Assembly (NCBI GenBank): GCA_045593845.1
Contig: JAZNXK010000004.1
Span: 78,296-142,295, forward strand
Length of the DNA stretch: 64,000 bases
Direction: 5' to 3'
DNA from: Alphaproteobacteria bacterium
Lineage (GTDB): Bacteria > Pseudomonadota > Alphaproteobacteria > RF32 > CAG-239
In this document: positions 1 through 64,000 of the stretch, piece after piece
Position numbering within the stretch: the first letter of the stretch is position 1
Layout: the number at the start of each line of letters is the position of its first letter
Program-made: the position numbers and the translations under genes
The notes under the pieces: model-generated
The model's database searches: none
The model's input: the letters and a program-made list of their open reading frames with translations, nothing else
Told to the model about the DNA's origin: nothing

Positions 1-1
1 T

Positions 2-886
2 CTCGAGATTATGGATGCAACCGAGTTTTTCCATAATTCCGGATTTGGCATATATGACAGCAAAGTCGAACAAGGCGAACATGTCAGAGCTATTGTAGTT
101 AAATCGATTGCCGACAAACCGCGCTCATTCTTTGATAAGCTCGATGCTTATGCCAAAGAAGAAGGCATGGGCGGCATGGCCTATATTGCACTTTCTGCAA
201 ACGGAGCAAAAGGAATTGCCAAATTATTCAGCGAAGAAAAATTGGCTCAAGCTAAAGAATTTTTCGGCCTTAATGAAGGTGATGCGGTATTATTGATGGT
301 CGGCGAAGTTGATAAATTGAACAAATTTGCCGGTCAAACCAGAACCAAATTGGGCATGGAACTTGATTTGATTGAAAAAAATGCTTTCCGCTTCTGCTGG
401 ATTGTAGATTTTCCGATGTTTGAAAAGAACGAAGAAACCGGCGCAATAGAGTTCTCGCACAACCCGTTCTCCATGCCACAAGGTGGAATGGACGCGCTTC
501 TCAACAAAAATCCTTTGGACATTTTGGCGTATCAATACGATATTGTCTGCAACGGAATAGAGCTTTCTTCCGGCGCAGTTCGCAATCACGAACCGGAGAT
601 TATGTATAAGGCCTTTGAAATTGCCGGCTATGACCATTCAGTCGTTGACAACAAATTCGGCGGCATGATTAGTGCATTCAAATACGGTGCTCCTCCGCAC
701 GCAGGTTGTGCTCCGGGGGTTGACCGCACAGTTATGCTTTTGGCTGACGAACCGAATATCAGAGAGGTTATCCTATTCCCGTTGAACGGTAAAGCTCAAG
801 ACCTCATGATGCAGGCTCCGAACTATGTTACCGACGAGCAACTCAACGAATTGCACATAAAAATTGTCGAAGACGAGAAAAAATAA
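2..886 (+). CDS. aspS: aspartate--tRNA ligase, C-terminal ~295 aa (5' end lies outside the window)
   Basis: Class II aaRS motifs are visible (FPMFE..FSHNPFSMP, GIELSSGAVRNH, GAPPHAGCAPGVDR). The ORF is open to the window edge. Confidence 0.93.
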   Translation, partial: LEIMDATEFFHNSGFGIYDSKVEQGEHVRAIVVKSIADKPRSFFDKLDAYAKEEGMGGMAYIALSANGAKGIAKLFSEEKLAQAKEFFGLNEGDAVLLMVGEVDKLNKFAGQTRTKLGMELDLIEKNAFRFCWIVDFPMFEKNEETGAIEFSHNPFSMPQGGMDALLNKNPLDILAYQYDIVCNGIELSSGAVRNHEPEIMYKAFEIAGYDHSVVDNKFGGMISAFKYGAPPHAGCAPGVDRTVMLLADEPNIREVILFPLNGKAQDLMMQAPNYVTDEQLNELHIKIVEDEKK

Positions 887-892
887 GGAAAT

Positions 893-921
893 AGGCGGTT
901 TATCATAACCGCCTTTTTTTA
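893..921 (+). terminator. intrinsic terminator after aspS
   Basis: Hairpin aggcggtt/aaccgcct followed by a T7 run. Confidence 0.7.
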
Positions 922-1014
922 TTATCCATAAACAGTGGACAAAATAACAAATATATGCTAGCATAAACTTATGTTTGGCAACAATTACCGGCCACACACA
1001 AGGAAGAAAAAACG

Positions 1015-2184
1015 ATGATTACCGATAAAAACCTAAATCGCAGATTAAATCAAGGACACACCCTAAAAGTTGTCACAACCGACGTAAAAAGGGTTATAAT
1101 TTCTCTTCCCCAAGGCATTAAAGGCACAGATATCAAATATACAAAGTGGAACGGCTCCCCTGCCCGAGGCAACGGCTTTCTTTTTCACAACGAAACAGAC
1201 AAACGAACCCAATTTATAGCCGCAGAAGGCGGAATTTTCATAGGTCATGAAGGAGAATGCCCCGAAGGTCCGAACGGCTCAATGATTATGCGCTCCGAAG
1301 CCGTAAAAAGATATTTAGCAGCTCACCCCGATGCCTTACAACCGAAAAATTTGGCAGAAACCATAAAATATATGCAAACAAAAGTTTTCAAACATGATTT
1401 AGAAGATTTGAGCAAATGGAACAATAACTGTCCGCCGGATATTTGGTCATCAGACGCAAAATGGCTGGAAAAAAGCTTTTACCCCAAAGATATATATGAC
1501 ACAAGCGGCAAAATTCTTCCGGTTATTTCCGCCTCAAAAAGAGAGGATATAGAAGCCGACGCCATCTATTTGGGGCCAAACACTCTGGTCGAAGGAAAAG
1601 GTAAAACCGGTGCAAGAGGTTCTTGGGCTGTCAGAAAAAACGACGGCACCACCAATTTATGCGTGGATGAAGTTTTTGTAAAAACCTACAAACATGCCAA
1701 CAAAACCGGACCGTCGCAAAGAATTTTTTCTAAAGCAGATAAGGAATATGCCAAATATTCACAAGAGCCGGATGCCTCACAAATATCAAATTCAGAGAGA
1801 AACAATATAGAAAATCTGCGAACCGCTTGTGCAGAACTAAAAACCCCCGCATATAGAGTTATCGGCTCGGCCTTGTGCGATTATCTCGAAAATATGAAAG
1901 GGAAAAAAATCAGAGTTCAATTGGAAATCAAGAGTTTAATTGCTTTGGACGGCAACGAGTTGTCCTCGATAAGCGAAAACCCGAAATCAAAGCCCCTCCA
2001 ACCGCTTCTTGAACAAAACATCATCAATGAAAAAGGCGGAATCATAAAACCGGAAGAATTTGCAAATTCCGAACTTGTCAAAAACTACAAGGGCAAAGGC
2101 ATTGACTTAAGTCAAACCGAGACCATAAAATCAATCTCACAAAAACAAGCAAATATACAAACCCCAACCGCCCAAAGAAGCTGA
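1015..2184 (+). CDS. hypothetical hydrophilic protein (389 aa)
   Basis: Long ORF with AAGGAAG upstream of the ATG. No motif recognised. Confidence 0.6.
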   Translation: MITDKNLNRRLNQGHTLKVVTTDVKRVIISLPQGIKGTDIKYTKWNGSPARGNGFLFHNETDKRTQFIAAEGGIFIGHEGECPEGPNGSMIMRSEAVKRYLAAHPDALQPKNLAETIKYMQTKVFKHDLEDLSKWNNNCPPDIWSSDAKWLEKSFYPKDIYDTSGKILPVISASKREDIEADAIYLGPNTLVEGKGKTGARGSWAVRKNDGTTNLCVDEVFVKTYKHANKTGPSQRIFSKADKEYAKYSQEPDASQISNSERNNIENLRTACAELKTPAYRVIGSALCDYLENMKGKKIRVQLEIKSLIALDGNELSSISENPKSKPLQPLLEQNIINEKGGIIKPEEFANSELVKNYKGKGIDLSQTETIKSISQKQANIQTPTAQRS

Positions 2185-2239
2185 ATAAACACTAAAAAAG
2201 AGGCAGAACTAAAAGTTCCGCCTCTTATAATTATTCCCG

Positions 2240-2584
2240 CTACCGAATGAAGCCCGGAACGGAAAGGATAAATCCCTTCTCGTCACGGACACAGTCTTTG
2301 TGTCCGGTGGCAGGAGCCACAACGTCGCTCCTTCCTTCCGCTTGTGCTCTTCCGAGCACCATGGCAGAGACAATATAAATTGTCCCTTCCTCAGGTGCGG
2401 AAAGCCCCGTCACCGCTCCGAATGACTGAACAGCAATGCTGTTCTCATCAAATTCGGAGATGCTCTGGCTCACGCGGGCGATAGTGCCGGATGGCTCAAA
2501 AACCCTACCGTCATTAAGACGGATGGGGTGCGGCGTGCAGTTCACGAAAGTGACGTTGTTGTTGCTATTTTTGCTTGTTGTCAT
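2240..2584 (-). CDS. conserved hypothetical protein (114 aa from internal ATG MTTSKNS..)
   Basis: ORF 2240..2689. The start at 2584 was chosen because the upstream part looks non-coding. Family not recognised. Confidence 0.5.
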   Translation of the reverse strand: MTTSKNSNNNVTFVNCTPHPIRLNDGRVFEPSGTIARVSQSISEFDENSIAVQSFGAVTGLSAPEEGTIYIVSAMVLGRAQAEGRSDVVAPATGHKDCVRDEKGFILSVPGFIR

Positions 2585-3194
2585 AACTAAAAGTTTTTGA
2601 CAACTTGAAAAATTTCCGACATCGCGACACAAATACCTACTAAATATCAACTTTTTATACTTCTGAAATAAATTTTCGCTGGGTTTCAAAATACCTCAAA
2701 TGCCTGGCATCGAGGCGGACTATTTGCAACATGTCCAACGATAAAAATCGCCGCAAGGTTAATTCCTCGCTCTCCAAACTACTCTCTTTATTTCTCCATA
2801 TAAATCGCTGATATCTTTCGATATTCAGTAGCTTATTCTTCCATTTTTCAAGGCTCATTTGTAAAGTAGCATAAAGTTTTACAAACGAGATGAAACATAA
2901 TTACCGCCAGAAGAAAACTTCTGTATGCTCGCGGGGCTATAATCCTTGTTTTAATGGAAATTAGTTTGAGATGCCACCCTCAAACCACAATAAAACATAT
3001 AGCCCGCTCGCGCGGTAGAGATAATAATAGTCTCTCTAATATGTTTAGACTTTCAATATACCACATTTTTAACCCTGATTCAACAAAAATCACCACTCAA
3101 CAATAAAAAATCGCCAAAAAATCATATTTTAATTGACAAAAAAATATATATATTATAGATTGGCACCAAGAAACTTATTATTCACCAAATTTTT

Positions 3195-3587
3195 ATGCAT
3201 ATGAAAGCTAAAACTGTTTTTCTGTTGAGCATGATTTGCGCTACCGTTGCAACAGCAATATGCGTAGCAAGTTTTTGCGTTTTGTGGCTTGGAAATGAAG
3301 TGGATGAGCCTCTGCACTCACTCACATCCGTTCTATCCATCGCCTTAACCCTTGCTCCCCTCGTTTTGGGAATTATTTTTTCTGGCGCCACAACCACCGG
3401 AAAAAGCGCAAAAGCAACACTTATCCCCATGGCCGCAGTGGCACTTACCGGAAACATTTTGGGATTAATTCTCTTGGAGTGCACGGGGTTGCCAAAGCCG
3501 TTTTTCACCGGCATGTATGGATTTTTAGCCCTTCTGAACGGCGCGCTACTTTGCATTTCGGAAGCATACATCGGCAGATTTCGCTAA
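3195..3587 (+). CDS. small integral membrane protein (about 4 TM)
   Basis: Hydrophobic segments throughout, followed by a plus-strand terminator. Preferred over the antisense ORF 3182..3571. Confidence 0.6.
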   Translation: MHMKAKTVFLLSMICATVATAICVASFCVLWLGNEVDEPLHSLTSVLSIALTLAPLVLGIIFSGATTTGKSAKATLIPMAAVALTGNILGLILLECTGLPKPFFTGMYGFLALLNGALLCISEAYIGRFR

Positions 3588-3602
3588 ACCGCGACAAAAA
3601 AA

Positions 3603-3634
3603 CTCCCTTGCAACATCATGCAAGGGAGTTTTTA
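3603..3634 (+). terminator. intrinsic terminator
   Basis: Hairpin ctcccttgca/tgcaagggag followed by a T-run. Confidence 0.7.
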
Positions 3635-3804
3635 TTTTAGGCTGCGCTGAGTGTACAATCTTCGAACTTTTAGAGCAACATAGCAAAGAAGTGGTAGCGG
3701 TTGAGGAACAGATACGATATGTGAGAGAAATACTCATAAAAAATACCCCACCGAAAAGATGAGGCATTAATTATAGGAAAGTAAACAATCAAATAAGTTA
3801 CCAA

Positions 3805-4944
3805 TTAAACTCTTTGTCTTATAAAAACAGATTTTAAATTATCCCTTTTTTCTTGTTCTGCTTTCTTAAATGATTTATCGGTATATTCACGTATATAATG
3901 TAAATGCGTTCCAAAAAAAGATTTTCCTTTTTGCTCTACGGTAGGCAATTTGAGGTCACTTTGACGAACTTCTACGCTACTTAATATATCTACAGGTTCT
4001 GAACCAACTAATGTTTTTCTACCATCAAGATGAATTTCTAACTTCCCTGTCGCCATATGAAAATTTATTTTTTTATCTTTACCATATGATACCGATACTA
4101 AATCATTAACTATTTTATTCCATAAGTCTTTATCAGGATCACTTCTATGACGTACACGCGTCATACGAGGGCTTTTTTCTTGCCATAAAAGTTCGCCTTT
4201 ATCAATATCTATGACAGACCCTCTTATTCCCCACCACCATTCTATACCATTATTTTGAACATCAATAGGATGGTTAACGTATTGATCATGTTCAAATACC
4301 TCTCCCAGTGCAACTTTGCCACTTTCTAAAACCACAACCTGTTTCATTTTAGGAATAAAATCACTTTGTTTGGAAATCAATCCACAATTTCCGTCTTGTC
4401 CTGTTATACGAGATTCAAATTCCGGTTTAACAGCAATACACTGGCACAAGCTTTCTAATACTTCGGTAGCTTTTTTCATATCGTTACAATCTAATAAAAA
4501 TTTCAATTTATTTTTTAAGGCTTGTGCATTTGGGTGTTTTTGATAAAAGTCACTAAAGTGCTCTATTTTTGCAACATTCTCATGTTCATCATAAAAACGA
4601 GTTCCATTACTTGTTATTTTTAATTTAAGCTTACCATTTTCGGCCCATTCTACATAATTTCCATCTTCATCAATAGTGGAATGCTTCGCCCCGCTACTAT
4701 AATAGCTATAATTTGGTGATTCTTGCTTATCTTCGGTATGACTATTTATTTCATTATGTTTATCAAGTATCTGTTGCAAGATAGATTTCATATTGTCATC
4801 ACTTCTAATTTCTGTGAAGAGGTTTTGCTTGTCTTCATTACTCAACGATTTGCAAACAGTACGTATTTCTTCAAATTTTTTATCGCTGTCGCTCAGAGCT
4901 ATAGATTTTACTCTATCTAAAATTTTATCATGTGTGTCGCTCAT
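3805..4944 (-). CDS. hypothetical protein (379 aa)
   Basis: Long ORF with GGAGAA before the ATG. No family recognised. Confidence 0.6.
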   Translation of the reverse strand: MSDTHDKILDRVKSIALSDSDKKFEEIRTVCKSLSNEDKQNLFTEIRSDDNMKSILQQILDKHNEINSHTEDKQESPNYSYYSSGAKHSTIDEDGNYVEWAENGKLKLKITSNGTRFYDEHENVAKIEHFSDFYQKHPNAQALKNKLKFLLDCNDMKKATEVLESLCQCIAVKPEFESRITGQDGNCGLISKQSDFIPKMKQVVVLESGKVALGEVFEHDQYVNHPIDVQNNGIEWWWGIRGSVIDIDKGELLWQEKSPRMTRVRHRSDPDKDLWNKIVNDLVSVSYGKDKKINFHMATGKLEIHLDGRKTLVGSEPVDILSSVEVRQSDLKLPTVEQKGKSFFGTHLHYIREYTDKSFKKAEQEKRDNLKSVFIRQRV

Positions 4945-5240
4945 CTCAATTCTCCTTACCTAAGTTTATCTAAAACAAAGTACCACTTCTTATAATTCCA
5001 TTTTACCCCCACCCCAATTTTTTTGTCAAGCATTTTCCTCTAAAAGATGAAGTTTTTTTATTTGATACAAAAAAGGGGTCTCGACGTGTTGTGAGAACCC
5101 TGTTCAACTTGGCTGCTTCACCTGGATGCATCGGGCATAAAGCCCGATAATCTAACCACTTCGCCACCACGCCATTCGGCGTGCGGCTCGTGATGCGATT
5201 CCGAACATTTGGTTCAAACCCAATGATAAAATAGCCAATA

Positions 5241-5262
5241 AAAAAAGCACCGCAAGGGTGCT
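5241..5262 (-). terminator. intrinsic terminator downstream of tRNA-Gln
   Basis: On the minus strand, hairpin agcacc/ggtgct is followed by a T7 run. Confidence 0.7.
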
Positions 5263-5270
5263 GTTTTTAT

Positions 5271-5344
5271 TGGCTGCTTCACCTGGATTCGAACCAAGAT
5301 TAACGGAGTCAGAGTCCGCTGTCCTACCATTAGACGATGAAGCA
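5271..5344 (-). tRNA. tRNA-Gln (anticodon CUG)
   Basis: Manual cloverleaf: acceptor TGCTTCA/TGAAGCA with U1-A72, T-arm CCTGG-TTCGAAT-CCAGG, anticodon loop CTCTGAC, encoded CCA end. Confidence 0.85.
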
Positions 5345-5417
5345 TTCGCCTTAACAAAAGCTCTTTTATGTCAGAATTCTTTCCTTGTCAATAAGATTTT
5401 GCAAAAGAACTTTCTGA

Positions 5418-6140
5418 CTACTTTTTATTGTGCTTCACAAAATATGTGCCATACACACAATAAAAATACCATTTCAGATAATGGCGCAGCCATTTAAACA
5501 GGTGAAAATTGGACACCCTACCCTCATCTTCCTGCCACTGTGACGGAACTTCGGTTATTTTATAGCCGTTAACCCAAGCCTTGGTCAAAATCTCCAACCC
5601 AATCTCAAATCCGCCGTTGCTCTCAATTTTGATATTCTTTATCAGTTTATCCGAATACATCTTAAAGCTGTTGGTGCAATCATGTGTCGGAATTCTCGTC
5701 AAAAGATTTAGCGACAAACCTGCCATTCTCGATAAAAAGCTCTTAAACTTCGGAGCCCCGACCTGACTGCCGCCCTTAACATAGCGCGAACCACAAACAA
5801 CATCATAACCTTCTTTAGCTTTGGCATACATTGTATCGACAACTTCCAAATTGTCGCTCAAATCGGCCATCATAATCAGTTTATATTCGGCGTTTGTATC
5901 TTGCAGACCGGTCAAAATCGCATTCAGTGCCCCACGTCCGTATTTATTTTTCATCAGTTCAATCGCATAAGGATACTCTCCGCTGGCAATACAATCTCTA
6001 ACCACCGGCAAAGTATTATCCTCGTCCTTGTCATATACGATATGCACCGTCATATCAACATGGACACAGCGCTTAATCTCATCCAAGGTGGCTTTGATAT
6101 ATTCTGCTTCGTTATAGACCGGAATAATTATATCAAGCAT
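5418..6140 (-). CDS. family 2 glycosyltransferase (polyprenyl-phosphate sugar synthase-like, Dpm1/ArnC/RgtE type)
   Basis: N-terminal IIIPVYNEAEYI motif, DxD-type region, and a C-terminal hydrophobic tail. Confidence 0.8.
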   Translation of the reverse strand: MLDIIIPVYNEAEYIKATLDEIKRCVHVDMTVHIVYDKDEDNTLPVVRDCIASGEYPYAIELMKNKYGRGALNAILTGLQDTNAEYKLIMMADLSDNLEVVDTMYAKAKEGYDVVCGSRYVKGGSQVGAPKFKSFLSRMAGLSLNLLTRIPTHDCTNSFKMYSDKLIKNIKIESNGGFEIGLEILTKAWVNGYKITEVPSQWQEDEGRVSNFHLFKWLRHYLKWYFYCVYGTYFVKHNKK

Positions 6141-7159
6141 TATATGTTCCCCAACTTAATTTGATCCGTAACCCAAGGAATAACCTCGTCCAAAATTGCA
6201 GACAAATCCGTATTTGCCTCAAACCCGAGCAAATCTTTCGCCTTTTGCACTGACGGAACGCGCTTTTGAACATCATAAGCAAATGCCGGATCAGAAACAA
6301 ATGACAACGGCTTATCACCATTAATCTTTTGCCAAATCAAAGTAGCCAATTCCTTAACAGTTGTCGAAACCGGCGTTGAGAGGTTAAAGTCCTCATTTAC
6401 GGCTTTCTCACTCTCAATACACATTCTTATACCTCTGGCCAAATCACCGCCATAAGTATAGTGTCTGATTTGATTGCCCGAACCCAAAATATGTAAAGGA
6501 TCTTGACCTTTTACAACTTTTTGAATCAAATCCGGAACCACGTGGCTCATTGCCAATTTTACATTACCGGACATAATTTCTTTTTCGTTCTTGGCTCTGC
6601 GTTCACCGACACCAACACAGTTAAACGGACGAATAACTGTATATGGCAACTTATACTGCTCCCAACCGCCTTGCGCAAAATACTCTGTTGCCAATTTTTG
6701 AAAACCATAAGTTGAAAGCGGAGGCGGACAGCTCTTTTGGTCTCCCTCCTCGCTGGGATAATGAGAAACAGCCTCATAAACCATAGAAGATGATAAAACA
6801 TTTATCTTTTGCAGATGTTTGTTTTGATGTGCCCAAATTGCCGCATCAAAAGTAGAAGCCGTAATCCTCTCGTTTTCGGCCAACAAATCATAAGCATAAG
6901 TATGAAAATATGTAATACCGCCGATCATGGCCGCAATCGCAACAACTTGGTCACAATCCTCAATCAGCTCTTTCATCAACTTGGTATCTTTTGCATCCCC
7001 TTTAACTAAGGTATAATTCGGGTGATGATCATAGCTTTTTTCCACAAAACCGTATTTACTGTAATTATCAATACCGATAACCTTATGTCCGCGGTTAAGC
7101 AGTTCTTCCACCAAATATCCGGCAATAAAACCTGCCGAACCCGTAACCAACAATTTCAT
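6140..7159 (-). CDS. NAD-dependent nucleotide-sugar epimerase/dehydratase (SDR family)
   Basis: N-terminal Rossmann motif VTGSAGFIAG and a YxxxK-type core. Confidence 0.85.
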   Translation of the reverse strand: MKLLVTGSAGFIAGYLVEELLNRGHKVIGIDNYSKYGFVEKSYDHHPNYTLVKGDAKDTKLMKELIEDCDQVVAIAAMIGGITYFHTYAYDLLAENERITASTFDAAIWAHQNKHLQKINVLSSSMVYEAVSHYPSEEGDQKSCPPPLSTYGFQKLATEYFAQGGWEQYKLPYTVIRPFNCVGVGERRAKNEKEIMSGNVKLAMSHVVPDLIQKVVKGQDPLHILGSGNQIRHYTYGGDLARGIRMCIESEKAVNEDFNLSTPVSTTVKELATLIWQKINGDKPLSFVSDPAFAYDVQKRVPSVQKAKDLLGFEANTDLSAILDEVIPWVTDQIKLGNI

Positions 7160-7160
7160 A

Positions 7161-8474
7161 TCAATTCTCCTTATTTATAATATTTATTGTTCCGATTGTA
7201 TCAATCTTTATATCTGGGTATTTATGCCAATTATCACAAACATTCCAAGCATCAAGAACCGTCTTTCCAGATAATGATGCATCATAAGGAAGTTGTGAAT
7301 AATATTCATGATTATTGAGCACCAACAACATTGATGAATTTTTGCATGCATCAAAAAGTCCATCTGCCAAATAACATTTTCCCAAGTTCAAAGCATGCAT
7401 ATCCTGCGGCAAGGCAACAAAATCGTGCAAATTAAGCTTATATCCCATTTCCGCCAACTTTTGTGCAATATAAACCGAAGACGAACCTCGCAAATCCGAC
7501 GTTGCCGGTCTTCCCTTAAATGCCATACCGCTCAACGTCAAAGTGTTATTCTGACTCGGCTTTCCGACTTTTCGCTTAACATAATCACAAACCGCATATT
7601 CAAGACTTTCATTTAATACTCTGGCAGAATATATAAAGTCCTTACTGCAGCATCCCGTCATATTATTCAGCAAAATATATGCATCTTTTTCCAAACAAGG
7701 ACCTGCAACAAAACCAGGTTTTGCAATATTTGAGCGCGGATAACGCATATTAGCGGTTTCAATCGCCTTAACTCCGTCAACTCCGAATTGTTGTGCCGCC
7801 AAACAAAAGGCATTTCCGAGAGCAAACGTAATATCCCTATATGTATTGCAATAGAGTTTTGCCAACTCTGCTTCTTCAATACATTCTGCCTCAACGACAT
7901 CGGGCGTAATTCTCAAAAACAAATCCTTAGCAATTTCAATACTTTCCGCATTGTTACCGGATATAATTTGTGGTAGAGTTGTCAACTCAACCAAAGCTTT
8001 CCCCTCAATGGTTCTCTCCGGACACATTCCGACCAAAATATCATCTTTTGGCTTGCCGCACATCGCTGACAATTGGGGCAAAACAATATTTCTTGTAGTT
8101 CCGACAGAAACCGTGCTTCGCAAAATTATCATCTGCGAGCCGTCATAAATACCCGTCAAAGATTTGAGAGCCGACAAAATATAATCAAAATTCGGTCTTT
8201 TGACATCATGTCCGATAAGCGGTGTTCCGACGGTTAAAATAAAGGCATCAAACTTAACATCCTTCGGAAAAGAATCAACCACATGAAAATTTTTATTATT
8301 ATGCTCCAAAATCAGATCATTGAGACCTTTTTCAAAAAAGTGCGCCCTATTATTTCTCAAAGCATTTTTTATAACCGGATTTATCTCCGAACCATAAACC
8401 CCTATTCCGCGACTTGCGGCAACAACACCCAATGTCAAACCGACATATCCGAGACCAATTATACCAACAATCAC
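7161..8474 (-). CDS. nucleotide-sugar dehydrogenase (UDP-glucose/GDP-mannose dehydrogenase family)
   Basis: N-terminal IIGLGYVGL Rossmann motif, ~437 aa, family-typical central GFVAGPCLxKD segment. Confidence 0.85.
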   Translation of the reverse strand: MIVGIIGLGYVGLTLGVVAASRGIGVYGSEINPVIKNALRNNRAHFFEKGLNDLILEHNNKNFHVVDSFPKDVKFDAFILTVGTPLIGHDVKRPNFDYILSALKSLTGIYDGSQMIILRSTVSVGTTRNIVLPQLSAMCGKPKDDILVGMCPERTIEGKALVELTTLPQIISGNNAESIEIAKDLFLRITPDVVEAECIEEAELAKLYCNTYRDITFALGNAFCLAAQQFGVDGVKAIETANMRYPRSNIAKPGFVAGPCLEKDAYILLNNMTGCCSKDFIYSARVLNESLEYAVCDYVKRKVGKPSQNNTLTLSGMAFKGRPATSDLRGSSSVYIAQKLAEMGYKLNLHDFVALPQDMHALNLGKCYLADGLFDACKNSSMLLVLNNHEYYSQLPYDASLSGKTVLDAWNVCDNWHKYPDIKIDTIGTINIINKEN

Positions 8475-9805
8475 TTTTCTTTTTCCTCATAAAATACCGA
8501 CAAATTAGCCTTCTCTACCCTCTCTATATGCTCCATTGCATCTTCCCTCGATGTAAAGTGAGGATACAAGAGAACTAACAACTGCTCATCAGTGGCCAAC
8601 TGATAATTTTTCAAAATCACAGACCTGAAAGACTTATCAAAATACCAATGGTCAACTTCATAAAAATATAAAGCACTCGTGCTCAAAGCATTATTAGCAA
8701 GAAAGAGAAAGCAGGCAAATAAAGCCATTTTACCTGTCTTTTGTTTCATTAAAAAATATCTTAATATCACCAAATTACCAATAACAATCAAAAGCGGAAA
8801 AGTCATATATCGCGATACCATAACCCCCCAGCCGCCACGTCCGACAGCAAGCACAGCTGCAAATCCCGCTCCGAAAATCATCAAACCCAAAGGAAAAATA
8901 TTTTCTTTAATCTGCTTATTTTTTAACAGCATTACAAACAACGTCAGAGATAAAATTATCTCTACCACGCCGAAAAACAACATCGGAATACCCAAATTAA
9001 AAAACGACAAAACACTTCCGATATTGGCTATCATAAAGATTATCACCTGAAAAACAGATGTAGCTCTGGCCATATCATGCTCGTAAACATGATGATACCC
9101 TATAAAATAAACAGCTATCGTCACAAGCATTACGGGCACAAGATAAAACCAAAATTTCTTATCAAATTTATGCTCCGCAATCTGATAAATTATTGCCAAA
9201 ATCACATAACAAGGCCAAATTATCAACCCGTGCAATGATGAAAAAGAAGCAATCACTCCAAAAAGCAATACGGAATACATATATTTTTTTGCGCCTGTCT
9301 TCACATACAAACTAAAAGCGGCCAACCCCATAACGGCACAAAATTCAATCAATATCCATGCCAGCTGAAAACTCCACAACACATTCTCATACTGACAACA
9401 ACTGAACAAACAAAAACCGATAATTAACACATATAAAACGTCATAATACTTAAAATCAGCGATTTTCTTTCCTGCTGTTTGACGAACAATAACACAATAT
9501 GCCACACACAGCAATAACGCGGAAATATAGACAATAACTTTTGTGTTCCAATGAGTTACAGCTCCGACAAGCAACATTATCACTCGTGGAATAACCATTC
9601 TGTGTTCATTTTGAAAAGCGGCAATCACTCCCCAATCTATCTTGCCGCTTGTCCTCATGCTTATATAATCCCAAATCGGCTCAAAATCATCCCAAAACAA
9701 TGTATTAACACTATATCCGCCAACCATCCACAGCAGAAATATTATCGGGAGTGCGACAAAAATTCGTTTTGTAAAATCAAGAGCTTTAGTTTTTAATGTT
9801 TCCAT
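8471..9805 (-). CDS. polytopic membrane protein, paralog 1 of 3 (possible GT-C-type glycosyltransferase)
   Basis: About 11-13 hydrophobic segments. Shares N-terminal and central blocks (NNEH..FPK, SFSSLHGL.IW.CY) with 9906..11228 and 11358..12689. Confidence 0.65.
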   Translation of the reverse strand: METLKTKALDFTKRIFVALPIIFLLWMVGGYSVNTLFWDDFEPIWDYISMRTSGKIDWGVIAAFQNEHRMVIPRVIMLLVGAVTHWNTKVIVYISALLLCVAYCVIVRQTAGKKIADFKYYDVLYVLIIGFCLFSCCQYENVLWSFQLAWILIEFCAVMGLAAFSLYVKTGAKKYMYSVLLFGVIASFSSLHGLIIWPCYVILAIIYQIAEHKFDKKFWFYLVPVMLVTIAVYFIGYHHVYEHDMARATSVFQVIIFMIANIGSVLSFFNLGIPMLFFGVVEIILSLTLFVMLLKNKQIKENIFPLGLMIFGAGFAAVLAVGRGGWGVMVSRYMTFPLLIVIGNLVILRYFLMKQKTGKMALFACFLFLANNALSTSALYFYEVDHWYFDKSFRSVILKNYQLATDEQLLVLLYPHFTSREDAMEHIERVEKANLSVFYEEKEK

Positions 9806-9905
9806 TTATTTACACCAATTATCCAACCATAATTGCTCTCATTTTAACCAAATTTAAACCTTTTTAAACAACAAAAAATTTTATACACAAAAATAATAAT
9901 AAACC

Positions 9906-11228
9906 CTATTCATGGAACACAGTCAGCTTATTTTGCTCAACTTTTTCAATCAAAGATATGCAATAATCTTTTTTGGGAGAATTGGGAAAATTAAGAATCT
10001 TAAAGCCGAAATCAGATATTTTCTTATAGTTCTTCAAAAACTTCACCCTTGCATTAAGAACAATACTCCAATCATTAAGTTCCTTTCTTTGATAAAACTC
10101 GGTAAAGACACAAAGACAACTCAAATAACAAAAGCAAATTATACAAATTGCACCCTTAAAATTTTTGTATGAACAAAATTGTCTCAAAATCGCAAGAACG
10201 GCAACGACAAACAAAAGTGGATACGTCATATATCGAGAATACAAAATATTCCAATTTGCACGTCCAAATCCTATCATAACAACAAAAATGCCGCCATAAG
10301 CCAACAACCCCAAAGGCAAAATATTTTGCTTTATTTTATTTGTCTTAAGCAACAAACAAAATAAGAATAGAGAAAAAACAACTATTGCAACACCCCAAAA
10401 CAGCTTACAAACAGGAAAGTTCAAAATAGAAATAACACTTCCCAAAATTGAAAGCGCATATTCCGACATTTGCCACAAAGTTTTTGCTTTTGCCCCATTT
10501 AAGAACATCAACTCGCGATAATTATAAAAATACAAAGCAAAAATAGGTATTGCTACCAAAATTATATCGCAATATATTACCCTATCAAAACGCCGATCCA
10601 CAAACTGATAAAGAGCAATAACAAACACGTAACAAAGCCAAATTGCCAAACCGTGCAATGAAGAAAAAGATGCTACCAATCCCAGTATAATTGCCATATA
10701 AAAATATTTTTTATCATTAGTATCCAAATACCTGTTCAGCACAATAAGGCCGGCAACCACACATAGTTCTATCATAAACCATGCCAGCTGAAAATTCCAT
10801 AATAAATTCTCATACTGCGATATATTAAAAAGACAAAAACCTACAATCACAGAGTATAAAACATCAACAAACGTAAAATCTTGAAGCTTCTTTTCCACCG
10901 TAAAACGGATAATAAGATAATAAATCGCTACCAAAGTCAGCCAAATTGCAATTATCATGACTTTATTATTATAATCCGATATATAAGCCAATAAAAATAT
11001 AACAATTTTCGGGAACAAAATTATGTGTTCATTGTTGAAAGCTACTAGTTTTAACCAATTTATATGCCCCGTATTTTTAATATCCATAAATTCAGCAATA
11101 AGATCAAAATCTTCACGCATTATAACATTAACGGCATAGCGATTCATAAACCATGCCAAAAAAACAACCGGAAGAACAAGTAAAATCCACTTGGCAAAAT
11201 AAATCATTCTGGCTTGTGACATTTTCAT
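9906..11228 (-). CDS. polytopic membrane protein, paralog 2 of 3
   Basis: Same architecture and conserved blocks as paralogs 1 and 3. Confidence 0.65.
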   Translation of the reverse strand: MKMSQARMIYFAKWILLVLPVVFLAWFMNRYAVNVIMREDFDLIAEFMDIKNTGHINWLKLVAFNNEHIILFPKIVIFLLAYISDYNNKVMIIAIWLTLVAIYYLIIRFTVEKKLQDFTFVDVLYSVIVGFCLFNISQYENLLWNFQLAWFMIELCVVAGLIVLNRYLDTNDKKYFYMAIILGLVASFSSLHGLAIWLCYVFVIALYQFVDRRFDRVIYCDIILVAIPIFALYFYNYRELMFLNGAKAKTLWQMSEYALSILGSVISILNFPVCKLFWGVAIVVFSLFLFCLLLKTNKIKQNILPLGLLAYGGIFVVMIGFGRANWNILYSRYMTYPLLFVVAVLAILRQFCSYKNFKGAICIICFCYLSCLCVFTEFYQRKELNDWSIVLNARVKFLKNYKKISDFGFKILNFPNSPKKDYCISLIEKVEQNKLTVFHE

Positions 11229-11357
11229 ATTTTTATATCCAAAACTATCCTCAATTTCGAGATATACTAATGTAATTTAAACATTTTACAAAACATCAAA
11301 AAATTTTATACACAAAAAAACTTTACAAAAAATCTCATCCGAAAAATTAATTATAAC

Positions 11358-12689
11358 TTACTTATTCTTATCATAAAATACCGACAAATTCGCTTTTTCA
11401 ATTTTTCCAAACCGATTTATTGCATATTCTCTTGTCGTCATCAGAAAATACACATAATGTTTCATATCCCAAAAAGAAGCTTGCTTATAGTTCAGCAATA
11501 TCTCCGCTCTTTGTTTTTCTTTCTCACAAAAGTTCTTTAATCTGTCAAAGTTATCACAGCTCGCATATATACACAATTCCGATAGCAATAAAAAGCAAAT
11601 AACCGCTACCCCTCCTCTATAAGTATCAAGCGACAGATATTGCCTTAAAATTGCCAAATCACCCACAATTATCAATAGCGGAAAGGTTAAATACCTTGAA
11701 AATAAATAATTTGACCCTGCCCTGCCGATACCCAACACCAAGAGCATACCAAAGCTGAATATTATCAACCCTAACGGAAACAAATTTTGTCTTACCTTAT
11801 CGCTTTTCCACAAGACAAAAAGCAAACATACGGTTATCAATGTTTCCAAAATTCCTATAACCGTTTGCCATATCCCAAAGTTTCCGAATAACATTGTGCT
11901 TCCCTGTATAATCATCATATAATTTATCATTTGCGAAAATGATTCAGTCTTCACTTCAGGAAAGACCTCGTGATAATCATAGAAATAAACGGCATAACAC
12001 AAAACCATGGAAACGAGAACAAATAAAGAAAGATTCCTCTCAAAACGACGATTATATATCTGATAAATTATAACAACAGAGAGATAGCAAGGCCAAATAA
12101 CAAGACCGTGCAGTGATGAGAAAGAGGATACGAATGCCGATATAAGCGCAAATACAATATATTTAGTCTTTAGTGTTTTAATATACAAACATAAAGCTGC
12201 CAGCCCGAAAACCGCACAAAGCTCTATCAAAAACCAAGCGATTTGAAAACCCCACAGCAAATTCTCAAACTGCACCGTGCTAAACAAACAAAAGCCTGTT
12301 ATCAACGCATATATAATGTCTGATGAAGAAAAGGCAAAAAGTTTTTTATTTACCGTTCGCTTTATAAAAATATAATAAATCACAGAGAGCATAAACAACG
12401 ACACAAACATAATCATTTTATTGTTGTAATGTGTCAAATACGCAACGGAAAATATAATAATTTTCGGAAAAACAATTATATGCTCGTTATTGTAGGCAAA
12501 AAAACGTTTCCAATCAATTTTACCGCTTGTAATAATATCAATAAACTCGTCTATTATATCCATATCTTCATTGGAAATGGCATTAACTCCGTATTTCATG
12601 CCTATCCAAAACAAAAAGACTACGGGAATAGAGATTATAATGATTTTAAATAGAGAAACTAATTTTTTTCTATCGTTTATAAATTGCAT
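11358..12689 (-). CDS. polytopic membrane protein, paralog 3 of 3
   Basis: Same architecture and conserved blocks as paralogs 1 and 2. Confidence 0.65.
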   Translation of the reverse strand: MQFINDRKKLVSLFKIIIISIPVVFLFWIGMKYGVNAISNEDMDIIDEFIDIITSGKIDWKRFFAYNNEHIIVFPKIIIFSVAYLTHYNNKMIMFVSLFMLSVIYYIFIKRTVNKKLFAFSSSDIIYALITGFCLFSTVQFENLLWGFQIAWFLIELCAVFGLAALCLYIKTLKTKYIVFALISAFVSSFSSLHGLVIWPCYLSVVIIYQIYNRRFERNLSLFVLVSMVLCYAVYFYDYHEVFPEVKTESFSQMINYMMIIQGSTMLFGNFGIWQTVIGILETLITVCLLFVLWKSDKVRQNLFPLGLIIFSFGMLLVLGIGRAGSNYLFSRYLTFPLLIIVGDLAILRQYLSLDTYRGGVAVICFLLLSELCIYASCDNFDRLKNFCEKEKQRAEILLNYKQASFWDMKHYVYFLMTTREYAINRFGKIEKANLSVFYDKNK

Positions 12690-12946
12690 TTACAATTCTC
12701 ACACACAGCACCTAAAATCAGGAGTATATGCTAACTTTTCCACACATTATGTCAACCACGAACATTTTTTTCTGCACAATATAAACCGAATTAAATTTTC
12801 GCATTCCAAGCTGCTATACATACAAAATACAAAATATCAACAAATGCGGAAACAATCAGAAATTTTTTGTGTTTTTACTTTTGAAAATCATATGTTTAAT
12901 CTCTAAACTAAAGTGTTTTAACTATCAAATTATAAGGATTATTAAA

Positions 12947-13774
12947 ATGAGTAAAATTCACCCTACCGCCGTCATTGAAGACGGAGCCCAAATTGCCGCA
13001 ACTGCAGAAATCGGACCTTTTTGCGTTATCAGTTCAAAAGCCAAAATCGGAGAAAATGTCCGTCTTTTATCAAATGTCACCGTTATGGGTGATACCACAA
13101 TTGGCGAAGGCACGGTTGTTTTCCCCGGCGCAGTATTAGGTGCAGGTCCTCAAGACCACGGCAACGAGTTTCAGGAAGGCGCCCGTTTGGTAATCGGCAA
13201 ACGTAACGTTATCAGAGAAAACGTCACCATGCAATGCGGAACCCCGAAAGGTCAAAACCCGATCCGTGGCGAAGAACCCGAAAAATTGGTTACTCGCGTC
13301 GGCGATGATGGAATGTTTATGGTCAACAGCCATATTGCCCACGATTGTGTTGTCGGCAACAACGTTATTATGACCAACAATGCCGTCATCGGCGGACACA
13401 CTCGCGTCGGCGACGGTGCCATTTTGGGCGGCAACTGTGCCGTTCACCAATTCTGCCGCATCGGACGAAAAGCTATGATTGGCGGCATGACCGGTGTCAC
13501 CCGTGACGTCATTCCTTTTGCTATGGTAACAGGTGACCGAGGAAGATTGCGCGGTTTGAATCTGATAGGTATGAAACGCAGCGGTATGGACGAAGCAACG
13601 GTCAAAAGCATTACCAGAGCTTATATGTATATTTTCAAATCAAAAGAAGACAATTTTGAAACCAGAGTAACCAAAGCCAAAGAAAAATATAAAGACAATG
13701 AATTGGTTATGGAAATTGTTACCTTTATTGAAGATGCAATGATCGGACGTCGCAATATTTTAACCGCGGAATAA
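12947..13774 (+). CDS. lpxA: acyl-ACP--UDP-N-acetylglucosamine O-acyltransferase
   Basis: Hexapeptide-repeat protein starting MSKIHPTAVIEDGAQI, with an LpxA-type C-terminal helical domain. AAGGA sits before the ATG at 12947. Confidence 0.93.
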   Translation: MSKIHPTAVIEDGAQIAATAEIGPFCVISSKAKIGENVRLLSNVTVMGDTTIGEGTVVFPGAVLGAGPQDHGNEFQEGARLVIGKRNVIRENVTMQCGTPKGQNPIRGEEPEKLVTRVGDDGMFMVNSHIAHDCVVGNNVIMTNNAVIGGHTRVGDGAILGGNCAVHQFCRIGRKAMIGGMTGVTRDVIPFAMVTGDRGRLRGLNLIGMKRSGMDEATVKSITRAYMYIFKSKEDNFETRVTKAKEKYKDNELVMEIVTFIEDAMIGRRNILTAE

Positions 13775-13775
13775 A

Positions 13776-14618
13776 ATGGAAAATTTGCAAAGAAAACTCG
13801 GTATAATCGCCGGCGGCGGAACTCTCCCCGCCCAGCTTATCAAACATTGTCAAACAATCGGCCGCCAGTTTTTTGTTTTGGCGGTTGAGGGAAATGCCCT
13901 TCCCGAATTGACCGAAGGAAATGTTCCTCATTTATGGATACGCATGGGACAAGCCGGCAGCGGCTTAAAAAGGTTAAAAGAAGAAAAAGTGGCAGAGCTG
14001 ATTATGATTGGCACCATCCGTCGCCCGTCTTTCAAAGACCTGATACCGGACCTTCGCACAACCGCCTTTTTTGCCAAAGTCGGAAGCAAAGCCTTGGGTG
14101 ATGACGGTTTATTGCGCGCCGTAATCAAAGAAATTGAGGGCGAAGGTATTAAAGTTGTCGGGATTCAAGAAGTCATGCCCGATTTGCTCGCACCTTCGGG
14201 ACTTTTAACCAAGAAAAAACCGTCAAAACAAGATCTGATTGACATAAAAAGAGGAGTTGGTGCCGCTTTCGAACTGGGCAAACTCGATATCGGACAATCG
14301 GTCATTGTGCAAGAAGGTATTGTCTTGGGAGTTGAAGGGATTGAAGGCACCGACGAGCTGATAAAACGTTGCGCCAACTACAAACGCAAAGGTTCGGGCG
14401 GAGTTTTGGTAAAATTGCGCAAACCCCAACAAGATATGCGTATAGACTTGCCGACAATAGGACAAAGAACCATTGATAATGCCAAGCAGAGCGGGCTTAA
14501 CGGTGTTGCTATCCATGCCGGTAATACTTTAATTGTTGACCAATCGGAACTTATCAGTTATGCTAACAAACAAGGTATGTTTGTAATAGGAATTGAGCCC
14601 GGAGATTATCTTGAATAA
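13776..14618 (+). CDS. lpxI: UDP-2,3-diacylglucosamine pyrophosphatase LpxI (DUF1009)
   Basis: GIIAGGGTLP N-terminus, ~280 aa, sandwiched between lpxA and lpxB. Confidence 0.85.
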   Translation: MENLQRKLGIIAGGGTLPAQLIKHCQTIGRQFFVLAVEGNALPELTEGNVPHLWIRMGQAGSGLKRLKEEKVAELIMIGTIRRPSFKDLIPDLRTTAFFAKVGSKALGDDGLLRAVIKEIEGEGIKVVGIQEVMPDLLAPSGLLTKKKPSKQDLIDIKRGVGAAFELGKLDIGQSVIVQEGIVLGVEGIEGTDELIKRCANYKRKGSGGVLVKLRKPQQDMRIDLPTIGQRTIDNAKQSGLNGVAIHAGNTLIVDQSELISYANKQGMFVIGIEPGDYLE

Positions 14619-15771
14619 AAAACTTAAAATCTATCTCATAGCCGGCGAACCTTCAGGTGATGCGCTGGGTGCACGTTTGATGTCCGCTCTAAAGAAAAAA
14701 ACTGCTAACAATGTTGAGTTTTTCGGTTTGGGCGGCGAAAATATGGAAAATGAGGGAATGAATTCCCTTTTTGATATATCCGAGCTTTCAATTATGGGGA
14801 TTGCTGAAATTATACCCAGCATCCCAAAAATTTTGCGCCGTATCAAACAAACCGTAAACGATATATTGCAAACCCAACCTGATATTGTAATAAGTATCGA
14901 TTCTTGGAGTTTTGCCAGCCGCGTGCAAAAACTTTTGCGTTCCAAACACCTGCCTATTCCGCAAGTTCACTATGTTGCGCCGCAAGTTTGGGCTTGGAAG
15001 AAAAAACGCGCCAAAACCATGCACAAATATGTTGATTGCCTCCTCACTCTCTTGCCATATGAAGCAAAATATTTTGTTCCCCACGGACTAAAAACTATTT
15101 TTGTCGGGCATCCGGTTATTGAAAGTCCGGTAGTGCAAGGTAATAAAGAAATTTTCAAAAAGCAATACAATATTGCCGACGATAAAAAAATTATTTGCAT
15201 ACTTCCCGGCTCTCGCCACAACGAAGTTGCCACTTTGTTGCCTATTTTCCTTGAATCTGCAAAAAAATTACTTGAAAAACACCCGGATTTGTTATTTGTA
15301 ATCCCGACCGTTCGCACGGTTGAAAAGCGTGTCAAAAAAATGACTTCCGATTGCAATTTACCAATACTTTTGGTTGAAAGCGGCAAAGATCGCCACAATG
15401 CCATGTGTGCAGCCGAAGCAGCAATTGCCGCCTCAGGAACCGTTGCACTTGAACTCGCCATTGCTAATGTTCCGCATATAATCGGCTATAAAGTATCGCC
15501 TTTAACCGCCTTTATTGTCGAACACCTTATGCACATCAAGTTCGTAAATCTGTCAAATATATTGCTCAATCGCGAGCTTGTACCTGAACTCTTGCAAAAA
15601 GATTGCAATACCGAAAACATTATCAAATATACCGAAATGTTTTTGCAAAAGGGTGATTTTTATCAAAAACAAATTTCAGGCTTTGCCGAGGTTAGAAAAG
15701 TATTGGGATTCGGAGAACAAACCCCAAGCGAAAAAGCCGCTGACGCAATATTTGAGATAATAAACAAATAA
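14593..15771 (+). CDS. lpxB: lipid-A-disaccharide synthase
   Basis: KIYLIAGEPSGD N-terminal motif and ~390 aa. The start is uncertain: TTG at 14593 or 14611, with no in-frame ATG nearby. Confidence 0.9.
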   Translation: MSPEIILNKKLKIYLIAGEPSGDALGARLMSALKKKTANNVEFFGLGGENMENEGMNSLFDISELSIMGIAEIIPSIPKILRRIKQTVNDILQTQPDIVISIDSWSFASRVQKLLRSKHLPIPQVHYVAPQVWAWKKKRAKTMHKYVDCLLTLLPYEAKYFVPHGLKTIFVGHPVIESPVVQGNKEIFKKQYNIADDKKIICILPGSRHNEVATLLPIFLESAKKLLEKHPDLLFVIPTVRTVEKRVKKMTSDCNLPILLVESGKDRHNAMCAAEAAIAASGTVALELAIANVPHIIGYKVSPLTAFIVEHLMHIKFVNLSNILLNRELVPELLQKDCNTENIIKYTEMFLQKGDFYQKQISGFAEVRKVLGFGEQTPSEKAADAIFEIINK

Positions 15772-15888
15772 TAATCTTGCAAATTTTGCAACATCTTGTA
15801 ATATTGATTTAGAATATGAAAATATATCGCGGGCACTACCCCGCCATTTATTAAACGTATTGGACTTTATTTAGCAGAATACTACAAA

Positions 15889-16608
15889 ATGACTAAAAAT
15901 ACTATTGACTTACTACACAAAAAATACGGCACAAAAACAAAAATTTATTCGCCAATTTTAGGAAAATGTAAAGAAGTTTATATCATTGAAAACCAAAAGC
16001 AGAAATTCGTAGTTCTGATTGATAGAAAAAATACCTACGAACATCAATATCGTTTCTTACGCTCTAACTACATGCAAAAATTTTTATATGATCAAAATCT
16101 GCCGGTAGCAGACGTTTCGGATATATTTTATCTAAATAACAAAAGAATTGCCGCGAAGCACACTTATCTTGATGGAAAAAATATTGAAGATCTCGACGAA
16201 GAAATTGCATATAAATTGGGAAAAACCATTGCAAAGTTTCACTTATGCTCAATCAAAAATTTTCACCCTGTTTATCCGTTAAAATACAAAATTTTTGACA
16301 TCATCCGCAAAATAAAAAACTTTTTCCGCATAAAGAAACTGACTTTTCAAAATAATAGCATAAAAAATCTTCCTTTGGGTATATGCCAGCGTGATCTGAA
16401 TCTGAACAATTTTATCATAACAAAAGACAAAATATTTTTAATTGACTTTGACCGTTGGAGATATTGGCCTTTAGCTTGCGAATTAGTTCGTTTTATCCAA
16501 CACAAAACTCTAAAACAAGAAATTATTAACGGATATCAGTCTGTTCGACCGTTAACAACAGAAGAAAAGCAATATTTAATCCAGAAATTACCTGAATTAA
16601 AATTATAA
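15889..16608 (+). CDS. protein-kinase-like fold phosphotransferase (APH/choline-kinase/Kdo-kinase-like)
   Basis: QRDLNLNNF plus LIDFD motifs resemble the catalytic loop and DFD of the APH family, with H replaced by Q. Confidence 0.6.
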   Translation: MTKNTIDLLHKKYGTKTKIYSPILGKCKEVYIIENQKQKFVVLIDRKNTYEHQYRFLRSNYMQKFLYDQNLPVADVSDIFYLNNKRIAAKHTYLDGKNIEDLDEEIAYKLGKTIAKFHLCSIKNFHPVYPLKYKIFDIIRKIKNFFRIKKLTFQNNSIKNLPLGICQRDLNLNNFIITKDKIFLIDFDRWRYWPLACELVRFIQHKTLKQEIINGYQSVRPLTTEEKQYLIQKLPELKL

Positions 16609-16610
16609 AT

Positions 16611-17681
16611 CTATCCCAAATATAATTCACTCTTTTTATATTTTTTGATGGCATAACGGATCAAAACACCGATAATTGCAGCTACCGGCACCGCTATCAT
16701 CAAACCTAAAAAGCCAAGCAAAACACCGCCGGCAAGCAACGCAAACATAATCCACACCGGATGCAATCCGACACTATTGCCGACCAATTTAGGGGTTAAA
16801 AAATTGCCCTCCAAAAATTGTCCGAGCAAAAATACTCCGACAACAGCGGCAAAAGGTTGCCAACTATCAAATTGAGCAATAGCCAAGCAGATACTTATAA
16901 CAAAACCAGATATTGAACCGACATAAGGAATAAAAGAAATCACTCCCGCCAAAAAACCGACCATCAATCCCAAATCAAGTCCGCATAAATACAACCCCAA
17001 GGCATAAAAACTGCCCAAAATCAAGCAAACACTCAACTGACCGCGAATAAATCCCGCCAAGGTGCGATCAATTTCTCTTGCTTGTTCTTCTATATCTTTT
17101 TTGGATTTTCTCGGCAATAGACTATCTATTTTGGCAATAAAACTGTCCCAATCGCGCAACATATAAAAAGCCACAACCGGAGTAATCAGCAAAAGCGATA
17201 TAAGATTTATAATCGCCATTCCTCCCGAAAGAATACTTTTTATAACTTTTCCCAAAATTTTCAAATTATTCGACATATTGGCATTAAGATAATCTTTGAT
17301 TTTATCGGCCTCAAGAGAGGGAAAATCCTCTTGCAGACGCAACAAAACCGGCTCAATTTTTTTCAACAATCTCGCAACATAAGTCGGCACCGCTCCGATA
17401 AAAGTGGTTATCTGATTATCGAGCATATTAACGAGCAAAATAAAAGCAGGAACCAGTATAATAAGTGTCAAAACCATAACCATAATCGTGGCAACGGTTC
17501 TGTTCATCCCCATTTTTTCAAAACGTACGGCAATCGGGTCAAGCAGATATCCAATAACAATACCTGTTGCAAAAGGCATCAAAACCGAGCGCAAAACATA
17601 CACCGCCGCGCAAAAAAACACAAACAAAGCCAACCAAAACACCTTGTTTGATTTTATGGTATTATTTTCTGCGGCAATCAT
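16611..17681 (-). CDS. AI-2E family transporter (PerM/UPF0118)
   Basis: About 8 TM, 356 aa, family-typical layout. Confidence 0.8.
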   Translation of the reverse strand: MIAAENNTIKSNKVFWLALFVFFCAAVYVLRSVLMPFATGIVIGYLLDPIAVRFEKMGMNRTVATIMVMVLTLIILVPAFILLVNMLDNQITTFIGAVPTYVARLLKKIEPVLLRLQEDFPSLEADKIKDYLNANMSNNLKILGKVIKSILSGGMAIINLISLLLITPVVAFYMLRDWDSFIAKIDSLLPRKSKKDIEEQAREIDRTLAGFIRGQLSVCLILGSFYALGLYLCGLDLGLMVGFLAGVISFIPYVGSISGFVISICLAIAQFDSWQPFAAVVGVFLLGQFLEGNFLTPKLVGNSVGLHPVWIMFALLAGGVLLGFLGLMIAVPVAAIIGVLIRYAIKKYKKSELYLG

Positions 17682-18307
17682 TCTTCCTCCGTTTCTTTAA
17701 TCGGGGCAGTCAAAATATATATATTACCGTTTCTCTGCATATTAAGATGCAACAATCTCATAGATTCTTCCAAATTCTCCAAACTTCCGGAGTATTCAAG
17801 CTTAAATTGAGCCTTGCGAAAGGTCATTCCGATAATTTTGATATTTTCAATCGCCGCAATAGTTTTCATCTTTTTTTCGGTTGCAATCCAATCAGAAAGA
17901 GTATCAAACAAATATATCACATTGATTTCCTGTGAATTCCCGTACTCAGAAAGTCCTTTTTCCTGCAAATACTGGCGCAAAACATCATTTTGCACCGTAA
18001 CTTTCAGTTGAGCAATATAACGAACATCAGAAGACTTTTCCTCCAAAACAGTGGCTTCTTTAATAAAATACATAATCTGCTCTCCGCTCAGACCATGCAC
18101 AACTTCCATCCCTTTAGAGTCGGTAAATTTTTCCGCAGCTTCATTAACAGCTCTTCTGTTCGCTTGCGCCATAGCTTTTTCACGCGCGACAGCGGCATTA
18201 ACATCCGTAACATCAACGTCCACAATCGAAAAATAATTATCAGCGGCCATTGCCGGAAAAGCAAACATAGTCAACAAAAACAAAAAGCAGCGAATTTTCA
18301 TTATCAA
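17678..18307 (-). CDS. secreted/periplasmic hypothetical protein
   Basis: Signal peptide ..MFAFPAMA/AD. Its stop overlaps the start of the downstream transporter gene. Confidence 0.6.
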   Translation of the reverse strand: MIMKIRCFLFLLTMFAFPAMAADNYFSIVDVDVTDVNAAVAREKAMAQANRRAVNEAAEKFTDSKGMEVVHGLSGEQIMYFIKEATVLEEKSSDVRYIAQLKVTVQNDVLRQYLQEKGLSEYGNSQEINVIYLFDTLSDWIATEKKMKTIAAIENIKIIGMTFRKAQFKLEYSGSLENLEESMRLLHLNMQRNGNIYILTAPIKETEEE

Positions 18308-18434
18308 TCTCCCGTTTTTTTCACATTGCCGTTATCTTAAATTAAAATATCTTAAAAAGCAAAAGTTTTTATAGACTTTTAAATTAAATGGTTGTTTATT
18401 GTAGCATAATCAAAACAAATCAAGGGGAAAAACC

Positions 18435-19439
18435 ATGGAATACACGGCTTTTTTAAACAACTTAATCACCAAAGCCAAGCAAAACGTCAAAACGATTGTT
18501 TTGCCCGAAGGTGAGGATAAACGCATTTTGCAAGCTGCACATATTGTGGCTGAACAAAATGCCGCTAAATTGATAATTTTGGGCAACCAAAAAGAAATAA
18601 ACGAATATTTTGCGCAAAATAACTGGAATATGGACAATATCACCGTTTTAGAACCGGAAAAATCCGAAAAGTTGGCACAATATGCCGAAATATTTTATGA
18701 AATGCGCAAAGAAAAAGGTATATCTAAAGAAGATGCCTATAAACAAGTTTCCAACTACAACTATTTCGGCACCATGATGATAAAAGCCGGTGATGCCGAC
18801 GGTATGGTTTCGGGAGCCAATCACTCCACCGCCGACACTGTCCGCCCTGCTCTGCAAATTATCAAATCCAAAAAGAAAGGTCGTTCAGTTTCTTCCGCGG
18901 TAGTAATCGTCTCTGACAATGAGCCTTTTGTTTTCTCGGACTGTGCCATCATCATTGACCCGACCGCACAAGAATTGGCCGATATTGCCATAGATGCGGC
19001 AGAAACCGCTATGTCATTCGGCATTGAGCCCAAAGTTGCATTGCTCTCTTTTTCCACCAAAGGTTCTGCCAAAGGCGAAAAAGTTGACAAGGTAACCGAA
19101 GCCCTAAAACTTGCCCAACAACAACTGCAAGCTCCCGAATATCAAAATTCTCCGATAAAAGTTGACGGAGAATTACAGCTTGATGCTGCCGTAGATAGCA
19201 TTGTTGCCGCCAAAAAAGCTCCAAACAGCGAAGTTGCCGGTTCTGCCCGCGTTCTTGTTTTTCCCGACATCAATGCCGGAAACATCGGCTACAAGCTCTG
19301 CCAACGTCTCGGCAAAAACGAGGCTTATGGCCCGATTTTGCAAGGTCTTAATGCTCCCGTAAATGATCTTTCCCGCGGTGCATTGGTTGAAGACATTGTC
19401 GGTATGATTGCCATTACTTGCCTGCAGGCTCAACAATAA
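18435..19439 (+). CDS. pta: phosphate acetyltransferase (short form)
   Basis: PTA_PTB motifs (VLPEGED.R.L.AA, SGANHSTADTVRPALQ), immediately upstream of ackA. Confidence 0.92.
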   Translation: MEYTAFLNNLITKAKQNVKTIVLPEGEDKRILQAAHIVAEQNAAKLIILGNQKEINEYFAQNNWNMDNITVLEPEKSEKLAQYAEIFYEMRKEKGISKEDAYKQVSNYNYFGTMMIKAGDADGMVSGANHSTADTVRPALQIIKSKKKGRSVSSAVVIVSDNEPFVFSDCAIIIDPTAQELADIAIDAAETAMSFGIEPKVALLSFSTKGSAKGEKVDKVTEALKLAQQQLQAPEYQNSPIKVDGELQLDAAVDSIVAAKKAPNSEVAGSARVLVFPDINAGNIGYKLCQRLGKNEAYGPILQGLNAPVNDLSRGALVEDIVGMIAITCLQAQQ

Positions 19440-19458
19440 ACACTAAATGAGGTAAAAT

Positions 19459-20646
19459 ATGAAACAAAAAATTTTGGTCTTAAATTCAGGCTCTTCTTCT
19501 CTCAAATACCAATTATTTGACGTTGACGGAGATAACTACACCGTTGTTGCCAAAGGTTTAGCCGAACGCATCGGTATTGAAGGAGCTTTTGTCAGCATCA
19601 AAATCGGCGACGGTGAAAAACAAATTAAAGAAATGCCTTTGCCAACCCACCAAGAAGCCATAAAAGAAGTTTTGGATTTGTTATTGAGCGGACCTCTTAA
19701 CAGCCTCGACGAGCTCTCCGGCGTAGGACACCGCGTTGTTCACGGTGGTGAATATTTCAGTCATTCAGTTCTCATCAACAACGACGTAATCAGCAAAATC
19801 GAAGAATTGTGCGCTTTGGCACCTCTTCATAATCCGGCAGCCATTTTGGGCATCAAAGCCATTCAAAATCTTTTGCCCAACATTGAACAAGTTGCAGTTT
19901 TTGATACCGCTTTTCACCAAACAATGCCCGAAGAAGCCTTTATGTATGCTTTGCCGAAGGAACAATATAAAAACTATCACATCAGACGCTATGGCATGCA
20001 CGGAACATCACACTTATACGTTTCCCGCCAAGCCATCAAACTTTTGGGCAATCCCGAGCATAGCAAAATCATCACCTGCCACATTGGTAACGGAGCTTCA
20101 ATTACCGCAGTAAAAGACGGCAAGTGTATAGATACATCCATGGGCTTTACTCCTTTGGCCGGTGTTGTAATGGGTACCCGCAGCGGTGATATTGACCCCT
20201 ATATTCCGCTATATATCATGAAAACCCAAAACAAGAGCATTGATGAAGTTGACAAGATGCTAAACAAACAATCAGGAATGTTCGGACTTTGCGGACTTTC
20301 CGATAATCGCGACGTTGAGGTCAAATACTTTGCCGGCGACCGTGATGCTATTGTTGCCATGCAGGTATATTCATACAGCATTGTCAAGTATATCGGCTCA
20401 TACATTGCCGCTATGGGCGGTGTAGATGCCATTGTATTTGCCGGCGGTGTCGGCGAAAACGGCTCTGAAGTGCGCAAACTTGTCTGCGACAGATTAGCAT
20501 ATTTGGGAATTTCTCTCGATGCCGAAGCCAACAAAAAGCGCGGACAAACAATTGCTATTTCTACTCCGGAATCAAAGGTAAAAGTTTTCGTCATTCCGAC
20601 CGACGAAGAATTGATTATCGCCCAAGATACGGTAAAACTTATATAG
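19459..20646 (+). CDS. ackA: acetate kinase
   Basis: ILVLNSGSSSLKYQLF N-terminus plus HRVVHGG and YGMHGTSH motifs. Confidence 0.95.
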   Translation: MKQKILVLNSGSSSLKYQLFDVDGDNYTVVAKGLAERIGIEGAFVSIKIGDGEKQIKEMPLPTHQEAIKEVLDLLLSGPLNSLDELSGVGHRVVHGGEYFSHSVLINNDVISKIEELCALAPLHNPAAILGIKAIQNLLPNIEQVAVFDTAFHQTMPEEAFMYALPKEQYKNYHIRRYGMHGTSHLYVSRQAIKLLGNPEHSKIITCHIGNGASITAVKDGKCIDTSMGFTPLAGVVMGTRSGDIDPYIPLYIMKTQNKSIDEVDKMLNKQSGMFGLCGLSDNRDVEVKYFAGDRDAIVAMQVYSYSIVKYIGSYIAAMGGVDAIVFAGGVGENGSEVRKLVCDRLAYLGISLDAEANKKRGQTIAISTPESKVKVFVIPTDEELIIAQDTVKLI

Positions 20647-20669
20647 ATATGGTTCAAAGCTTAAAAAAA

Positions 20670-20695
20670 CTCCGACTTCACAGTCGGAGTTTTTT
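20670..20695. terminator. bidirectional intrinsic terminator between ackA and the XRE gene
   Basis: Hairpin ctccgact/agtcggag flanked by an A-run and a T-run. Confidence 0.7.
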
Positions 20696-20697
20696 CT

Positions 20698-20931
20698 TTA
20701 ATAAAACTCGATTTTCACTTTCTTGTCATAGAATTTTGCCAATTTAAAAACAAACCCCAAAAGATGAAAATTACCCAATTCCATAGCTTTCAAACTCTCA
20801 ATACCGATACCGGTTTTCATTGATAGCTCGGCAAACGAAAGCTCGGTATTTTCGCGCAAAAGTCGCACCTGCCGGCCAAAATCGTATTTCAATTCCCAAT
20901 GATTTTTCTTAAAAGTTTTTTTATCCTGCAT
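20698..20931 (-). CDS. XRE-family helix-turn-helix protein (77 aa)
   Basis: Cro/C1-type HTH pattern: VRLLRENTELSFAELSMKTGIGIESLKAME.G. Confidence 0.7.
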   Translation of the reverse strand: MQDKKTFKKNHWELKYDFGRQVRLLRENTELSFAELSMKTGIGIESLKAMELGNFHLLGFVFKLAKFYDKKVKIEFY

Positions 20932-21190
20932 TTTTTATAACTCCTTTGATTTTGTTAAAACAAAACCGCCTTTATAAAAAAGGCGGAGGAGCTGAAAAAC
21001 TGTCACAAAGCAGCCGCTCTTATTCAATATATTCGAGCACTCCTCCTAAAGGAGGATATTTTTTGTGATGATGTTTTCAGACACCACAACCGACATTTCG
21101 GTTGCAAGCAAAAGATATAACACTATACAGATTTTAGCAAGCAAATTTTATAAAAATTAAAAAACGCCTCATTTCGAGGCGTTTTTTCTT

Positions 21191-22132
21191 TTAATTCTCA
21201 CTATCCGGCGGTACCAAATCAGGAAGAGTTCCCAAAGCCTTTTTACGTTTCAGTTTTCCGACAAACTTAATTGAACGTTGGGCATCCCATTTCTTTTTGC
21301 CCTCTTCCACATTAAATATTTGCTTATAGACATCAACCGCCTGATCAAACTCTGAAAGCTTGGTCAAACAACTCGCCATACCGTCATAAAGCTTGTGATG
21401 ATAACGACCGTTATTTATTGACAATGCTTTTTTGTAGCATTTCAGAGCATCTTGAAATTTCATCATTTTTTGATAAACAAAGCCGATACTGATCCAAGCC
21501 TGAATCTCGCGACTGTTAATATTTAAAATTTTTGTAAAACATTTGAGTGCAGAAGCATTATCTCCCATCAACTGATAAGTAACTCCGACTCCGTTCCAAG
21601 CCTTGATGTTTGTCTTATCAATCGACAACACTTTCTTAAAGAACGAAATGGCTCTTTCAAATTGTTTCAGCTTTTGCAACGTTACCGCAATACTCAACAA
21701 TGTCTGTGAATATTGAGGATCAATCTTGATAGCCTGCTCCAAAACATCTAACGCTTCTTTATACAAATACATGTGTTGCAATGCAATAGCTTTGCCGTTC
21801 AAAGCCTCCAAAGATGTAGGGTCAATAGAAGCCGCAATATCAAACTGCGCAATAGCATCTTTGTAAAGTCCTCTCATTGAGAGAGTAACTCCCTTGTTAT
21901 TGATAATCTCGACTGATTGAGGATTTTTTTCCAAGGCCTTATCAAAACACTCAACAGCTTCGGTATATCTGCTGAGTTTTTGCAGAGCGAATCCCTTAGA
22001 GTTGAGAGCTTTCCAAAAATCGGGTTGCTCGGCAATTGCCTTATCAAATTGTTCTATTGCATCTTTATAAAAGCCTTGGTCCAAAAGCTCTTGTCCGCGG
22101 CGATATGAGTTATTTTCGTTAGATTTTACCAT
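21191..22132 (-). CDS. tetratricopeptide (TPR) repeat protein
   Basis: About 8 consecutive 34-aa TPR units (W..G....G.Y..A...F.KAL..P). Confidence 0.85.
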   Translation of the reverse strand: MVKSNENNSYRRGQELLDQGFYKDAIEQFDKAIAEQPDFWKALNSKGFALQKLSRYTEAVECFDKALEKNPQSVEIINNKGVTLSMRGLYKDAIAQFDIAASIDPTSLEALNGKAIALQHMYLYKEALDVLEQAIKIDPQYSQTLLSIAVTLQKLKQFERAISFFKKVLSIDKTNIKAWNGVGVTYQLMGDNASALKCFTKILNINSREIQAWISIGFVYQKMMKFQDALKCYKKALSINNGRYHHKLYDGMASCLTKLSEFDQAVDVYKQIFNVEEGKKKWDAQRSIKFVGKLKRKKALGTLPDLVPPDSEN

Positions 22133-22229
22133 TTCACTCTCTCTAGTTATACAAAATAATTACATTTTCGGATGATAGCACTAAATATATTTTTTGTCAA
22201 TAATTTAATTTTTCTGTCCGAGAAAAAAA

Positions 22230-23177
22230 TTAAATCACCTTCATTTGCTGATTTATCGGGATATCCGAGCGCACTTCCAGCCATTTGCAATCAAAACGAC
22301 GGCAAAAATCGCGCATAATTTTTCGCTTATCAGCAAAAAACCTTGCATATTCCTCAACAAACCCCTTTCCTCTCGAATCAAAAACCAAACTTTTGCCTGA
22401 ATTTTCAATCATATATTCTCCGGCAGGAGGGGCATTTTCTTCCAAAACATCATATACATCAACGCAAAAAAGCTGTGATTTTTTAGCAACTGCAGCAAGC
22501 AGTTTCTTTTCTTCTTCACCAAAATTGGCAAAATCGCTCAGCAAAAACATCACTGCCTGACTTTTCATATTTTTCAAAACCCCGTGAAGTGTTTTTTGCC
22601 AATCAGGTTTAACATTCTGTCGGTTCAAAACCATATTTTGCGTCGCCTCAATTTTTTTCAAAATCGCCAACAAATTAGCCCTGTCATTCTGCGGTTTACA
22701 ATGCCAAATCTTCTCTCCGTCAAAAATAAAGGCTCCGAATCTGTCATTATTTTTTTGCGCCATCCAGCCTATCAAGGCGGCAATTTTACTCGCCGTAACT
22801 GATTTCAGCTCTTTTTTGGTCCCAAACAGCATCGACGGGGACAAATCTAAAAAGACATAAATTTCCCTATCCCTTTCTTCAGCATAAACCTTGGTATAAG
22901 GGGTGTTCTTGCGCGCCGTAACCCGCCAGTCAATATCTCTGACATCATCACCGAAAGAATATTCTCGTATCTCTTCCATTTCGATACCGCGCCCCTTAAA
23001 GGCAGATTTGACATCACCGGCTTTATCAGATGTTTTGAGTTTGTTTTTAATATGCAGAAAAACCACACCTTTCCTCTGCTCCATCAAATCCTCCAAATTC
23101 GCAACCAACGCGGAATTTGAATTTTGATTTTGCGAAGAACCCAAAATTTTGGCGGCAATTTTTCTTATTTCAACCAT
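22230..23177 (-). CDS. DUF58 (vWA-like) protein, MoxR partner
   Basis: REY..GDD.R.IDW..TAR motif, directly downstream of the MoxR ATPase. Confidence 0.8.
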   Translation of the reverse strand: MVEIRKIAAKILGSSQNQNSNSALVANLEDLMEQRKGVVFLHIKNKLKTSDKAGDVKSAFKGRGIEMEEIREYSFGDDVRDIDWRVTARKNTPYTKVYAEERDREIYVFLDLSPSMLFGTKKELKSVTASKIAALIGWMAQKNNDRFGAFIFDGEKIWHCKPQNDRANLLAILKKIEATQNMVLNRQNVKPDWQKTLHGVLKNMKSQAVMFLLSDFANFGEEEKKLLAAVAKKSQLFCVDVYDVLEENAPPAGEYMIENSGKSLVFDSRGKGFVEEYARFFADKRKIMRDFCRRFDCKWLEVRSDIPINQQMKVI

Positions 23178-23186
23178 ATTAAATCC

Positions 23187-24158
23187 TTACGGCAACGGCA
23201 CAACATTCAACAAAGCCGCAATCACATCATCGCTTGTTTTACCGTCTGCCTGCGCCTCAAAACTCAAAATAACTCTGTGACGCAAAATATCATAAACCAC
23301 GCCATGAATATCCTCCGGTGCCACAAAATCTCGTCCGTCAAGCCAAGCATTGATTTTTGCACATCTGTCAAGCGCAATCGTTGCGCGCGGACTTGCCCCG
23401 AACATAACCATTCCGGCCAAATTTTCATCATATTTTTCAGGTCTTCTGGTCGCCACAATCAACTGCACCAAATATTCTTCAAGCTCCGGACTCAAATATA
23501 CTCCCGACGCTTCGCGAGTCGCGGCCTCAACATCAGCAATATCCAACTTTTCAAAATTATTTTGCTTATCCGGTGCCGCAAAAGCTTGTTCACCGCGCAC
23601 CAAACGCAAAATTTTATGCTCATCGGCCGCCGTCGGCTGACCAATTTTAATATACATCAAAAACCTGTCCAACTGCGCTTCGGGCAAATTATAAGTTCCC
23701 TCGTGCTCAATCGGGTTTTGTGTTGCCATAACCATAAAGAGCCTCGGCAACTCAAAACGTTGTCCGCCGACACTGACTTGTTTTTCAGCCATTGCCTCCA
23801 ACAAAGCGGATTGCACTTTTGCCGGCGCACGGTTAATCTCATCTGCCAGCACCAAATTGGCAAAAATCGGACCTTTTCTAAACTCAAAAGCACCTTTTTG
23901 TGCCACATAAATCTCGCTTCCGGTAATATCCGACGGCAACAAATCCGGCGTAAACTGAATGCGGTTAAAACTTGCCGAAATACAATCGGCCAAAGTTCTT
24001 ATCGCCTTGGTTTTTGCCAAGCCCGGAGCTCCCTCAACCAAAGCATTTCCGCCGGCAAGCATGGTAATTATCATCTTTTTGACCAAATCTTTTTGTCCCA
24101 CGATTTTTGAGTTCATATATTCGGTCAAACCAATAATTTTTTGCAGATTTTCTGACAT
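23187..24158 (-). CDS. MoxR-like AAA+ ATPase
   Basis: Walker A (EGAPGLAKT), Walker B (LLADEINRAP) and ATQNP motif. Start placed at MSENLQ, which has an RBS. Confidence 0.9.
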   Translation of the reverse strand: MSENLQKIIGLTEYMNSKIVGQKDLVKKMIITMLAGGNALVEGAPGLAKTKAIRTLADCISASFNRIQFTPDLLPSDITGSEIYVAQKGAFEFRKGPIFANLVLADEINRAPAKVQSALLEAMAEKQVSVGGQRFELPRLFMVMATQNPIEHEGTYNLPEAQLDRFLMYIKIGQPTAADEHKILRLVRGEQAFAAPDKQNNFEKLDIADVEAATREASGVYLSPELEEYLVQLIVATRRPEKYDENLAGMVMFGASPRATIALDRCAKINAWLDGRDFVAPEDIHGVVYDILRHRVILSFEAQADGKTSDDVIAALLNVVPLP

Positions 24159-24257
24159 TTTTCCCTCTTTTGAGTATATTACAAAAAAATAGCTTTTACT
24201 TTTGCTATAATAATGTAATATAGGCGCCAGAAAACAAAAAAACAAGAAGTATCCACC

Positions 24258-26570
24258 ATGAATGATATATTTGAGCTAGAAAATTCAGAAATTGCCCCAG
24301 TTTATGACAACACATCCTCTCTGATGCAACAAGATCCTTGGCTCGAAGAGCTTAATCCGGAGCAAAAAGAAGCAGTCACCACCACCGAAGGACCACTTTT
24401 GGTGCTGTCCGGTGCCGGCACCGGCAAAACCCGAGTTTTGACCACACGTTTGGCATATATCTTGGCACATCATCTCGCCAACCCGTGGAACTGTCTTGTT
24501 GTAACCTTTACCAACCGCGCAGCCAAAGAAATGACCGAGCGCGCCAAAAATATGATTGGAGAAGCGGTAAATTCCGTATGGATGGGAACTTTTCACGGCA
24601 TTTGCGTCAAAATTCTGCGCCAAAATGCCGAACTTGTCGGATTGCAATCCAATTTTACCATTCTGGGTGAAGACGACCAAAAAAGGGTGATCAAGCAAAT
24701 ATCCCAAGAAATGGGTATTGACGACAAAAAATACCCTCCACAGGCCTTGCTCGAAAAAATCCAGCTATGGAAAGACAAAGGCTTGACCGCTGACAAACTC
24801 AATCCTGATTTTCACGGCAACACTCTGACCAAAATTTATCAACTCTACCAGCAAAGATTAACCGAGCAAAATTGCGTTGACTTCGGCGATATTTTGCTTC
24901 TGTCGCTGAAAATTTTGATGACCTACCCCGAAGTGGCGGAAAAATATCAGGATAGATTTCATTACATTATGGTTGACGAGTACCAAGATACTAATGTCAC
25001 CCAGTATCTCCTGTTGCGACTTTTGAGCCAAAAACACCGCAATATATGCTGTGTCGGTGATGATGACCAATCAATATATTCTTGGCGCGGCGCCGAAATA
25101 GAAAATATTTTGCGCTTTGAAAAAGACTTTGCCAATGCCAAAATCATCCGCTTGGAACGCAATTATCGCTCCACAGCCAATATTTTAGCCGCCGCTTCCG
25201 CATTGATAAGTCATAATCAAGGACGTTTGGGCAAAACTCTCATTGTCGCCGAAAACAGCCCTGCAACCGCAAAAGAAAATAATAAAATCAAGATAGTAAG
25301 CACATATTCCGGCAACGACGAAGCCTCTTATGTTGCTTCGGAAATAGAGAACTTGCACCGCTCCGGCTTGCCATACTCGGAAATTTCCGTTTTAGTTCGC
25401 ACAGCAGCACAAACCCGCGAGTTTGAAGAAAAATTTATTGCCGAGGCTTTACCTTATCAGGTAATCGGCGGCCCTAAATTCTACGAAAGAGCCGAAATCA
25501 GAGATATTTTGGCCTATCTGCGTGTGATAGTCCAACCGGCAGATAATTTGGCTCTTGAACGCATCATAAACAAACCGACGCGAGGCATCGGAGCTAAAAC
25601 AATAGAGAAATTACATACCGTCGCCAGAGAAAACCAAATCTCTATGTATAGCGCCATAAAGAAAAGTTTAGAAGAAAATATTTTTTCCGGAAAAACAAAG
25701 GACAATCTCTCAAATTTAATGCAAAACTTTAATTTATGGCAAGAAAATTCCATAGCTCTTTCACCTGACGAAATTGTGCTCCAAGTAATCGAAGATTCAG
25801 GCTATATGGAGATGTTGCAAAACGAAAAAACACCGGAATCTGAAGGTCGTATCGAGAACTTGAAAGAACTTGTAAATGTGATGAGCGACCGCAAATTATA
25901 CCCGACATTATCGGAATTTTTAGAACACGTAAGTCTGGTAATGGACAACGATACTTCTATTGACCGCAACAAAGTAACCTTGATGACACTTCACTCTGCC
26001 AAAGGACTTGAATTTGATGCGGTTTTTCTCCCCGGATGGGAAGAAGGTCTGTTTCCGCACCAGCGCTCACTTGATGAAGGGCAAAGCAGTGCCTTGGAAG
26101 AAGAACGCAGACTTGCTTATGTTGCCATAACCCGCGCCAAGCAAAAAGTATATATCTGCGTAGCTCTGAACCGCCGCATATACGGACAATGGCAGAGCAA
26201 TATTCCTTCGCGATTTATCAATGAAATTCCGCCGCAGAATATAGAAATTTGCAATTACAGCGCAACTTTCGGCGCACCATATAAAAAACAACAAAATTAC
26301 AATAAAACAAGTTATTACAATAAGAATTTAAACAATAACATTAACGAAAGCGATGACCGTTTTAGCTACGAACCGATTGACGACGGCTATAATTATTCTT
26401 ACCAATATACCCACCAAAAAGGTAATTCTCAATTTCCTGCCGGCAGCAGAGTATTCCACTCATCTTTCGGATATGGCAAAGTTATCGCCGCCGAAGGCAA
26501 CTCACTGGAAATATTCTTTGATAAATACGGACGTAAAAAAATTCTGCAGGACTACGTCTGCAAGGCTTAA
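24258..26570 (+). CDS. uvrD: UvrD/Rep/PcrA-family ATP-dependent DNA helicase
   Basis: Helicase motifs GAGTGKT, VDEYQDTN, YRS, LMTLHSAKGLEF, VAITRA. Low-complexity N/Y linker plus a C-terminal Tudor-like tail. Confidence 0.9.
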   Translation: MNDIFELENSEIAPVYDNTSSLMQQDPWLEELNPEQKEAVTTTEGPLLVLSGAGTGKTRVLTTRLAYILAHHLANPWNCLVVTFTNRAAKEMTERAKNMIGEAVNSVWMGTFHGICVKILRQNAELVGLQSNFTILGEDDQKRVIKQISQEMGIDDKKYPPQALLEKIQLWKDKGLTADKLNPDFHGNTLTKIYQLYQQRLTEQNCVDFGDILLLSLKILMTYPEVAEKYQDRFHYIMVDEYQDTNVTQYLLLRLLSQKHRNICCVGDDDQSIYSWRGAEIENILRFEKDFANAKIIRLERNYRSTANILAAASALISHNQGRLGKTLIVAENSPATAKENNKIKIVSTYSGNDEASYVASEIENLHRSGLPYSEISVLVRTAAQTREFEEKFIAEALPYQVIGGPKFYERAEIRDILAYLRVIVQPADNLALERIINKPTRGIGAKTIEKLHTVARENQISMYSAIKKSLEENIFSGKTKDNLSNLMQNFNLWQENSIALSPDEIVLQVIEDSGYMEMLQNEKTPESEGRIENLKELVNVMSDRKLYPTLSEFLEHVSLVMDNDTSIDRNKVTLMTLHSAKGLEFDAVFLPGWEEGLFPHQRSLDEGQSSALEEERRLAYVAITRAKQKVYICVALNRRIYGQWQSNIPSRFINEIPPQNIEICNYSATFGAPYKKQQNYNKTSYYNKNLNNNINESDDRFSYEPIDDGYNYSYQYTHQKGNSQFPAGSRVFHSSFGYGKVIAAEGNSLEIFFDKYGRKKILQDYVCKA

Positions 26571-27154
26571 TCATACCCCAAAAAATGCCTATATCTTGCT
26601 CTTGTAAAACCACTGGAAGTCCTCATTCTGGCTTCCAATATCTCTCTACGCAAAATATCTTCCATATAATTGCTTGGAGTTTCAAACAATTCCTCATCCG
26701 GAATACTGTCCCACAAAACCGCTTGTCGCTCTGCATCGGTAGTAACATCATCAAAGGTAGATGTTCTGTTTCTCTCCAAAAATCTGCTCGAAAACTTTGT
26801 ATGTTCAGCCAAAATACGAGATTTCATTTCATCAACTTTTTTGATATTTTCCTCGGTTTTGTCTCTATCGCTGGCAAAATGCACTGTTTTTGCACCGTTA
26901 ACCTTATTAACAGCAACAACCAACGGCGGCAACAAGTCCTTCAGGTTCTTTCTCTGTGCTTCCGGCAGCTGCTTAGCACGCAGACGTCGCAAACTCTCAT
27001 GAAGCATCACATTTCCTTCAGGAACAACCTTTACCCAATCAAAAAACTGCTCTCCTGTTTCCTGATTATAAGTTGCCATCAAACGATAAGCATCCTGCTT
27101 CCTCAAATCTACTTCTTGTAAATCTCTATCCAAAATACCCATCTCAATCTCCAT
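26567..27154 (-). CDS. hypothetical protein (195 aa)
   Basis: ORF convergent with uvrD and overlapping its stop by 4 nt. No family recognised. Confidence 0.5.
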   Translation of the reverse strand: MEIEMGILDRDLQEVDLRKQDAYRLMATYNQETGEQFFDWVKVVPEGNVMLHESLRRLRAKQLPEAQRKNLKDLLPPLVVAVNKVNGAKTVHFASDRDKTEENIKKVDEMKSRILAEHTKFSSRFLERNRTSTFDDVTTDAERQAVLWDSIPDEELFETPSNYMEDILRREILEARMRTSSGFTRARYRHFLGYD

Positions 27155-27240
27155 AAAAAACAGATTTACGATATTTAAGCCTTTTTAGCAGCAATGTCAA
27201 TAGGCATAGATATTATTTTTCTGCTCAAACTTGCAAAATT

Positions 27241-28749
27241 TTAATAATTTCCCCTACCCCTGTTACGCAACATTTTCATTTTTGACGCAATGTCCAAAGG
27301 TTTTTCAGGCGCTTGTGTTTCTGATGTTTTTTCTTGTTCAGAAACAACCAATTTACCATTTCTGGCATCAACAATGTTTGCCGGATTTTCCATAATCGCA
27401 CGAAAATAAGGATTTGACTTATTCGCACACACAATTGAATATATATTTGAAAGTTCCTCAAAGGCACCTGCAGCGCGAACATCAGTAGCCATCATGCCGA
27501 TACTATCATCAACTGCATACTTTCCCATCTTGCGCAGCATACCTTTCAAAAAATCATCAGCATTCACATAAAAAGATTTAGAGGCCAAAATTGATAACCT
27601 AGCTTGAATATACTGATAATCACTTACGGCCTGCTTCTGCGGATCATCATTTTTCTCCCGATGACTTGTCATTTTTTCCAGCAGTTTTATTTCTTTCTTT
27701 TTCAGCAGGCTGTGTCTGATTTTTTCAATCTTAATTTTGTCTTTTCCGAAAAAATTTATCACTTTTGCGGGAAGCGCTTTTCCCAACGCCGACAAAGTAT
27801 CTCTGCGCCAACCGTTTTCTTTCTCCGAGTGACCGTCAAGAACATTACCATCTATAAATGCCCGATAAGTGCGAGGAGAATAAGCTTTTTCAAAAACAAT
27901 TTTCTCACACAAATCTGAAAGTTTCTTTCCGTTCAAGCTACCGTCTGCATTAAAATACTCACCACGTTTTCCGTTCTTACGAATAGCGGCAACTTCGCGC
28001 GTAGCTGCATACATTGCCGCTCTGCAGGCATATAGCTTCTTAAAATCAGAACCTTCTATATGAAGTGCCCCCATAAGCACCCCCGTAGAATGTTCAACAT
28101 CACCTACACTTCTGGCATAAACAGCTTGTTTTAAGAAGTCCGCCCTTGTTTCTTGCCTCAACATCAATGCAGATTGCGCAAAAATCATTGCATGAGTTTC
28201 TTTCAGATAAAGCTTATATCTGTCAGGAGAAACAAATTTGCGCTTTTTATCTAGGGGATTTTCCAGCCCCTTTTCAGAAAGAGCATACATTTTATCAATT
28301 GTATCATCATCAAAAAGATTATATTTTCTTTGATATGAATGCGCCAATTCATGGTAACGAGTATCTTTACTATTATTACTAAAAGCGAAAAAAATCGTAC
28401 CATCATAATTTCTGCCACCGCCTGATCGTGTAGAATGCCCCACTTCAACGGAATATTCCCCATTCGGCATTGGCCTTAACACTCCCAATTTAAGCAATCT
28501 CTTCTCTGCATCAATCGGTGTTATTTCGTGCATTTGTGCATAACCGTCAATAACCATCTTATAATCATAATGAAGTTCATTATCGACTTTAGAATTATGA
28601 ATATCCCCATATGAAAAAGATGCTGTCCCTGTCTCTTTTGACATTATAACAATATCTTGCTCTATAGCCGCATTCACATCAACTGCCAGCACACTTTGCT
28701 CTCGAATATCTTCCATCCGATTTATGGCATCTTTCGTAGATTCAACCAC
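27241..28749 (-). CDS. hypothetical protein with HExxH motif (502 aa)
   Basis: Long ORF carrying YHELAHSYQ, a possible zincin signature. Confidence 0.55.
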   Translation of the reverse strand: MVESTKDAINRMEDIREQSVLAVDVNAAIEQDIVIMSKETGTASFSYGDIHNSKVDNELHYDYKMVIDGYAQMHEITPIDAEKRLLKLGVLRPMPNGEYSVEVGHSTRSGGGRNYDGTIFFAFSNNSKDTRYHELAHSYQRKYNLFDDDTIDKMYALSEKGLENPLDKKRKFVSPDRYKLYLKETHAMIFAQSALMLRQETRADFLKQAVYARSVGDVEHSTGVLMGALHIEGSDFKKLYACRAAMYAATREVAAIRKNGKRGEYFNADGSLNGKKLSDLCEKIVFEKAYSPRTYRAFIDGNVLDGHSEKENGWRRDTLSALGKALPAKVINFFGKDKIKIEKIRHSLLKKKEIKLLEKMTSHREKNDDPQKQAVSDYQYIQARLSILASKSFYVNADDFLKGMLRKMGKYAVDDSIGMMATDVRAAGAFEELSNIYSIVCANKSNPYFRAIMENPANIVDARNGKLVVSEQEKTSETQAPEKPLDIASKMKMLRNRGRGNY

Positions 28750-28860
28750 TGCAACTCTCCGTTACAAAAAAACAACTGTTTTTAGTATAACACATTTTTT
28801 GCAGAGTTTCATCAAGTTTTCATTACAATCTATACTTATCAGCAAATCTTGCTAACAAAT

Positions 28861-29310
28861 CTACTTGCTGTCAACTTTTCCTGCAATCAGCACCACTCCG
28901 TCGCGGACATCAGTAATCTTGACCAAATCCCCTGTTTTCAAATTATCAGGACATTCTACAATCCAAACCGTATCCCCGACCGCAACCTTGGCTCTTCCGT
29001 CAACAACATCTTGCACCAGCTTATAGCTGCGCCCGATATACTGTGCCGCCATATTATTCAAATTTTGAGCACTTCTCGGAGCTTTTACCATCAGCATAAT
29101 TTTGCGATAGACATACAGGCCCAAAACCGCAAAAATAGCCGAAATAATTGAAAACATCAGCAATTGCTTTGTCAACGTGAGTGTTACAAAAAATACCACC
29201 GCCCCGACAACACAAGCCGAAAAACCAAACCATATCAAATAAGTTCCGGGAACAAAAAACTCAAGCACAATAAGTATAATTCCAAGTGACAACCATTGTA
29301 TATAAGTCAT
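28861..29310 (-). CDS. NfeD-family membrane protein
   Basis: N-terminal TM segments plus a C-terminal OB-like soluble domain, immediately downstream of the SPFH gene. Confidence 0.75.
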   Translation of the reverse strand: MTYIQWLSLGIILIVLEFFVPGTYLIWFGFSACVVGAVVFFVTLTLTKQLLMFSIISAIFAVLGLYVYRKIMLMVKAPRSAQNLNNMAAQYIGRSYKLVQDVVDGRAKVAVGDTVWIVECPDNLKTGDLVKITDVRDGVVLIAGKVDSK

Positions 29311-29319
29311 TTTCGGCTC

Positions 29320-30237
29320 CTATTTCTTGCTATTTTTGTCTTTTACGACTTCTTTGGCAATCTCGGCGATTCCGGCCAGCGAGCTCATCAGATTTTGTGT
29401 CTCCATCGGCAACATCAACAATTTTTGATTTGGAGAGGTCACAATTCCCTGCAAAGCATCAACATATTTCAAGCCCAAAAAATAATTGAGCGCTTTAGCA
29501 TCACCTTTTACAATGGCTTCTGACATCATACGTGTAGCATTAGCCTCGGCCTCTGCAGTACGTTCTCTAGCCTCTGCGGCACGGAAAGCAGCTTCTTTTT
29601 CAGCTTCTGCCGCCAAAATACGAGATTGTTTCTCGCCTTCCGATTTCAAAATTTCGGACTGACGGATACCCTCCGCCTCAAGAATATTGGCGCGTTTTTC
29701 ACGCTCTGCCTTCATCTGTCTTGCCATTGAATCAATCAAATCACGCGGCGGAGTAATATCCTTGATTTCTACACGAGTAACCTTTACACCCCAAGGAATT
29801 GTCGCCTCATCCACCACTGCCAACAAACGATGATTGATTGAATCTCTCTGCGATAAAAGCTCATCAATCTCCATACCTCCGATAACCGTTCGAATATTTG
29901 TCATAATCAAATTCAATATTGCTTGGTCAAGATTTCGCACCTGATAGGCCGCATTTTCAGCCTTTTGAATCTGAAAAAACAGCACTCCGTCAACTTTAAC
30001 CATGGCATTATCTTTGGTAATAACTTCTTGCGGCGGAACATCCAAAACCTGCTCCATACGGTTAATTTTTGCACCTATACGCTCAAGAATCGGCACCAAA
30101 ATATGAAACCCCGGATCAAGCGAGCGAGTGTATTTTCCCAAAAACTCAACCGTATATTCGTATCCCTGACGGACAATCACCACAGACGAGGCAAGAGCCA
30201 CCAAAATCAATATCAACAAAACTATCGCAACTGCCAT
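29320..30237 (-). CDS. SPFH/band-7 (stomatin/QmcA-like) protein
   Basis: N-terminal TM, an SPFH core, then an Ala/Glu-rich coiled coil. Start placed at MAVAIVLL. Confidence 0.88.
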
Positions 30238-30357
30238 TGTTCTATCCTTTCGCAAAATGTAAACATACACCCAGTATAGCTATCATAAAAGCTATTACAA
30301 CGAAGAATTTAACAATATCCGCAATTTTAAGAGCTACAAATCCGCCGAATTTCAGAT

Positions 30358-31362
30358 TTATGTAACGGCTATTCTAATAATCGGTATTTCCAACTCATCT
30401 TTAGTAATGCCGGCATGATTACTTTTTAATAAATCTTGATTATTATTTTGCTTCATTTCATAATCACCCGTCGCCAAAGCAACATAATCCCCGACAAAGC
30501 GCACCGGCTCTTCGGCATGCAAATAATCCTTTTCAAATTCTGCTTTGGTAACCAACTTAAACTCACTGCCGAAATACTTGTCAAATATAACCGGAAATTC
30601 CTTGATATATTCAGGTTTTATAAAGAGCGAAACACAACGCGGCTCCAAAGAAATCGGATGCAATAAAGTTTCCGCAAAATCAGGATAATCCCCCACAAAG
30701 AAATATTTAACATCTCTATGCCCGTGATCAGCGGTTATTAAAATATCGGTTTTATTATGTATTTTCTGAAAGGCGAGCTCAATTTTTTGTTCCATTTCCC
30801 GCAACAACGCCTTTACCCTCGGCTCTTTAGACCCGAAATGATGCAATGCCGCATCCGGCTCATTCCAATATGCATATATATAAGCATCTGTCTCTTGATT
30901 GCACAATTCAACAACATGGTTCAACCACTCATCAAAAGTATCAAAGCCGTCAGGAGCAAAATTTGGCAGAACCTCAAAAGCACGCCTCCCCTCGCATACC
31001 ATTCTTTCAACAACCGTCTTGCAAGGCAATCTGTTTGTGTGTTGCGGCAACTTCGAAATTTCGCCGGTATAATAATTTCTATTGAGGAACACCTCTATCA
31101 CTTCATCCGTTTCCGAAAAATATTGTGCCCATCCGATAAAACCTGTTTTCCACGGCATTTCTCCGGTTCTGTATGCTGTTGTCGCGGCAACCGTAGTCGC
31201 AGGAATAAGGGCTTCTTCCACATCAGTTAGATGAGTATAAAAGAAACCTTTTTTATCGAGCATTTTATCCATTACTGACACACCCATACCGTCCAAAATC
31301 ATAACCAGACGGTTTTCACCGCGAGCATCTTGCATTTTTTTCAAACGTTCTAAAATAGCCAT
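30358..31362 (-). CDS. alkaline-phosphatase-superfamily protein (nucleotide pyrophosphatase/PglZ-like)
   Basis: ILDGMG near the N-terminus and a TADHGH metal-site motif. Start placed at MAILERL. Confidence 0.65.
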   Translation of the reverse strand: MAILERLKKMQDARGENRLVMILDGMGVSVMDKMLDKKGFFYTHLTDVEEALIPATTVAATTAYRTGEMPWKTGFIGWAQYFSETDEVIEVFLNRNYYTGEISKLPQHTNRLPCKTVVERMVCEGRRAFEVLPNFAPDGFDTFDEWLNHVVELCNQETDAYIYAYWNEPDAALHHFGSKEPRVKALLREMEQKIELAFQKIHNKTDILITADHGHRDVKYFFVGDYPDFAETLLHPISLEPRCVSLFIKPEYIKEFPVIFDKYFGSEFKLVTKAEFEKDYLHAEEPVRFVGDYVALATGDYEMKQNNNQDLLKSNHAGITKDELEIPIIRIAVT

Positions 31363-31473
31363 ACTCTTTTCCCTAAAAAAACCGATTTCAAGTATATTCC
31401 TAAAAAGCAAAATAGCAAGGAATTTATACACTATTCTGCCAACCTATACTATTTTATGCCCCTTGTTTTTGTC

Positions 31474-31552
31474 AGCCTTCTGCCTGAAACTTTCTTGCGC
31501 AATTCCCTGCCGCGCCATATCATTTGCCAACTCATTTTCTCTGTTTGTCCAT
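31474..31552 (-). pseudogene. chimeric scrap of the modular toxin family at the left edge of the element
   Basis: About 25 nt match the linker region of 36791..37423. These are joined to ~52 nt near-identical to the module-B region (ENELANDMARQGI) of 39001..39909. Confidence 0.6.
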
Positions 31553-31651
31553 AATGAAAGTCGAAATACCTCAAACAAAAAAAAATACTAAACTTTGTCT
31601 AGATTACAAACTTTGTTTGACATTTATATTTTTACGTCATAAAAAACAAAA

Positions 31652-32008
31652 TTACAGCAACCCTAGCCATCCCACATATAAGGGAAATAAAAATACTAAC
31701 TTAGCTAATCTGGGGTGATTTTTCATATTACTTGTTGCAATCAGAAAAAATAATGCAGAAATAATCAAACTATATTTACAACTTTGCATATACAGTTGTT
31801 GATTTTGGTAATTCCATGCCCCATTTGTAGCTTCACTTCCCCAAATCATATCGTTTATCGCCGGCGGATTGAAATATTCTGACAGTAATAAGGCAAAAAA
31901 TGCCATATCCAAAATAACGAACCATTTAAACTGCCATAGAAGTTTAATGATTTCTGCTATGTTTTGCTTTATATTTTGCATAAATTGACCTACTTGTTCT
32001 CGAAACAT
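31652..32008 (-). CDS. 4-TM membrane protein, paralog of 32066..32437 (candidate immunity protein)
   Basis: Shared blocks with its neighbour: KLLW.FKW, GAWNY.NQ, TSNM.NHP.LA. Confidence 0.6.
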   Translation of the reverse strand: MFREQVGQFMQNIKQNIAEIIKLLWQFKWFVILDMAFFALLLSEYFNPPAINDMIWGSEATNGAWNYQNQQLYMQSCKYSLIISALFFLIATSNMKNHPRLAKLVFLFPLYVGWLGLL

Positions 32009-32065
32009 TGTTTTATTTTAAAGATTGTAACTATGATTAATATTACAACAACATAAAATATCATC

Positions 32066-32437
32066 TTAACTAACCAAAGCAAATAACCACTCACATATTA
32101 TAATAAATGTTCCCAACAACATAACTATCCACGGAGATGCAAATATAATCCTTGCCAACAATGGATGATTGCGCATATTACTGGTACCAATAAGAAATAT
32201 AAGAGTATCAATAATAAAATATAATTTCATACTGCCAATATATACTTCCTGATTGATATAATTCCATGCGCCGCGTACATATTCGTAATGGAATATCGGA
32301 TCATTCTCGGCAGGAATAGCTATTAAAGTATATCCTGAAATAACATAATATATCAAATACAGTCCAACATACCACTTAAACGACCACAAGAGTTTGAAGG
32401 TATCTGATATCGCTTGCTTTACTTTATCTTGAAACAT
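32066..32437 (-). CDS. 4-TM membrane protein (candidate immunity protein)
   Basis: Paralog of 31652..32008, directly downstream of the YkuD-like toxin remnant. Confidence 0.6.
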   Translation of the reverse strand: MFQDKVKQAISDTFKLLWSFKWYVGLYLIYYVISGYTLIAIPAENDPIFHYEYVRGAWNYINQEVYIGSMKLYFIIDTLIFLIGTSNMRNHPLLARIIFASPWIVMLLGTFIIICEWLFALVS

Positions 32438-32516
32438 GTTGTTATCCTAAAGGTTGTAATTACTATATTATATCAACAAAAACAAAAGGCAAGGAATTTT
32501 TCCTTGCCTTACATTT

Positions 32517-32795
32517 TTACCATTCCTTCGGATATTTAACATATACCGGAACAGAATCTTGACAATCATCCAAGTAATTACTTAATTTTCCGGTTTGCCA
32601 CGGAATATCTATACATCCGGCTGAACCTTTACTCCAGCCGCCATGAATGAAAAATCCATTACGCTCATAAGTATTGGTCGCAAAGTTTGGTATTGCAACT
32701 CATCTTGAGCTGTAAATCCGCTTTGGTCAACACCATAGCTATCTATCTCCGTTTTGATACCCGAACGGTGATTGATATTTCCCGAAAAAATCCAT
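32517..32795 (-). pseudogene. degenerate modular toxin: N-module with a frameshifting deletion plus a C-terminal YkuD/Tlde1-like fragment
   Basis: ATG at 32795 gives MDFFGKYQSPFGYQNGDR-stop. A shifted frame gives DSYGVDQSGFTAQDELQYQTLR. A third frame gives NGFFIHGGWSKGSAGCIDIPW..VYVKYPKEW-stop. A minus-strand terminator follows at 32487-32511. Confidence 0.65.
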
Positions 32796-32870
32796 CTTAT
32801 TTTCTCCTTTCCGTAAAAAGACAAAAAAGAGCCGCTAAAAAAAATTCTCAACGGCTCCGCTCCAACGATA

Positions 32871-33689
32871 TTAGCTTGCACTTTCCGGCTTTGCTTTAAT
32901 AAAATAGTTTATTGCCTGATTTATCGGTGTAACATGTTGACTGTTACCATATATCGCACTTGTCGGCGCAACCGCCCCTGTTTTTCCCAAAGTAGGTGCC
33001 GTTGTTGTTCCGTTCAAGCGATAAGAAACAGCTGCCGTAGCACTTGATCCTCCTTCAACTGTCAAATAATTTGAAGCCGTCAAACTGACAAGGTTAGATC
33101 TTCCGTTTTCGTTTGCAGCCAAATAGTGATAGTGAGAAGGAACTGCCGGAATACCCTCTGCCTGCGTCGTATAAATATTTGCGGCCGAATTTCCGCCCAA
33201 ACCACGCAAAAACTTTCCTCTATAATCCGGCACATTAAAAGTTGTAACTCCGTTACCGCTGCCAAAATGAGTACCGATCAAAGCATACAAATCACTATAT
33301 GTCGTTCTGCTAACAGCTTGTCCGTTGCACAAAAGCCAATTACCATGATTTGCCGTTTTTACCGAGGCTTTTATATCTCCCACCGGCTGCAACAAATTCA
33401 AAACCTGCATAATTGCTTCATTAACCCCAACATTCAAGCTGTCCAATTGAGATTTATTTACGGCATCTCCCGACAAAACCCCGTTTGCCAAATTACACAC
33501 CCTGAAGCCGCCGGCATTAACATTTCCTTTCATCGGCACACGCCCGTCGCGCAAAAAAGTCTCATTTAAGGCCTGTGCAAAATTATCATCTTCTTCATCC
33601 GCATGGTCGGTAACAATATCTATATTGTTTATTCTATCCTGCTCCCAGTTATGCATTCTCGTAAATTTTCCTTGTGAATCAAAAGGCAT
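32871..33689 (-). CDS. tail fibre protein with phage tail-collar domain
   Basis: WLLCNGQAVSRTTYSDLYALIG..FNVPDYRGKFLRG is the tail-collar signature. Start at MPFDSQGKF has an AGGAGA RBS. Confidence 0.8.
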   Translation of the reverse strand: MPFDSQGKFTRMHNWEQDRINNIDIVTDHADEEDDNFAQALNETFLRDGRVPMKGNVNAGGFRVCNLANGVLSGDAVNKSQLDSLNVGVNEAIMQVLNLLQPVGDIKASVKTANHGNWLLCNGQAVSRTTYSDLYALIGTHFGSGNGVTTFNVPDYRGKFLRGLGGNSAANIYTTQAEGIPAVPSHYHYLAANENGRSNLVSLTASNYLTVEGGSSATAAVSYRLNGTTTAPTLGKTGAVAPTSAIYGNSQHVTPINQAINYFIKAKPESAS

Positions 33690-33752
33690 TATTTTTCTCC
33701 TAAAAAAGTTATAAAAAAACGGCAAACCTTTTGCCGCACCAAAATTTATTTT

Positions 33753-33983
33753 TTAATTTCTGCAAAGTTCTAATTCTTCGCGTAATTTATTTACCCGCCC
33801 CATCCATTCCCAAAAATTTGCAGCCTCGGCAAGTTCAGCTTTTTCAAGTTCATCTGCCACTTTTTTGCCGGCTATCGGATACATCGGGCAAAAGTCATAA
33901 CTTTCCCTCACGCATGAGCACAAGCAAAGCAGAACGCTCAAGATTAGGCTTGCTGTAAATAGCCGCTTTTTTCTTTTCAACAT
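33753..33983 (-). CDS. candidate o-spanin (outer-membrane lipoprotein)
   Basis: Basic N-terminus, hydrophobic stretch and lipobox-like LCSC. It overlaps the 3' end of the preceding TM-protein gene in another frame. Confidence 0.5.
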   Translation of the reverse strand: MLKRKKRLFTASLILSVLLCLCSCVRESYDFCPMYPIAGKKVADELEKAELAEAANFWEWMGRVNKLREELELCRN

Positions 33984-34101
33984 ATTTAATAACCTCCACC
34001 CTTTTGGTAATAACCTCTGTTTTCGCATGAGAGCGCCCCAAATAATATGCTCCGAAAACCAAAGCACAAACTGCAACCGCAATCACAATTATCTTTGTCA
34101 T
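33895..34101 (-). CDS. candidate i-spanin (N-terminal TM plus charged helix, 68 aa)
   Basis: MTKIIVIAVAVCALVFGAYYLG is a TM segment. The ATG overlaps the stop of the upstream small ORF (TAATG). Confidence 0.5.
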   Translation of the reverse strand: MTKIIVIAVAVCALVFGAYYLGRSHAKTEVITKRVEVIKYVEKKKAAIYSKPNLERSALLVLMREGKL

Positions 34102-34244
34102 TATCCCAACTCGGCAATATTTATACCCAAAGCGCAGATTGCCGCCAAAATTCCCCACAGCAACCAATAAATTTTTCGATGCTGTAAAGATTTTGTAATC
34201 AACCACCGCCAAAACAAATATCGGCAATTTTTATGCTTTTTCAT
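34101..34244 (-). CDS. small single-TM protein (47 aa), possible holin/antiholin-like lysis component
   Basis: Not in the ORF track because it is under 60 aa. AAAGGAG RBS, sequence MKKHKNCRYLFWRWLITKSLQHRKIYWLLWGILAAICALGINIAELG, translationally coupled to the i-spanin candidate. Confidence 0.4.
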   Translation of the reverse strand: MKKHKNCRYLFWRWLITKSLQHRKIYWLLWGILAAICALGINIAELG

Positions 34245-34261
34245 TTTACACTCCTTTCATA

Positions 34262-34291
34262 AAAAATTATAAAAAAAGGAGCCCAAAAGGC
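34262..34291 (-). terminator. intrinsic terminator after the N-module stub
   Basis: On the minus strand, hairpin ggagcc/ggctcc is followed by a T7 run. Confidence 0.65.
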
Positions 34292-34372
34292 TCCGGAATA
34301 AATTTCAATACATCAAACCAGAAAAACTATTCAGCATCTTTTTTCTCTCTATCATCTTTCTTGTTTTGCCAA

Positions 34373-34588
34373 TCATCGAAGAACCAATCCATACTGCGGA
34401 TAATCGTTTTGCGCAATCCCCTGCCGCGCCATATCATTTGCCAGCTCATTTTCTCTGCTTAATCGCAATGTTTGATATTGCAACTCATCTTGTGTTGAAA
34501 ATCCGCTATGGTCAACTCCATAGCTGTCAACCCCATTGTCACCGTTTTGATACCCGAACGGAGATTGATACTTCCCGAAAAAATCCAT
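34373..34588 (-). pseudogene. N-terminal-module-only stub of the modular toxin family (71 aa)
   Basis: MDFFGKYQ...YPQYG followed by LVLR-stop. There is no cargo domain. Confidence 0.7.
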
Positions 34589-34647
34589 TTTATTTATCCC
34601 ATATAAAAAATTTATAAACTTTACTACATACAAATTTCGACATTTTA

Positions 34648-34797
34648 TTGACTTTTTTCCATTAATACGCTATATACAAAGTACCTTAAGGTACTTTTCC
34701 AATAGGAATGAAAACCGAAATCGCCTATTGCGTATCTTACATAGGGTTGACAGCCCTGTGCAAGGAAAAAAGGAAGGCTCTCACAAGAGAGCCTTTT
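34648..34797 (+). ncRNA. candidate small RNA, copy 1 (promoter, structured ~115 nt, terminator), convergent with 34801..35181
   Basis: TTGACT-N17-TATATA at 34648-34676. A CCTTAAGG box starts 8 nt after the -10. Conserved hairpin caatagg/cctattg, a second hairpin, then ggctctc/gagagcc plus TTTT. Confidence 0.55.
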
Positions 34798-34800
34798 AAT

Positions 34801-35181
34801 TTATCTTTTAGGATAATATGTAGTAGAGATAAAATTCTTATCATCTTTCAGCGATGTTACAACTCTTAAATCTCCATTTTTACCCTGCGACATATAAACA
34901 TTTTGACCAAATTGATTTGTTTCTACAGGTTCTTGCTTAATTATTCCTGGTATCCTTTTGACATCACTTCTATTAACACCATGCTTATATATTCCCTTAT
35001 TCAAACCAAAATTTCTAACCGTTCCTGTTTCTCGCCCCAAAGCTTTTCCATGTACAATCACATTTCCGTCTTCCCCTGCTATTGCCTCTCCTCGTTGTAA
35101 CACGACAGGTTCTCCGTTATGGTTTTTCATTTTTGCAATTACATCTGTAGCATTACCTGCAACATAAAAAAATTCTGTCAT
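34801..35181 (-). CDS. stand-alone KHGV-type cargo domain (orphan cassette with its own RBS and ATG, 126 aa)
   Basis: Homologous to the C-terminal ~120 aa of 35357..36400. The first part includes a 96-nt identical tract. Confidence 0.65.
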   Translation of the reverse strand: MTEFFYVAGNATDVIAKMKNHNGEPVVLQRGEAIAGEDGNVIVHGKALGRETGTVRNFGLNKGIYKHGVNRSDVKRIPGIIKQEPVETNQFGQNVYMSQGKNGDLRVVTSLKDDKNFISTTYYPKR

Positions 35182-35185
35182 TTCC

Positions 35186-35343
35186 TTGACTTTTACACCT
35201 TAATATAATATATATGAACTGCCTTAAGGTATTCCTTGCCAATAGGAATGAAATCGAAATCGCCTATTGTGTATCCTATACCCGCCAGATAAGCGGTTAT
35301 AGAGAACAAGGAAGAGGAGTTCTTGAACAAAGAACTCCTTTTA
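35186..35343 (+). ncRNA. candidate small RNA, copy 2, convergent with 35357..36400
   Basis: TTGACT-N17-TATATA at 35186-35214, with the same CCTTAAGG box and conserved hairpin. Hairpin 2 and the terminator (ggagttctt/aagaactcc plus TTTT) keep structure but not sequence. Confidence 0.55.
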
Positions 35344-35356
35344 TATATTTATTGTC

Positions 35357-36400
35357 TTACTTTTCAGGAATATATTTATACATTGAAGATATAGTCCTAT
35401 AATCATCAATAGGAGTTGTAGACAACTTAATTTTTTCATTATTACCAAGAAATCTATAAATGTGTTGATTTCTATTATTTATTTCCAACGGTTCATTTTT
35501 AATATATCTTGGAATTTTTACAACTTCATCTCTTGGAACCCCATGTTTATAAATAATTTTATTTAGTCCATAGTTTCTAGCTGTTCCTGTCGCATGTTGC
35601 AAAGGTCTTCCGCTAACAATCACATTTCCGTCTTCCCCTGCTATTGCCTCTCCTCGTTGTAACACGACAGGTTCTCCGTTATGGTTTTTCATTTTTGCAA
35701 TTACATCTGTACCATTTCCCTCAAAAGGATTTTGGCTCAATTTATCATAAGCTCGCCCTATCTTATATCCTTGATACATCATATTTACAGGCTCATATGT
35801 TGCCGCGCCTATCGTTCCTCCGCTCAACATTCCTCCGCCAAATTCTGCAAGTTTTCCAGTTCCATCTGCTAATGTCCGACTATTTTCGTCCTTTAGATTA
35901 AGATAATCATTCATTTTTGTATCAACTCCGAGTTTATTGCCCAACCAGTCCAAACCTCCGAAAGTCATTCCATTTATGGCTCTGTTCATACCATATAATG
36001 TATCCATACCGCTCATCAACAAACCGTTTTCCATATTCCTATTTTGTTGCTGTGTAAACATATTGCTTTCCTGTTCTTGAGACTGTTGATTCTGTACTGG
36101 CATATTTCTTGCCAAGTTCAGCGCGTTTTGTACTGTCGGACTAAGCTTTGAAATATCATAATTCGTAGCATTTGAGAGATTACTACCCCAAAAATTTGCT
36201 CCATACTGCGGATAATTGTTTTGCGGAATTCCCTGCCGCGCCATATCATTTGCCAGCTCATTTTCTCTGCTTAATCGCAAAGTTTGGTATTGCAGCTCAT
36301 CTTGTGTTGAAAATCCGCTATGATCAACTCCATAGCTGTCAACTCCATTGTCACCGTTTTGATACCCGAACGGCGATTGATACTTTCCGAAAAAATCCAT
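35357..36400 (-). CDS. modular toxin-family protein: N-module plus Q/N-rich linker plus Gly-rich region plus KHGV-type C-terminal domain
   Basis: Full N-module and the ISKLSPTVQNALNLAR linker. Start placed at MDFFGKY (36400). Confidence 0.75.
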   Translation of the reverse strand: MDFFGKYQSPFGYQNGDNGVDSYGVDHSGFSTQDELQYQTLRLSRENELANDMARQGIPQNNYPQYGANFWGSNLSNATNYDISKLSPTVQNALNLARNMPVQNQQSQEQESNMFTQQQNRNMENGLLMSGMDTLYGMNRAINGMTFGGLDWLGNKLGVDTKMNDYLNLKDENSRTLADGTGKLAEFGGGMLSGGTIGAATYEPVNMMYQGYKIGRAYDKLSQNPFEGNGTDVIAKMKNHNGEPVVLQRGEAIAGEDGNVIVSGRPLQHATGTARNYGLNKIIYKHGVPRDEVVKIPRYIKNEPLEINNRNQHIYRFLGNNEKIKLSTTPIDDYRTISSMYKYIPEK

Positions 36401-36452
36401 CTTATTTTTCCCTTCCATAAAAAAAAGAGCCTTAAAAGCTCTTTAATGTATA

Positions 36453-36779
36453 TCAAAATGACTTAATAATCATTATCGTTTCGCTCGGATAATAAAGCAT
36501 AACCAAAACTTCCATAATGAGACAAGGTATTGTAATATATTGCAAGCGAAGTTTATCATCATGTATGCACACACTCCACTTTTTTTGTAACACATAACAC
36601 AAAAACAAAGGATGTACTACCCAGAAACATATATCAAAAATAAATAACACCGGAAAAAATGGTACATAAGCATGCAACCCTATCATAACAGAAAAAGCTA
36701 CAGCAACAAAAAAGGCTACTATAAAATCTAGTACTTTAATTATTGTTTTGTTTTCAGTTGTCTTATTTATATTGTACAT
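36453..36779 (-). CDS. 3-TM membrane protein (candidate immunity protein for 36791..37423)
   Basis: Lies immediately downstream of, and adjacent to, the cassette. Hydrophobic throughout. Confidence 0.55.
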   Translation of the reverse strand: MYNINKTTENKTIIKVLDFIVAFFVAVAFSVMIGLHAYVPFFPVLFIFDICFWVVHPLFLCYVLQKKWSVCIHDDKLRLQYITIPCLIMEVLVMLYYPSETIMIIKSF

Positions 36780-36790
36780 AAATAAACCAC

Positions 36791-37423
36791 TTACCAATCT
36801 TTATTATTCACAGCATCACTAATCTTGTTAGTAATATAATTAACACCTTGTGTCAACACTTTTCGCGTTCCAACACCTGCTCCCCTCGTAAGCGGTAATT
36901 GATTAATTTTCACGCCTACTGTATTTGCAATCCCATTAGCAATCAAATTCGTCCCGAAATCTTTCCAATTTTCGGCATATCCGGCAGAAGCAATACCGGT
37001 ATTTGCGACTGCATTAAGAGCATTATCCATTACTTTCGCACCCTTAAACAACCGCAGCGGCGACATCACTGCACCAGCAAATTCTGCCCCACCATATAAA
37101 TACGGATAGTTTGTGCTCAAGTTATTTTGCAATTGTCTGGCTACATCTCTACCTTTGGTATAGTTGTCGCTATTTCCTGTCAACAAAGCCGATACTCCTC
37201 CAAAAGTTTCATCAAAATTTCCTAACGTTAAACCTGTCGTATATCCAACCGCCGCTGCTTGCGTTGCATCAGCAAAATTTTCTCCCCAATTTTTTACCGT
37301 ATTCCAAGTATTATTTTGCTGTTCTTGCGGCTGGCGGCTTTCTGCCGGAAACTTTCTTGCTAAATTAAGTGCATTTTGCACTGTCGGACTAATACTCGCA
37401 ATATCAATCCCGCCTCCTCTCAA
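36791..37423 (-). CDS. orphan cargo cassette starting at the conserved linker (LRGGGIDIASISPTVQNALNLAR), Gly-rich C-terminal domain
   Basis: No N-module. There is an in-frame stop 11 codons upstream, and only a TTG start at the linker. Confidence 0.55.
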   Translation of the reverse strand: MRGGGIDIASISPTVQNALNLARKFPAESRQPQEQQNNTWNTVKNWGENFADATQAAAVGYTTGLTLGNFDETFGGVSALLTGNSDNYTKGRDVARQLQNNLSTNYPYLYGGAEFAGAVMSPLRLFKGAKVMDNALNAVANTGIASAGYAENWKDFGTNLIANGIANTVGVKINQLPLTRGAGVGTRKVLTQGVNYITNKISDAVNNKDW

Positions 37424-37496
37424 ACTCGCATATTGATAATACCATTGACATCATGATTGTTTATCGCCTCATAAAGCCTAGTCCAATTTTGTTTAT

Positions 37497-37979
37497 TTAA
37501 TCCACCGGTGTTATATTGTAGAGAAATATCAAATATAACATCAAGATTATAATTGGTATTGCAATTATTGCATAAAAAACTTGCAAAAATCTGAAAAAAT
37601 AATACAAAATTTTATTTTTATTCTCAAATAAATAGCTATTCCACAAGTAGAGAATAGCAAAAAAGAATAACAATCTGTTAAATATAATCAATATGAGTGT
37701 AAACAAATCAATTTCTGTTGCATTGTTTATTAAGCCTCCCATTTCTAAAAAGATATTTATTCCAAAAGAAGATAAGATAAAAAATATCGAAAATAAAATA
37801 TTAAAGCAAAAATTTTTATAATCACTATAATTTATCCAATATCCGAACCATATCTTTTGAAATAATAGTGGAACAATTATTCCTACATATACAACCTCTT
37901 CTATAAAACCGACAAAAGCAAAAGGCTCAATTAGAATTGTTAAAAATAAAAGTAAAGAAAGCAAATATTTAACAAACAC
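37497..37979 (-). CDS. 5-TM membrane protein (candidate immunity protein for 38063..38476)
   Basis: Very hydrophobic 160-aa ORF with a GTG start, downstream of the glycine-zipper toxin. Confidence 0.55.
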   Translation of the reverse strand: MFVKYLLSLLLFLTILIEPFAFVGFIEEVVYVGIIVPLLFQKIWFGYWINYSDYKNFCFNILFSIFFILSSFGINIFLEMGGLINNATEIDLFTLILIIFNRLLFFFAILYLWNSYLFENKNKILYYFFRFLQVFYAIIAIPIIILMLYLIFLYNITPVD

Positions 37980-38062
37980 TTATTATCCTCCATAATATAG
38001 ATCAAGATAATAAATGAAAAGGTACAAACAGTCAACTTATTTATACATTTCTCATAGATATG

Positions 38063-38476
38063 TTATTTTTCAAATTTTATTGGATTACTTAATAATAAAT
38101 TGCAAGTTTCAGGAACATTATATCTACCAGCAATATATCCTGCCGTAGCTCCGATAAAATCATTTTTCAAATCTTTTTTAGCATCCCCGAGTACCCCTAA
38201 TATACCTCCATATGCCACCCTTTTTTGAGGATCAGCAATTTTATCTTTAGTATCTTGCATTTCTTTATACAACCCTCCTGCTAAAGTTTCTGCAGTAGCC
38301 AATAATCCATCTGTTGAGCCAATACAACTTACATACTGATGTTTATTCACATCCGATATATCAAATTGCAGCTCATCTTGTGTTGAAAATCCGCTATGAT
38401 CAACTCCATAGCTGTCAACTCCATTGTCACCGTTTTGATACCCGAACGGCGATTGATACTTTCCGAAAAAATCCAT
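38063..38476 (-). CDS. modular toxin-family protein: 36-aa N-module fused directly to a glycine-zipper-rich C-terminal domain (137 aa)
   Basis: MDFFGKY..STQDELQ followed by AGGLY..AYGGILGVLGDA..IGATAGYIAG. Confidence 0.7.
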   Translation of the reverse strand: MDFFGKYQSPFGYQNGDNGVDSYGVDHSGFSTQDELQFDISDVNKHQYVSCIGSTDGLLATAETLAGGLYKEMQDTKDKIADPQKRVAYGGILGVLGDAKKDLKNDFIGATAGYIAGRYNVPETCNLLLSNPIKFEK

Positions 38477-38554
38477 CTTGTTTTTCCTTATATAAAAAGT
38501 TTGACAATGTTCGAAAATAAATTTAACCTCTCTTTGTTCTAAAGGAGATAATTC

Positions 38555-39004
38555 ATGAAGAAAATTTTAGTGCTTGTCATTTTACCTTTAATCTATTGCC
38601 TTAATGTTTCTGCTGCAGAAAAAAATATTGATATCCTTGAAAAGGAATTTATAGATTGCGCAGATAGTTGGGAAAAACATGAACAAAAATGTCCGGAATC
38701 ATGGAGTATGAAATGTTATAATCACTTAATGACTGCTCATAAAAATACTCAACAATGCTTTCAAAAAGTTGCAGTAAAATTGTTCACAAATTTCTACGAG
38801 TTATCTGAAAAAGAAGCAAATAAAAAGATTGATGATTTTCTCAAATTCACCTATGACCAATATTTCTTCATTTTTGCCGAAACCGATTTTTGCAAAAAGA
38901 ATAATTGCGGCCTCTCAATATATTTATATAGCGAATATGTAACCACTGACCAATTACGATATTATGTAAACAAAATAATTAGGTCTATATCTGCCAGAAA
39001 TTAA
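38555..39004 (+). CDS. secreted Cys-containing helical protein, possible LprI/DUF1311-like lysozyme inhibitor (candidate immunity protein)
   Basis: AAGGAG RBS and signal peptide ..LNVSA/AE. Convergent with the GH108 cargo gene, overlapping it by 4 nt. Confidence 0.6.
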   Translation: MKKILVLVILPLIYCLNVSAAEKNIDILEKEFIDCADSWEKHEQKCPESWSMKCYNHLMTAHKNTQQCFQKVAVKLFTNFYELSEKEANKKIDDFLKFTYDQYFFIFAETDFCKKNNCGLSIYLYSEYVTTDQLRYYVNKIIRSISARN

Positions 39005-39909
39005 TATTCATTATACCTTTTTCTGTGCCCTCTTTCAAATATTATTTGTGATGGGTCTTTTTTCAGATATTCATCTTCTGCTCGGTTTACATTATTTATA
39101 AAATCTGTTCTTATAGCTTTATAATTTGTATTTCTGACAGCTCCCAAAGTATCTGAACCTATTATACCATCTGCCTTAACTCCGAGAGCTTTTTGCAAAT
39201 TCATAATTGCTGTCGGTTGCCCTTGCACAACACCATCATCAAAAACTATACCTGCCAATTCGTCAGGAAGTTGATTTATTTTGGGTTTTAACCAATAATC
39301 TCGATAATATATTGCATCAGCTCTTTCTCTTGTCATATTTTCTATATCTTCATCCGGATAAATACGCGAACTTATACCATAATTTGTAGCTCCACCTCTA
39401 TCATTCGGATGATTAACATACCCGCCCTCATTTGCTCTGGTTCTATTCATTGCTTGTTGAAAGCGATTATCAGCTAACATTTGATCAATAAATGATTGAC
39501 TAAAATCATTTCCATACAAAGAATAATCAATATTAGCTTCTTGATTACCATCATTCATAACCGTCGACAATACATTTTGAGCATATTGAATAGCCGATTC
39601 ATTTGTTGGATTATTCTTTGCCAAATTTAATGCTGCTTGCACAGTCGGACTAATACTCGCAATATCAAGCCCGCCTCCGCGCAAACTTGCATTCTGCCAA
39701 AAGTTTGCTACATACTGCGGATAATCGCACTGCGCAATTCCCTGCCGCACCATATCATTTGCCAGCTCATTTTCTCTGTTTGTACGCAATGTTTGATATT
39801 GCAACTCATCTTGCGTTGAAAATCCGCTATGATCAACTCCATAACTGTCAACCCCATTGTCACCGTTTTGATACCCAAACGGCGATTGATATTTCCCGAA
39901 AAAATTCAT
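39001..39909 (-). CDS. modular toxin-family protein: N-module plus GH108 lysozyme plus peptidoglycan-binding domain
   Basis: EGGYVNHPNDRGGATNYGI is the GH108 signature. It is followed by a PG_binding_3-like LQKALGVKADGIIGSDTL. Confidence 0.8.
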   Translation of the reverse strand: MNFFGKYQSPFGYQNGDNGVDSYGVDHSGFSTQDELQYQTLRTNRENELANDMVRQGIAQCDYPQYVANFWQNASLRGGGLDIASISPTVQAALNLAKNNPTNESAIQYAQNVLSTVMNDGNQEANIDYSLYGNDFSQSFIDQMLADNRFQQAMNRTRANEGGYVNHPNDRGGATNYGISSRIYPDEDIENMTRERADAIYYRDYWLKPKINQLPDELAGIVFDDGVVQGQPTAIMNLQKALGVKADGIIGSDTLGAVRNTNYKAIRTDFINNVNRAEDEYLKKDPSQIIFERGHRKRYNEY

Positions 39910-40000
39910 CTTGTTTTCTCCTTTACATAAAAAAAAGAGCCATAACGGCTCCTGTAAAAAAATTTTGAAAATTTCAAGTAAACATAAACAACAAAAAATC

Positions 40001-40237
40001 CTAAAAAGGTAAACCTTTCTGCTTTTTCAAGATATTTTCTTTAGTTATAGGTACACATCCTATTTTTTCATCCCAAGTTAAACAATCTGATCGGCATATT
40101 TTTTGCTCAGGGTCATAAATTTTTCCCCCATCAAGGCAAACCATTTTCATATCTAGTTCAAAATAACAATAAATAGCAATTATCATAATTACAAAAAAAC
40201 AAACCAGATATTTTATAATTTTTTTAATACTTTTCAT
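40001..40237 (-). CDS. membrane-anchored Cys-rich small protein (candidate immunity protein for the SAA-like cargo)
   Basis: N-terminal TM plus CLDGGKIYDPEQKICRSDCLTWDEKIGCV. Overlaps the upstream gene by 14 nt. Homologues lie at 56346..56528 and 56476..56874. Confidence 0.65.
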   Translation of the reverse strand: MKSIKKIIKYLVCFFVIMIIAIYCYFELDMKMVCLDGGKIYDPEQKICRSDCLTWDEKIGCVPITKENILKKQKGLPF

Positions 40238-40907
40238 TAATGCCCTCCACTCTCTGATAACGACAGGCTTCTTTAGAGTCAGAATAAAAAGGATTATCCA
40301 CTAATTCTCTCGCCTGAAAATTTACATCCCTATCATGCCAATAATCAGCCAAAGCATCAGGATACGACATTCCTTTGTAATATCTATTCTTGAAATAGTC
40401 AAATACTTCTTTTTCATTTCCTAAAACTTTCGCTGCTAGTTTACCATACATTCCTCTTTGTGCAGCCTCATAATTGCCTTTACAATGAAAATAATCATCT
40501 CCACCAATAGTATTGTCAGATTTCATATCAAAATAATTGCGCACCATATCCATGGTACCACCAAGAACTTGTCGCATTGGAGATTGCTGAGTTTGTTGTT
40601 GTGCAGGCAAACTTCTTGCTAAATTCAGTGCTGCTTGCACTGTCGGGCTCAACCTTGAAATATCATAATTTGTTCCATTTGACAAATTATTACCCCAAAA
40701 ACCCGTGCCATACTGCGGATAATCGCACTGCGCAATCCCCTGCCGCGCCATATCATTTGCCAGCTCATTTTCTCTGCTTAATCGCAAATTTTGATATTGC
40801 AGCTCATCTTGTGTTGAAAATCCGCTATGATCAACTCCATAGCTGTCAACTCCGTTATCTCCGTTTTGATACCCGAACGGTGATTGATACTTTCCGAAAA
40901 AATCCAT
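40224..40907 (-). CDS. modular toxin-family protein: N-module plus serum-amyloid-A-like C-terminal domain
   Basis: DDYFHCKGNYEAAQRG aligns with the vertebrate SAA core [16 protein letters not shown]. The gene starts 12 nt after the endolysin stop. Confidence 0.75.
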   Translation of the reverse strand: MDFFGKYQSPFGYQNGDNGVDSYGVDHSGFSTQDELQYQNLRLSRENELANDMARQGIAQCDYPQYGTGFWGNNLSNGTNYDISRLSPTVQAALNLARSLPAQQQTQQSPMRQVLGGTMDMVRNYFDMKSDNTIGGDDYFHCKGNYEAAQRGMYGKLAAKVLGNEKEVFDYFKNRYYKGMSYPDALADYWHDRDVNFQARELVDNPFYSDSKEACRYQRVEGINEKY

Positions 40908-40919
40908 CTTATTTCCCTC

Positions 40920-41354
40920 TCATTTTATATCATTATAAAAAAAATGTCCTTTTGTTTCATAACAAGGAGCATGATGCAAAGCCCACTTCGGTTTTATATT
41001 TTTGGTATGATAAAAAGTAGCATTATTGGTAAAATCCGTCATTTTACCCGCAATCGCCTTTTTTGCCACATTCAAACATCTGACAAAACTTGCATCATTT
41101 TCATCAACTCGCAAAAGTTTTTGATAATTAGGATCATTTTTATTCCAGCAGCTAAATTGAAATCTCTTTTGACATGTCTCCCTGATTCCGGCAATTTTGA
41201 CACCGTTTTCCATTTTGTAACCGGTAAACCATTTTTTTGCCCTAAATCTGTTCATTATAACGCAAGCAACCGCCTCAATTCCCTCCAAACCATCACCTCT
41301 GGCCTCACCCCACAAGGTTTGTGCCAAAACCCAAACATCATCATCTCGCAGCAT
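40920..41354 (-). CDS. endolysin, SleB/CwlJ-type cell-wall hydrolase (Hydrolase_2)
   Basis: LAQTLWGEARGDGLEGIEAVACVIMNR motif. Confidence 0.8.
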   Translation of the reverse strand: MLRDDDVWVLAQTLWGEARGDGLEGIEAVACVIMNRFRAKKWFTGYKMENGVKIAGIRETCQKRFQFSCWNKNDPNYQKLLRVDENDASFVRCLNVAKKAIAGKMTDFTNNATFYHTKNIKPKWALHHAPCYETKGHFFYNDIK

Positions 41355-41628
41355 TTTTACCTGCCTTATTTTTGCAGTTTAGTAACAAATCCAACTTTCC
41401 CTCAAAACTGTCAAATTTACTCTCAAGTTTTGCCAACATAATATTTTGCTGATTTTGCATAACAATAATTGAGGCCGTTTCTTTATCTGTCTTATCAATT
41501 CGCAGCAAAACCCCGCAAATTTTCTCCTCCATACACCCTTTCCATGCCCCGATTTTTATCAGGTTCAAAATCATCCCTGCCAGAGCGGTAATTCCTGCCG
41601 CACCGCCAACCAAATTTATCAGTTCCAT
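41341..41628 (-). CDS. small N-terminal-TM protein, possible holin
   Basis: A single TM (GGAAGITALAGMILNLI) followed by a charged coiled tail. Overlaps the endolysin start. Confidence 0.45.
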   Translation of the reverse strand: MELINLVGGAAGITALAGMILNLIKIGAWKGCMEEKICGVLLRIDKTDKETASIIVMQNQQNIMLAKLESKFDSFEGKLDLLLNCKNKAGKNAAR

Positions 41629-41668
41629 ATTTTTCTCTCCCTTAAAAAAGGGGCTTTTTCAAGCCCCT

Positions 41669-43177
41669 CTATTCTACTGCCGTCCAAACAGGAGTTACCG
41701 TATGAGCTGTGACAGACATTTCAGCAACAGCAAAACTCGTTGCGCTCGCTGACAAAACTTTAAGTCGATAATATTTATGAGCTCCGGAATTAGTAACATC
41801 AAATCCCCATTCATCAGTTGCACCTGCCGTACTGGTACCCGAAGTCAACACACTCCAAGCCGCACCATCGTCCGAATATTGAAATTCCCATCCTTGGATA
41901 AAATAATCGCTTGCATTAGTAATATCCACTCTCGTAACAACAACTGCGGTCTGACTATAAAATTCAAGCCACTTATTAGCATCATTTGTTGAACTTCTGA
42001 AATATGTACTTGAATTACTATCAAAAGCCTTCCAAGCAGGATAATTTGATGAGCTTTCCGTACTCGCAGCGACAGCAAAGCTATCTCCTCCGATTGTACC
42101 GTTTGCACTCAATACCGATTGTGTCCAAGTTCCTATCGTTTCCGAATAACTATAAACCGTATGAGCCGGAATACTAACCGTCCCTAATAAATATCCGTTT
42201 GTGTAGCTGTTATCTTGAGTTAGAACAATAGTTTCATCATTATTGACAACAAAAGCATTTAAGGTAACAGCCGAACCGTCATCAGTATAGTTATAGGTAC
42301 AACCTTGTCTTGCAATAGGGGTATAATCAACAGCTTTCCACCAACTTGCACCATCTATATTTATATATATTTCACCTAAATATATTGTTCCGTTCAGCGG
42401 ATTATCGAGCGATCCTCCGGCACTTCCCACACCAAAGGTAATTACATTACCACCAAGATTTTTATCACCCACAACAGCAATTTCTGTTGTTTCTTCACCG
42501 GCAAAAGCTCCTGTAGTTGAAAGTTTCACACTATATGTGGTACCGTCATAAGAAGCTTTTACCCAGTATTGAGTATTGGTCTGAATAGTAGTCGTACCCG
42601 ATACGCCGCTTGCAACATTTTGAGATGTCCCATTTGAAGAAATATTGACTTTTAATTTTGCATTCTCAATAAACAACTTCATTCCTGTCATCAATTTATG
42701 ACATAATACGGACTGATAACCTATTCCTTTTACCGAAAAAGAAACCATAATATCCCAAGTTGTAAAATTTGAAGGTAAAACATCAATTGTCTCAAGGTAT
42801 TTTGAAGTAGTAAATCCGCTTACTTCATAATTGCTGTCAATAGTCAGACTTCCTCTTTCAACAATATTAAGCCCCAATTCAGCCACCCCGCTGTACCATT
42901 GTCCGGCAGGCATAAAGCAATATTTATTTTCCAACAAATAATTATAATAATCCCACTTCCATGGCAGAACGGTAGCAGAAAAATTCAAAGGTAAAGCAGA
43001 TGATTGTTGAGTTTCAGCAGTCATACTCAAACCATCATAATTTTGCATTGCAATATCAAGGACTTGTGAAGAATTAAAAAATTGATTTTCCTGTAAATAA
43101 TCCCATTTGCCCATTGCTCTTGCATAAACACTATAAGGCAAGGTCTTATACACCATAAAATTTTGACTTGAACTCAT
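41669..43177 (-). CDS. tail fibre/receptor-binding protein with lectin-like and C-terminal discoidin (F5/8 type C)-like domains
   Basis: NYPAWKAFDSNSSTYFRS...WLEF...GWEFQYSDDGAAW pattern. Confidence 0.7.
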   Translation of the reverse strand: MSSSQNFMVYKTLPYSVYARAMGKWDYLQENQFFNSSQVLDIAMQNYDGLSMTAETQQSSALPLNFSATVLPWKWDYYNYLLENKYCFMPAGQWYSGVAELGLNIVERGSLTIDSNYEVSGFTTSKYLETIDVLPSNFTTWDIMVSFSVKGIGYQSVLCHKLMTGMKLFIENAKLKVNISSNGTSQNVASGVSGTTTIQTNTQYWVKASYDGTTYSVKLSTTGAFAGEETTEIAVVGDKNLGGNVITFGVGSAGGSLDNPLNGTIYLGEIYINIDGASWWKAVDYTPIARQGCTYNYTDDGSAVTLNAFVVNNDETIVLTQDNSYTNGYLLGTVSIPAHTVYSYSETIGTWTQSVLSANGTIGGDSFAVAASTESSSNYPAWKAFDSNSSTYFRSSTNDANKWLEFYSQTAVVVTRVDITNASDYFIQGWEFQYSDDGAAWSVLTSGTSTAGATDEWGFDVTNSGAHKYYRLKVLSASATSFAVAEMSVTAHTVTPVWTAVE

Positions 43178-43179
43178 TT

Positions 43180-43866
43180 TTACCTCACATTCAAATAAGC
43201 ATTATTTTCCGTTGTTGAAAGTGTAATTGCCAAACTATCAGGCATAATTACATTTGCAGTTATCTCCGCACCATTTGCACCGCTTGAAGCCGCAAATCCC
43301 GTAAAGGAATTTTGGTTTATATAAGTAAAAGTACGCAAATAAAACATACTGTCGCCGCTATCCTTACAAATCCAAACTTTATTCCCTAAATCTATGCTTG
43401 CTCCCGTATTATTTTTTGCTGTAATAATATCAATATCACCTCCGCCGGCATCATAAGTACCCGTTACTCCAAGAATTGTAACATCTTTTTTAATATTTTC
43501 CGCAATAATATTGCTATCGATAGAGGAAGTAACCGCATCAACACTAACTTCATCATATCCGTTATAAGGATTTGAGGGAGTATGCATTTGGGCAGATGTT
43601 GACGGAGTAATCGAAAGCACAGTTGTATTTTTTTCAATAACACTTCCGCTAACACCCAAAATACTGACCCCGCTTTTGATATTTTCTGATATTATATTAT
43701 TATCAATACTCGAAGTAACCGCAGAAACACTAATCGGCGAATATCCGTCCACACCTCCACTTGCAGTTATTGTCTGCGACGAGGTTGTCGGCATAATACT
43801 CAAGCTTTCAATCACAGACGAACTTCCCCCATTGGAATTATATCCATAATCAAATATCAATGTCAT
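43180..43866 (-). CDS. tail-associated protein with internal ~55-aa tandem repeat
   Basis: Repeats carry VSAVTSSIDNNIISENIKSGVSILGVSG and VDAVTSSIDSNIIAENIKKDVTILGVTG. Confidence 0.6.
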   Translation of the reverse strand: MTLIFDYGYNSNGGSSSVIESLSIMPTTSSQTITASGGVDGYSPISVSAVTSSIDNNIISENIKSGVSILGVSGSVIEKNTTVLSITPSTSAQMHTPSNPYNGYDEVSVDAVTSSIDSNIIAENIKKDVTILGVTGTYDAGGGDIDIITAKNNTGASIDLGNKVWICKDSGDSMFYLRTFTYINQNSFTGFAASSGANGAEITANVIMPDSLAITLSTTENNAYLNVR

Positions 43867-43870
43867 CGTC

Positions 43871-44131
43871 TTAATCCGCTATATTGATTGTTGAAACAGC
43901 ATTTTGCAAAGATTTAACCCAAAGCTTTCCACCGGTTGAAATCCATTGAAAAGGCTCTGCATTTGTTTTGTAGAAACCTCCTTTTGTCGGCTTGTTTTCC
44001 GCTTCACAAATCAGCAACTGTCCGTTTACTTGCAAAACATAAGTTTTATCAGCCGTAAAAGTAACACCGGATAATGTTTCCAAATCTTGATAATCATCAT
44101 TTGGATTTACTGTAATAAAAGCTAAATTCAT
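43871..44131 (-). CDS. small phage structural-module protein (86 aa)
   Basis: ORF packed tightly within the fibre module. Confidence 0.5.
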   Translation of the reverse strand: MNLAFITVNPNDDYQDLETLSGVTFTADKTYVLQVNGQLLICEAENKPTKGGFYKTNAEPFQWISTGGKLWVKSLQNAVSTINIAD

Positions 44132-44166
44132 TTTTCATCTCCTAAAAAAATTAAAAAAAAAGAGCA

Positions 44167-44490
44167 TTACTGCTCCAACTCATTTATTCTTTCTCGCCAT
44201 TGTTGCCGTTGTGCAATAACATCAGCATATTGTTCCGCAGTTGCCACCCCTTCGGCAATCTTAATCACAACATAATCCGTTGCCGCAAGATAGGCTTTCA
44301 GCTGTTCGATTTCCTCTCTGTGGCTAGGCTTATAATCAGGATTTTCTACCACACTAGTGCCGTTCCACATATATCGTTCCAAATCATTATAAACCGCCTC
44401 GGATATTTCATAATTGATAACACCTTGTGTTAATTGTCGGCACTCACCTTTGCCGTCAATTTTTCCATTTTTTATAAATGCATAATACAT
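44167..44490 (-). CDS. tail-fibre assembly/chaperone-like protein
   Basis: Lies directly after the fibre gene. C-terminal pattern ATDYVVIK..W..R..I..L resembles Caudovirales tail-fibre assembly proteins. Confidence 0.5.
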   Translation of the reverse strand: MYYAFIKNGKIDGKGECRQLTQGVINYEISEAVYNDLERYMWNGTSVVENPDYKPSHREEIEQLKAYLAATDYVVIKIAEGVATAEQYADVIAQRQQWRERINELEQ

Positions 44491-44499
44491 AACTTTCTC

Positions 44500-45603
44500 C
44501 TAGCTGTTTGTTCCAATCCGACGATACCCTCGAAGGTTCAAATTATATTTTCCTGTATTGTTTGCATCTGCGTGAACTTGAATTATCCGTCCTTGCCCTA
44601 CCGGCAAAACACCTGTTCCTCTTGCAACATTTGTAAAACTTCCTCTTGTAATCGCCCTACACAACCATAATCCATAATTTGGCAATATATCAGAATAAAC
44701 TGTCAGTTGCGAACTATCGCCACTATTACTTCCTGTTTCAACTGACCCAACAACAATAACTTCATATTTATAATTGTCATCAGGAAGATAATTTGATATA
44801 TCGTATTCATCTACGTCCAAAGTTGGTAAACTTACATAATTGGCTATTTGTAATTGACTAGCGACCCATTGTCCGTCTAAATTCTTGCTTGCAGAGGTTG
44901 CTAAATTAGATAAATCATATTTTGCATAATTTTGACTGTTTACAAAAGCAGTTGTTGCAATTTGAGTTGAATTATCAGATGTTGCAGGTGTCGGCGCAGA
45001 TGTATAAACATCACCATTTTCATCATAACCGATTACAATTTCAACACTATCTGTTGCCTCCAAATTACTGCAACTCAAGTTTGATGCAACACTGGCATCG
45101 GCACAAACTTTGTGCTGTGCCGCACCTAATATTGCTCCCGTACTATCCGCAAAATTGATACTGCTTACCTGATCTTCAATCGGAGCAGTTCCTATCAAAG
45201 TAGAAGTATTTTGTATTATCAAAGCCGGAGCCTCATTTTTTGATATAAGCGGATTTTGCACAAAAGTTTTTACGGCATCTATACTCTGCTCATCAGCAAG
45301 AGTAACACATTTTTCTGAAAAAGGAAAATTATTCAAATCAACCGAAGATGTAACAACATCAGTTCCTTCCAAACTCAAAATATTATCATTCAAATCAATA
45401 TGATAAGTTATCAGCTTTGATGTTTCTCGCGCAACATATTCATCAATTTCCGGCTTGGCAACCTGATTAACATAATTTTCAATCTCATCCTCTCCATATT
45501 TCAAATATTGCATATCGATATTTGCTTCCAATGTAGCATCTTTTTGAAAATAAACGTCGAAATCCTTTGCAACATACGGCTCAAAAATATTTATTCCGCT
45601 CAT
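44500..45603 (-). CDS. tail fibre protein
   Basis: 367 aa. The STQIATTAFV motif is typical of fibre proteins. Lies in the tail module. Confidence 0.65.
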   Translation of the reverse strand: MSGINIFEPYVAKDFDVYFQKDATLEANIDMQYLKYGEDEIENYVNQVAKPEIDEYVARETSKLITYHIDLNDNILSLEGTDVVTSSVDLNNFPFSEKCVTLADEQSIDAVKTFVQNPLISKNEAPALIIQNTSTLIGTAPIEDQVSSINFADSTGAILGAAQHKVCADASVASNLSCSNLEATDSVEIVIGYDENGDVYTSAPTPATSDNSTQIATTAFVNSQNYAKYDLSNLATSASKNLDGQWVASQLQIANYVSLPTLDVDEYDISNYLPDDNYKYEVIVVGSVETGSNSGDSSQLTVYSDILPNYGLWLCRAITRGSFTNVARGTGVLPVGQGRIIQVHADANNTGKYNLNLRGYRRIGTNS

Positions 45604-45604
45604 C

Positions 45605-45961
45605 TCAAACTCCTTTTACTATTTCAAAAACTGCATTTTTGGTAATATCCTGCGGAAAAATCGTATGCACATCACCATTGGCAAAAACCACTCTGATATT
45701 TGCCTCATAAACACCGACATCAATAGCCGTATGCAGAGGAGTTATTTTAATCACTGCCATCCCTTTTAGGGGCTCGACAATTTCTCCGTTAACACTCAAA
45801 ACACTACCTTCTTCATTCTTCACACTCAAGGTAATAATTGCCCCGGTAATATCCAAATCTTTACCGCACTTATCCTTAAAATGCATAACAATATCATAAC
45901 TGTCACCTTGTTTAATCAAGATTCCTTCGTGTGTCATAATTCCTGTCATTTCAATCTCCAT
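45605..45961 (-). CDS. small beta-rich (Ig-like) tail-module protein
   Basis: ORF translationally coupled on both sides. Confidence 0.5.
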   Translation of the reverse strand: MEIEMTGIMTHEGILIKQGDSYDIVMHFKDKCGKDLDITGAIITLSVKNEEGSVLSVNGEIVEPLKGMAVIKITPLHTAIDVGVYEANIRVVFANGDVHTIFPQDITKNAVFEIVKGV

Positions 45962-46887
45962 TATTTTGCATTTTTAAGAGAATTATCGGCAATATCTTCT
46001 ACCGCCAAATCATAACAAACCATCAAATACCCGTTATCATCTCTGAATACAGCTTCAGGTTTTACCTCGGCAACCTCTTGCGCCAACAAGCCTAACTGCG
46101 AAACTTTTGACCCTGCAAAATTAAAGCAATAAACCGTCAAACCATTATCAAGTTTTCCGACCGGTCTGATATTTTCTTTCAATCTGACATCCGAAAACAT
46201 TGCCAATCCGGCCGAGCTGATTAAATTGCTCAAAAACTGCTTTCCTGCCTCGGTTTGTGCGTTGTTATTAGCCTGTTTTGTCGCATCAATTCTTGCATCT
46301 GAACTACGCTGTGCATTATAAATATTTAGTGCATTATCATAACCGGAATAAGAGTTTTGCAACTGCGACAAAATTTGGCTCAAATAGTTGTTTTGAGCGC
46401 TATTTGCAAAGGTTCCGGCACTAATTGCATTATTCAAACTTTGATTATAAGCATTTTGCCCCGCCAAAACCGAACGATAAGCCGCCTCATTATAAGCATT
46501 GTTTTGATTTTTTAGCAAATTATCCATTGCATTGTTATAAGCCGCACTGCCTACACCAATTCCCTGATTTTGTAATCTTGTTTCCAAATTATTAGTCTGT
46601 TGCTCGAACTCCGGTGTCAAGAGGTTTGTATATGCTTGATAAGTTGCATTTTCAGCTCTTTGGCGAGCTTCATCGGAACCGTCAACATTAAAAACATAAC
46701 TTCCCGTATTGTCAAGATTTTGACTCATGCTGTATGCATTATTCAACAAATTCTGCAAAGTATTGTCATAAGTCGAAGTATCATAATTTTGCAAATAATT
46801 TAGTATATTATTTTCCGAAGTATATCTGTTTGTACTTGCACCTCCGGCACCCAACAATTTGCCCACAGCCTTAAATCCGCTAGACAT
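45961..46887 (-). CDS. N/Q-rich fibre-like protein with C-terminal intramolecular chaperone (peptidase S74-like) domain
   Basis: SDVRLKENIRPVG...LLAQEV..V.PEAV motif at the C-terminus. Confidence 0.7.
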   Translation of the reverse strand: MSSGFKAVGKLLGAGGASTNRYTSENNILNYLQNYDTSTYDNTLQNLLNNAYSMSQNLDNTGSYVFNVDGSDEARQRAENATYQAYTNLLTPEFEQQTNNLETRLQNQGIGVGSAAYNNAMDNLLKNQNNAYNEAAYRSVLAGQNAYNQSLNNAISAGTFANSAQNNYLSQILSQLQNSYSGYDNALNIYNAQRSSDARIDATKQANNNAQTEAGKQFLSNLISSAGLAMFSDVRLKENIRPVGKLDNGLTVYCFNFAGSKVSQLGLLAQEVAEVKPEAVFRDDNGYLMVCYDLAVEDIADNSLKNAK

Positions 46888-46899
46888 TTTTTTCTCCTT

Positions 46900-47334
46900 T
46901 CATACAAATTTACAATCCTCGCGCAACATCCCCAAGACAAAGGCATCTTTGCCATCGGGATAATAAGCACGCATTTTTCCCTCTTTCACAAAGCCGCATC
47001 TCATAGCCAACGATACAGAAGCTTTATTATCCTCACAAATAAGCGCATTAATTCTTCTGCATTTCAAAGCATTAAAAGCCACACCGAAAATTTGGCGCAA
47101 AACTTTTGCCGTGCACCATTTTTTATCCCAAGTGCAAATACTTATCCATGCAGAATCATTTTCGCGATAATCACTATACGCAACCATCCCCAGACACTTA
47201 TCTTCTCGCAAAATCTCAAAAACAAATCCTTGAACAAACTCCATTTCATCCAAATTAAGCTTTTGCGCAATCTGTCTGGCAGCGGCCATACCTGTTTTAT
47301 AAACAATCTCAACCAAGTCCTTCTCCTTGTTCAA
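46900..47334 (-). CDS. GNAT-family N-acetyltransferase
   Basis: RimJ/L-like pattern (..NKASVSLAMRCGFVKEG..). Confidence 0.7.
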   Translation of the reverse strand: MNKEKDLVEIVYKTGMAAARQIAQKLNLDEMEFVQGFVFEILREDKCLGMVAYSDYRENDSAWISICTWDKKWCTAKVLRQIFGVAFNALKCRRINALICEDNKASVSLAMRCGFVKEGKMRAYYPDGKDAFVLGMLREDCKFV

Positions 47335-48856
47335 AGCGCAAACCGGTATTATACCACTCTATTGCGGTGCCGCTTGTCTTGGTCCTAAAAACAACAGAAG
47401 CCTTAAAACCAAGCGCATTATTACCGATCCACTGGCTTTGAATTTTAGTTTTCAAACTTCCCCATTTTGTTCCTATCGGTTGCGCCAGACAGCTCCACTT
47501 GCTGAAATTCCACCTGCTGCCGCTTGCACTTCCGATATTTTCGGCATATTCTTTATCTTGATCATCAAAATCCATATTGGTATAGATATTTAATGCAAAA
47601 GACGTATTGCTTTTTATCCTGGGGTTTAACATCAAAATTTTCTTAAAACTTGCACTACCCAAAGCACAATATGCCTGATGCACAGAGCCGGCAATCGGCA
47701 TACCGTCATCCGATTGTCCTTCATCAAACAAATAAACTCCGCTTTCCGAACCAAAAAACAAGCGACCTTCAAACAAACACCAACACAATGAGTTAATTCC
47801 CACAAAACGGCACCAAGCACCGGAACTCATATTGATTACATGTTGCTCAAACTGCGCTCCGATAGGCACATTAAAAAGTGCATATCCTCCTCGCGGATAA
47901 ATAATTCCCTGCCAACCGAATAAATTTTTTCCGTTTTTAACTCGGCTCAAAAACAGGCCTCTTATCTTGTCACTGTAAGCAACGGAATTTACATTACTGC
48001 CGGCAAGTTTCAGCACCGCACTCAACGGCAAATATCCTTCTTCGCAAATCAGAACTATGTCGCCTTGATATTGCAAAACGCAGTTATCTCCGATAGGCCG
48101 GCTGACAAAATATTTTCCGCGCATTTTCCAATCATCAGGGTCAGAAGGATTACTGCCGGAATAAACCAATACTTCACCTTCCGAGGTTATAAAAACCGTC
48201 AAATCATCAATTCCCTGTCCCCCATCCAAAGTCCAAGAAGCAATTGCTGCCAAATATCCGCCTTTGGTGGTCAAAAATGATAAATCAACTTTGTTTAACG
48301 TGCCTTGAACCTCACCAACTCCATCCGCATACCAATAGCAAAGAGAATTTTTCTCCACATAGAAGACTCTTTGTTTTGAGATAGTCGGCTTACATAAATG
48401 CTTTTTTACCAATTCTGTTCCGCTCAAAACTGTATCTTCCCAAACAAATACCCCCTGCCCGTTTTCATAATAGGAAAGCGGATTATCAACCCCGTTGGCA
48501 AGCAACAATCTATCTCTGAATTGCACATATTGCCAAACATTGCAATCCAGTTCATCAACCATAACATCATCAGAACCGCTGGTCACATCAATAATTTTAC
48601 CGGCAGTTGCTGCAAACAAACGACTATGTTGCGGATTGCAAAATTTTATCAAAGTTTCAATACTTGTATCTGCATCTTGTAAGGCATAGGCCTTATATCC
48701 GTTTCGAAGACAAACACTGCTTTCCGAAGGATAATAATTATCCATTAAAATTGCATCCGTATCTTCCATGGCATCAATACTGTCACGCATATTAAGCCCG
48801 CCAATCGGCGATGGCAAAATATAGTTAATTGAGCGATTAACATTCCTTCTTAACAT
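47309..48856 (-). CDS. large tail/nozzle-type structural protein (515 aa)
   Basis: Its position between the head-completion genes and the fibres. No motif recognised. Confidence 0.5.
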   Translation of the reverse strand: MLRRNVNRSINYILPSPIGGLNMRDSIDAMEDTDAILMDNYYPSESSVCLRNGYKAYALQDADTSIETLIKFCNPQHSRLFAATAGKIIDVTSGSDDVMVDELDCNVWQYVQFRDRLLLANGVDNPLSYYENGQGVFVWEDTVLSGTELVKKHLCKPTISKQRVFYVEKNSLCYWYADGVGEVQGTLNKVDLSFLTTKGGYLAAIASWTLDGGQGIDDLTVFITSEGEVLVYSGSNPSDPDDWKMRGKYFVSRPIGDNCVLQYQGDIVLICEEGYLPLSAVLKLAGSNVNSVAYSDKIRGLFLSRVKNGKNLFGWQGIIYPRGGYALFNVPIGAQFEQHVINMSSGAWCRFVGINSLCWCLFEGRLFFGSESGVYLFDEGQSDDGMPIAGSVHQAYCALGSASFKKILMLNPRIKSNTSFALNIYTNMDFDDQDKEYAENIGSASGSRWNFSKWSCLAQPIGTKWGSLKTKIQSQWIGNNALGFKASVVFRTKTSGTAIEWYNTGLRFEQGEGLG

Positions 48857-49544
48857 AAACTATCCCCCCGTCTGAAACAGTTTTTTGCTCTCCCGACAGC
48901 ACAATATCAGAACTTGCCAATCCGGCACCGAAACGTTTTTTGCACTCCTGCTGATATTCCAAATATTCCTCTGAATAATCCAAACCGTTACGCGCCTGCA
49001 AACGCCATCTGATTGCCAATTTTACCAAATATTCATCAAAAACGGGAATATCGCTATCCGCCGTAACTTCTGTTTTTTCAGTAAACATTCCACCGTCAAA
49101 AACCACATTTGCTGAACGATATTGGAATACAATTTTTACTCTCTCCGGCGGCTCTTGCAAAAATCTGAACATCGAATTCTGAATCTTAAACTTAATTCCG
49201 CAACTTGCATCACCGAAAAATTTCTCACGTTGCCACTGTTCGGGAGTTATTGCGCCTATTACTTTTTCTTCGGCATTTTTTATATAAACCGTATTATTCA
49301 AAAGCTGAAAAAAATCCGGACAAAACGTTTTGATTAAATAATCTTTTTTTCCTTTTAAGGTCACCAAATATCCGTCTTTTGTAAGCTCTTGCCAATCACC
49401 GACACGCAACAAACCATTCAACGCATCTTTTGCTACACTCAAAAAAATTCTTGCATTTTGGCTTGATTTATCAAACAATGTTGTCGGTGCCTGAACACAA
49501 GCCACATCAGCGACGTCTTGACATATTTCGAGAATACTTTTCAT
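48837..49544 (-). CDS. head-tail adaptor/structural protein (235 aa)
   Basis: Call rests on position only. Confidence 0.45.
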   Translation of the reverse strand: MKSILEICQDVADVACVQAPTTLFDKSSQNARIFLSVAKDALNGLLRVGDWQELTKDGYLVTLKGKKDYLIKTFCPDFFQLLNNTVYIKNAEEKVIGAITPEQWQREKFFGDASCGIKFKIQNSMFRFLQEPPERVKIVFQYRSANVVFDGGMFTEKTEVTADSDIPVFDEYLVKLAIRWRLQARNGLDYSEEYLEYQQECKKRFGAGLASSDIVLSGEQKTVSDGGIVYVKKEC

Positions 49545-50091
49545 TTCTGTTCCCCACTCTTATCTGTTGTTGCAAATCTTCAATTCTGCTTTCCAATAAT
49601 TTTATCTTCTGCAAATATTCCTCTTCTTTCTTCTGCCACTTTGCCAAAGACAAATTTCCCTTTGCTTGCTGAACAAATTTATAAGCCAACTCCTTTTCTT
49701 TGGCCAAACCCAACTCTTCAGCTCTTTGCTCTGAAAGTTCGGCCAAATTTTCTACCGTAAAAATTCCTCTCAATTTCAAAGTCTCAATCTCCGCAGCATC
49801 CAAAAAAGCAAATTGCTCCAAAGGTGTCCCTTCTTTTATCTTTTTTTTAGACATCTGATAAAGGGCATATTCTTTCGGAAAACGTCGTATTTTATCTTTT
49901 GTTGCTTGTTGGTCATAGACCTCGGAATTATTATCCTTAATTCTAATTTCACAAAAACAAACCAGCTTAAATTTTGGTAGACCATCATCCGTCAATTTAT
50001 CTGTCTTAATCACACGATCATAAAAACGCGCAATTACTCCTTCTTCGGAATAACTGTTATTGGCAATTTTTTCAAAAGTTGCAAAATCCAT
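49507..50091 (-). CDS. phage structural-module protein (194 aa)
   Basis: Call rests on its position downstream of the capsid gene. Confidence 0.45.
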   Translation of the reverse strand: MDFATFEKIANNSYSEEGVIARFYDRVIKTDKLTDDGLPKFKLVCFCEIRIKDNNSEVYDQQATKDKIRRFPKEYALYQMSKKKIKEGTPLEQFAFLDAAEIETLKLRGIFTVENLAELSEQRAEELGLAKEKELAYKFVQQAKGNLSLAKWQKKEEEYLQKIKLLESRIEDLQQQIRVGNRNEKYSRNMSRRR

Positions 50092-50160
50092 TGGCTTATC
50101 CTTTTTTCTAATTGTTTCTGAAAAGGCGGCTCAAAAGAGCCGCCTGATATACACTTGCGA

Positions 50161-51180
50161 CTATTCAGTGCCGCCTTCGCCTTCAGTTTCGGTTTCTGTT
50201 TCAGCTTCTTCTGCACTGGCATTAATCAAAACACCTTGCAATTGAGCATTGCTCATAGTCATATTACCTGCCCAACCGATAATCTTATAAATGGCATCTT
50301 GATTAACTGCCAATCTCTCTCCGCCAATAACCTTCATATTGCGGTCTTGATGAGAACGCAGATATAAATAATTGGTATTCAAGAAATACATCTTATCATC
50401 AGGGCAGCATCCGCCTTGACCGCCGTCACAAACAACATCGGCACCTTTATAGCGCAAAGCCTCAAAACCAACCTCAGCAAGTTTGTTATCACAAAAACGC
50501 TGTTGAGAAGTCAAAGATTCCTCAAACAAAGCATAAAGATCACTGCCGGTAACAATCAAATCCGGCTTGTCGGTTCCGCGTGTCAAAGACATATACATCT
50601 TATCCATTGCCGGACGAATGGTGTCTTTTGTAAAAACAGATGCGGCAGTAGTAGATTTGTTGCGCCAAAATTCATTTCCGGAAGTAGCACGGTTAATACC
50701 TCCGACTGTGCCCGTTGTAGGAGTATCAGCAACCAACAAACTTAATCCGCCGATAGATTTTCCGCTTGCCTCTGTTCCGTCACCATAAACAGCTTCAGCC
50801 ATTTTATTACTCATTGTCTTAACTGCATTTTCAATTCTTTTTTCGAACAAATCCATCATCTGAAATTGGCCGGAATTTTTGAGTAAGTCTTCGCCCGAAA
50901 TAGCTACCGGAACTGCACAAAGTTTCAAAGAATATTCAGCCGCACTGAACAAATCTTTCGGACTGTATTGAATTGTATCATAACCGGAATACCAAGTCAT
51001 ATCTCCTTGTCCGTATTCCAACTCTTCGACAATTTTTGAACCACCGCTTACAGTGCGATTATGCCCTTTTTCTTGCAAACGGTTAAGCAAAGCATTGTTC
51101 TTGGAAACAACGTCGGCAAGCTGACCGCTACGATTTTCTAGAGTGCTGGTAAAAATATCACTATAATTAGAATTTGCCAT
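50161..51180 (-). CDS. major capsid protein
   Basis: 339 aa, directly after the scaffold-like gene, with a strong RBS. The C-terminus is an acidic ETETETEGEGG tail. Confidence 0.7.
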   Translation of the reverse strand: MANSNYSDIFTSTLENRSGQLADVVSKNNALLNRLQEKGHNRTVSGGSKIVEELEYGQGDMTWYSGYDTIQYSPKDLFSAAEYSLKLCAVPVAISGEDLLKNSGQFQMMDLFEKRIENAVKTMSNKMAEAVYGDGTEASGKSIGGLSLLVADTPTTGTVGGINRATSGNEFWRNKSTTAASVFTKDTIRPAMDKMYMSLTRGTDKPDLIVTGSDLYALFEESLTSQQRFCDNKLAEVGFEALRYKGADVVCDGGQGGCCPDDKMYFLNTNYLYLRSHQDRNMKVIGGERLAVNQDAIYKIIGWAGNMTMSNAQLQGVLINASAEEAETETETEGEGGTE

Positions 51181-51205
51181 CTTCTTTTCCTTTTATAAAA
51201 TTAAC

Positions 51206-51916
51206 CTAATCATTATTCAAATTTGCAAATTGACGCTCCAGCATTTCTCTGGTTGTCAATCCGCTGTTCATTTCATCGCTTCTGCGATGTCCCGAGACAT
51301 TAAAAGCGGCATCTTGCGCCGCTTTTGCCTCTTCTGCCTTAGCCAAAATTTCTGCATCTCGCCTCATCTTGGCCTCAAAATTCAAACGCAAAGAAGCAAC
51401 TTCTGCCAAAACACGGTTAAGATCATTCATCAAAACATTTGTTTTGGCACCGAGAGCCGCACAAATCTGCAAAACTCTGTTATCGTCTTGCGAATTACCT
51501 ATGTTAATGCCATAAACTTTTCCCAAAAACTGCAAAACCTCGGCCGGTTTTTGTTCGATAAGATCTTCTGCCAAAATCAAATGCTCAATCCAATCTCTTG
51601 CGGTTTTAAAACCTCTTTTAGAGCCTTTAGTATTAAAAGCATCATCAATAAAACGTCTGGCATTTACTTCTTCTTTGAGTTGAGAAATTGTCTTTTCAAT
51701 TTCTCCCTCTCTTTCACAAATATATTTGCGCATCTCAAGCGGCAACCCGTGAAAAGTGTTTCTGATTTCGCCGACATAAGCTGTCGGAGCCTCGGCAAAA
51801 CTGTCATCAGGCATAATTGCCGCCACAACTTCATTTTGCTCAACTATTTCACTTTTAGGATTGTCGTTGTGCTTTGCAAACTCTTGTTCCAGTATTTCTC
51901 TGGTTGTCTTTTGCAT
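51206..51916 (-). CDS. scaffolding-like protein
   Basis: Helical, charged, about 236 aa, lying between portal and capsid. Start at MQKTTREI has an AAGGAG RBS. Confidence 0.6.
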   Translation of the reverse strand: MQKTTREILEQEFAKHNDNPKSEIVEQNEVVAAIMPDDSFAEAPTAYVGEIRNTFHGLPLEMRKYICEREGEIEKTISQLKEEVNARRFIDDAFNTKGSKRGFKTARDWIEHLILAEDLIEQKPAEVLQFLGKVYGINIGNSQDDNRVLQICAALGAKTNVLMNDLNRVLAEVASLRLNFEAKMRRDAEILAKAEEAKAAQDAAFNVSGHRRSDEMNSGLTTREMLERQFANLNND

Positions 51917-52139
51917 TCCATATTCTCCTTTTATAATTATTGATAAATTCCGCAAAAAATTCTTTGCGAACAGCCTGCTCCCGAGAAAATTTCACTTCTC
52001 GACGATAGGCATCCGAAAAATCGCCGACCGGGCTAAGATTGTTTGCCTTCAAATATCTGTCCACATCTTGCACACACTCGGCGACACTCCCGTCCGGAAG
52101 CACTAAAGCCTCCGTCCATTGTTTTGAAAAATAAGTCAT
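51855..52139 (-). CDS. small phage protein (94 aa)
   Basis: ATG lies just after the portal stop. Its 3' end overlaps the scaffold start. Confidence 0.4.
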   Translation of the reverse strand: MTYFSKQWTEALVLPDGSVAECVQDVDRYLKANNLSPVGDFSDAYRREVKFSREQAVRKEFFAEFINNYKRRIWNAKDNQRNTGTRVCKAQRQS

Positions 52140-52141
52140 TT

Positions 52142-53971
52142 TCAATTTACCTTTTCTTTTGAATTATCCTGCTGTTTCTGTGCAGTTTGCACCGCAAGTT
52201 CTTTATTGGCAAAAGCCAATTTTTCAGCCTCAATTTTTGCCTTAATATCAAGTTCCTTATTTTTTAGGGCATTTTTCTGCAGTTCTATAATTTGCTTGAT
52301 ATTCGGACTATTATCATCATCTTTTTTATTTTGTTCTGGCAATATTGCTTGTGCATTCGGTATTTCAGAAACATTTTCATCCAGCAATAACTCTCGTTCA
52401 ATAGAATTAAACACTCCCTCAAGTACCGTATCAAAAGATCTTGCTCGCGGCATGGTGGATATAATTGCCTCAACCATACATCTGTATAAAGGAAGTAATT
52501 TAGGCTGCGTGGAAACGGTAAGCAAAGCCTCTTGCACCGTTTTTCCTAGATTGGAAACCGCCGCAATCATACTCGCATTTTCTTCGGCCTTGTTAATCAC
52601 GCTACCGGTCTCAACCGTAAACAACATTCCGCGAAGTTTTTCGGTTTTAAGCAAGCGCACCGCCATCTCCGCCAGTCCTTTTTCCTGCTTTTGTTCTTCA
52701 GGCAAAAAAGAAGCCAATTTTTCATCGCTGAAATATTCGCAGATAATTTCTGCCTTAATTCTCAACAAATCCCTGATAAATCTTTGCATATCATTTTGTC
52801 TGTCCTGATTGCGCAAAGTTCCAAAATTTGTCTTTTTGATAATTGCCGTCGCCGTGTCAGCACTGTTGGAATTTCCACGCATAATATCCGAAACACCGGT
52901 AATCTCAAAAATATTATTGATAACATCTTGTCTGCGTTTTGAAAGTTGCTCCAATGCCGCAATATATTGTTCCAAAGGTACAAAGTCGATAACCGACCTA
53001 ATTCCGCCACTCTCACGCAATTTTGTAAAATCTGAAACCGAAACCAAAGTCACGTCTTTACTCAAAATATCTGCCAATTCCGGAAAAGAATTGTCATAAG
53101 CCCCGCTGACTTTTAAGGCCTGCATGGTAAGCTTCATGCGATTATTTATCCCATTTAGCTCATTCAGCATTTCTTTTATCAAACAATAATCCGGCGCCGG
53201 AATAAGGCTGTCATTGGTCTGGGTAGCCCAAATCGGCTTCGGACAAGGAAAGAAATTTTGCATTCCGCAAACATTGGCGCTGATTTTCAAAAATCTGTCA
53301 GAACAAGCTTTTGAAAGCCAATAAACACGACGGCTTTTCTTATCCCACACCTCATACACCAAAATATCGCCTTTAATTTTTATATTATCGACCGCAAAAT
53401 TTTGCTTTACTTCATCAGCAGTCATATAAATTTTTCGCGCTACCCAATCGACTTCTTCCCAAACACCTTTTTTCATGCAATCGGCAATAAAATCTTTTGG
53501 ATCAACATAGATTGACTCAACTTTCTCATCTTTTTTTACAGTCAATTTTTCCAACGGATTTATAGGATTTGGAACTTCTGTAAATTCCGGTTTATATTGT
53601 TCCCAAAGCACTCCTGTTCCCGAAATCAAAAAGTCGTTGCGGGCATATTTTATAACACTGTCAAAATCAAATTGCGCCAAATCCCACTCCAAAGCTTTTT
53701 CCAAAATAGTGCAAGCCGCGCGCTCCGCCCTATTGGCGCTTTTGTTTTGCCGCTCAATATAAAATTGCGGTTGCTTAAAATATAAAAAAGGCTTCAATGT
53801 TTCTATTGTTGACCAAAAAATATTATATTTTCCGCCGTCATATTTTCGTTCATCTTTATAAACCTTTCTTGTCTCGTCAACCAATTGATAATAAGCATCA
53901 TACTCCTTTTCGGCAGAGGCAATTTTTGCAAACCACTCCTTAAGCAAGGATTTTTCTTCTGTTTCATTCAT
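52142..53971 (-). CDS. portal protein
   Basis: About 610 aa, lying between the large terminase/GroES genes and the scaffold and capsid genes. Confidence 0.7.
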   Translation of the reverse strand: MNETEEKSLLKEWFAKIASAEKEYDAYYQLVDETRKVYKDERKYDGGKYNIFWSTIETLKPFLYFKQPQFYIERQNKSANRAERAACTILEKALEWDLAQFDFDSVIKYARNDFLISGTGVLWEQYKPEFTEVPNPINPLEKLTVKKDEKVESIYVDPKDFIADCMKKGVWEEVDWVARKIYMTADEVKQNFAVDNIKIKGDILVYEVWDKKSRRVYWLSKACSDRFLKISANVCGMQNFFPCPKPIWATQTNDSLIPAPDYCLIKEMLNELNGINNRMKLTMQALKVSGAYDNSFPELADILSKDVTLVSVSDFTKLRESGGIRSVIDFVPLEQYIAALEQLSKRRQDVINNIFEITGVSDIMRGNSNSADTATAIIKKTNFGTLRNQDRQNDMQRFIRDLLRIKAEIICEYFSDEKLASFLPEEQKQEKGLAEMAVRLLKTEKLRGMLFTVETGSVINKAEENASMIAAVSNLGKTVQEALLTVSTQPKLLPLYRCMVEAIISTMPRARSFDTVLEGVFNSIERELLLDENVSEIPNAQAILPEQNKKDDDNSPNIKQIIELQKNALKNKELDIKAKIEAEKLAFANKELAVQTAQKQQDNSKEKVN

Positions 53972-54221
53972 CTTCAAAAACTCCCAAAATACTGTTTTCT
54001 CTCAAAGCTACAACGTCTTTTTCCGGCATAGGCAAATCATCAAAAACATGAAACAACACCCTGTCACCGACCTTAACCGACCTCACATCTTTGCCCACCG
54101 AAACAACTTCTCCCGTCGTTCGCTGATTTGCAAAGCCATCGCATAAAAATATTCCCCCGTCTGTAGTTGCCTTTTCTTCAGGCAGCTTAACAAACACCCT
54201 GTCCATTATCGCCTGTATCAT
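53964..54221 (-). CDS. GroES/Cpn10-like co-chaperonin (85 aa)
   Basis: GroES pattern: DRVFVK..E....T.GGI.L.......G.VV.VG......V.VGD.V.F. Confidence 0.7.
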   Translation of the reverse strand: MIQAIMDRVFVKLPEEKATTDGGIFLCDGFANQRTTGEVVSVGKDVRSVKVGDRVLFHVFDDLPMPEKDVVALRENSILGVFEDE

Positions 54222-54308
54222 TTTTCTCCTTTCTGATAAAAACCGCTTGCCAGCGGAATATTGCCAACAAAAAAGGCCGCTAAAAGCAGCCTCGTTTTTC
54301 ATAAAATT

Positions 54309-55661
54309 TTACCACCCTATTTTCGTTTTGGCGGCATCACAGAAAATATCTTCAACACAAATATTTCCTTTTGCATAAATTTTCGGCACACCTTTATCAA
54401 AAACCGGTTCGGCAAACGTAAGTGCCAAAGCATCTGCCATATCCGGAGATCTTCCCAATCTTTTCTTCATCTCCGCTTTACCTTCCAGCTTCAAACGTCC
54501 TCTGCTATCAAAATCTTTTCTTACCGCTGTCAGTTCATCAAACAAGCCTTCTTGCTGCGGTAACTTTGGAAAAGGGCTTTCTTCCAGCCACTCCAAAATT
54601 TCGCCCCACATTTCTGCTCTGCGATTATAATACCGCTCATCTTTAATAGCTTTTTCGCCAAAATAAACTCCGCGGATAATTTCCCCGAAACCTCTGTCTT
54701 TCAAAATATCAAAAACTCCGGCCCCCTGCCCGCCGATATCCATAAACAAACGCTTCGGATGACAGTTGCAAATAAAATTGGTGGCCAAATTTGCCACCTC
54801 TACATTACTTTTATTCTCATAGCTTTCAAAACGGTAACACAAGCGCCCTTTTCTGAAACAAAAAACAGTTTTATCATCCCCGAAACGCGCAATATCAAGC
54901 CCGATTATCAAAGGCGACGTTGTTGACAATATCTCTTGCGCAAAAGCCCTGCGCACAAGCAGAGAGCTTATAAGACAATTATTGCCCTGTTTCATTGGCT
55001 CTCCGAGCCAAATATGTTCATATTTTTCCAAGCTCCGTTTTTTGCATTTTTCCGCCTGCATAATCATTTCTTGCGGACAGAAAGGATTGTCATAATAATT
55101 TACTTTTTTTACCAAAGTTCGCTCATCGGGATTTGCCGCCACCGCAACCCATAAAGGATCGTTTTCGTATCGTCTGTTCATAGATATCCAAATCTCGGAA
55201 CCGTCCTTTCTGATTGTCGGCTCCAAAATTTCCCACGACATTGCTGATATTGTTTGCGCTTCTTCTATCCATGCAATATCAACACCTTCCAAAGATTTTA
55301 TCTTTTGTGCATCTTGATCTCTTAACCCCTTAAAAATAAAACAAGTTCCGGTAATTTTGTTTTCAATTTTTTCAGCACAGATATTATAATCGGTCAAACC
55401 ATAAAACTTAATTCTATCGCACAAAAGCTTATAAACGGAATCTTTTATGCTATCCTGTATCTCTCGCAAACATGCTATAAACAGCTTTTTCTTCCGCCCC
55501 AAAAAAAGCAAACTATCTGCAAAAGCATAACTTTTTCCGCCGGATCTTCCTCCATAAAAAAACTTAATCCGGCATTTCTCCGTCATCAAAGATGAAAATA
55601 TTGCCGGAATCTTCGCTGTGATCCTTTTCAAATTTCTTTTCCTTTCCTCTGACAAACTCAA
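54309..55661 (-). CDS. terL: terminase large subunit
   Basis: Walker A FFYGGRSGGKS and a C-terminal nuclease-type region. A TTG start is assumed. Confidence 0.88.
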   Translation of the reverse strand: MSLSEERKRNLKRITAKIPAIFSSLMTEKCRIKFFYGGRSGGKSYAFADSLLFLGRKKKLFIACLREIQDSIKDSVYKLLCDRIKFYGLTDYNICAEKIENKITGTCFIFKGLRDQDAQKIKSLEGVDIAWIEEAQTISAMSWEILEPTIRKDGSEIWISMNRRYENDPLWVAVAANPDERTLVKKVNYYDNPFCPQEMIMQAEKCKKRSLEKYEHIWLGEPMKQGNNCLISSLLVRRAFAQEILSTTSPLIIGLDIARFGDDKTVFCFRKGRLCYRFESYENKSNVEVANLATNFICNCHPKRLFMDIGGQGAGVFDILKDRGFGEIIRGVYFGEKAIKDERYYNRRAEMWGEILEWLEESPFPKLPQQEGLFDELTAVRKDFDSRGRLKLEGKAEMKKRLGRSPDMADALALTFAEPVFDKGVPKIYAKGNICVEDIFCDAAKTKIGW

Positions 55662-56076
55662 CCAATACCTGCTTCAACTCATCTTTCAACGGCTGTCTGT
55701 CATTTTTTTCGGACCAACCGTGATTGGCCTTGAGGGCCGTTATGGACATTGAAGAATTATAAAACCCCAACCCCGCTGCGTTCATCAGCCATTCTTCCTG
55801 AAAACGCATTGCCTGCTCATACGCATCTCTAAATTCCTTAATAGTATCGCGCCAAGCAAACACCCTGTCTATCGTAACCCCTATATTTTCTGCAAAACGC
55901 ACAACCGTTGGGCAAGGTGCCGCAATTTTGTTGCTGACCACATCAAACTTTTCCGTTTTTTTATTAAAAACCTCCTTCGGCTCATCAATAAAAAGCGGCG
56001 CATCCCTAAACCACCCAATTATTTGTTTTGCATATTCTGTTTTATAATCCTTCGCAATCCTCATCTTTTTTCCCAT
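55564..56076 (-). CDS. terS: terminase small subunit
   Basis: 170 aa, immediately upstream of terL and overlapping it. Has an HTH-like N-terminal region. Confidence 0.65.
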   Translation of the reverse strand: MGKKMRIAKDYKTEYAKQIIGWFRDAPLFIDEPKEVFNKKTEKFDVVSNKIAAPCPTVVRFAENIGVTIDRVFAWRDTIKEFRDAYEQAMRFQEEWLMNAAGLGFYNSSMSITALKANHGWSEKNDRQPLKDELKQVLVEFVRGKEKKFEKDHSEDSGNIFIFDDGEMPD

Positions 56077-56153
56077 AAAAAAAGAGCCACAAAGGCTCTA
56101 TCAGTAAATAAACTTTTTATTAGACGCCGTCTGCACGCCACATCAAGCCTGCC

Positions 56154-56282
56154 TCAGCGCAAACCTGCATATTGCAGTTCATCCTGTATTGAAAATCCGC
56201 TATGGTCAACTCCATAGCTGTCAACTCCGTTATCCCCGTTCTCATACCCGAATGGCGATTGATATTTCCCGAAAAAATTCAT
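56154..56282 (-). pseudogene. N-module stub (42 codons) ending at an in-frame TGA inside the linker
   Basis: MNFFGKYQSPFGYENGDNGVDSYGVDHSGFSIQDELQYAGLR-stop, followed by remnants of GRLDVA. Confidence 0.65.
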
Positions 56283-56345
56283 CTCCTTCTCCCACAAAAA
56301 AAGGAGCCTCAAATGCTCCTGCAAAAAATCCCGTAATTCAAACCA

Positions 56346-56528
56346 CTAAAAAGGCAAACCTTGTTGCTTCTTAAAGATATTTTCTTTAGTTATAGGTACA
56401 CATCCTATTTTTTCATCCCATGTTAGACAATCCGAACGGCATATTTTTTGCTCCGGATCATAAATTTCTCCGCCATCAAGACAAACCATTTTCATTACAA
56501 ACATCAGGATAAATCCAGTCTTTTCCAT
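56346..56528 (-). pseudogene. N-terminally truncated copy of the Cys-rich immunity-like gene 40001..40237
   Basis: About 88% nucleotide identity by eye to 40001-40150. The TM anchor is missing. Confidence 0.55.
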
Positions 56529-56874
56529 GTTTATAGCATTTATCTAAAGTAAATTCTGCATCACATTCGCCGGTTGTTGGATTAAATGGTAAGTTATTTT
56601 GCATGCAAATAGCTATTATAACATCATTAGAAATACATCCTACTGGTTTATGACGACACTTTTCAAACAATTTAACTTGGTCATATGTCATCATAACACA
56701 ACCGTTAATTTTATTCCATACCAAACAGTCATCACGGCAACGTTTTTCTTTATAATCCCAAACATTACCGGCATCCAAACAACTGTTTTGCATAAGAAAA
56801 ACAAAGCATTTCCAAGCAACAAAACATAAAATTACCAAGAAAATAGTAATTCTTATAGCCTTCAAATTACGCAT
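56476..56874 (-). CDS. membrane-anchored Cys-rich protein (candidate immunity protein, 132 aa)
   Basis: N-terminal TM. CLDAGNVWDYKEKRCRDDCLVWNKINGCV is homologous to 40001..40237. Lies directly downstream of the SAA-like cargo. Confidence 0.65.
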   Translation of the reverse strand: MRNLKAIRITIFLVILCFVAWKCFVFLMQNSCLDAGNVWDYKEKRCRDDCLVWNKINGCVMMTYDQVKLFEKCRHKPVGCISNDVIIAICMQNNLPFNPTTGECDAEFTLDKCYKHGKDWIYPDVCNENGLS

Positions 56875-56886
56875 AATATCCTCACT

Positions 56887-57463
56887 CTACCAATACTCTT
56901 TAGGAAACGCCGGATTTTTTGTTCGATAATCCGCACATGCTTCTTCAGCATTATCGTACAGTCCGGAATCTCCACGCAACCGTCCCACAATATTCACATT
57001 CAAATCATGTGCTTTATCATCTTGAGCTTCTTCCTCGCTTTTCCTTTTGTATGCCTGATTCCAATAAAAGTCAAATTTTTCTTTTGCATCACCAAGCATT
57101 TTAGCAGTATTATACCCTAATGGACCGCGTGATGCTGCATTGTAATTAGCCTTACAATGATGGTAATCATCTAAATTTTTATAATTATGCTTTTTCATCT
57201 TAAAATATTCAGACACCATATCTTTTGTTGCACCAACAATTTGTTGAAGTGGAGATTGCTGGTTCTGCTGAATTTGCTCAGGCATATTTCTAACAAAATT
57301 GAGAGCATTTTGCACAGTCGGACTTATACTCGCCACATCAAGCCTGCCTTCGCGCATACCCGCATTGCGTTGAAAATCCGCTATGATCAACTCCATAGCT
57401 GTCAACTCCGTTATCCCCGCTCATATACCCGAATGGCGATTGATATTTCCCGAAAAAATCCAT
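56887..57463 (-). pseudogene. frameshifted modular toxin gene: N-module (33 aa) out of frame with linker plus SAA-like domain
   Basis: Frame 1 gives MDFFGKYQSPFGYMSGDNGVDSYGVDHSGFSTQ then a stop. The next frame gives ..NAGMREGRLDVASISPTVQNAL..DDYHHCKANYNAASRGP..FPKEYW. An internal ATG at MREGRL is possible. Confidence 0.65.
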
Positions 57464-57659
57464 CTCCTTCTCCCACAAAAAAAGGAGCCTAAAAGCTCCC
57501 ATCAAAAATTCAAACCAAACAACCTTATCACGCAAAAAAACAAGAGGCGGCATCTCATCGACCCACCTCTCGCATTATGGAAAAAAATATAACACAGAAT
57601 GACAGAAAAGTCAATTTTAGATTGTTCACCCTGTGGATAACTTTTTTACCTCCCTTATT

Positions 57660-57956
57660 CTACCGATAATATCGCGGCATATTTAACTCATCATACAAAG
57701 TTTGTTTTTGCAACTTTATAATCTCTCTGCGCATAATCGATTCGTCTTTCTCCAAATCTGCCAATAAAATTGTCTCACGGCAACAGGTTTCATAACGACG
57801 CAACAAAATATTTACCCCACACAAAATGCAATAAACATAAAAGAAACTATCGCCGGCAGCATTTGCCCTCACCATCATATCCGTAATATTTTGCAGACAA
57901 TCTCTGATAATTTGCGGCGACACCCTCTGATTATCAGATATAATTAGTTTAATCAT
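57660..57956 (-). CDS. small phage early-region protein (98 aa)
   Basis: ORF with an RBS. No family recognised. Confidence 0.5.
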   Translation of the reverse strand: MIKLIISDNQRVSPQIIRDCLQNITDMMVRANAAGDSFFYVYCILCGVNILLRRYETCCRETILLADLEKDESIMRREIIKLQKQTLYDELNMPRYYR

Positions 57957-58043
57957 ATTAAGTCTCCTTTTTCATAATCATACTTTACAACTTAAAATAA
58001 TAAAATTTAATTTTATCTATTATTAACAGAAAATTGTATTTTA

Positions 58044-58544
58044 CTATTTTAGGCAACCTTTAGTTGTTTTAAGTCCGCAATAATATTCTATCAACCGATC
58101 CAATCCTCGACACAAATCGCAATAAAGCAAATATGCCTGTTCCGAACGCCGCCTCAAAGGCATATCCTCATCAAACTCCGGCAACTTATTTTCAATACAC
58201 ACCAAACGCACAATCGGCCAAAATTCATGCGGCACAACTTTTGCCGCCATCAAATACGGTTGTTGCTTTTGCATAATGATATCAACAGTTTGATTTTTTA
58301 TACTCCCGTCAATCCTGACATCTCTCCATACCGAAGACAAAAGTCCGGCATTAGCCCTCGCCCAATCACCGGCCAAACGATTACCGGCCGCATATCGCTC
58401 CGATGCCATATATTTCTTGTCGCCCAAATCAAGTCTTCCCTTTGTATAGAGCTTCTCCAATGCCGAAAATTTATACACCCCTTTTTTAGTTTTTATAAAT
58501 CCGGAATTTATACATTCTTTCTTGCTCACATATATTTCTTTCAT
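58044..58544 (-). CDS. phage early-region protein (166 aa)
   Basis: GGAGG RBS before the ATG at 58544. Divergent from the repressor gene. Confidence 0.55.
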   Translation of the reverse strand: MKEIYVSKKECINSGFIKTKKGVYKFSALEKLYTKGRLDLGDKKYMASERYAAGNRLAGDWARANAGLLSSVWRDVRIDGSIKNQTVDIIMQKQQPYLMAAKVVPHEFWPIVRLVCIENKLPEFDEDMPLRRRSEQAYLLYCDLCRGLDRLIEYYCGLKTTKGCLK

Positions 58545-58700
58545 ATTAGCACCTCCATACAAAAAATACATTTACTGTATTTTAAGTCAATACATTTTTT
58601 GTAACAATGTGGATTTTTTGCTATATTTGCAACATTGGCTTGATTTTATGATAAAATTATTATATCAATAAATTAGAGTATTACATATTTGGTAAAAAAC

Positions 58701-59372
58701 ATGAATGAACAAAAATGGAAATGGCTTCGCGATTATATGCAGAAGCATGGCATAAATCAGCAACAGGTTGCCGAGGCTTTACAATGGAAAAAACCTAGAG
58801 TTTCGGAACTTTTGGCCGGAAAAAGAGACCTCCCTGTCACCAAAGTTTTTTTGGCGGCACGTTTTTTTAACCTCGACCTTGAAGAACTGACAAAATACAA
58901 TACAGGTCTTTCAAACAAGGTTCCTTCTTACAAAGGACAACTTCCGGCACATAACAAAACAAACGATATTTCATATATTGATGTCATAGATTCGGCAAAT
59001 ATCAAGGGAAAATCGTTAAAAAATACCGTTATTGACCAAGTTCCATTCAGTAACGCACTTGCCAAACAACTAAATCTGCCGAGCACACTATCCCTAAAAA
59101 TCATTATCGCCAGCGGAGATGCCATGAGCCCGACAATCAATGACCGCGATATAGTATTGGTTGACACCTCGGTAAACACACCGCAAAATAACGGATTATA
59201 TCTGTTCAATATCCAAGATGAATTGTTTATCAAACGATTATCACTGGATAAGTTTTCCGGCAGTGCTGATATCATTTCGGACAATAAACTCTACCCCATA
59301 ATCAAGATAAACAACATCAAAAAACTTTCCTGTCTTGGCAAAATAGTTTACGTTTGCAAACATTTTGCATGA
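58701..59372 (+). CDS. CI/LexA-like repressor (HTH plus S24 peptidase-like domain)
   Basis: N-terminal XRE HTH (INQQQVAEALQWKKPRVSELLAGKR). The C-terminal S24 fold carries ..GDAMSPTI.. and ..LFIKRL.. Confidence 0.8.
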   Translation: MNEQKWKWLRDYMQKHGINQQQVAEALQWKKPRVSELLAGKRDLPVTKVFLAARFFNLDLEELTKYNTGLSNKVPSYKGQLPAHNKTNDISYIDVIDSANIKGKSLKNTVIDQVPFSNALAKQLNLPSTLSLKIIIASGDAMSPTINDRDIVLVDTSVNTPQNNGLYLFNIQDELFIKRLSLDKFSGSADIISDNKLYPIIKINNIKKLSCLGKIVYVCKHFA

Positions 59373-59388
59373 AATTTAATACAAAAAA

Positions 59389-59414
59389 AGCGCCTCACTA
59401 AAGAGGCGCTTTTC
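59389..59414. terminator. bidirectional intrinsic terminator at the right edge of the element
   Basis: Hairpin agcgcctc/gaggcgct flanked by an A-run and a T-run. Confidence 0.7.
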
Positions 59415-59430
59415 TTATGGTTTTGCAATA

Positions 59431-60105
59431 TTAGTATGCAACGTTCAACTCCAACGGAGCCGGAATATCTTTAAGTCTGTTAGCAAAATCAGCCACATCC
59501 TTACCCATATTTACGCCCCAAGGAGTTCCCTCTTTGGTTCCGCCGTGCAAAACAAAACCGCGACGTCCTTCCATAGATGTATCTTGTTCCGGAACCAACC
59601 ATATGCGATAATTACCCCACATAGCATAATTTCCCGGCCATTCACCGCGACCGAACCAACCTTTAATCTTCATCATCAAAGATTGATCATCATAAGATTC
59701 CATCATTTGATTACTTACCAACCATTTTCCGGCAGGAATTCGGCTGTTATCAACACCGTCAGCAGTCAAATATTTTGCAAATTCCTGATTTCTGGTATAA
59801 TTTGGAGCATACATATTGGCAAAAGACAAGAAAGCAACCAAAAGCAACGGTAATAAAACCTTCTTTTGCTCACCTCTCCATCTCCAAGCCATATACATAA
59901 CAACAGCCAATACCAACAAATAAACAATGTTAAACCACATGAAAAATTCCGGAGTTGAATACAATCTTCCCCATTGAGGATATCCCCAATAAAAGAATTT
60001 ATCCATAAGCGATTCCGTAACAAAGCTGTTTGCAATCACAAAAATATAGAATAAATCCCAAATTGCTAAGCAAATAACCAGACCGGCTAATATATTTTTC
60101 TTCAT
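59431..60105 (-). CDS. membrane protein with C-terminal YkuD-like (HGG) domain lacking the Cys
   Basis: Three N-terminal TM segments. The C-terminus RGFVLHGGTKEGTPWGVNMG..LELNVAY aligns with the toxin remnant at 32.5 kb. Confidence 0.55.
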   Translation of the reverse strand: MKKNILAGLVICLAIWDLFYIFVIANSFVTESLMDKFFYWGYPQWGRLYSTPEFFMWFNIVYLLVLAVVMYMAWRWRGEQKKVLLPLLLVAFLSFANMYAPNYTRNQEFAKYLTADGVDNSRIPAGKWLVSNQMMESYDDQSLMMKIKGWFGRGEWPGNYAMWGNYRIWLVPEQDTSMEGRRGFVLHGGTKEGTPWGVNMGKDVADFANRLKDIPAPLELNVAY

Positions 60106-60827
60106 TTATCTATCTCCAAAAAAAAGTACTCATATGCTTTTGCCAGAGCAACGTTGCCGACAACAACCAAAACGGAACCCAAGCCGATATTCAGCCATCC
60201 GTCTGCATTGCTCCAAGCATCAATACGCTCTACCAATAAATAAGCAGAATTAAAAACTATCGTCAATAATAAAAATTTAATATAACAACCTTTTGTGCGT
60301 GAAAACGCCGTTGACAACATGCCACTGCGCCCGATTACCGAGCCAATCCAAGCCATCATGGGGCGATAATAAATCAGTGGAAAAATCAGTGTAAAAATCA
60401 CTATTGTCGCAAAATTTACCGCTTCAGAGTCTTCCATATATTTCTGCAACTCCACCAAATATTTTTCTAACCATTCGGTATAGCCGAACAACAACGGAAC
60501 AATCGGTAACAACAGCAAGATTGTCAAAGCCAAAAGCATCAAAACAAATATTTTTGCCGTCGGCAACAAAGTGTCAAAAATTTTTCTGGTACCGAACAAA
60601 GGTTTGCGACCGAAATAAAAACGGAAAAACACAAACCAATAAATATAATACAAGGCAAGCCACGGCAAAAACAAAACTTCATGCCAACCATCTAAAGCCT
60701 TAAAACCAATCGCAAAAAAAACAGCATTGATAAGCGCAAACAAAGCCATTGACTTAATATTTTTAGAACAATAATCAAACGTGTCGACAAACAGCTTTCC
60801 CAGCAAAAACTTTGAACATGTTGACAT
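60102..60827 (-). CDS. polytopic membrane protein (241 aa)
   Basis: About 6 TM. Translationally coupled to its neighbours. Confidence 0.55.
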   Translation of the reverse strand: MSTCSKFLLGKLFVDTFDYCSKNIKSMALFALINAVFFAIGFKALDGWHEVLFLPWLALYYIYWFVFFRFYFGRKPLFGTRKIFDTLLPTAKIFVLMLLALTILLLLPIVPLLFGYTEWLEKYLVELQKYMEDSEAVNFATIVIFTLIFPLIYYRPMMAWIGSVIGRSGMLSTAFSRTKGCYIKFLLLTIVFNSAYLLVERIDAWSNADGWLNIGLGSVLVVVGNVALAKAYEYFFLEIDK

Positions 60828-60837
60828 ATTTATTCTC

Positions 60838-61794
60838 CTAATTTACCGTATGACTAATCGGATTAAAGCGCAAAAGCATGGTCTTCCACATATCATATTT
60901 CTGCGGATATTTCTCCGCTAAAATATTATACGGCTGACAAACAAAAACCGCTCTTCTTGCACTATCGGCAACCGACCTGAAATGGCTGTCACTGTTATAT
61001 CTCGCCTTGTCCAAAATATCAACCGAACGCACTGTTCCGTCTTGGTTAAGATATGCCCTGACCTCAATAATCATATCTTCAATACCCATTGCTCCGGGAT
61101 CCAAATTCCAACAAGCACGCAATCTTCCGGCAATAGCATCCGCCTCCGATATTGACAAGTCACTAAAATACGACCCACCGACACCGCCGGCAATACCCAT
61201 ATTATTGACCTGTGTTCCGTGCTTTATGGTAGCATTAGCACTTTGTTCACCGAGTTTTTTCTCCATATTATCAACCGATGCCAGCAAATCCTTCAACGGA
61301 TTATCCAAAACCGGCTGACTCTTTTGTTTTTTCGGCTCTTCTTTTTTGGGCTCCGGCTTTTTGGGAGGAGTAGGCTTTTTTGGTTGAATAGAACGGCTCG
61401 GGCGCTTCGGCTCCGGCTTTTTATCCTCTTTTTCGGGCTTACTCGGCTGCGGTGGCACCACAAAATCCTGTTTCGGCTCTACCGGAGTTTCTTCCTCGGG
61501 AGCTGTATCTTCTTTATCGTCTGCATCATCAGGACTAACTTCCTTCGGTCTTTCATCATCTTTAGATTTTTGCTCTTCCATTTTTTCTCTTGTTGCCGGA
61601 GAGTCTTCATCCGCAAACTCTGCTTTGGAGGGCAAATTTGTTATTTCCGAAATTTTTACGTCATTCAAATCTACAATAATCGGCACTTGATCAAGTGTCA
61701 TATTTTTGCGCCACAAAAACGGCAAATCAATCATTACCATCAAGATAACGATTCCATGCAGCGCCAAAGATTTATATAAGGACGAATTTCTCAA
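60838..61794 (-). CDS. tolA: TolA-like cell-envelope integrity protein
   Basis: N-terminal TM, long Pro/Lys/Glu-rich spacer, and a TolA-type C-terminal domain (..RLRACWN.DPG..). Follows tolQ-tolR. Confidence 0.75.
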   Translation of the reverse strand: MRNSSLYKSLALHGIVILMVMIDLPFLWRKNMTLDQVPIIVDLNDVKISEITNLPSKAEFADEDSPATREKMEEQKSKDDERPKEVSPDDADDKEDTAPEEETPVEPKQDFVVPPQPSKPEKEDKKPEPKRPSRSIQPKKPTPPKKPEPKKEEPKKQKSQPVLDNPLKDLLASVDNMEKKLGEQSANATIKHGTQVNNMGIAGGVGGSYFSDLSISEADAIAGRLRACWNLDPGAMGIEDMIIEVRAYLNQDGTVRSVDILDKARYNSDSHFRSVADSARRAVFVCQPYNILAEKYPQKYDMWKTMLLRFNPISHTVN

Positions 61795-61800
61795 TTTCTG

Positions 61801-62244
61801 TTACTTCTTTTTCTCAACATTTTGATTTGGAGCAGGATCGGTTTTCAACCCCACTTTTTCAAAACCGGCATTTTTCAACAACGCCATCAAACCCAAAACT
61901 CTTCCGTATTGTGCCGTTGTATCACCAGAAATAACGACACTGATATCAGGATTAGACTCTCTCACCGCCGAAACTTTTGCCACAATCTGATCGGCAGGAA
62001 TTTCTTCTTTGCCGATATAATAATATCCTTGTTCATCAACACTGATATTCAAACTTGTTTCTTTTCCGGTCAGATTTTTTCCTCCTACCTTCGGCAAATC
62101 TATTGCAATACCCGAAGTCATTAGGGGCGCAGCCACCATAAACACAACCAACAAAACCATCATAACATCCATTAGGTTGGTAATATTTACATCAGCATTA
62201 CGGCGACTGGAGCGACGCGAAGATTTTTGCATAATTTTCGGCAT
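61801..62244 (-). CDS. tolR: TolR/ExbD-family protein
   Basis: INITNLMDVMMVLLVVFM motif, 147 aa. Confidence 0.85.
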   Translation of the reverse strand: MPKIMQKSSRRSSRRNADVNITNLMDVMMVLLVVFMVAAPLMTSGIAIDLPKVGGKNLTGKETSLNISVDEQGYYYIGKEEIPADQIVAKVSAVRESNPDISVVISGDTTAQYGRVLGLMALLKNAGFEKVGLKTDPAPNQNVEKKK

Positions 62245-62987
62245 TATTCACCTGCCATTTCGGCCCTTATGGCTGTATCATCAATTTCTCGCGACAAAAT
62301 ACTTGAAAATTCCGTAGCAAAATTTTCCAATCTGTTGGCATAGCGATCAATATCCGAAGATATTTTGTTATAAGCCACCACCGCAGGAATAGCCGCAATC
62401 AGACCGAAAGCGGTTGTAAACAAAGCCTCGGCAATACCGGGAGCGATCGCCGCCAAAGAATTACTTTGTGTCGCCGCAATCGCATTAAAGCTGTTAATAA
62501 TACCCCAAACAGTTCCAAACAAACCAACCAACGGTGCAACCGAGCCGGTAGAAGCCAAAAATCCCATTCTGGTATCCAAACTGTCAACCTCTTTATCCAT
62601 AGAAACAGCCATGGCTTTTTCAATACGTTGTTGCAGTGAGACACCTCTCAAACCTCTGTCGGTTTTGGATTTCATAATATTGGTGCGTTTCCACTCGCGC
62701 ATAGCAGCCACAAACATTGCCGACATCGGGTCTGCCGGTTTATTACCTATACTCTCATATAGTTTGTCAAGAGAACCTCCCGACCAAAATTTTGACTCAA
62801 AACTGCGCGAACGTTGCTTTACCTCACGTAAAGTGGCAATTTTATCAATGATAATTGCCCACGACCAAATTGATGCCAAAAGCAAACCTATCATTACCAC
62901 TTTGGTAACACTGTCAGAGCTCCAAATCATGCTCCACATAGACATTGAACTGCCGTTGGCAACATCTGCTAAAGTTTGTGTATCCAT
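62244..62987 (-). CDS. tolQ: TolQ/ExbB/MotA-family proton channel
   Basis: Three TM and the GLFGTVWGII / IAPGIAEALFTTAFGL motifs. Start placed at MDTQTLAD. Confidence 0.88.
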   Translation of the reverse strand: MDTQTLADVANGSSMSMWSMIWSSDSVTKVVMIGLLLASIWSWAIIIDKIATLREVKQRSRSFESKFWSGGSLDKLYESIGNKPADPMSAMFVAAMREWKRTNIMKSKTDRGLRGVSLQQRIEKAMAVSMDKEVDSLDTRMGFLASTGSVAPLVGLFGTVWGIINSFNAIAATQSNSLAAIAPGIAEALFTTAFGLIAAIPAVVAYNKISSDIDRYANRLENFATEFSSILSREIDDTAIRAEMAGE

Positions 62988-63233
62988 TTTTACCTCATAA
63001 ATTACACTAAAACGATATTTTGGCACAACATACAACAAAAACCTAAATAATCAATTAATTTTCGCACAAATTCAGCAATATTTTTCATAAAAAAACACTC
63101 TCAAAAACCACACAATTTTGTTGAAAAAAATCACCAAATGTTCTTTCAATTAAACACAAAAAAACGCCGATTTTCCACATAAAAAAGGAAATATCGGCGT
63201 CAACTTTCATTTAAGATAAAAATGTCAATTCAT

Positions 63234-63530
63234 TCAATCTTCTGTAGGATAGCGCAGAGCATATAGCCTAACAAGTGGTGGCTCTTTCAACTTTACAAGT
63301 TCTTTTTGTGCCTCAGTACACAAGGTATAACGATTGATATACAGTTCAATAAGTGAAATATACCCAAGTTTAACAAACTCTGTTTCCGCTTGCGCCCCAA
63401 AATAACTGAGGTTAATATCTCGGCTTATGTATTGCCTGATAAGCTCCATGTCAGCAGATTTCACCAGCTTCACCTGCTCTTCTTCAGACAACCGCTCTCA
63501 GGCTCTGATTTTTTGTTTTATTTTTTCCAT
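63234..63530 (-). pseudogene. small helical-repeat protein gene, copy 1, interrupted by an in-frame TGA at codon 11
   Basis: MEKIKQKIRA-stop-ERLSEEEQVKLVK.. The paralog 63658..63900 has GGA at the position of the TGA. Confidence 0.5.
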
Positions 63531-63657
63531 AATGATATTTTTTAATAATAAATTTCAGCGTCACAATAAAAACATATTTCTTAAACTTGTCAAGTTCTTA
63601 AAACCTGCAAAAAAAATGCCGGCTTTTTCCATAACAGAAAACGTCGGCGTTAATTTT

Positions 63658-63900
63658 TTATTTGTCTCTGACAGATTCATATGCCATGTAGGCCTCGGGA
63701 TTCATCTGATAACGTTGACAATACAGCTCTATCAACTCAACATCATGAATTTTAACAAGTTCCATCTCAGCCTCAAGACAAAACTTGCAGAACATCAAAT
63801 GATGTTTTATCAACTCTCTGTTGCCGGATTTTACCAGCTTAATTTGTTCATCTTCAGACAACCGCTCTCCTGCTCTGATTTTTTGTTTTATCTTTTCCAT
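63658..63900 (-). CDS. small helical-repeat protein, copy 2 (80 aa)
   Basis: Intact paralog with a repeated E.ELVK....LIELY..RY motif. Confidence 0.55.
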   Translation of the reverse strand: MEKIKQKIRAGERLSEDEQIKLVKSGNRELIKHHLMFCKFCLEAEMELVKIHDVELIELYCQRYQMNPEAYMAYESVRDK

Positions 63901-64000
63901 AATGATATTTTTTTTATAATAATAAATTTTAGTATCACAATAAAAGCATACTTCTCAAATTTGTCAAGTTTTAAACCACAAAAAACGCCGATATTCTTTA

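Follow-up and report, generated by a model that had tools for sequence, protein, structure and literature searches.

The window, which is the whole 64,000-nucleotide stretch of DNA analysed, contains a podovirus-like element that has a repressor as well as genes for structure and lysis, and in which neither an integrase nor replication genes can be recognised. The locus described here is located directly ahead of the element's terS gene (55564-56076), and its parts are listed in Table 1. All five elements proposed in the initial annotation are present on the minus strand where it had placed them, with small corrections. Their order (SAA cargo, partner, terminator, next N-module) is the same as that of the locus at 40 kb. 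A hairpin scan returned 5 terminator-like sites, where 1.3 were expected.

Table 1. Features of the locus ahead of terS (positions refer to the window).
Feature	Position	Strand	Basis or detail
Promoter-like site TTGACT-17-TATATT, TG-extended	57586..57614	-	10/12 matches; candidate late promoter
Leader hairpin, strong, followed by a U-run (terminator-like)	57540..57573	-	-20.4 kcal/mol, z=-4.0
Terminator-like hairpin directly 5' of the ribosome-binding site of the broken toxin gene	57483..57500	-	-10 kcal/mol
N-module reading frame, residues 1-33 of the conserved N-domain	57338..57463	-	ATG 57463; TGA 57340-57338
SAA2-subtype prok-SAA (lipocone) cargo, +1 frame open	56887..57357	-	Pfam SAA; TAG 56889-56887
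132-aa partner, intact; predicted SAA2-type immunity	56476..56874	-	ORF; GAGG ribosome-binding site
3' fragment (residues 30-78) of a 78-aa-type partner	56346..56495	-	Nucleotide identity to 40150-40001
Terminator-like hairpin 5' of the stub	56302..56320	-	-8.8 kcal/mol
N-module stub plus second-motif remnant	56136..56282	-	ATG 56282; TGA 56156-56154
Terminator-like hairpin directly 5' of terS	56083..56099	-	-9.7 kcal/mol, z=-4.1

Two related elements serve as the main points of comparison. L003 is a sister element whose terL is 95% identical at the amino acid level, and L049 is more distant (87%). The promoter-like sequence is kept in L049 5' of its first N-module gene and is a candidate late promoter of the locus. 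The leader hairpin is also conserved in L049, and the hairpin next to terS is conserved in both elements. An Rfam search of 55.9-58.1 kb returned nothing, and none of 50,697 phage records matched 54-60 kb by megablast. For the 175-aa and 98-aa genes upstream, PHROGs and Pfam returned only a sub-threshold DUF6456 match. Searched against NCBIfam, the toxins and partners gave one match in all, a sub-threshold muramidase match for the GH108 cargo.

The first gene of the locus (57463-56887) is broken. Its conserved N-module is joined out of frame to a serum-amyloid-A-like (SAA-like) domain, with the deletion junction between 57366 and 57365. The distance from the ATG to GGCTTGATGTGGCG is 119 nt in this gene, 133 nt in the neighbouring stub, and 238 nt in full-length relatives. 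The broken gene therefore lacks 119 nt relative to the full-length form, resulting in a frameshift and the loss of the invariant residues E46, Y63-P64-Q65, and F70-W71. The deletion relative to the stub had been recognised in the initial annotation, but its size is 14 nt rather than 13. The open cargo frame spans 57405-56887, and a second conserved motif, GRLDVASISPTVQ, precedes the cargo.

The cargo matches the Pfam SAA family PF00277 over 56887-57405 (E=4.2e-18, 66 bits, above the cut-off of 30.8 bits), and the product of 40224-40907 matches the same family with E=3e-20. A conserved sNxxGR-type motif lies in helix 4 of prok-SAA domains (PMC12419801). In the translations, the window cargo has this motif as ..KANYNAASRG.. 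and the 40-kb cargo has it as ..KGNYEAAQRG... Profile match and motif together indicate membership in the prok-SAA family. A four-helix core with a fifth helix characterises that family, for which the literature predicts enzymatic action on lipid head groups. The window cargo belongs to a subtype termed SAA2 and is 95.5% identical in amino acids to the L003 copy. Intact full-length SAA2 relatives are represented by P0016 and P0024.

The stub has lost 105 nt of the N-domain middle in frame, with the junction at 56171/56170, and then runs into a TGA. Past this stop, homology to the second conserved motif continues to 56136, and the 3' part of the stub corresponds to remnant D of L003 (5492-5540). 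The N-module copies of the broken gene and the stub are alike (blastn E=1e-57), and each of the two junctions takes out the invariant middle of the N-domain. A role of the stub as a conserved functional leader of terS was considered and rejected; the L049 stub has other junctions and a frameshift of its own.

The frameshift is real. Among relatives found by exact-protein look-up of the 132-aa partner, the junction TTTTCAACGCA/ATGCGGG recurs base for base in L053, L054, and L059, which come from independent metagenome assemblies; L053 was found in 3 samples. With the same junction in three independent assemblies, an isolated mistake in assembly or homopolymer length does not account for it. A mis-join between N-module repeats, creating both the frameshift and the stub, would be in keeping with junctions that fall exactly on repeat borders. 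Logan contigs from eight related runs (the source sample not among them) also break at the repeats, several of them running into the long-linker form, and other allelic forms are visible there. However, the three assemblies differ in assembler and k-mer size (L053 scaffold, L054 k141, L059 k87), and the two sides of the junction have no long k-mer in common, so a graph mis-join would not yield it. Run X3 also has a short-junction stub. An assembly artefact is thus extremely improbable.

The Cys-rich partner behind the broken gene is intact, as first described, and contains 12 Cys residues. It is composed of a membrane anchor, a 4-Cys domain, and a second Cys-rich domain. Its peak 19-residue Kyte-Doolittle window scores 2.63 and starts at residue 9; that of the 78-aa partner in the 40-kb locus scores 2.41 and starts at residue 7. 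Four Cys (C32, C46, C50, and C59) recur across 14 proteins of the 132-aa family, and the 78-aa and 85-aa partners have them too. The ORF at 56528-56346 overlaps the 3' end of the 132-aa partner and has no membrane segment by the Kyte-Doolittle measure. This truncated partner copy is present as reported, with 90.7% identity over 150 nt (56495-56346 versus 40150-40001) in place of an estimate of about 88%. L003 has the same fragment.

An identical 132-aa protein is encoded on 14 contigs, and its 90% cluster consists of one sequence. This partner stands behind three different dead SAA2 alleles: one with a 1-nt deletion (L003, L051, and L055), one with the -119 junction (window, L053, L054, and L059), and one truncated at the 5' end (L057).

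In L003, a longer array made up of three cassettes and a remnant occupies the same site. Gene A has a convergent lipoprotein partner alongside. Gene B is an SAA2 gene, frameshifted by its 1-nt deletion and followed by the identical 132-aa partner. Gene C is intact with a multi-TM partner, and remnant D ends at the same TGA as in the window. Alignment of the window with L003 yields three colinear blocks, 171-1410, 3108-4305 (98.8%, ungapped), and 5492-6162, and the window version represents the L003 array minus two internal segments. The site between the candidate late promoter and terS is also occupied in L051 and in L049. Six tblastn N-module matches in L049, one of them the stub, give a count of about five N-module genes plus a differently built stub before terS. 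L053 has the -119 junction in both of its N-module copies, a pattern that fits a Campbell-type event in which a dead stub captured a cassette. The window version would be consistent either with deletion from an L003-like array or with cassettes having been inserted into a dead stub that was already there. The window, L003, L049, L053, and L057 are mosaics whose junctions fall within either the N-domain or the second motif. Elsewhere in the window, 36791-37423 is an orphan cargo that begins at the second motif.

Toxin and partner types occur together. The SAA2 toxin (237-240 aa) is intact in L001 and L002 and pairs there with a 127-128-aa partner, and SAA2 with a 127-132-aa partner is found in the window, L001, L002, and L003. 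An SAA1-type toxin is accompanied by a 4-Cys partner of 78-85 aa in the window as well as in L046. L001 and L002 have a second SAA toxin, and the partner behind it is of another kind and shorter, at 68-69 aa. The GH108 toxin pairs with a convergent signal-peptide protein. By co-occurrence, each toxin type thus appears to have a type-specific immunity gene beside it. Because SAA2 co-occurs with the 132-aa partner, the cognate toxin is presumed to be of the SAA2 subtype rather than the 40224-40907 product, for which a protection test had initially been suggested.

The initial annotation explained the locus as a segmental duplication of 40907-39800 in the same genome, followed by decay of the toxins. 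The gene order is alike, and 56169-56495 aligns to 39796-40150 (blastn E=1e-88), including the partner fragment. However, the SAA cargos are different subtypes, with 67% nucleotide identity over 261 nt and 49% amino acid identity. Their C-termini are also unlike (..PAFPKEYW in the window locus, ..GINEKY at 40 kb), and the 132-aa and 78-aa partners are 35% identical over 69 residues. Only the block of partner 3' end, terminator, and N-module is common to both loci. The identity of this block (56495-56169) is 79% to 40150-39796 but 98.8% to the equivalent site of L003, where the block belongs to a longer array with unrelated cassettes. The block is far closer to L003 than to the 40-kb locus, and the locus is therefore an array in its own right, at a second site where insertion recurs. 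A natural array in L001 has the order SAA2, 127-aa partner, second SAA toxin, and 69-aa partner without the 4-Cys domain, so the mirrored gene order can be explained without duplication. Formal alignment has already largely refuted the duplication model, which we regard as very improbable.

The explanation considered probable for the whole is an eroded second toxin/immunity array at the head of the late operon, with the 132-aa partner surviving as orphan immunity. The description as a decaying locus holds, with the two N-module genes both dead and the Cys-rich partner still whole. The array would sit between a late promoter with terminators and terS of the podovirus-like element. Each cassette comprises a conserved N-terminal domain (N-domain) of about 90 aa, a variable predicted cell-envelope toxin, a partner gene, and a terminator, and the N-domain itself is made up of the N-module, a conserved 'linker', and the second motif (..LD[IV]ASISPTVQ..). 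Repeated N-domain DNA would let cassettes be acquired, exchanged, and lost. Compared with the sister element, two internal segments may have been removed by recombination or deletion between these repeats. One event would have fused an N-module to the SAA2 cargo with loss of 119 nt and a frameshift. The other would have left the stub, shortened by 105 nt and closed by a TGA, its own cargo and partner gone.

The remaining functional part would be the 132-aa partner, predicted to be membrane-anchored and to face the periplasm. A membrane-anchored domain with four conserved Cys, described as folding into one helix plus four strands, has been predicted as the immunity protein coupled to prok-SAA, which is itself predicted to be a polymorphic-toxin tip (Burroughs, Nicastro and Aravind, eLife 2025, PMC12419801). 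The 4-Cys domain matches this type, so the partner is read as immunity, and its four conserved Cys, anchor, and predicted periplasmic placement agree with such a role. By analogy with TelC, the predicted targets of SAA2-type toxins are lipid-linked precursors of the cell wall, attacked on the periplasmic face. The intact SAA2 toxins of L001 and L002 mean that there is something for the partner to be immune to. Most likely, it is an orphan immunity protein against SAA2-type toxins of related strains. Dead toxins with a retained immunity gene are an ordinary, textbook outcome for polymorphic toxin arrays.

The same remains could also be neutral wreckage, in which the 132-aa partner is as functionless as its neighbours and has merely not yet been struck. 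Across 11 copies, the partner has 0/396 variable nucleotides and the flanks have 10/409 (Fisher p=0.002), although 7 of the 10 flank differences lie within one 130-nt stretch and may represent a single recombination tract. Against the cargo alone, the contrast is 0/396 versus 3/279 (p=0.07), with all three cargo changes non-synonymous. The copies are about 99% identical overall, so few changes are expected in 399 nt, and recency may explain part of the partner's invariance. Promoter-like matches were at chance level and yielded no dedicated promoter for the partner, and a look for RNA data turned up none. Three structurally different lesions 5' in the toxin gene and two in neighbouring cassettes, with none in the partner, argue against wreckage, as do the single sequence across 14 contigs and the intact SAA2 toxins in related bacteria. 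Wreckage is accordingly judged unlikely, though it keeps some weight.

A still active toxin locus, with the cargo made from an internal start (ATG 57357 or 57396), by re-initiation, or by ribosomal frameshifting, is very improbable. The open cargo frame retains its ..ANYNAASRG.. motif, gene callers give an SAA ORF of 169-179 aa in relatives, and the N-module ORF ends 15 nt downstream of ATG 57357, which makes re-initiation conceivable. The internal ATG, raised as a route to expression in the initial annotation, is nevertheless a weak candidate. ATG 57357 reads TTG in L053, L054, and L059, no clear Shine-Dalgarno sequence precedes it, and translation from there would leave out the entire N-terminal domain. 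By any of these routes, the protein made would be missing either the N-domain or the invariant part in its middle. TelC, the sole lipocone toxin tested, works only outside the cytoplasm (PMC12419801). Programmed frameshifting was rejected, as related alleles are broken in unrelated ways (1-nt deletion and 5' truncation).

Compared with the lipocone systems described so far, the window locus has the same C-terminal SAA-like domain, the same anchored 4-Cys partner downstream, and variable tips behind a constant N-terminus (PMC12419801). Unlike the toxins of that survey, its N-domain is none of the T4SS, T6SS, T7SS, T9SS, MuF, cystatin-like, or signal peptide modules. Unlike the immunity proteins predicted there, the 132-aa partner has an extra six-Cys domain.

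In lambdoid Stx phages, stx is located behind the late promoter and a terminator. Here too, the cargo genes lie downstream of a strong promoter-like site with terminator hairpins and ahead of the first late genes. From this position, expression would be tied to induction, and release to lysis. Unlike in Stx phages, no Q homologue was identified, and the cargos are predicted antibacterial toxins with immunity genes. In classical CDI, Rhs, and Maf loci, the orphan tips lie 3' of a single full-length gene. Here, each cassette has its own short N-domain, so 5' stubs (N-modules without cargo) are left as well. Shared with CDI, Rhs, and Maf loci are the repeated constant regions, the truncated or displaced toxin pieces, the kept immunity genes, and recombination at a conserved pre-toxin motif, in this case the second motif of the N-domain (Zhang et al. 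2012, PMC3482391).

MuF toxins of temperate phages are also polymorphic toxins with immunity genes in the phage morphogenesis region (Jamet et al. 2017, PMC5576092). Members of the present family differ in that they have no MuF domain by Pfam, their identifiable cargos are all envelope-targeting, and most are found outside phage-like elements. Colicin M and pesticin, with their immunity proteins Cmi and Pim (PMC5821083), are similar in lacking a signal peptide and in having peptidoglycan- or lipid II-targeting cargos. Their immunity proteins are likewise periplasmic and membrane-anchored, some encoded convergently, and an S24/LexA-type repressor and lysis genes are close by in the window as in those systems. 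A colicin-like N-terminus comprises a translocation domain with a Ton or Tol box and a receptor-binding domain. The invariant DSYGV of the N-domain has only a loose resemblance to a TonB box.

The N-domain family is made up of 192 representatives at 50% identity. The domain always begins at or near the first residue of the protein, and its invariant residues include the portion deleted in the window gene. All cargos that can be identified are of cell-wall-targeting types: GH108, SAA, VgrG3_C, Tlde1, YkuD, SLT, pesticin, and lysozyme. A constant N-terminal region with diverse C-terminal toxin domains is characteristic of polymorphic toxin systems (sensu Zhang et al. 2012), as are the orphan and displaced cassettes and the signs of recombination at a conserved junction. 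No match to the N-domain was found in Pfam or NCBIfam, nor in PDB or BFVD by Foldseek of the model. The AlphaFold model shows a helix at residues 32-56, preceded by a stretch without regular secondary structure (residues 1-30). No MuF domain was matched by Pfam in the N-terminal region of any scanned protein, and the IMG/VR viral contigs searched do not contain the N-domain. Near N-domain genes at 40 metagenome loci, neither a consistent secretion apparatus nor element markers were found. A MacAB/TolC-like operon close to some loci was rejected as evidence of a linked secretion system, since most of these loci come from one human-gut lineage.

The N-domain could be a trafficking module, so far undescribed, that serves cell-wall-targeting polymorphic toxins in uncultured Alphaproteobacteria of the gut and rumen. 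In one lineage, arrays of these toxins would have been captured at two late-operon sites of a podovirus-like element, and the element would act as a release or delivery machine upon induction. This proposal is tentative and, on balance, doubtful. If true, delivery would occur by lysis-coupled bacteriocin release or by particle loading, and the locus would be the orphan-immunity scar of a delivery element.

The window, L003, L049, L053, L057, and a variant from run X8 constitute a natural allele series of one site, in which cassette gain and loss are driven by short repeated N-domain sequences. The locus also draws notice to an unannotated N-terminal domain family with only cell-envelope cargos among those that can be identified. 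The 132-aa partner is a candidate orphan immunity gene for prok-SAA lipocone toxins, which makes the predicted pair directly testable.

The locus studied, a minus-strand region at window 57463-56136, is composed of a broken toxin gene, a 132-aa partner, a partner fragment, and an N-module stub. The N-module is the start of a conserved N-domain that precedes a linker, a second motif, and a variable toxin cargo. All elements listed in the initial annotation are present, and the Cys-rich partner is intact as claimed. The fragment shares 90.7% identity over 150 nt with 40150-40001, where an estimate by eye had given ~88%, and it covers residues 30-78 of the 78-aa partner of the 40-kb locus and thus lacks the membrane segment. 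The 40-kb locus (40907-39800) has an N-module with a cargo of subtype SAA1, the 78-aa partner, a terminator, and the next N-module; its toxin gene 40224-40907 matches Pfam SAA at E=3e-20. The distance from ATG to the GGCTTGATGTGGCG motif is 119 nt in the broken gene and 133 nt in the stub versus 238 nt in full-length relatives; both are therefore deletion forms of a longer domain, and the broken gene is 14 nt, not 13 nt, shorter than the stub. Beyond the stub's stop, homology to the next motif continues to 56136. An alternative hairpin, CTCC-U7-GUGGGAGAAGGAG, at 57464-57487 and 56283-56306 overlaps the U-run of each terminator and pairs with the RBS of the next N-module gene, so terminator formation and RBS exposure could be coupled.

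Features of the locus, the phage-like element, and the main array
Feature	Window position	Strand	Remarks
Broken toxin gene, N-module frame	ATG 57463 to TGA 57340-57338	minus	
SAA cargo of broken gene	ends TAG 56889-56887	minus	+1 frame; Pfam SAA E=4e-18, exceeds curated cut-off
132-aa partner ORF	56874-56476	minus	strong N-terminal hydrophobic segment; 12 cysteines
Partner fragment	56495-56346	minus	
Terminator-like hairpins	57500-57483, 56320-56302, 56099-56083	minus	
Stronger hairpin	57573-57540	minus	
N-module stub	ATG 56282 to TGA 56156-56154	minus	
CI/LexA-type repressor	58689-59372	plus	first gene of element
Two small genes, 175 and 98 aa			between repressor and promoter-like site
Strong promoter-like site, then hairpins			upstream of locus studied
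terS	55564-56076	minus	terL and portal next
SU10-type major capsid protein, then tail and fibre genes			after portal
Holin-like ORF; Hydrolase_2 lysin	40920-41354 (lysin)		after tail and fibre genes
Long gene array			downstream end of element; every member opens with N-module MDFFGKYQSPFGYQNGDNGVDSYGVDHSGFSTQDELQYQ
ExbB-ExbD-TonB-like operon	62244-63038, 61801-62244, 60838-61794		
Cargo without N-module	36791-37423		main array; starts at second motif
N-module stub	34373-34609		main array
Degenerate N-module	~32691-32797		main array
Stand-alone ORF	34801-35181		main array; duplicates C-terminal third of 353-aa gene 35357-36418

The frameshift is regarded as real. The junction, TTTTCAACGCA joined to ATGCGGG, recurs base for base in three independent metagenome assemblies (L053, from three samples, L054, and L059). 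Its two sides share no long k-mer, which makes a graph mis-join unlikely. An exact look-up of the 132-aa partner located it in ten places. Logan contigs from eight related runs are broken at repeats or show other alleles, including a long-linker form and a stub shorter by 14 nt (run X3). Run X8 has a minimal form, where only the N-module, the 119-nt middle part, and the terminal remnant D are left.

The identical partner lies behind three distinct dead alleles of the SAA2 toxin. These are a 1-nt deletion (L003/L052, L051, and L055), the -119 junction, a 119-nt loss in the N-domain middle (window, L053, L054, and L059), and a 5' truncation in which the N-domain and second motif are gone (L057). 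No intact toxin was found ahead of the identical partner among the located copies; L001 and L002 have intact SAA2 toxins with partners 57-63% identical. Among 11 copies, 0 of 396 nt vary in the partner, 3 of 279 in the adjacent cargo (all non-synonymous), and 7 of 130 in the fragment region. The partner differs from its flanks (0/396 versus 10/409; Fisher p=0.002), with p=0.07 against the cargo alone, and its 90% cluster holds a single sequence. The partner is predicted, with moderate confidence, to be under selection as an orphan immunity gene; confidence is only moderate because the sampled copies are of recent origin and recombination tracts may account for the flank differences.

The initial annotation had read the region as a decaying locus with immunity kept, which stands, and as a segmental duplication of the 40-kb locus, which fails on formal alignment. 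A block of partner 3' end, terminator, and N-module is shared (79%) and nothing else is: the SAA cargos are 67% identical over 261 nt (49% as protein), and the 132-aa and 78-aa partners share 35% identity over 69 residues. A sister element is found in L003, a yak rumen MAG (terL 95% aa), where a 4.4-kb array lies between the same 98-aa gene and terS. Gene A joins the N-domain to a cargo without an assigned family, and its lipoprotein partner is convergent. In gene B the N-domain is joined to SAA2, and the loss of 1 nt near codon 15 shifts the frame; the identical 132-aa partner and the same 78-aa-type fragment follow. Gene C is intact, with a cargo resembling window 36791-37423 and a multi-TM partner, and remnant D already has the TGA and terminal sequence of the window stub.

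Three colinear blocks align the two: window 58600-57366 with L003 171-1410, 57366-56169 with 3108-4305 (98.8%, ungapped), and 56170-55500 with 5492-6162. The window form thus equals the L003 form minus L003 1411-3107 and 4306-5491. At both junctions the end of an N-module is joined to the start of a second motif, skipping the conserved domain middle. The simplest reading is that an L003-like array underwent deletion. Alternatively, homologous recombination may have placed a cassette in a dead stub that was already there; L053 has the same -119 junction in both N-module copies, the product expected from such integration. If so, the SAA2 gene may never have worked here, and the cassette could have been retained for its immunity gene. 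In L049 (terL 87% aa), the same site holds about five N-module genes (six tblastn N-module matches, one being a stub), and just before terS is a stub of different construction with its own frameshift. L005-L007 (terL ~71% identity) have the same site without a cassette. These comparisons indicate that cassettes have landed repeatedly at the site between late promoter and terS and that stubs are scars rather than conserved elements.

An internal start had also been proposed to express the cargo without the N-module. Only the window allele has the candidate ATG 57357 (TTG in L053, L054, and L059), and no clear Shine-Dalgarno sequence precedes it. Re-initiation is possible, as the short N-module ORF stops 15 nt downstream of this ATG, but the product would lack the N-domain. 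TelC, the sole tested lipocone toxin, is active only outside the cytoplasm (PMC12419801), so such a product would probably be inert.

A computational study (PMC12419801) predicts that bacterial SAA-like domains ('prok-SAA', lipocone superfamily) serve as polymorphic-toxin tips whose targets are lipid head groups, for example lipid-linked wall precursors. Among their predicted immunity proteins it describes a domain that is anchored in the membrane and has four cysteines conserved without exception. The partners in these loci match this description. The 132-aa family, which has an additional second domain with six Cys, shares the conserved C32, C46, C50, and C59 with the 78- and 85-aa partners. 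SAA2 cargos (ending PAFPKEYW) are followed by 127-132-aa partners in the window, L001, L002, and L003, a pairing conserved across genomes. Behind SAA1 cargos (ending GINEKY) comes a 4-Cys partner, which is 78 aa long in the window and 85 aa long in L046. The second SAA toxin of L001 and L002 is followed by a 68-69-aa partner without the 4-Cys pattern. Directly after the N-domain-GH108 gene 39001-39909 is a convergent 149-aa Cys-containing signal-peptide protein (38555-39004, plus), likely a periplasmic immunity protein for the muramidase cargo; L049 and L050 share this arrangement.

The source is an uncultured gut or rumen alphaproteobacterium with a low GC content (~38% in the window), and its nearest public relatives are gut MAGs from yak, sheep, goat, and others labelled Alphaproteobacteria. 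The phage-like element spans ~59.4 kb down to ~32.6 kb (minus strand). No integrase, excisionase, or replication gene is recognised in it, several small ORFs have no family match, and it may be defective or domesticated. The exbB-exbD-tonB-like operon adjoins the element in the window, L006, and L049; in L013 the repressor is flanked directly by host genes of another kind (one AnmK-like by eye). The promoter-like site, strong hairpin, and U-run are common to window 57533-57614 and L049 6380-6470 and resemble a lambdoid late promoter/terminator leader. No antiterminator is identified in the element, where the 175-aa gene gives only a sub-threshold DUF6456 match. Between terL and portal is a 112-aa gene (53964-54302) whose counterparts by position in L049 and L051 carry the annotation Cpn10 (GroES-like), suggesting a phage-encoded co-chaperonin.

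The N-domain family is made up of 192 clusters (first 100 residues searched against 1.84 billion representative proteins), and in all members the domain begins with the first residue of the protein or very near it. Within the window, blastn places N-module copies at eight sites. The conserved region covers ~90 residues, including what had been called the linker. Across 78-88 aligned members Y23, G24, V25, H27, F30, Y38, E46, F70, and W71 are invariant and Y63-P64-Q65 nearly so. It has no Pfam or NCBIfam model. Its AlphaFold model, of moderate confidence, has residues 1-30 without regular secondary structure and a long helix at 32-56, with no match in PDB or BFVD. The unstructured part contains an invariant D-S-Y-G-V (residues 21-25, e.g., window 40847-40833), a loose fit to TonB boxes ([DE]-[ST]-x-x-V) and a lead only, noted together with the exbB-exbD-tonB genes beside the element. 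All cargos nameable by Pfam target the cell envelope: GH108 muramidase (11), SAA (4), VgrG3 C-terminal lysozyme-like (3), Tlde1 (3), YkuD (2), SLT (2), and also pesticin, GH46, and phage lysozyme.

The main array (32600-40907) also contains decayed members, and its stand-alone ORF looks like a displaced alternative toxin tip. The 137-aa gene 38063-38476 joins the first 38 N-module residues straight to a short cargo without the domain middle; it could have arisen by a further deletion or be naturally short. In 23 of 50 chromosomal loci from several lineages (e.g., L046 8290-8757, L127 9417-9914, and many of L066-L136), the N-domain gene is preceded by a gene for a 155-165-aa protein that matches nothing in Pfam, mostly ~100 nt and elsewhere up to a few kb away. 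The window lacks this protein, which could be a regulator, adaptor, or mobile-element remnant. Human-gut relatives have a second, different N-terminal module, MKNQSEYVWSYAAYGGEPQYIQTPYG (L127 11288-14307; L135 11254-12291), in genes adjoining an N-domain gene. The L135 module is joined to a VgrG3-like C-terminal lysozyme domain, and each of the L127 genes has a convergent signal-peptide partner.

The analysis is weakest on how the whole system works. Arrays of this lineage occupy two places in the late operon, one following the promoter and hairpins and the other following the lysis genes, which links them to induction and lysis. As a rule, however, N-domain genes are not associated with phage: none of 40 metagenome loci (at least 6 kb) has element markers within 10 kb, those of L050 and L002 sit among housekeeping genes, and the N-domain is absent from IMG/VR. 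No secretion apparatus is consistently near N-domain genes. By inference, the highest-ranked candidate is a bacteriocin-like release, by lysis or another route, which would be followed by uptake through the neighbours' outer membrane. Next would be loading of toxins onto or into element particles, and then an unrecognised host secretion route. Exclusively periplasm-acting cargos and periplasmic partners are compatible with all three.

Toxin decay with immunity kept is an ordinary fate of polymorphic toxin arrays, and published work had predicted both the toxin and the immunity types. The N-domain and its phage-like late-operon placement appear to be undescribed.
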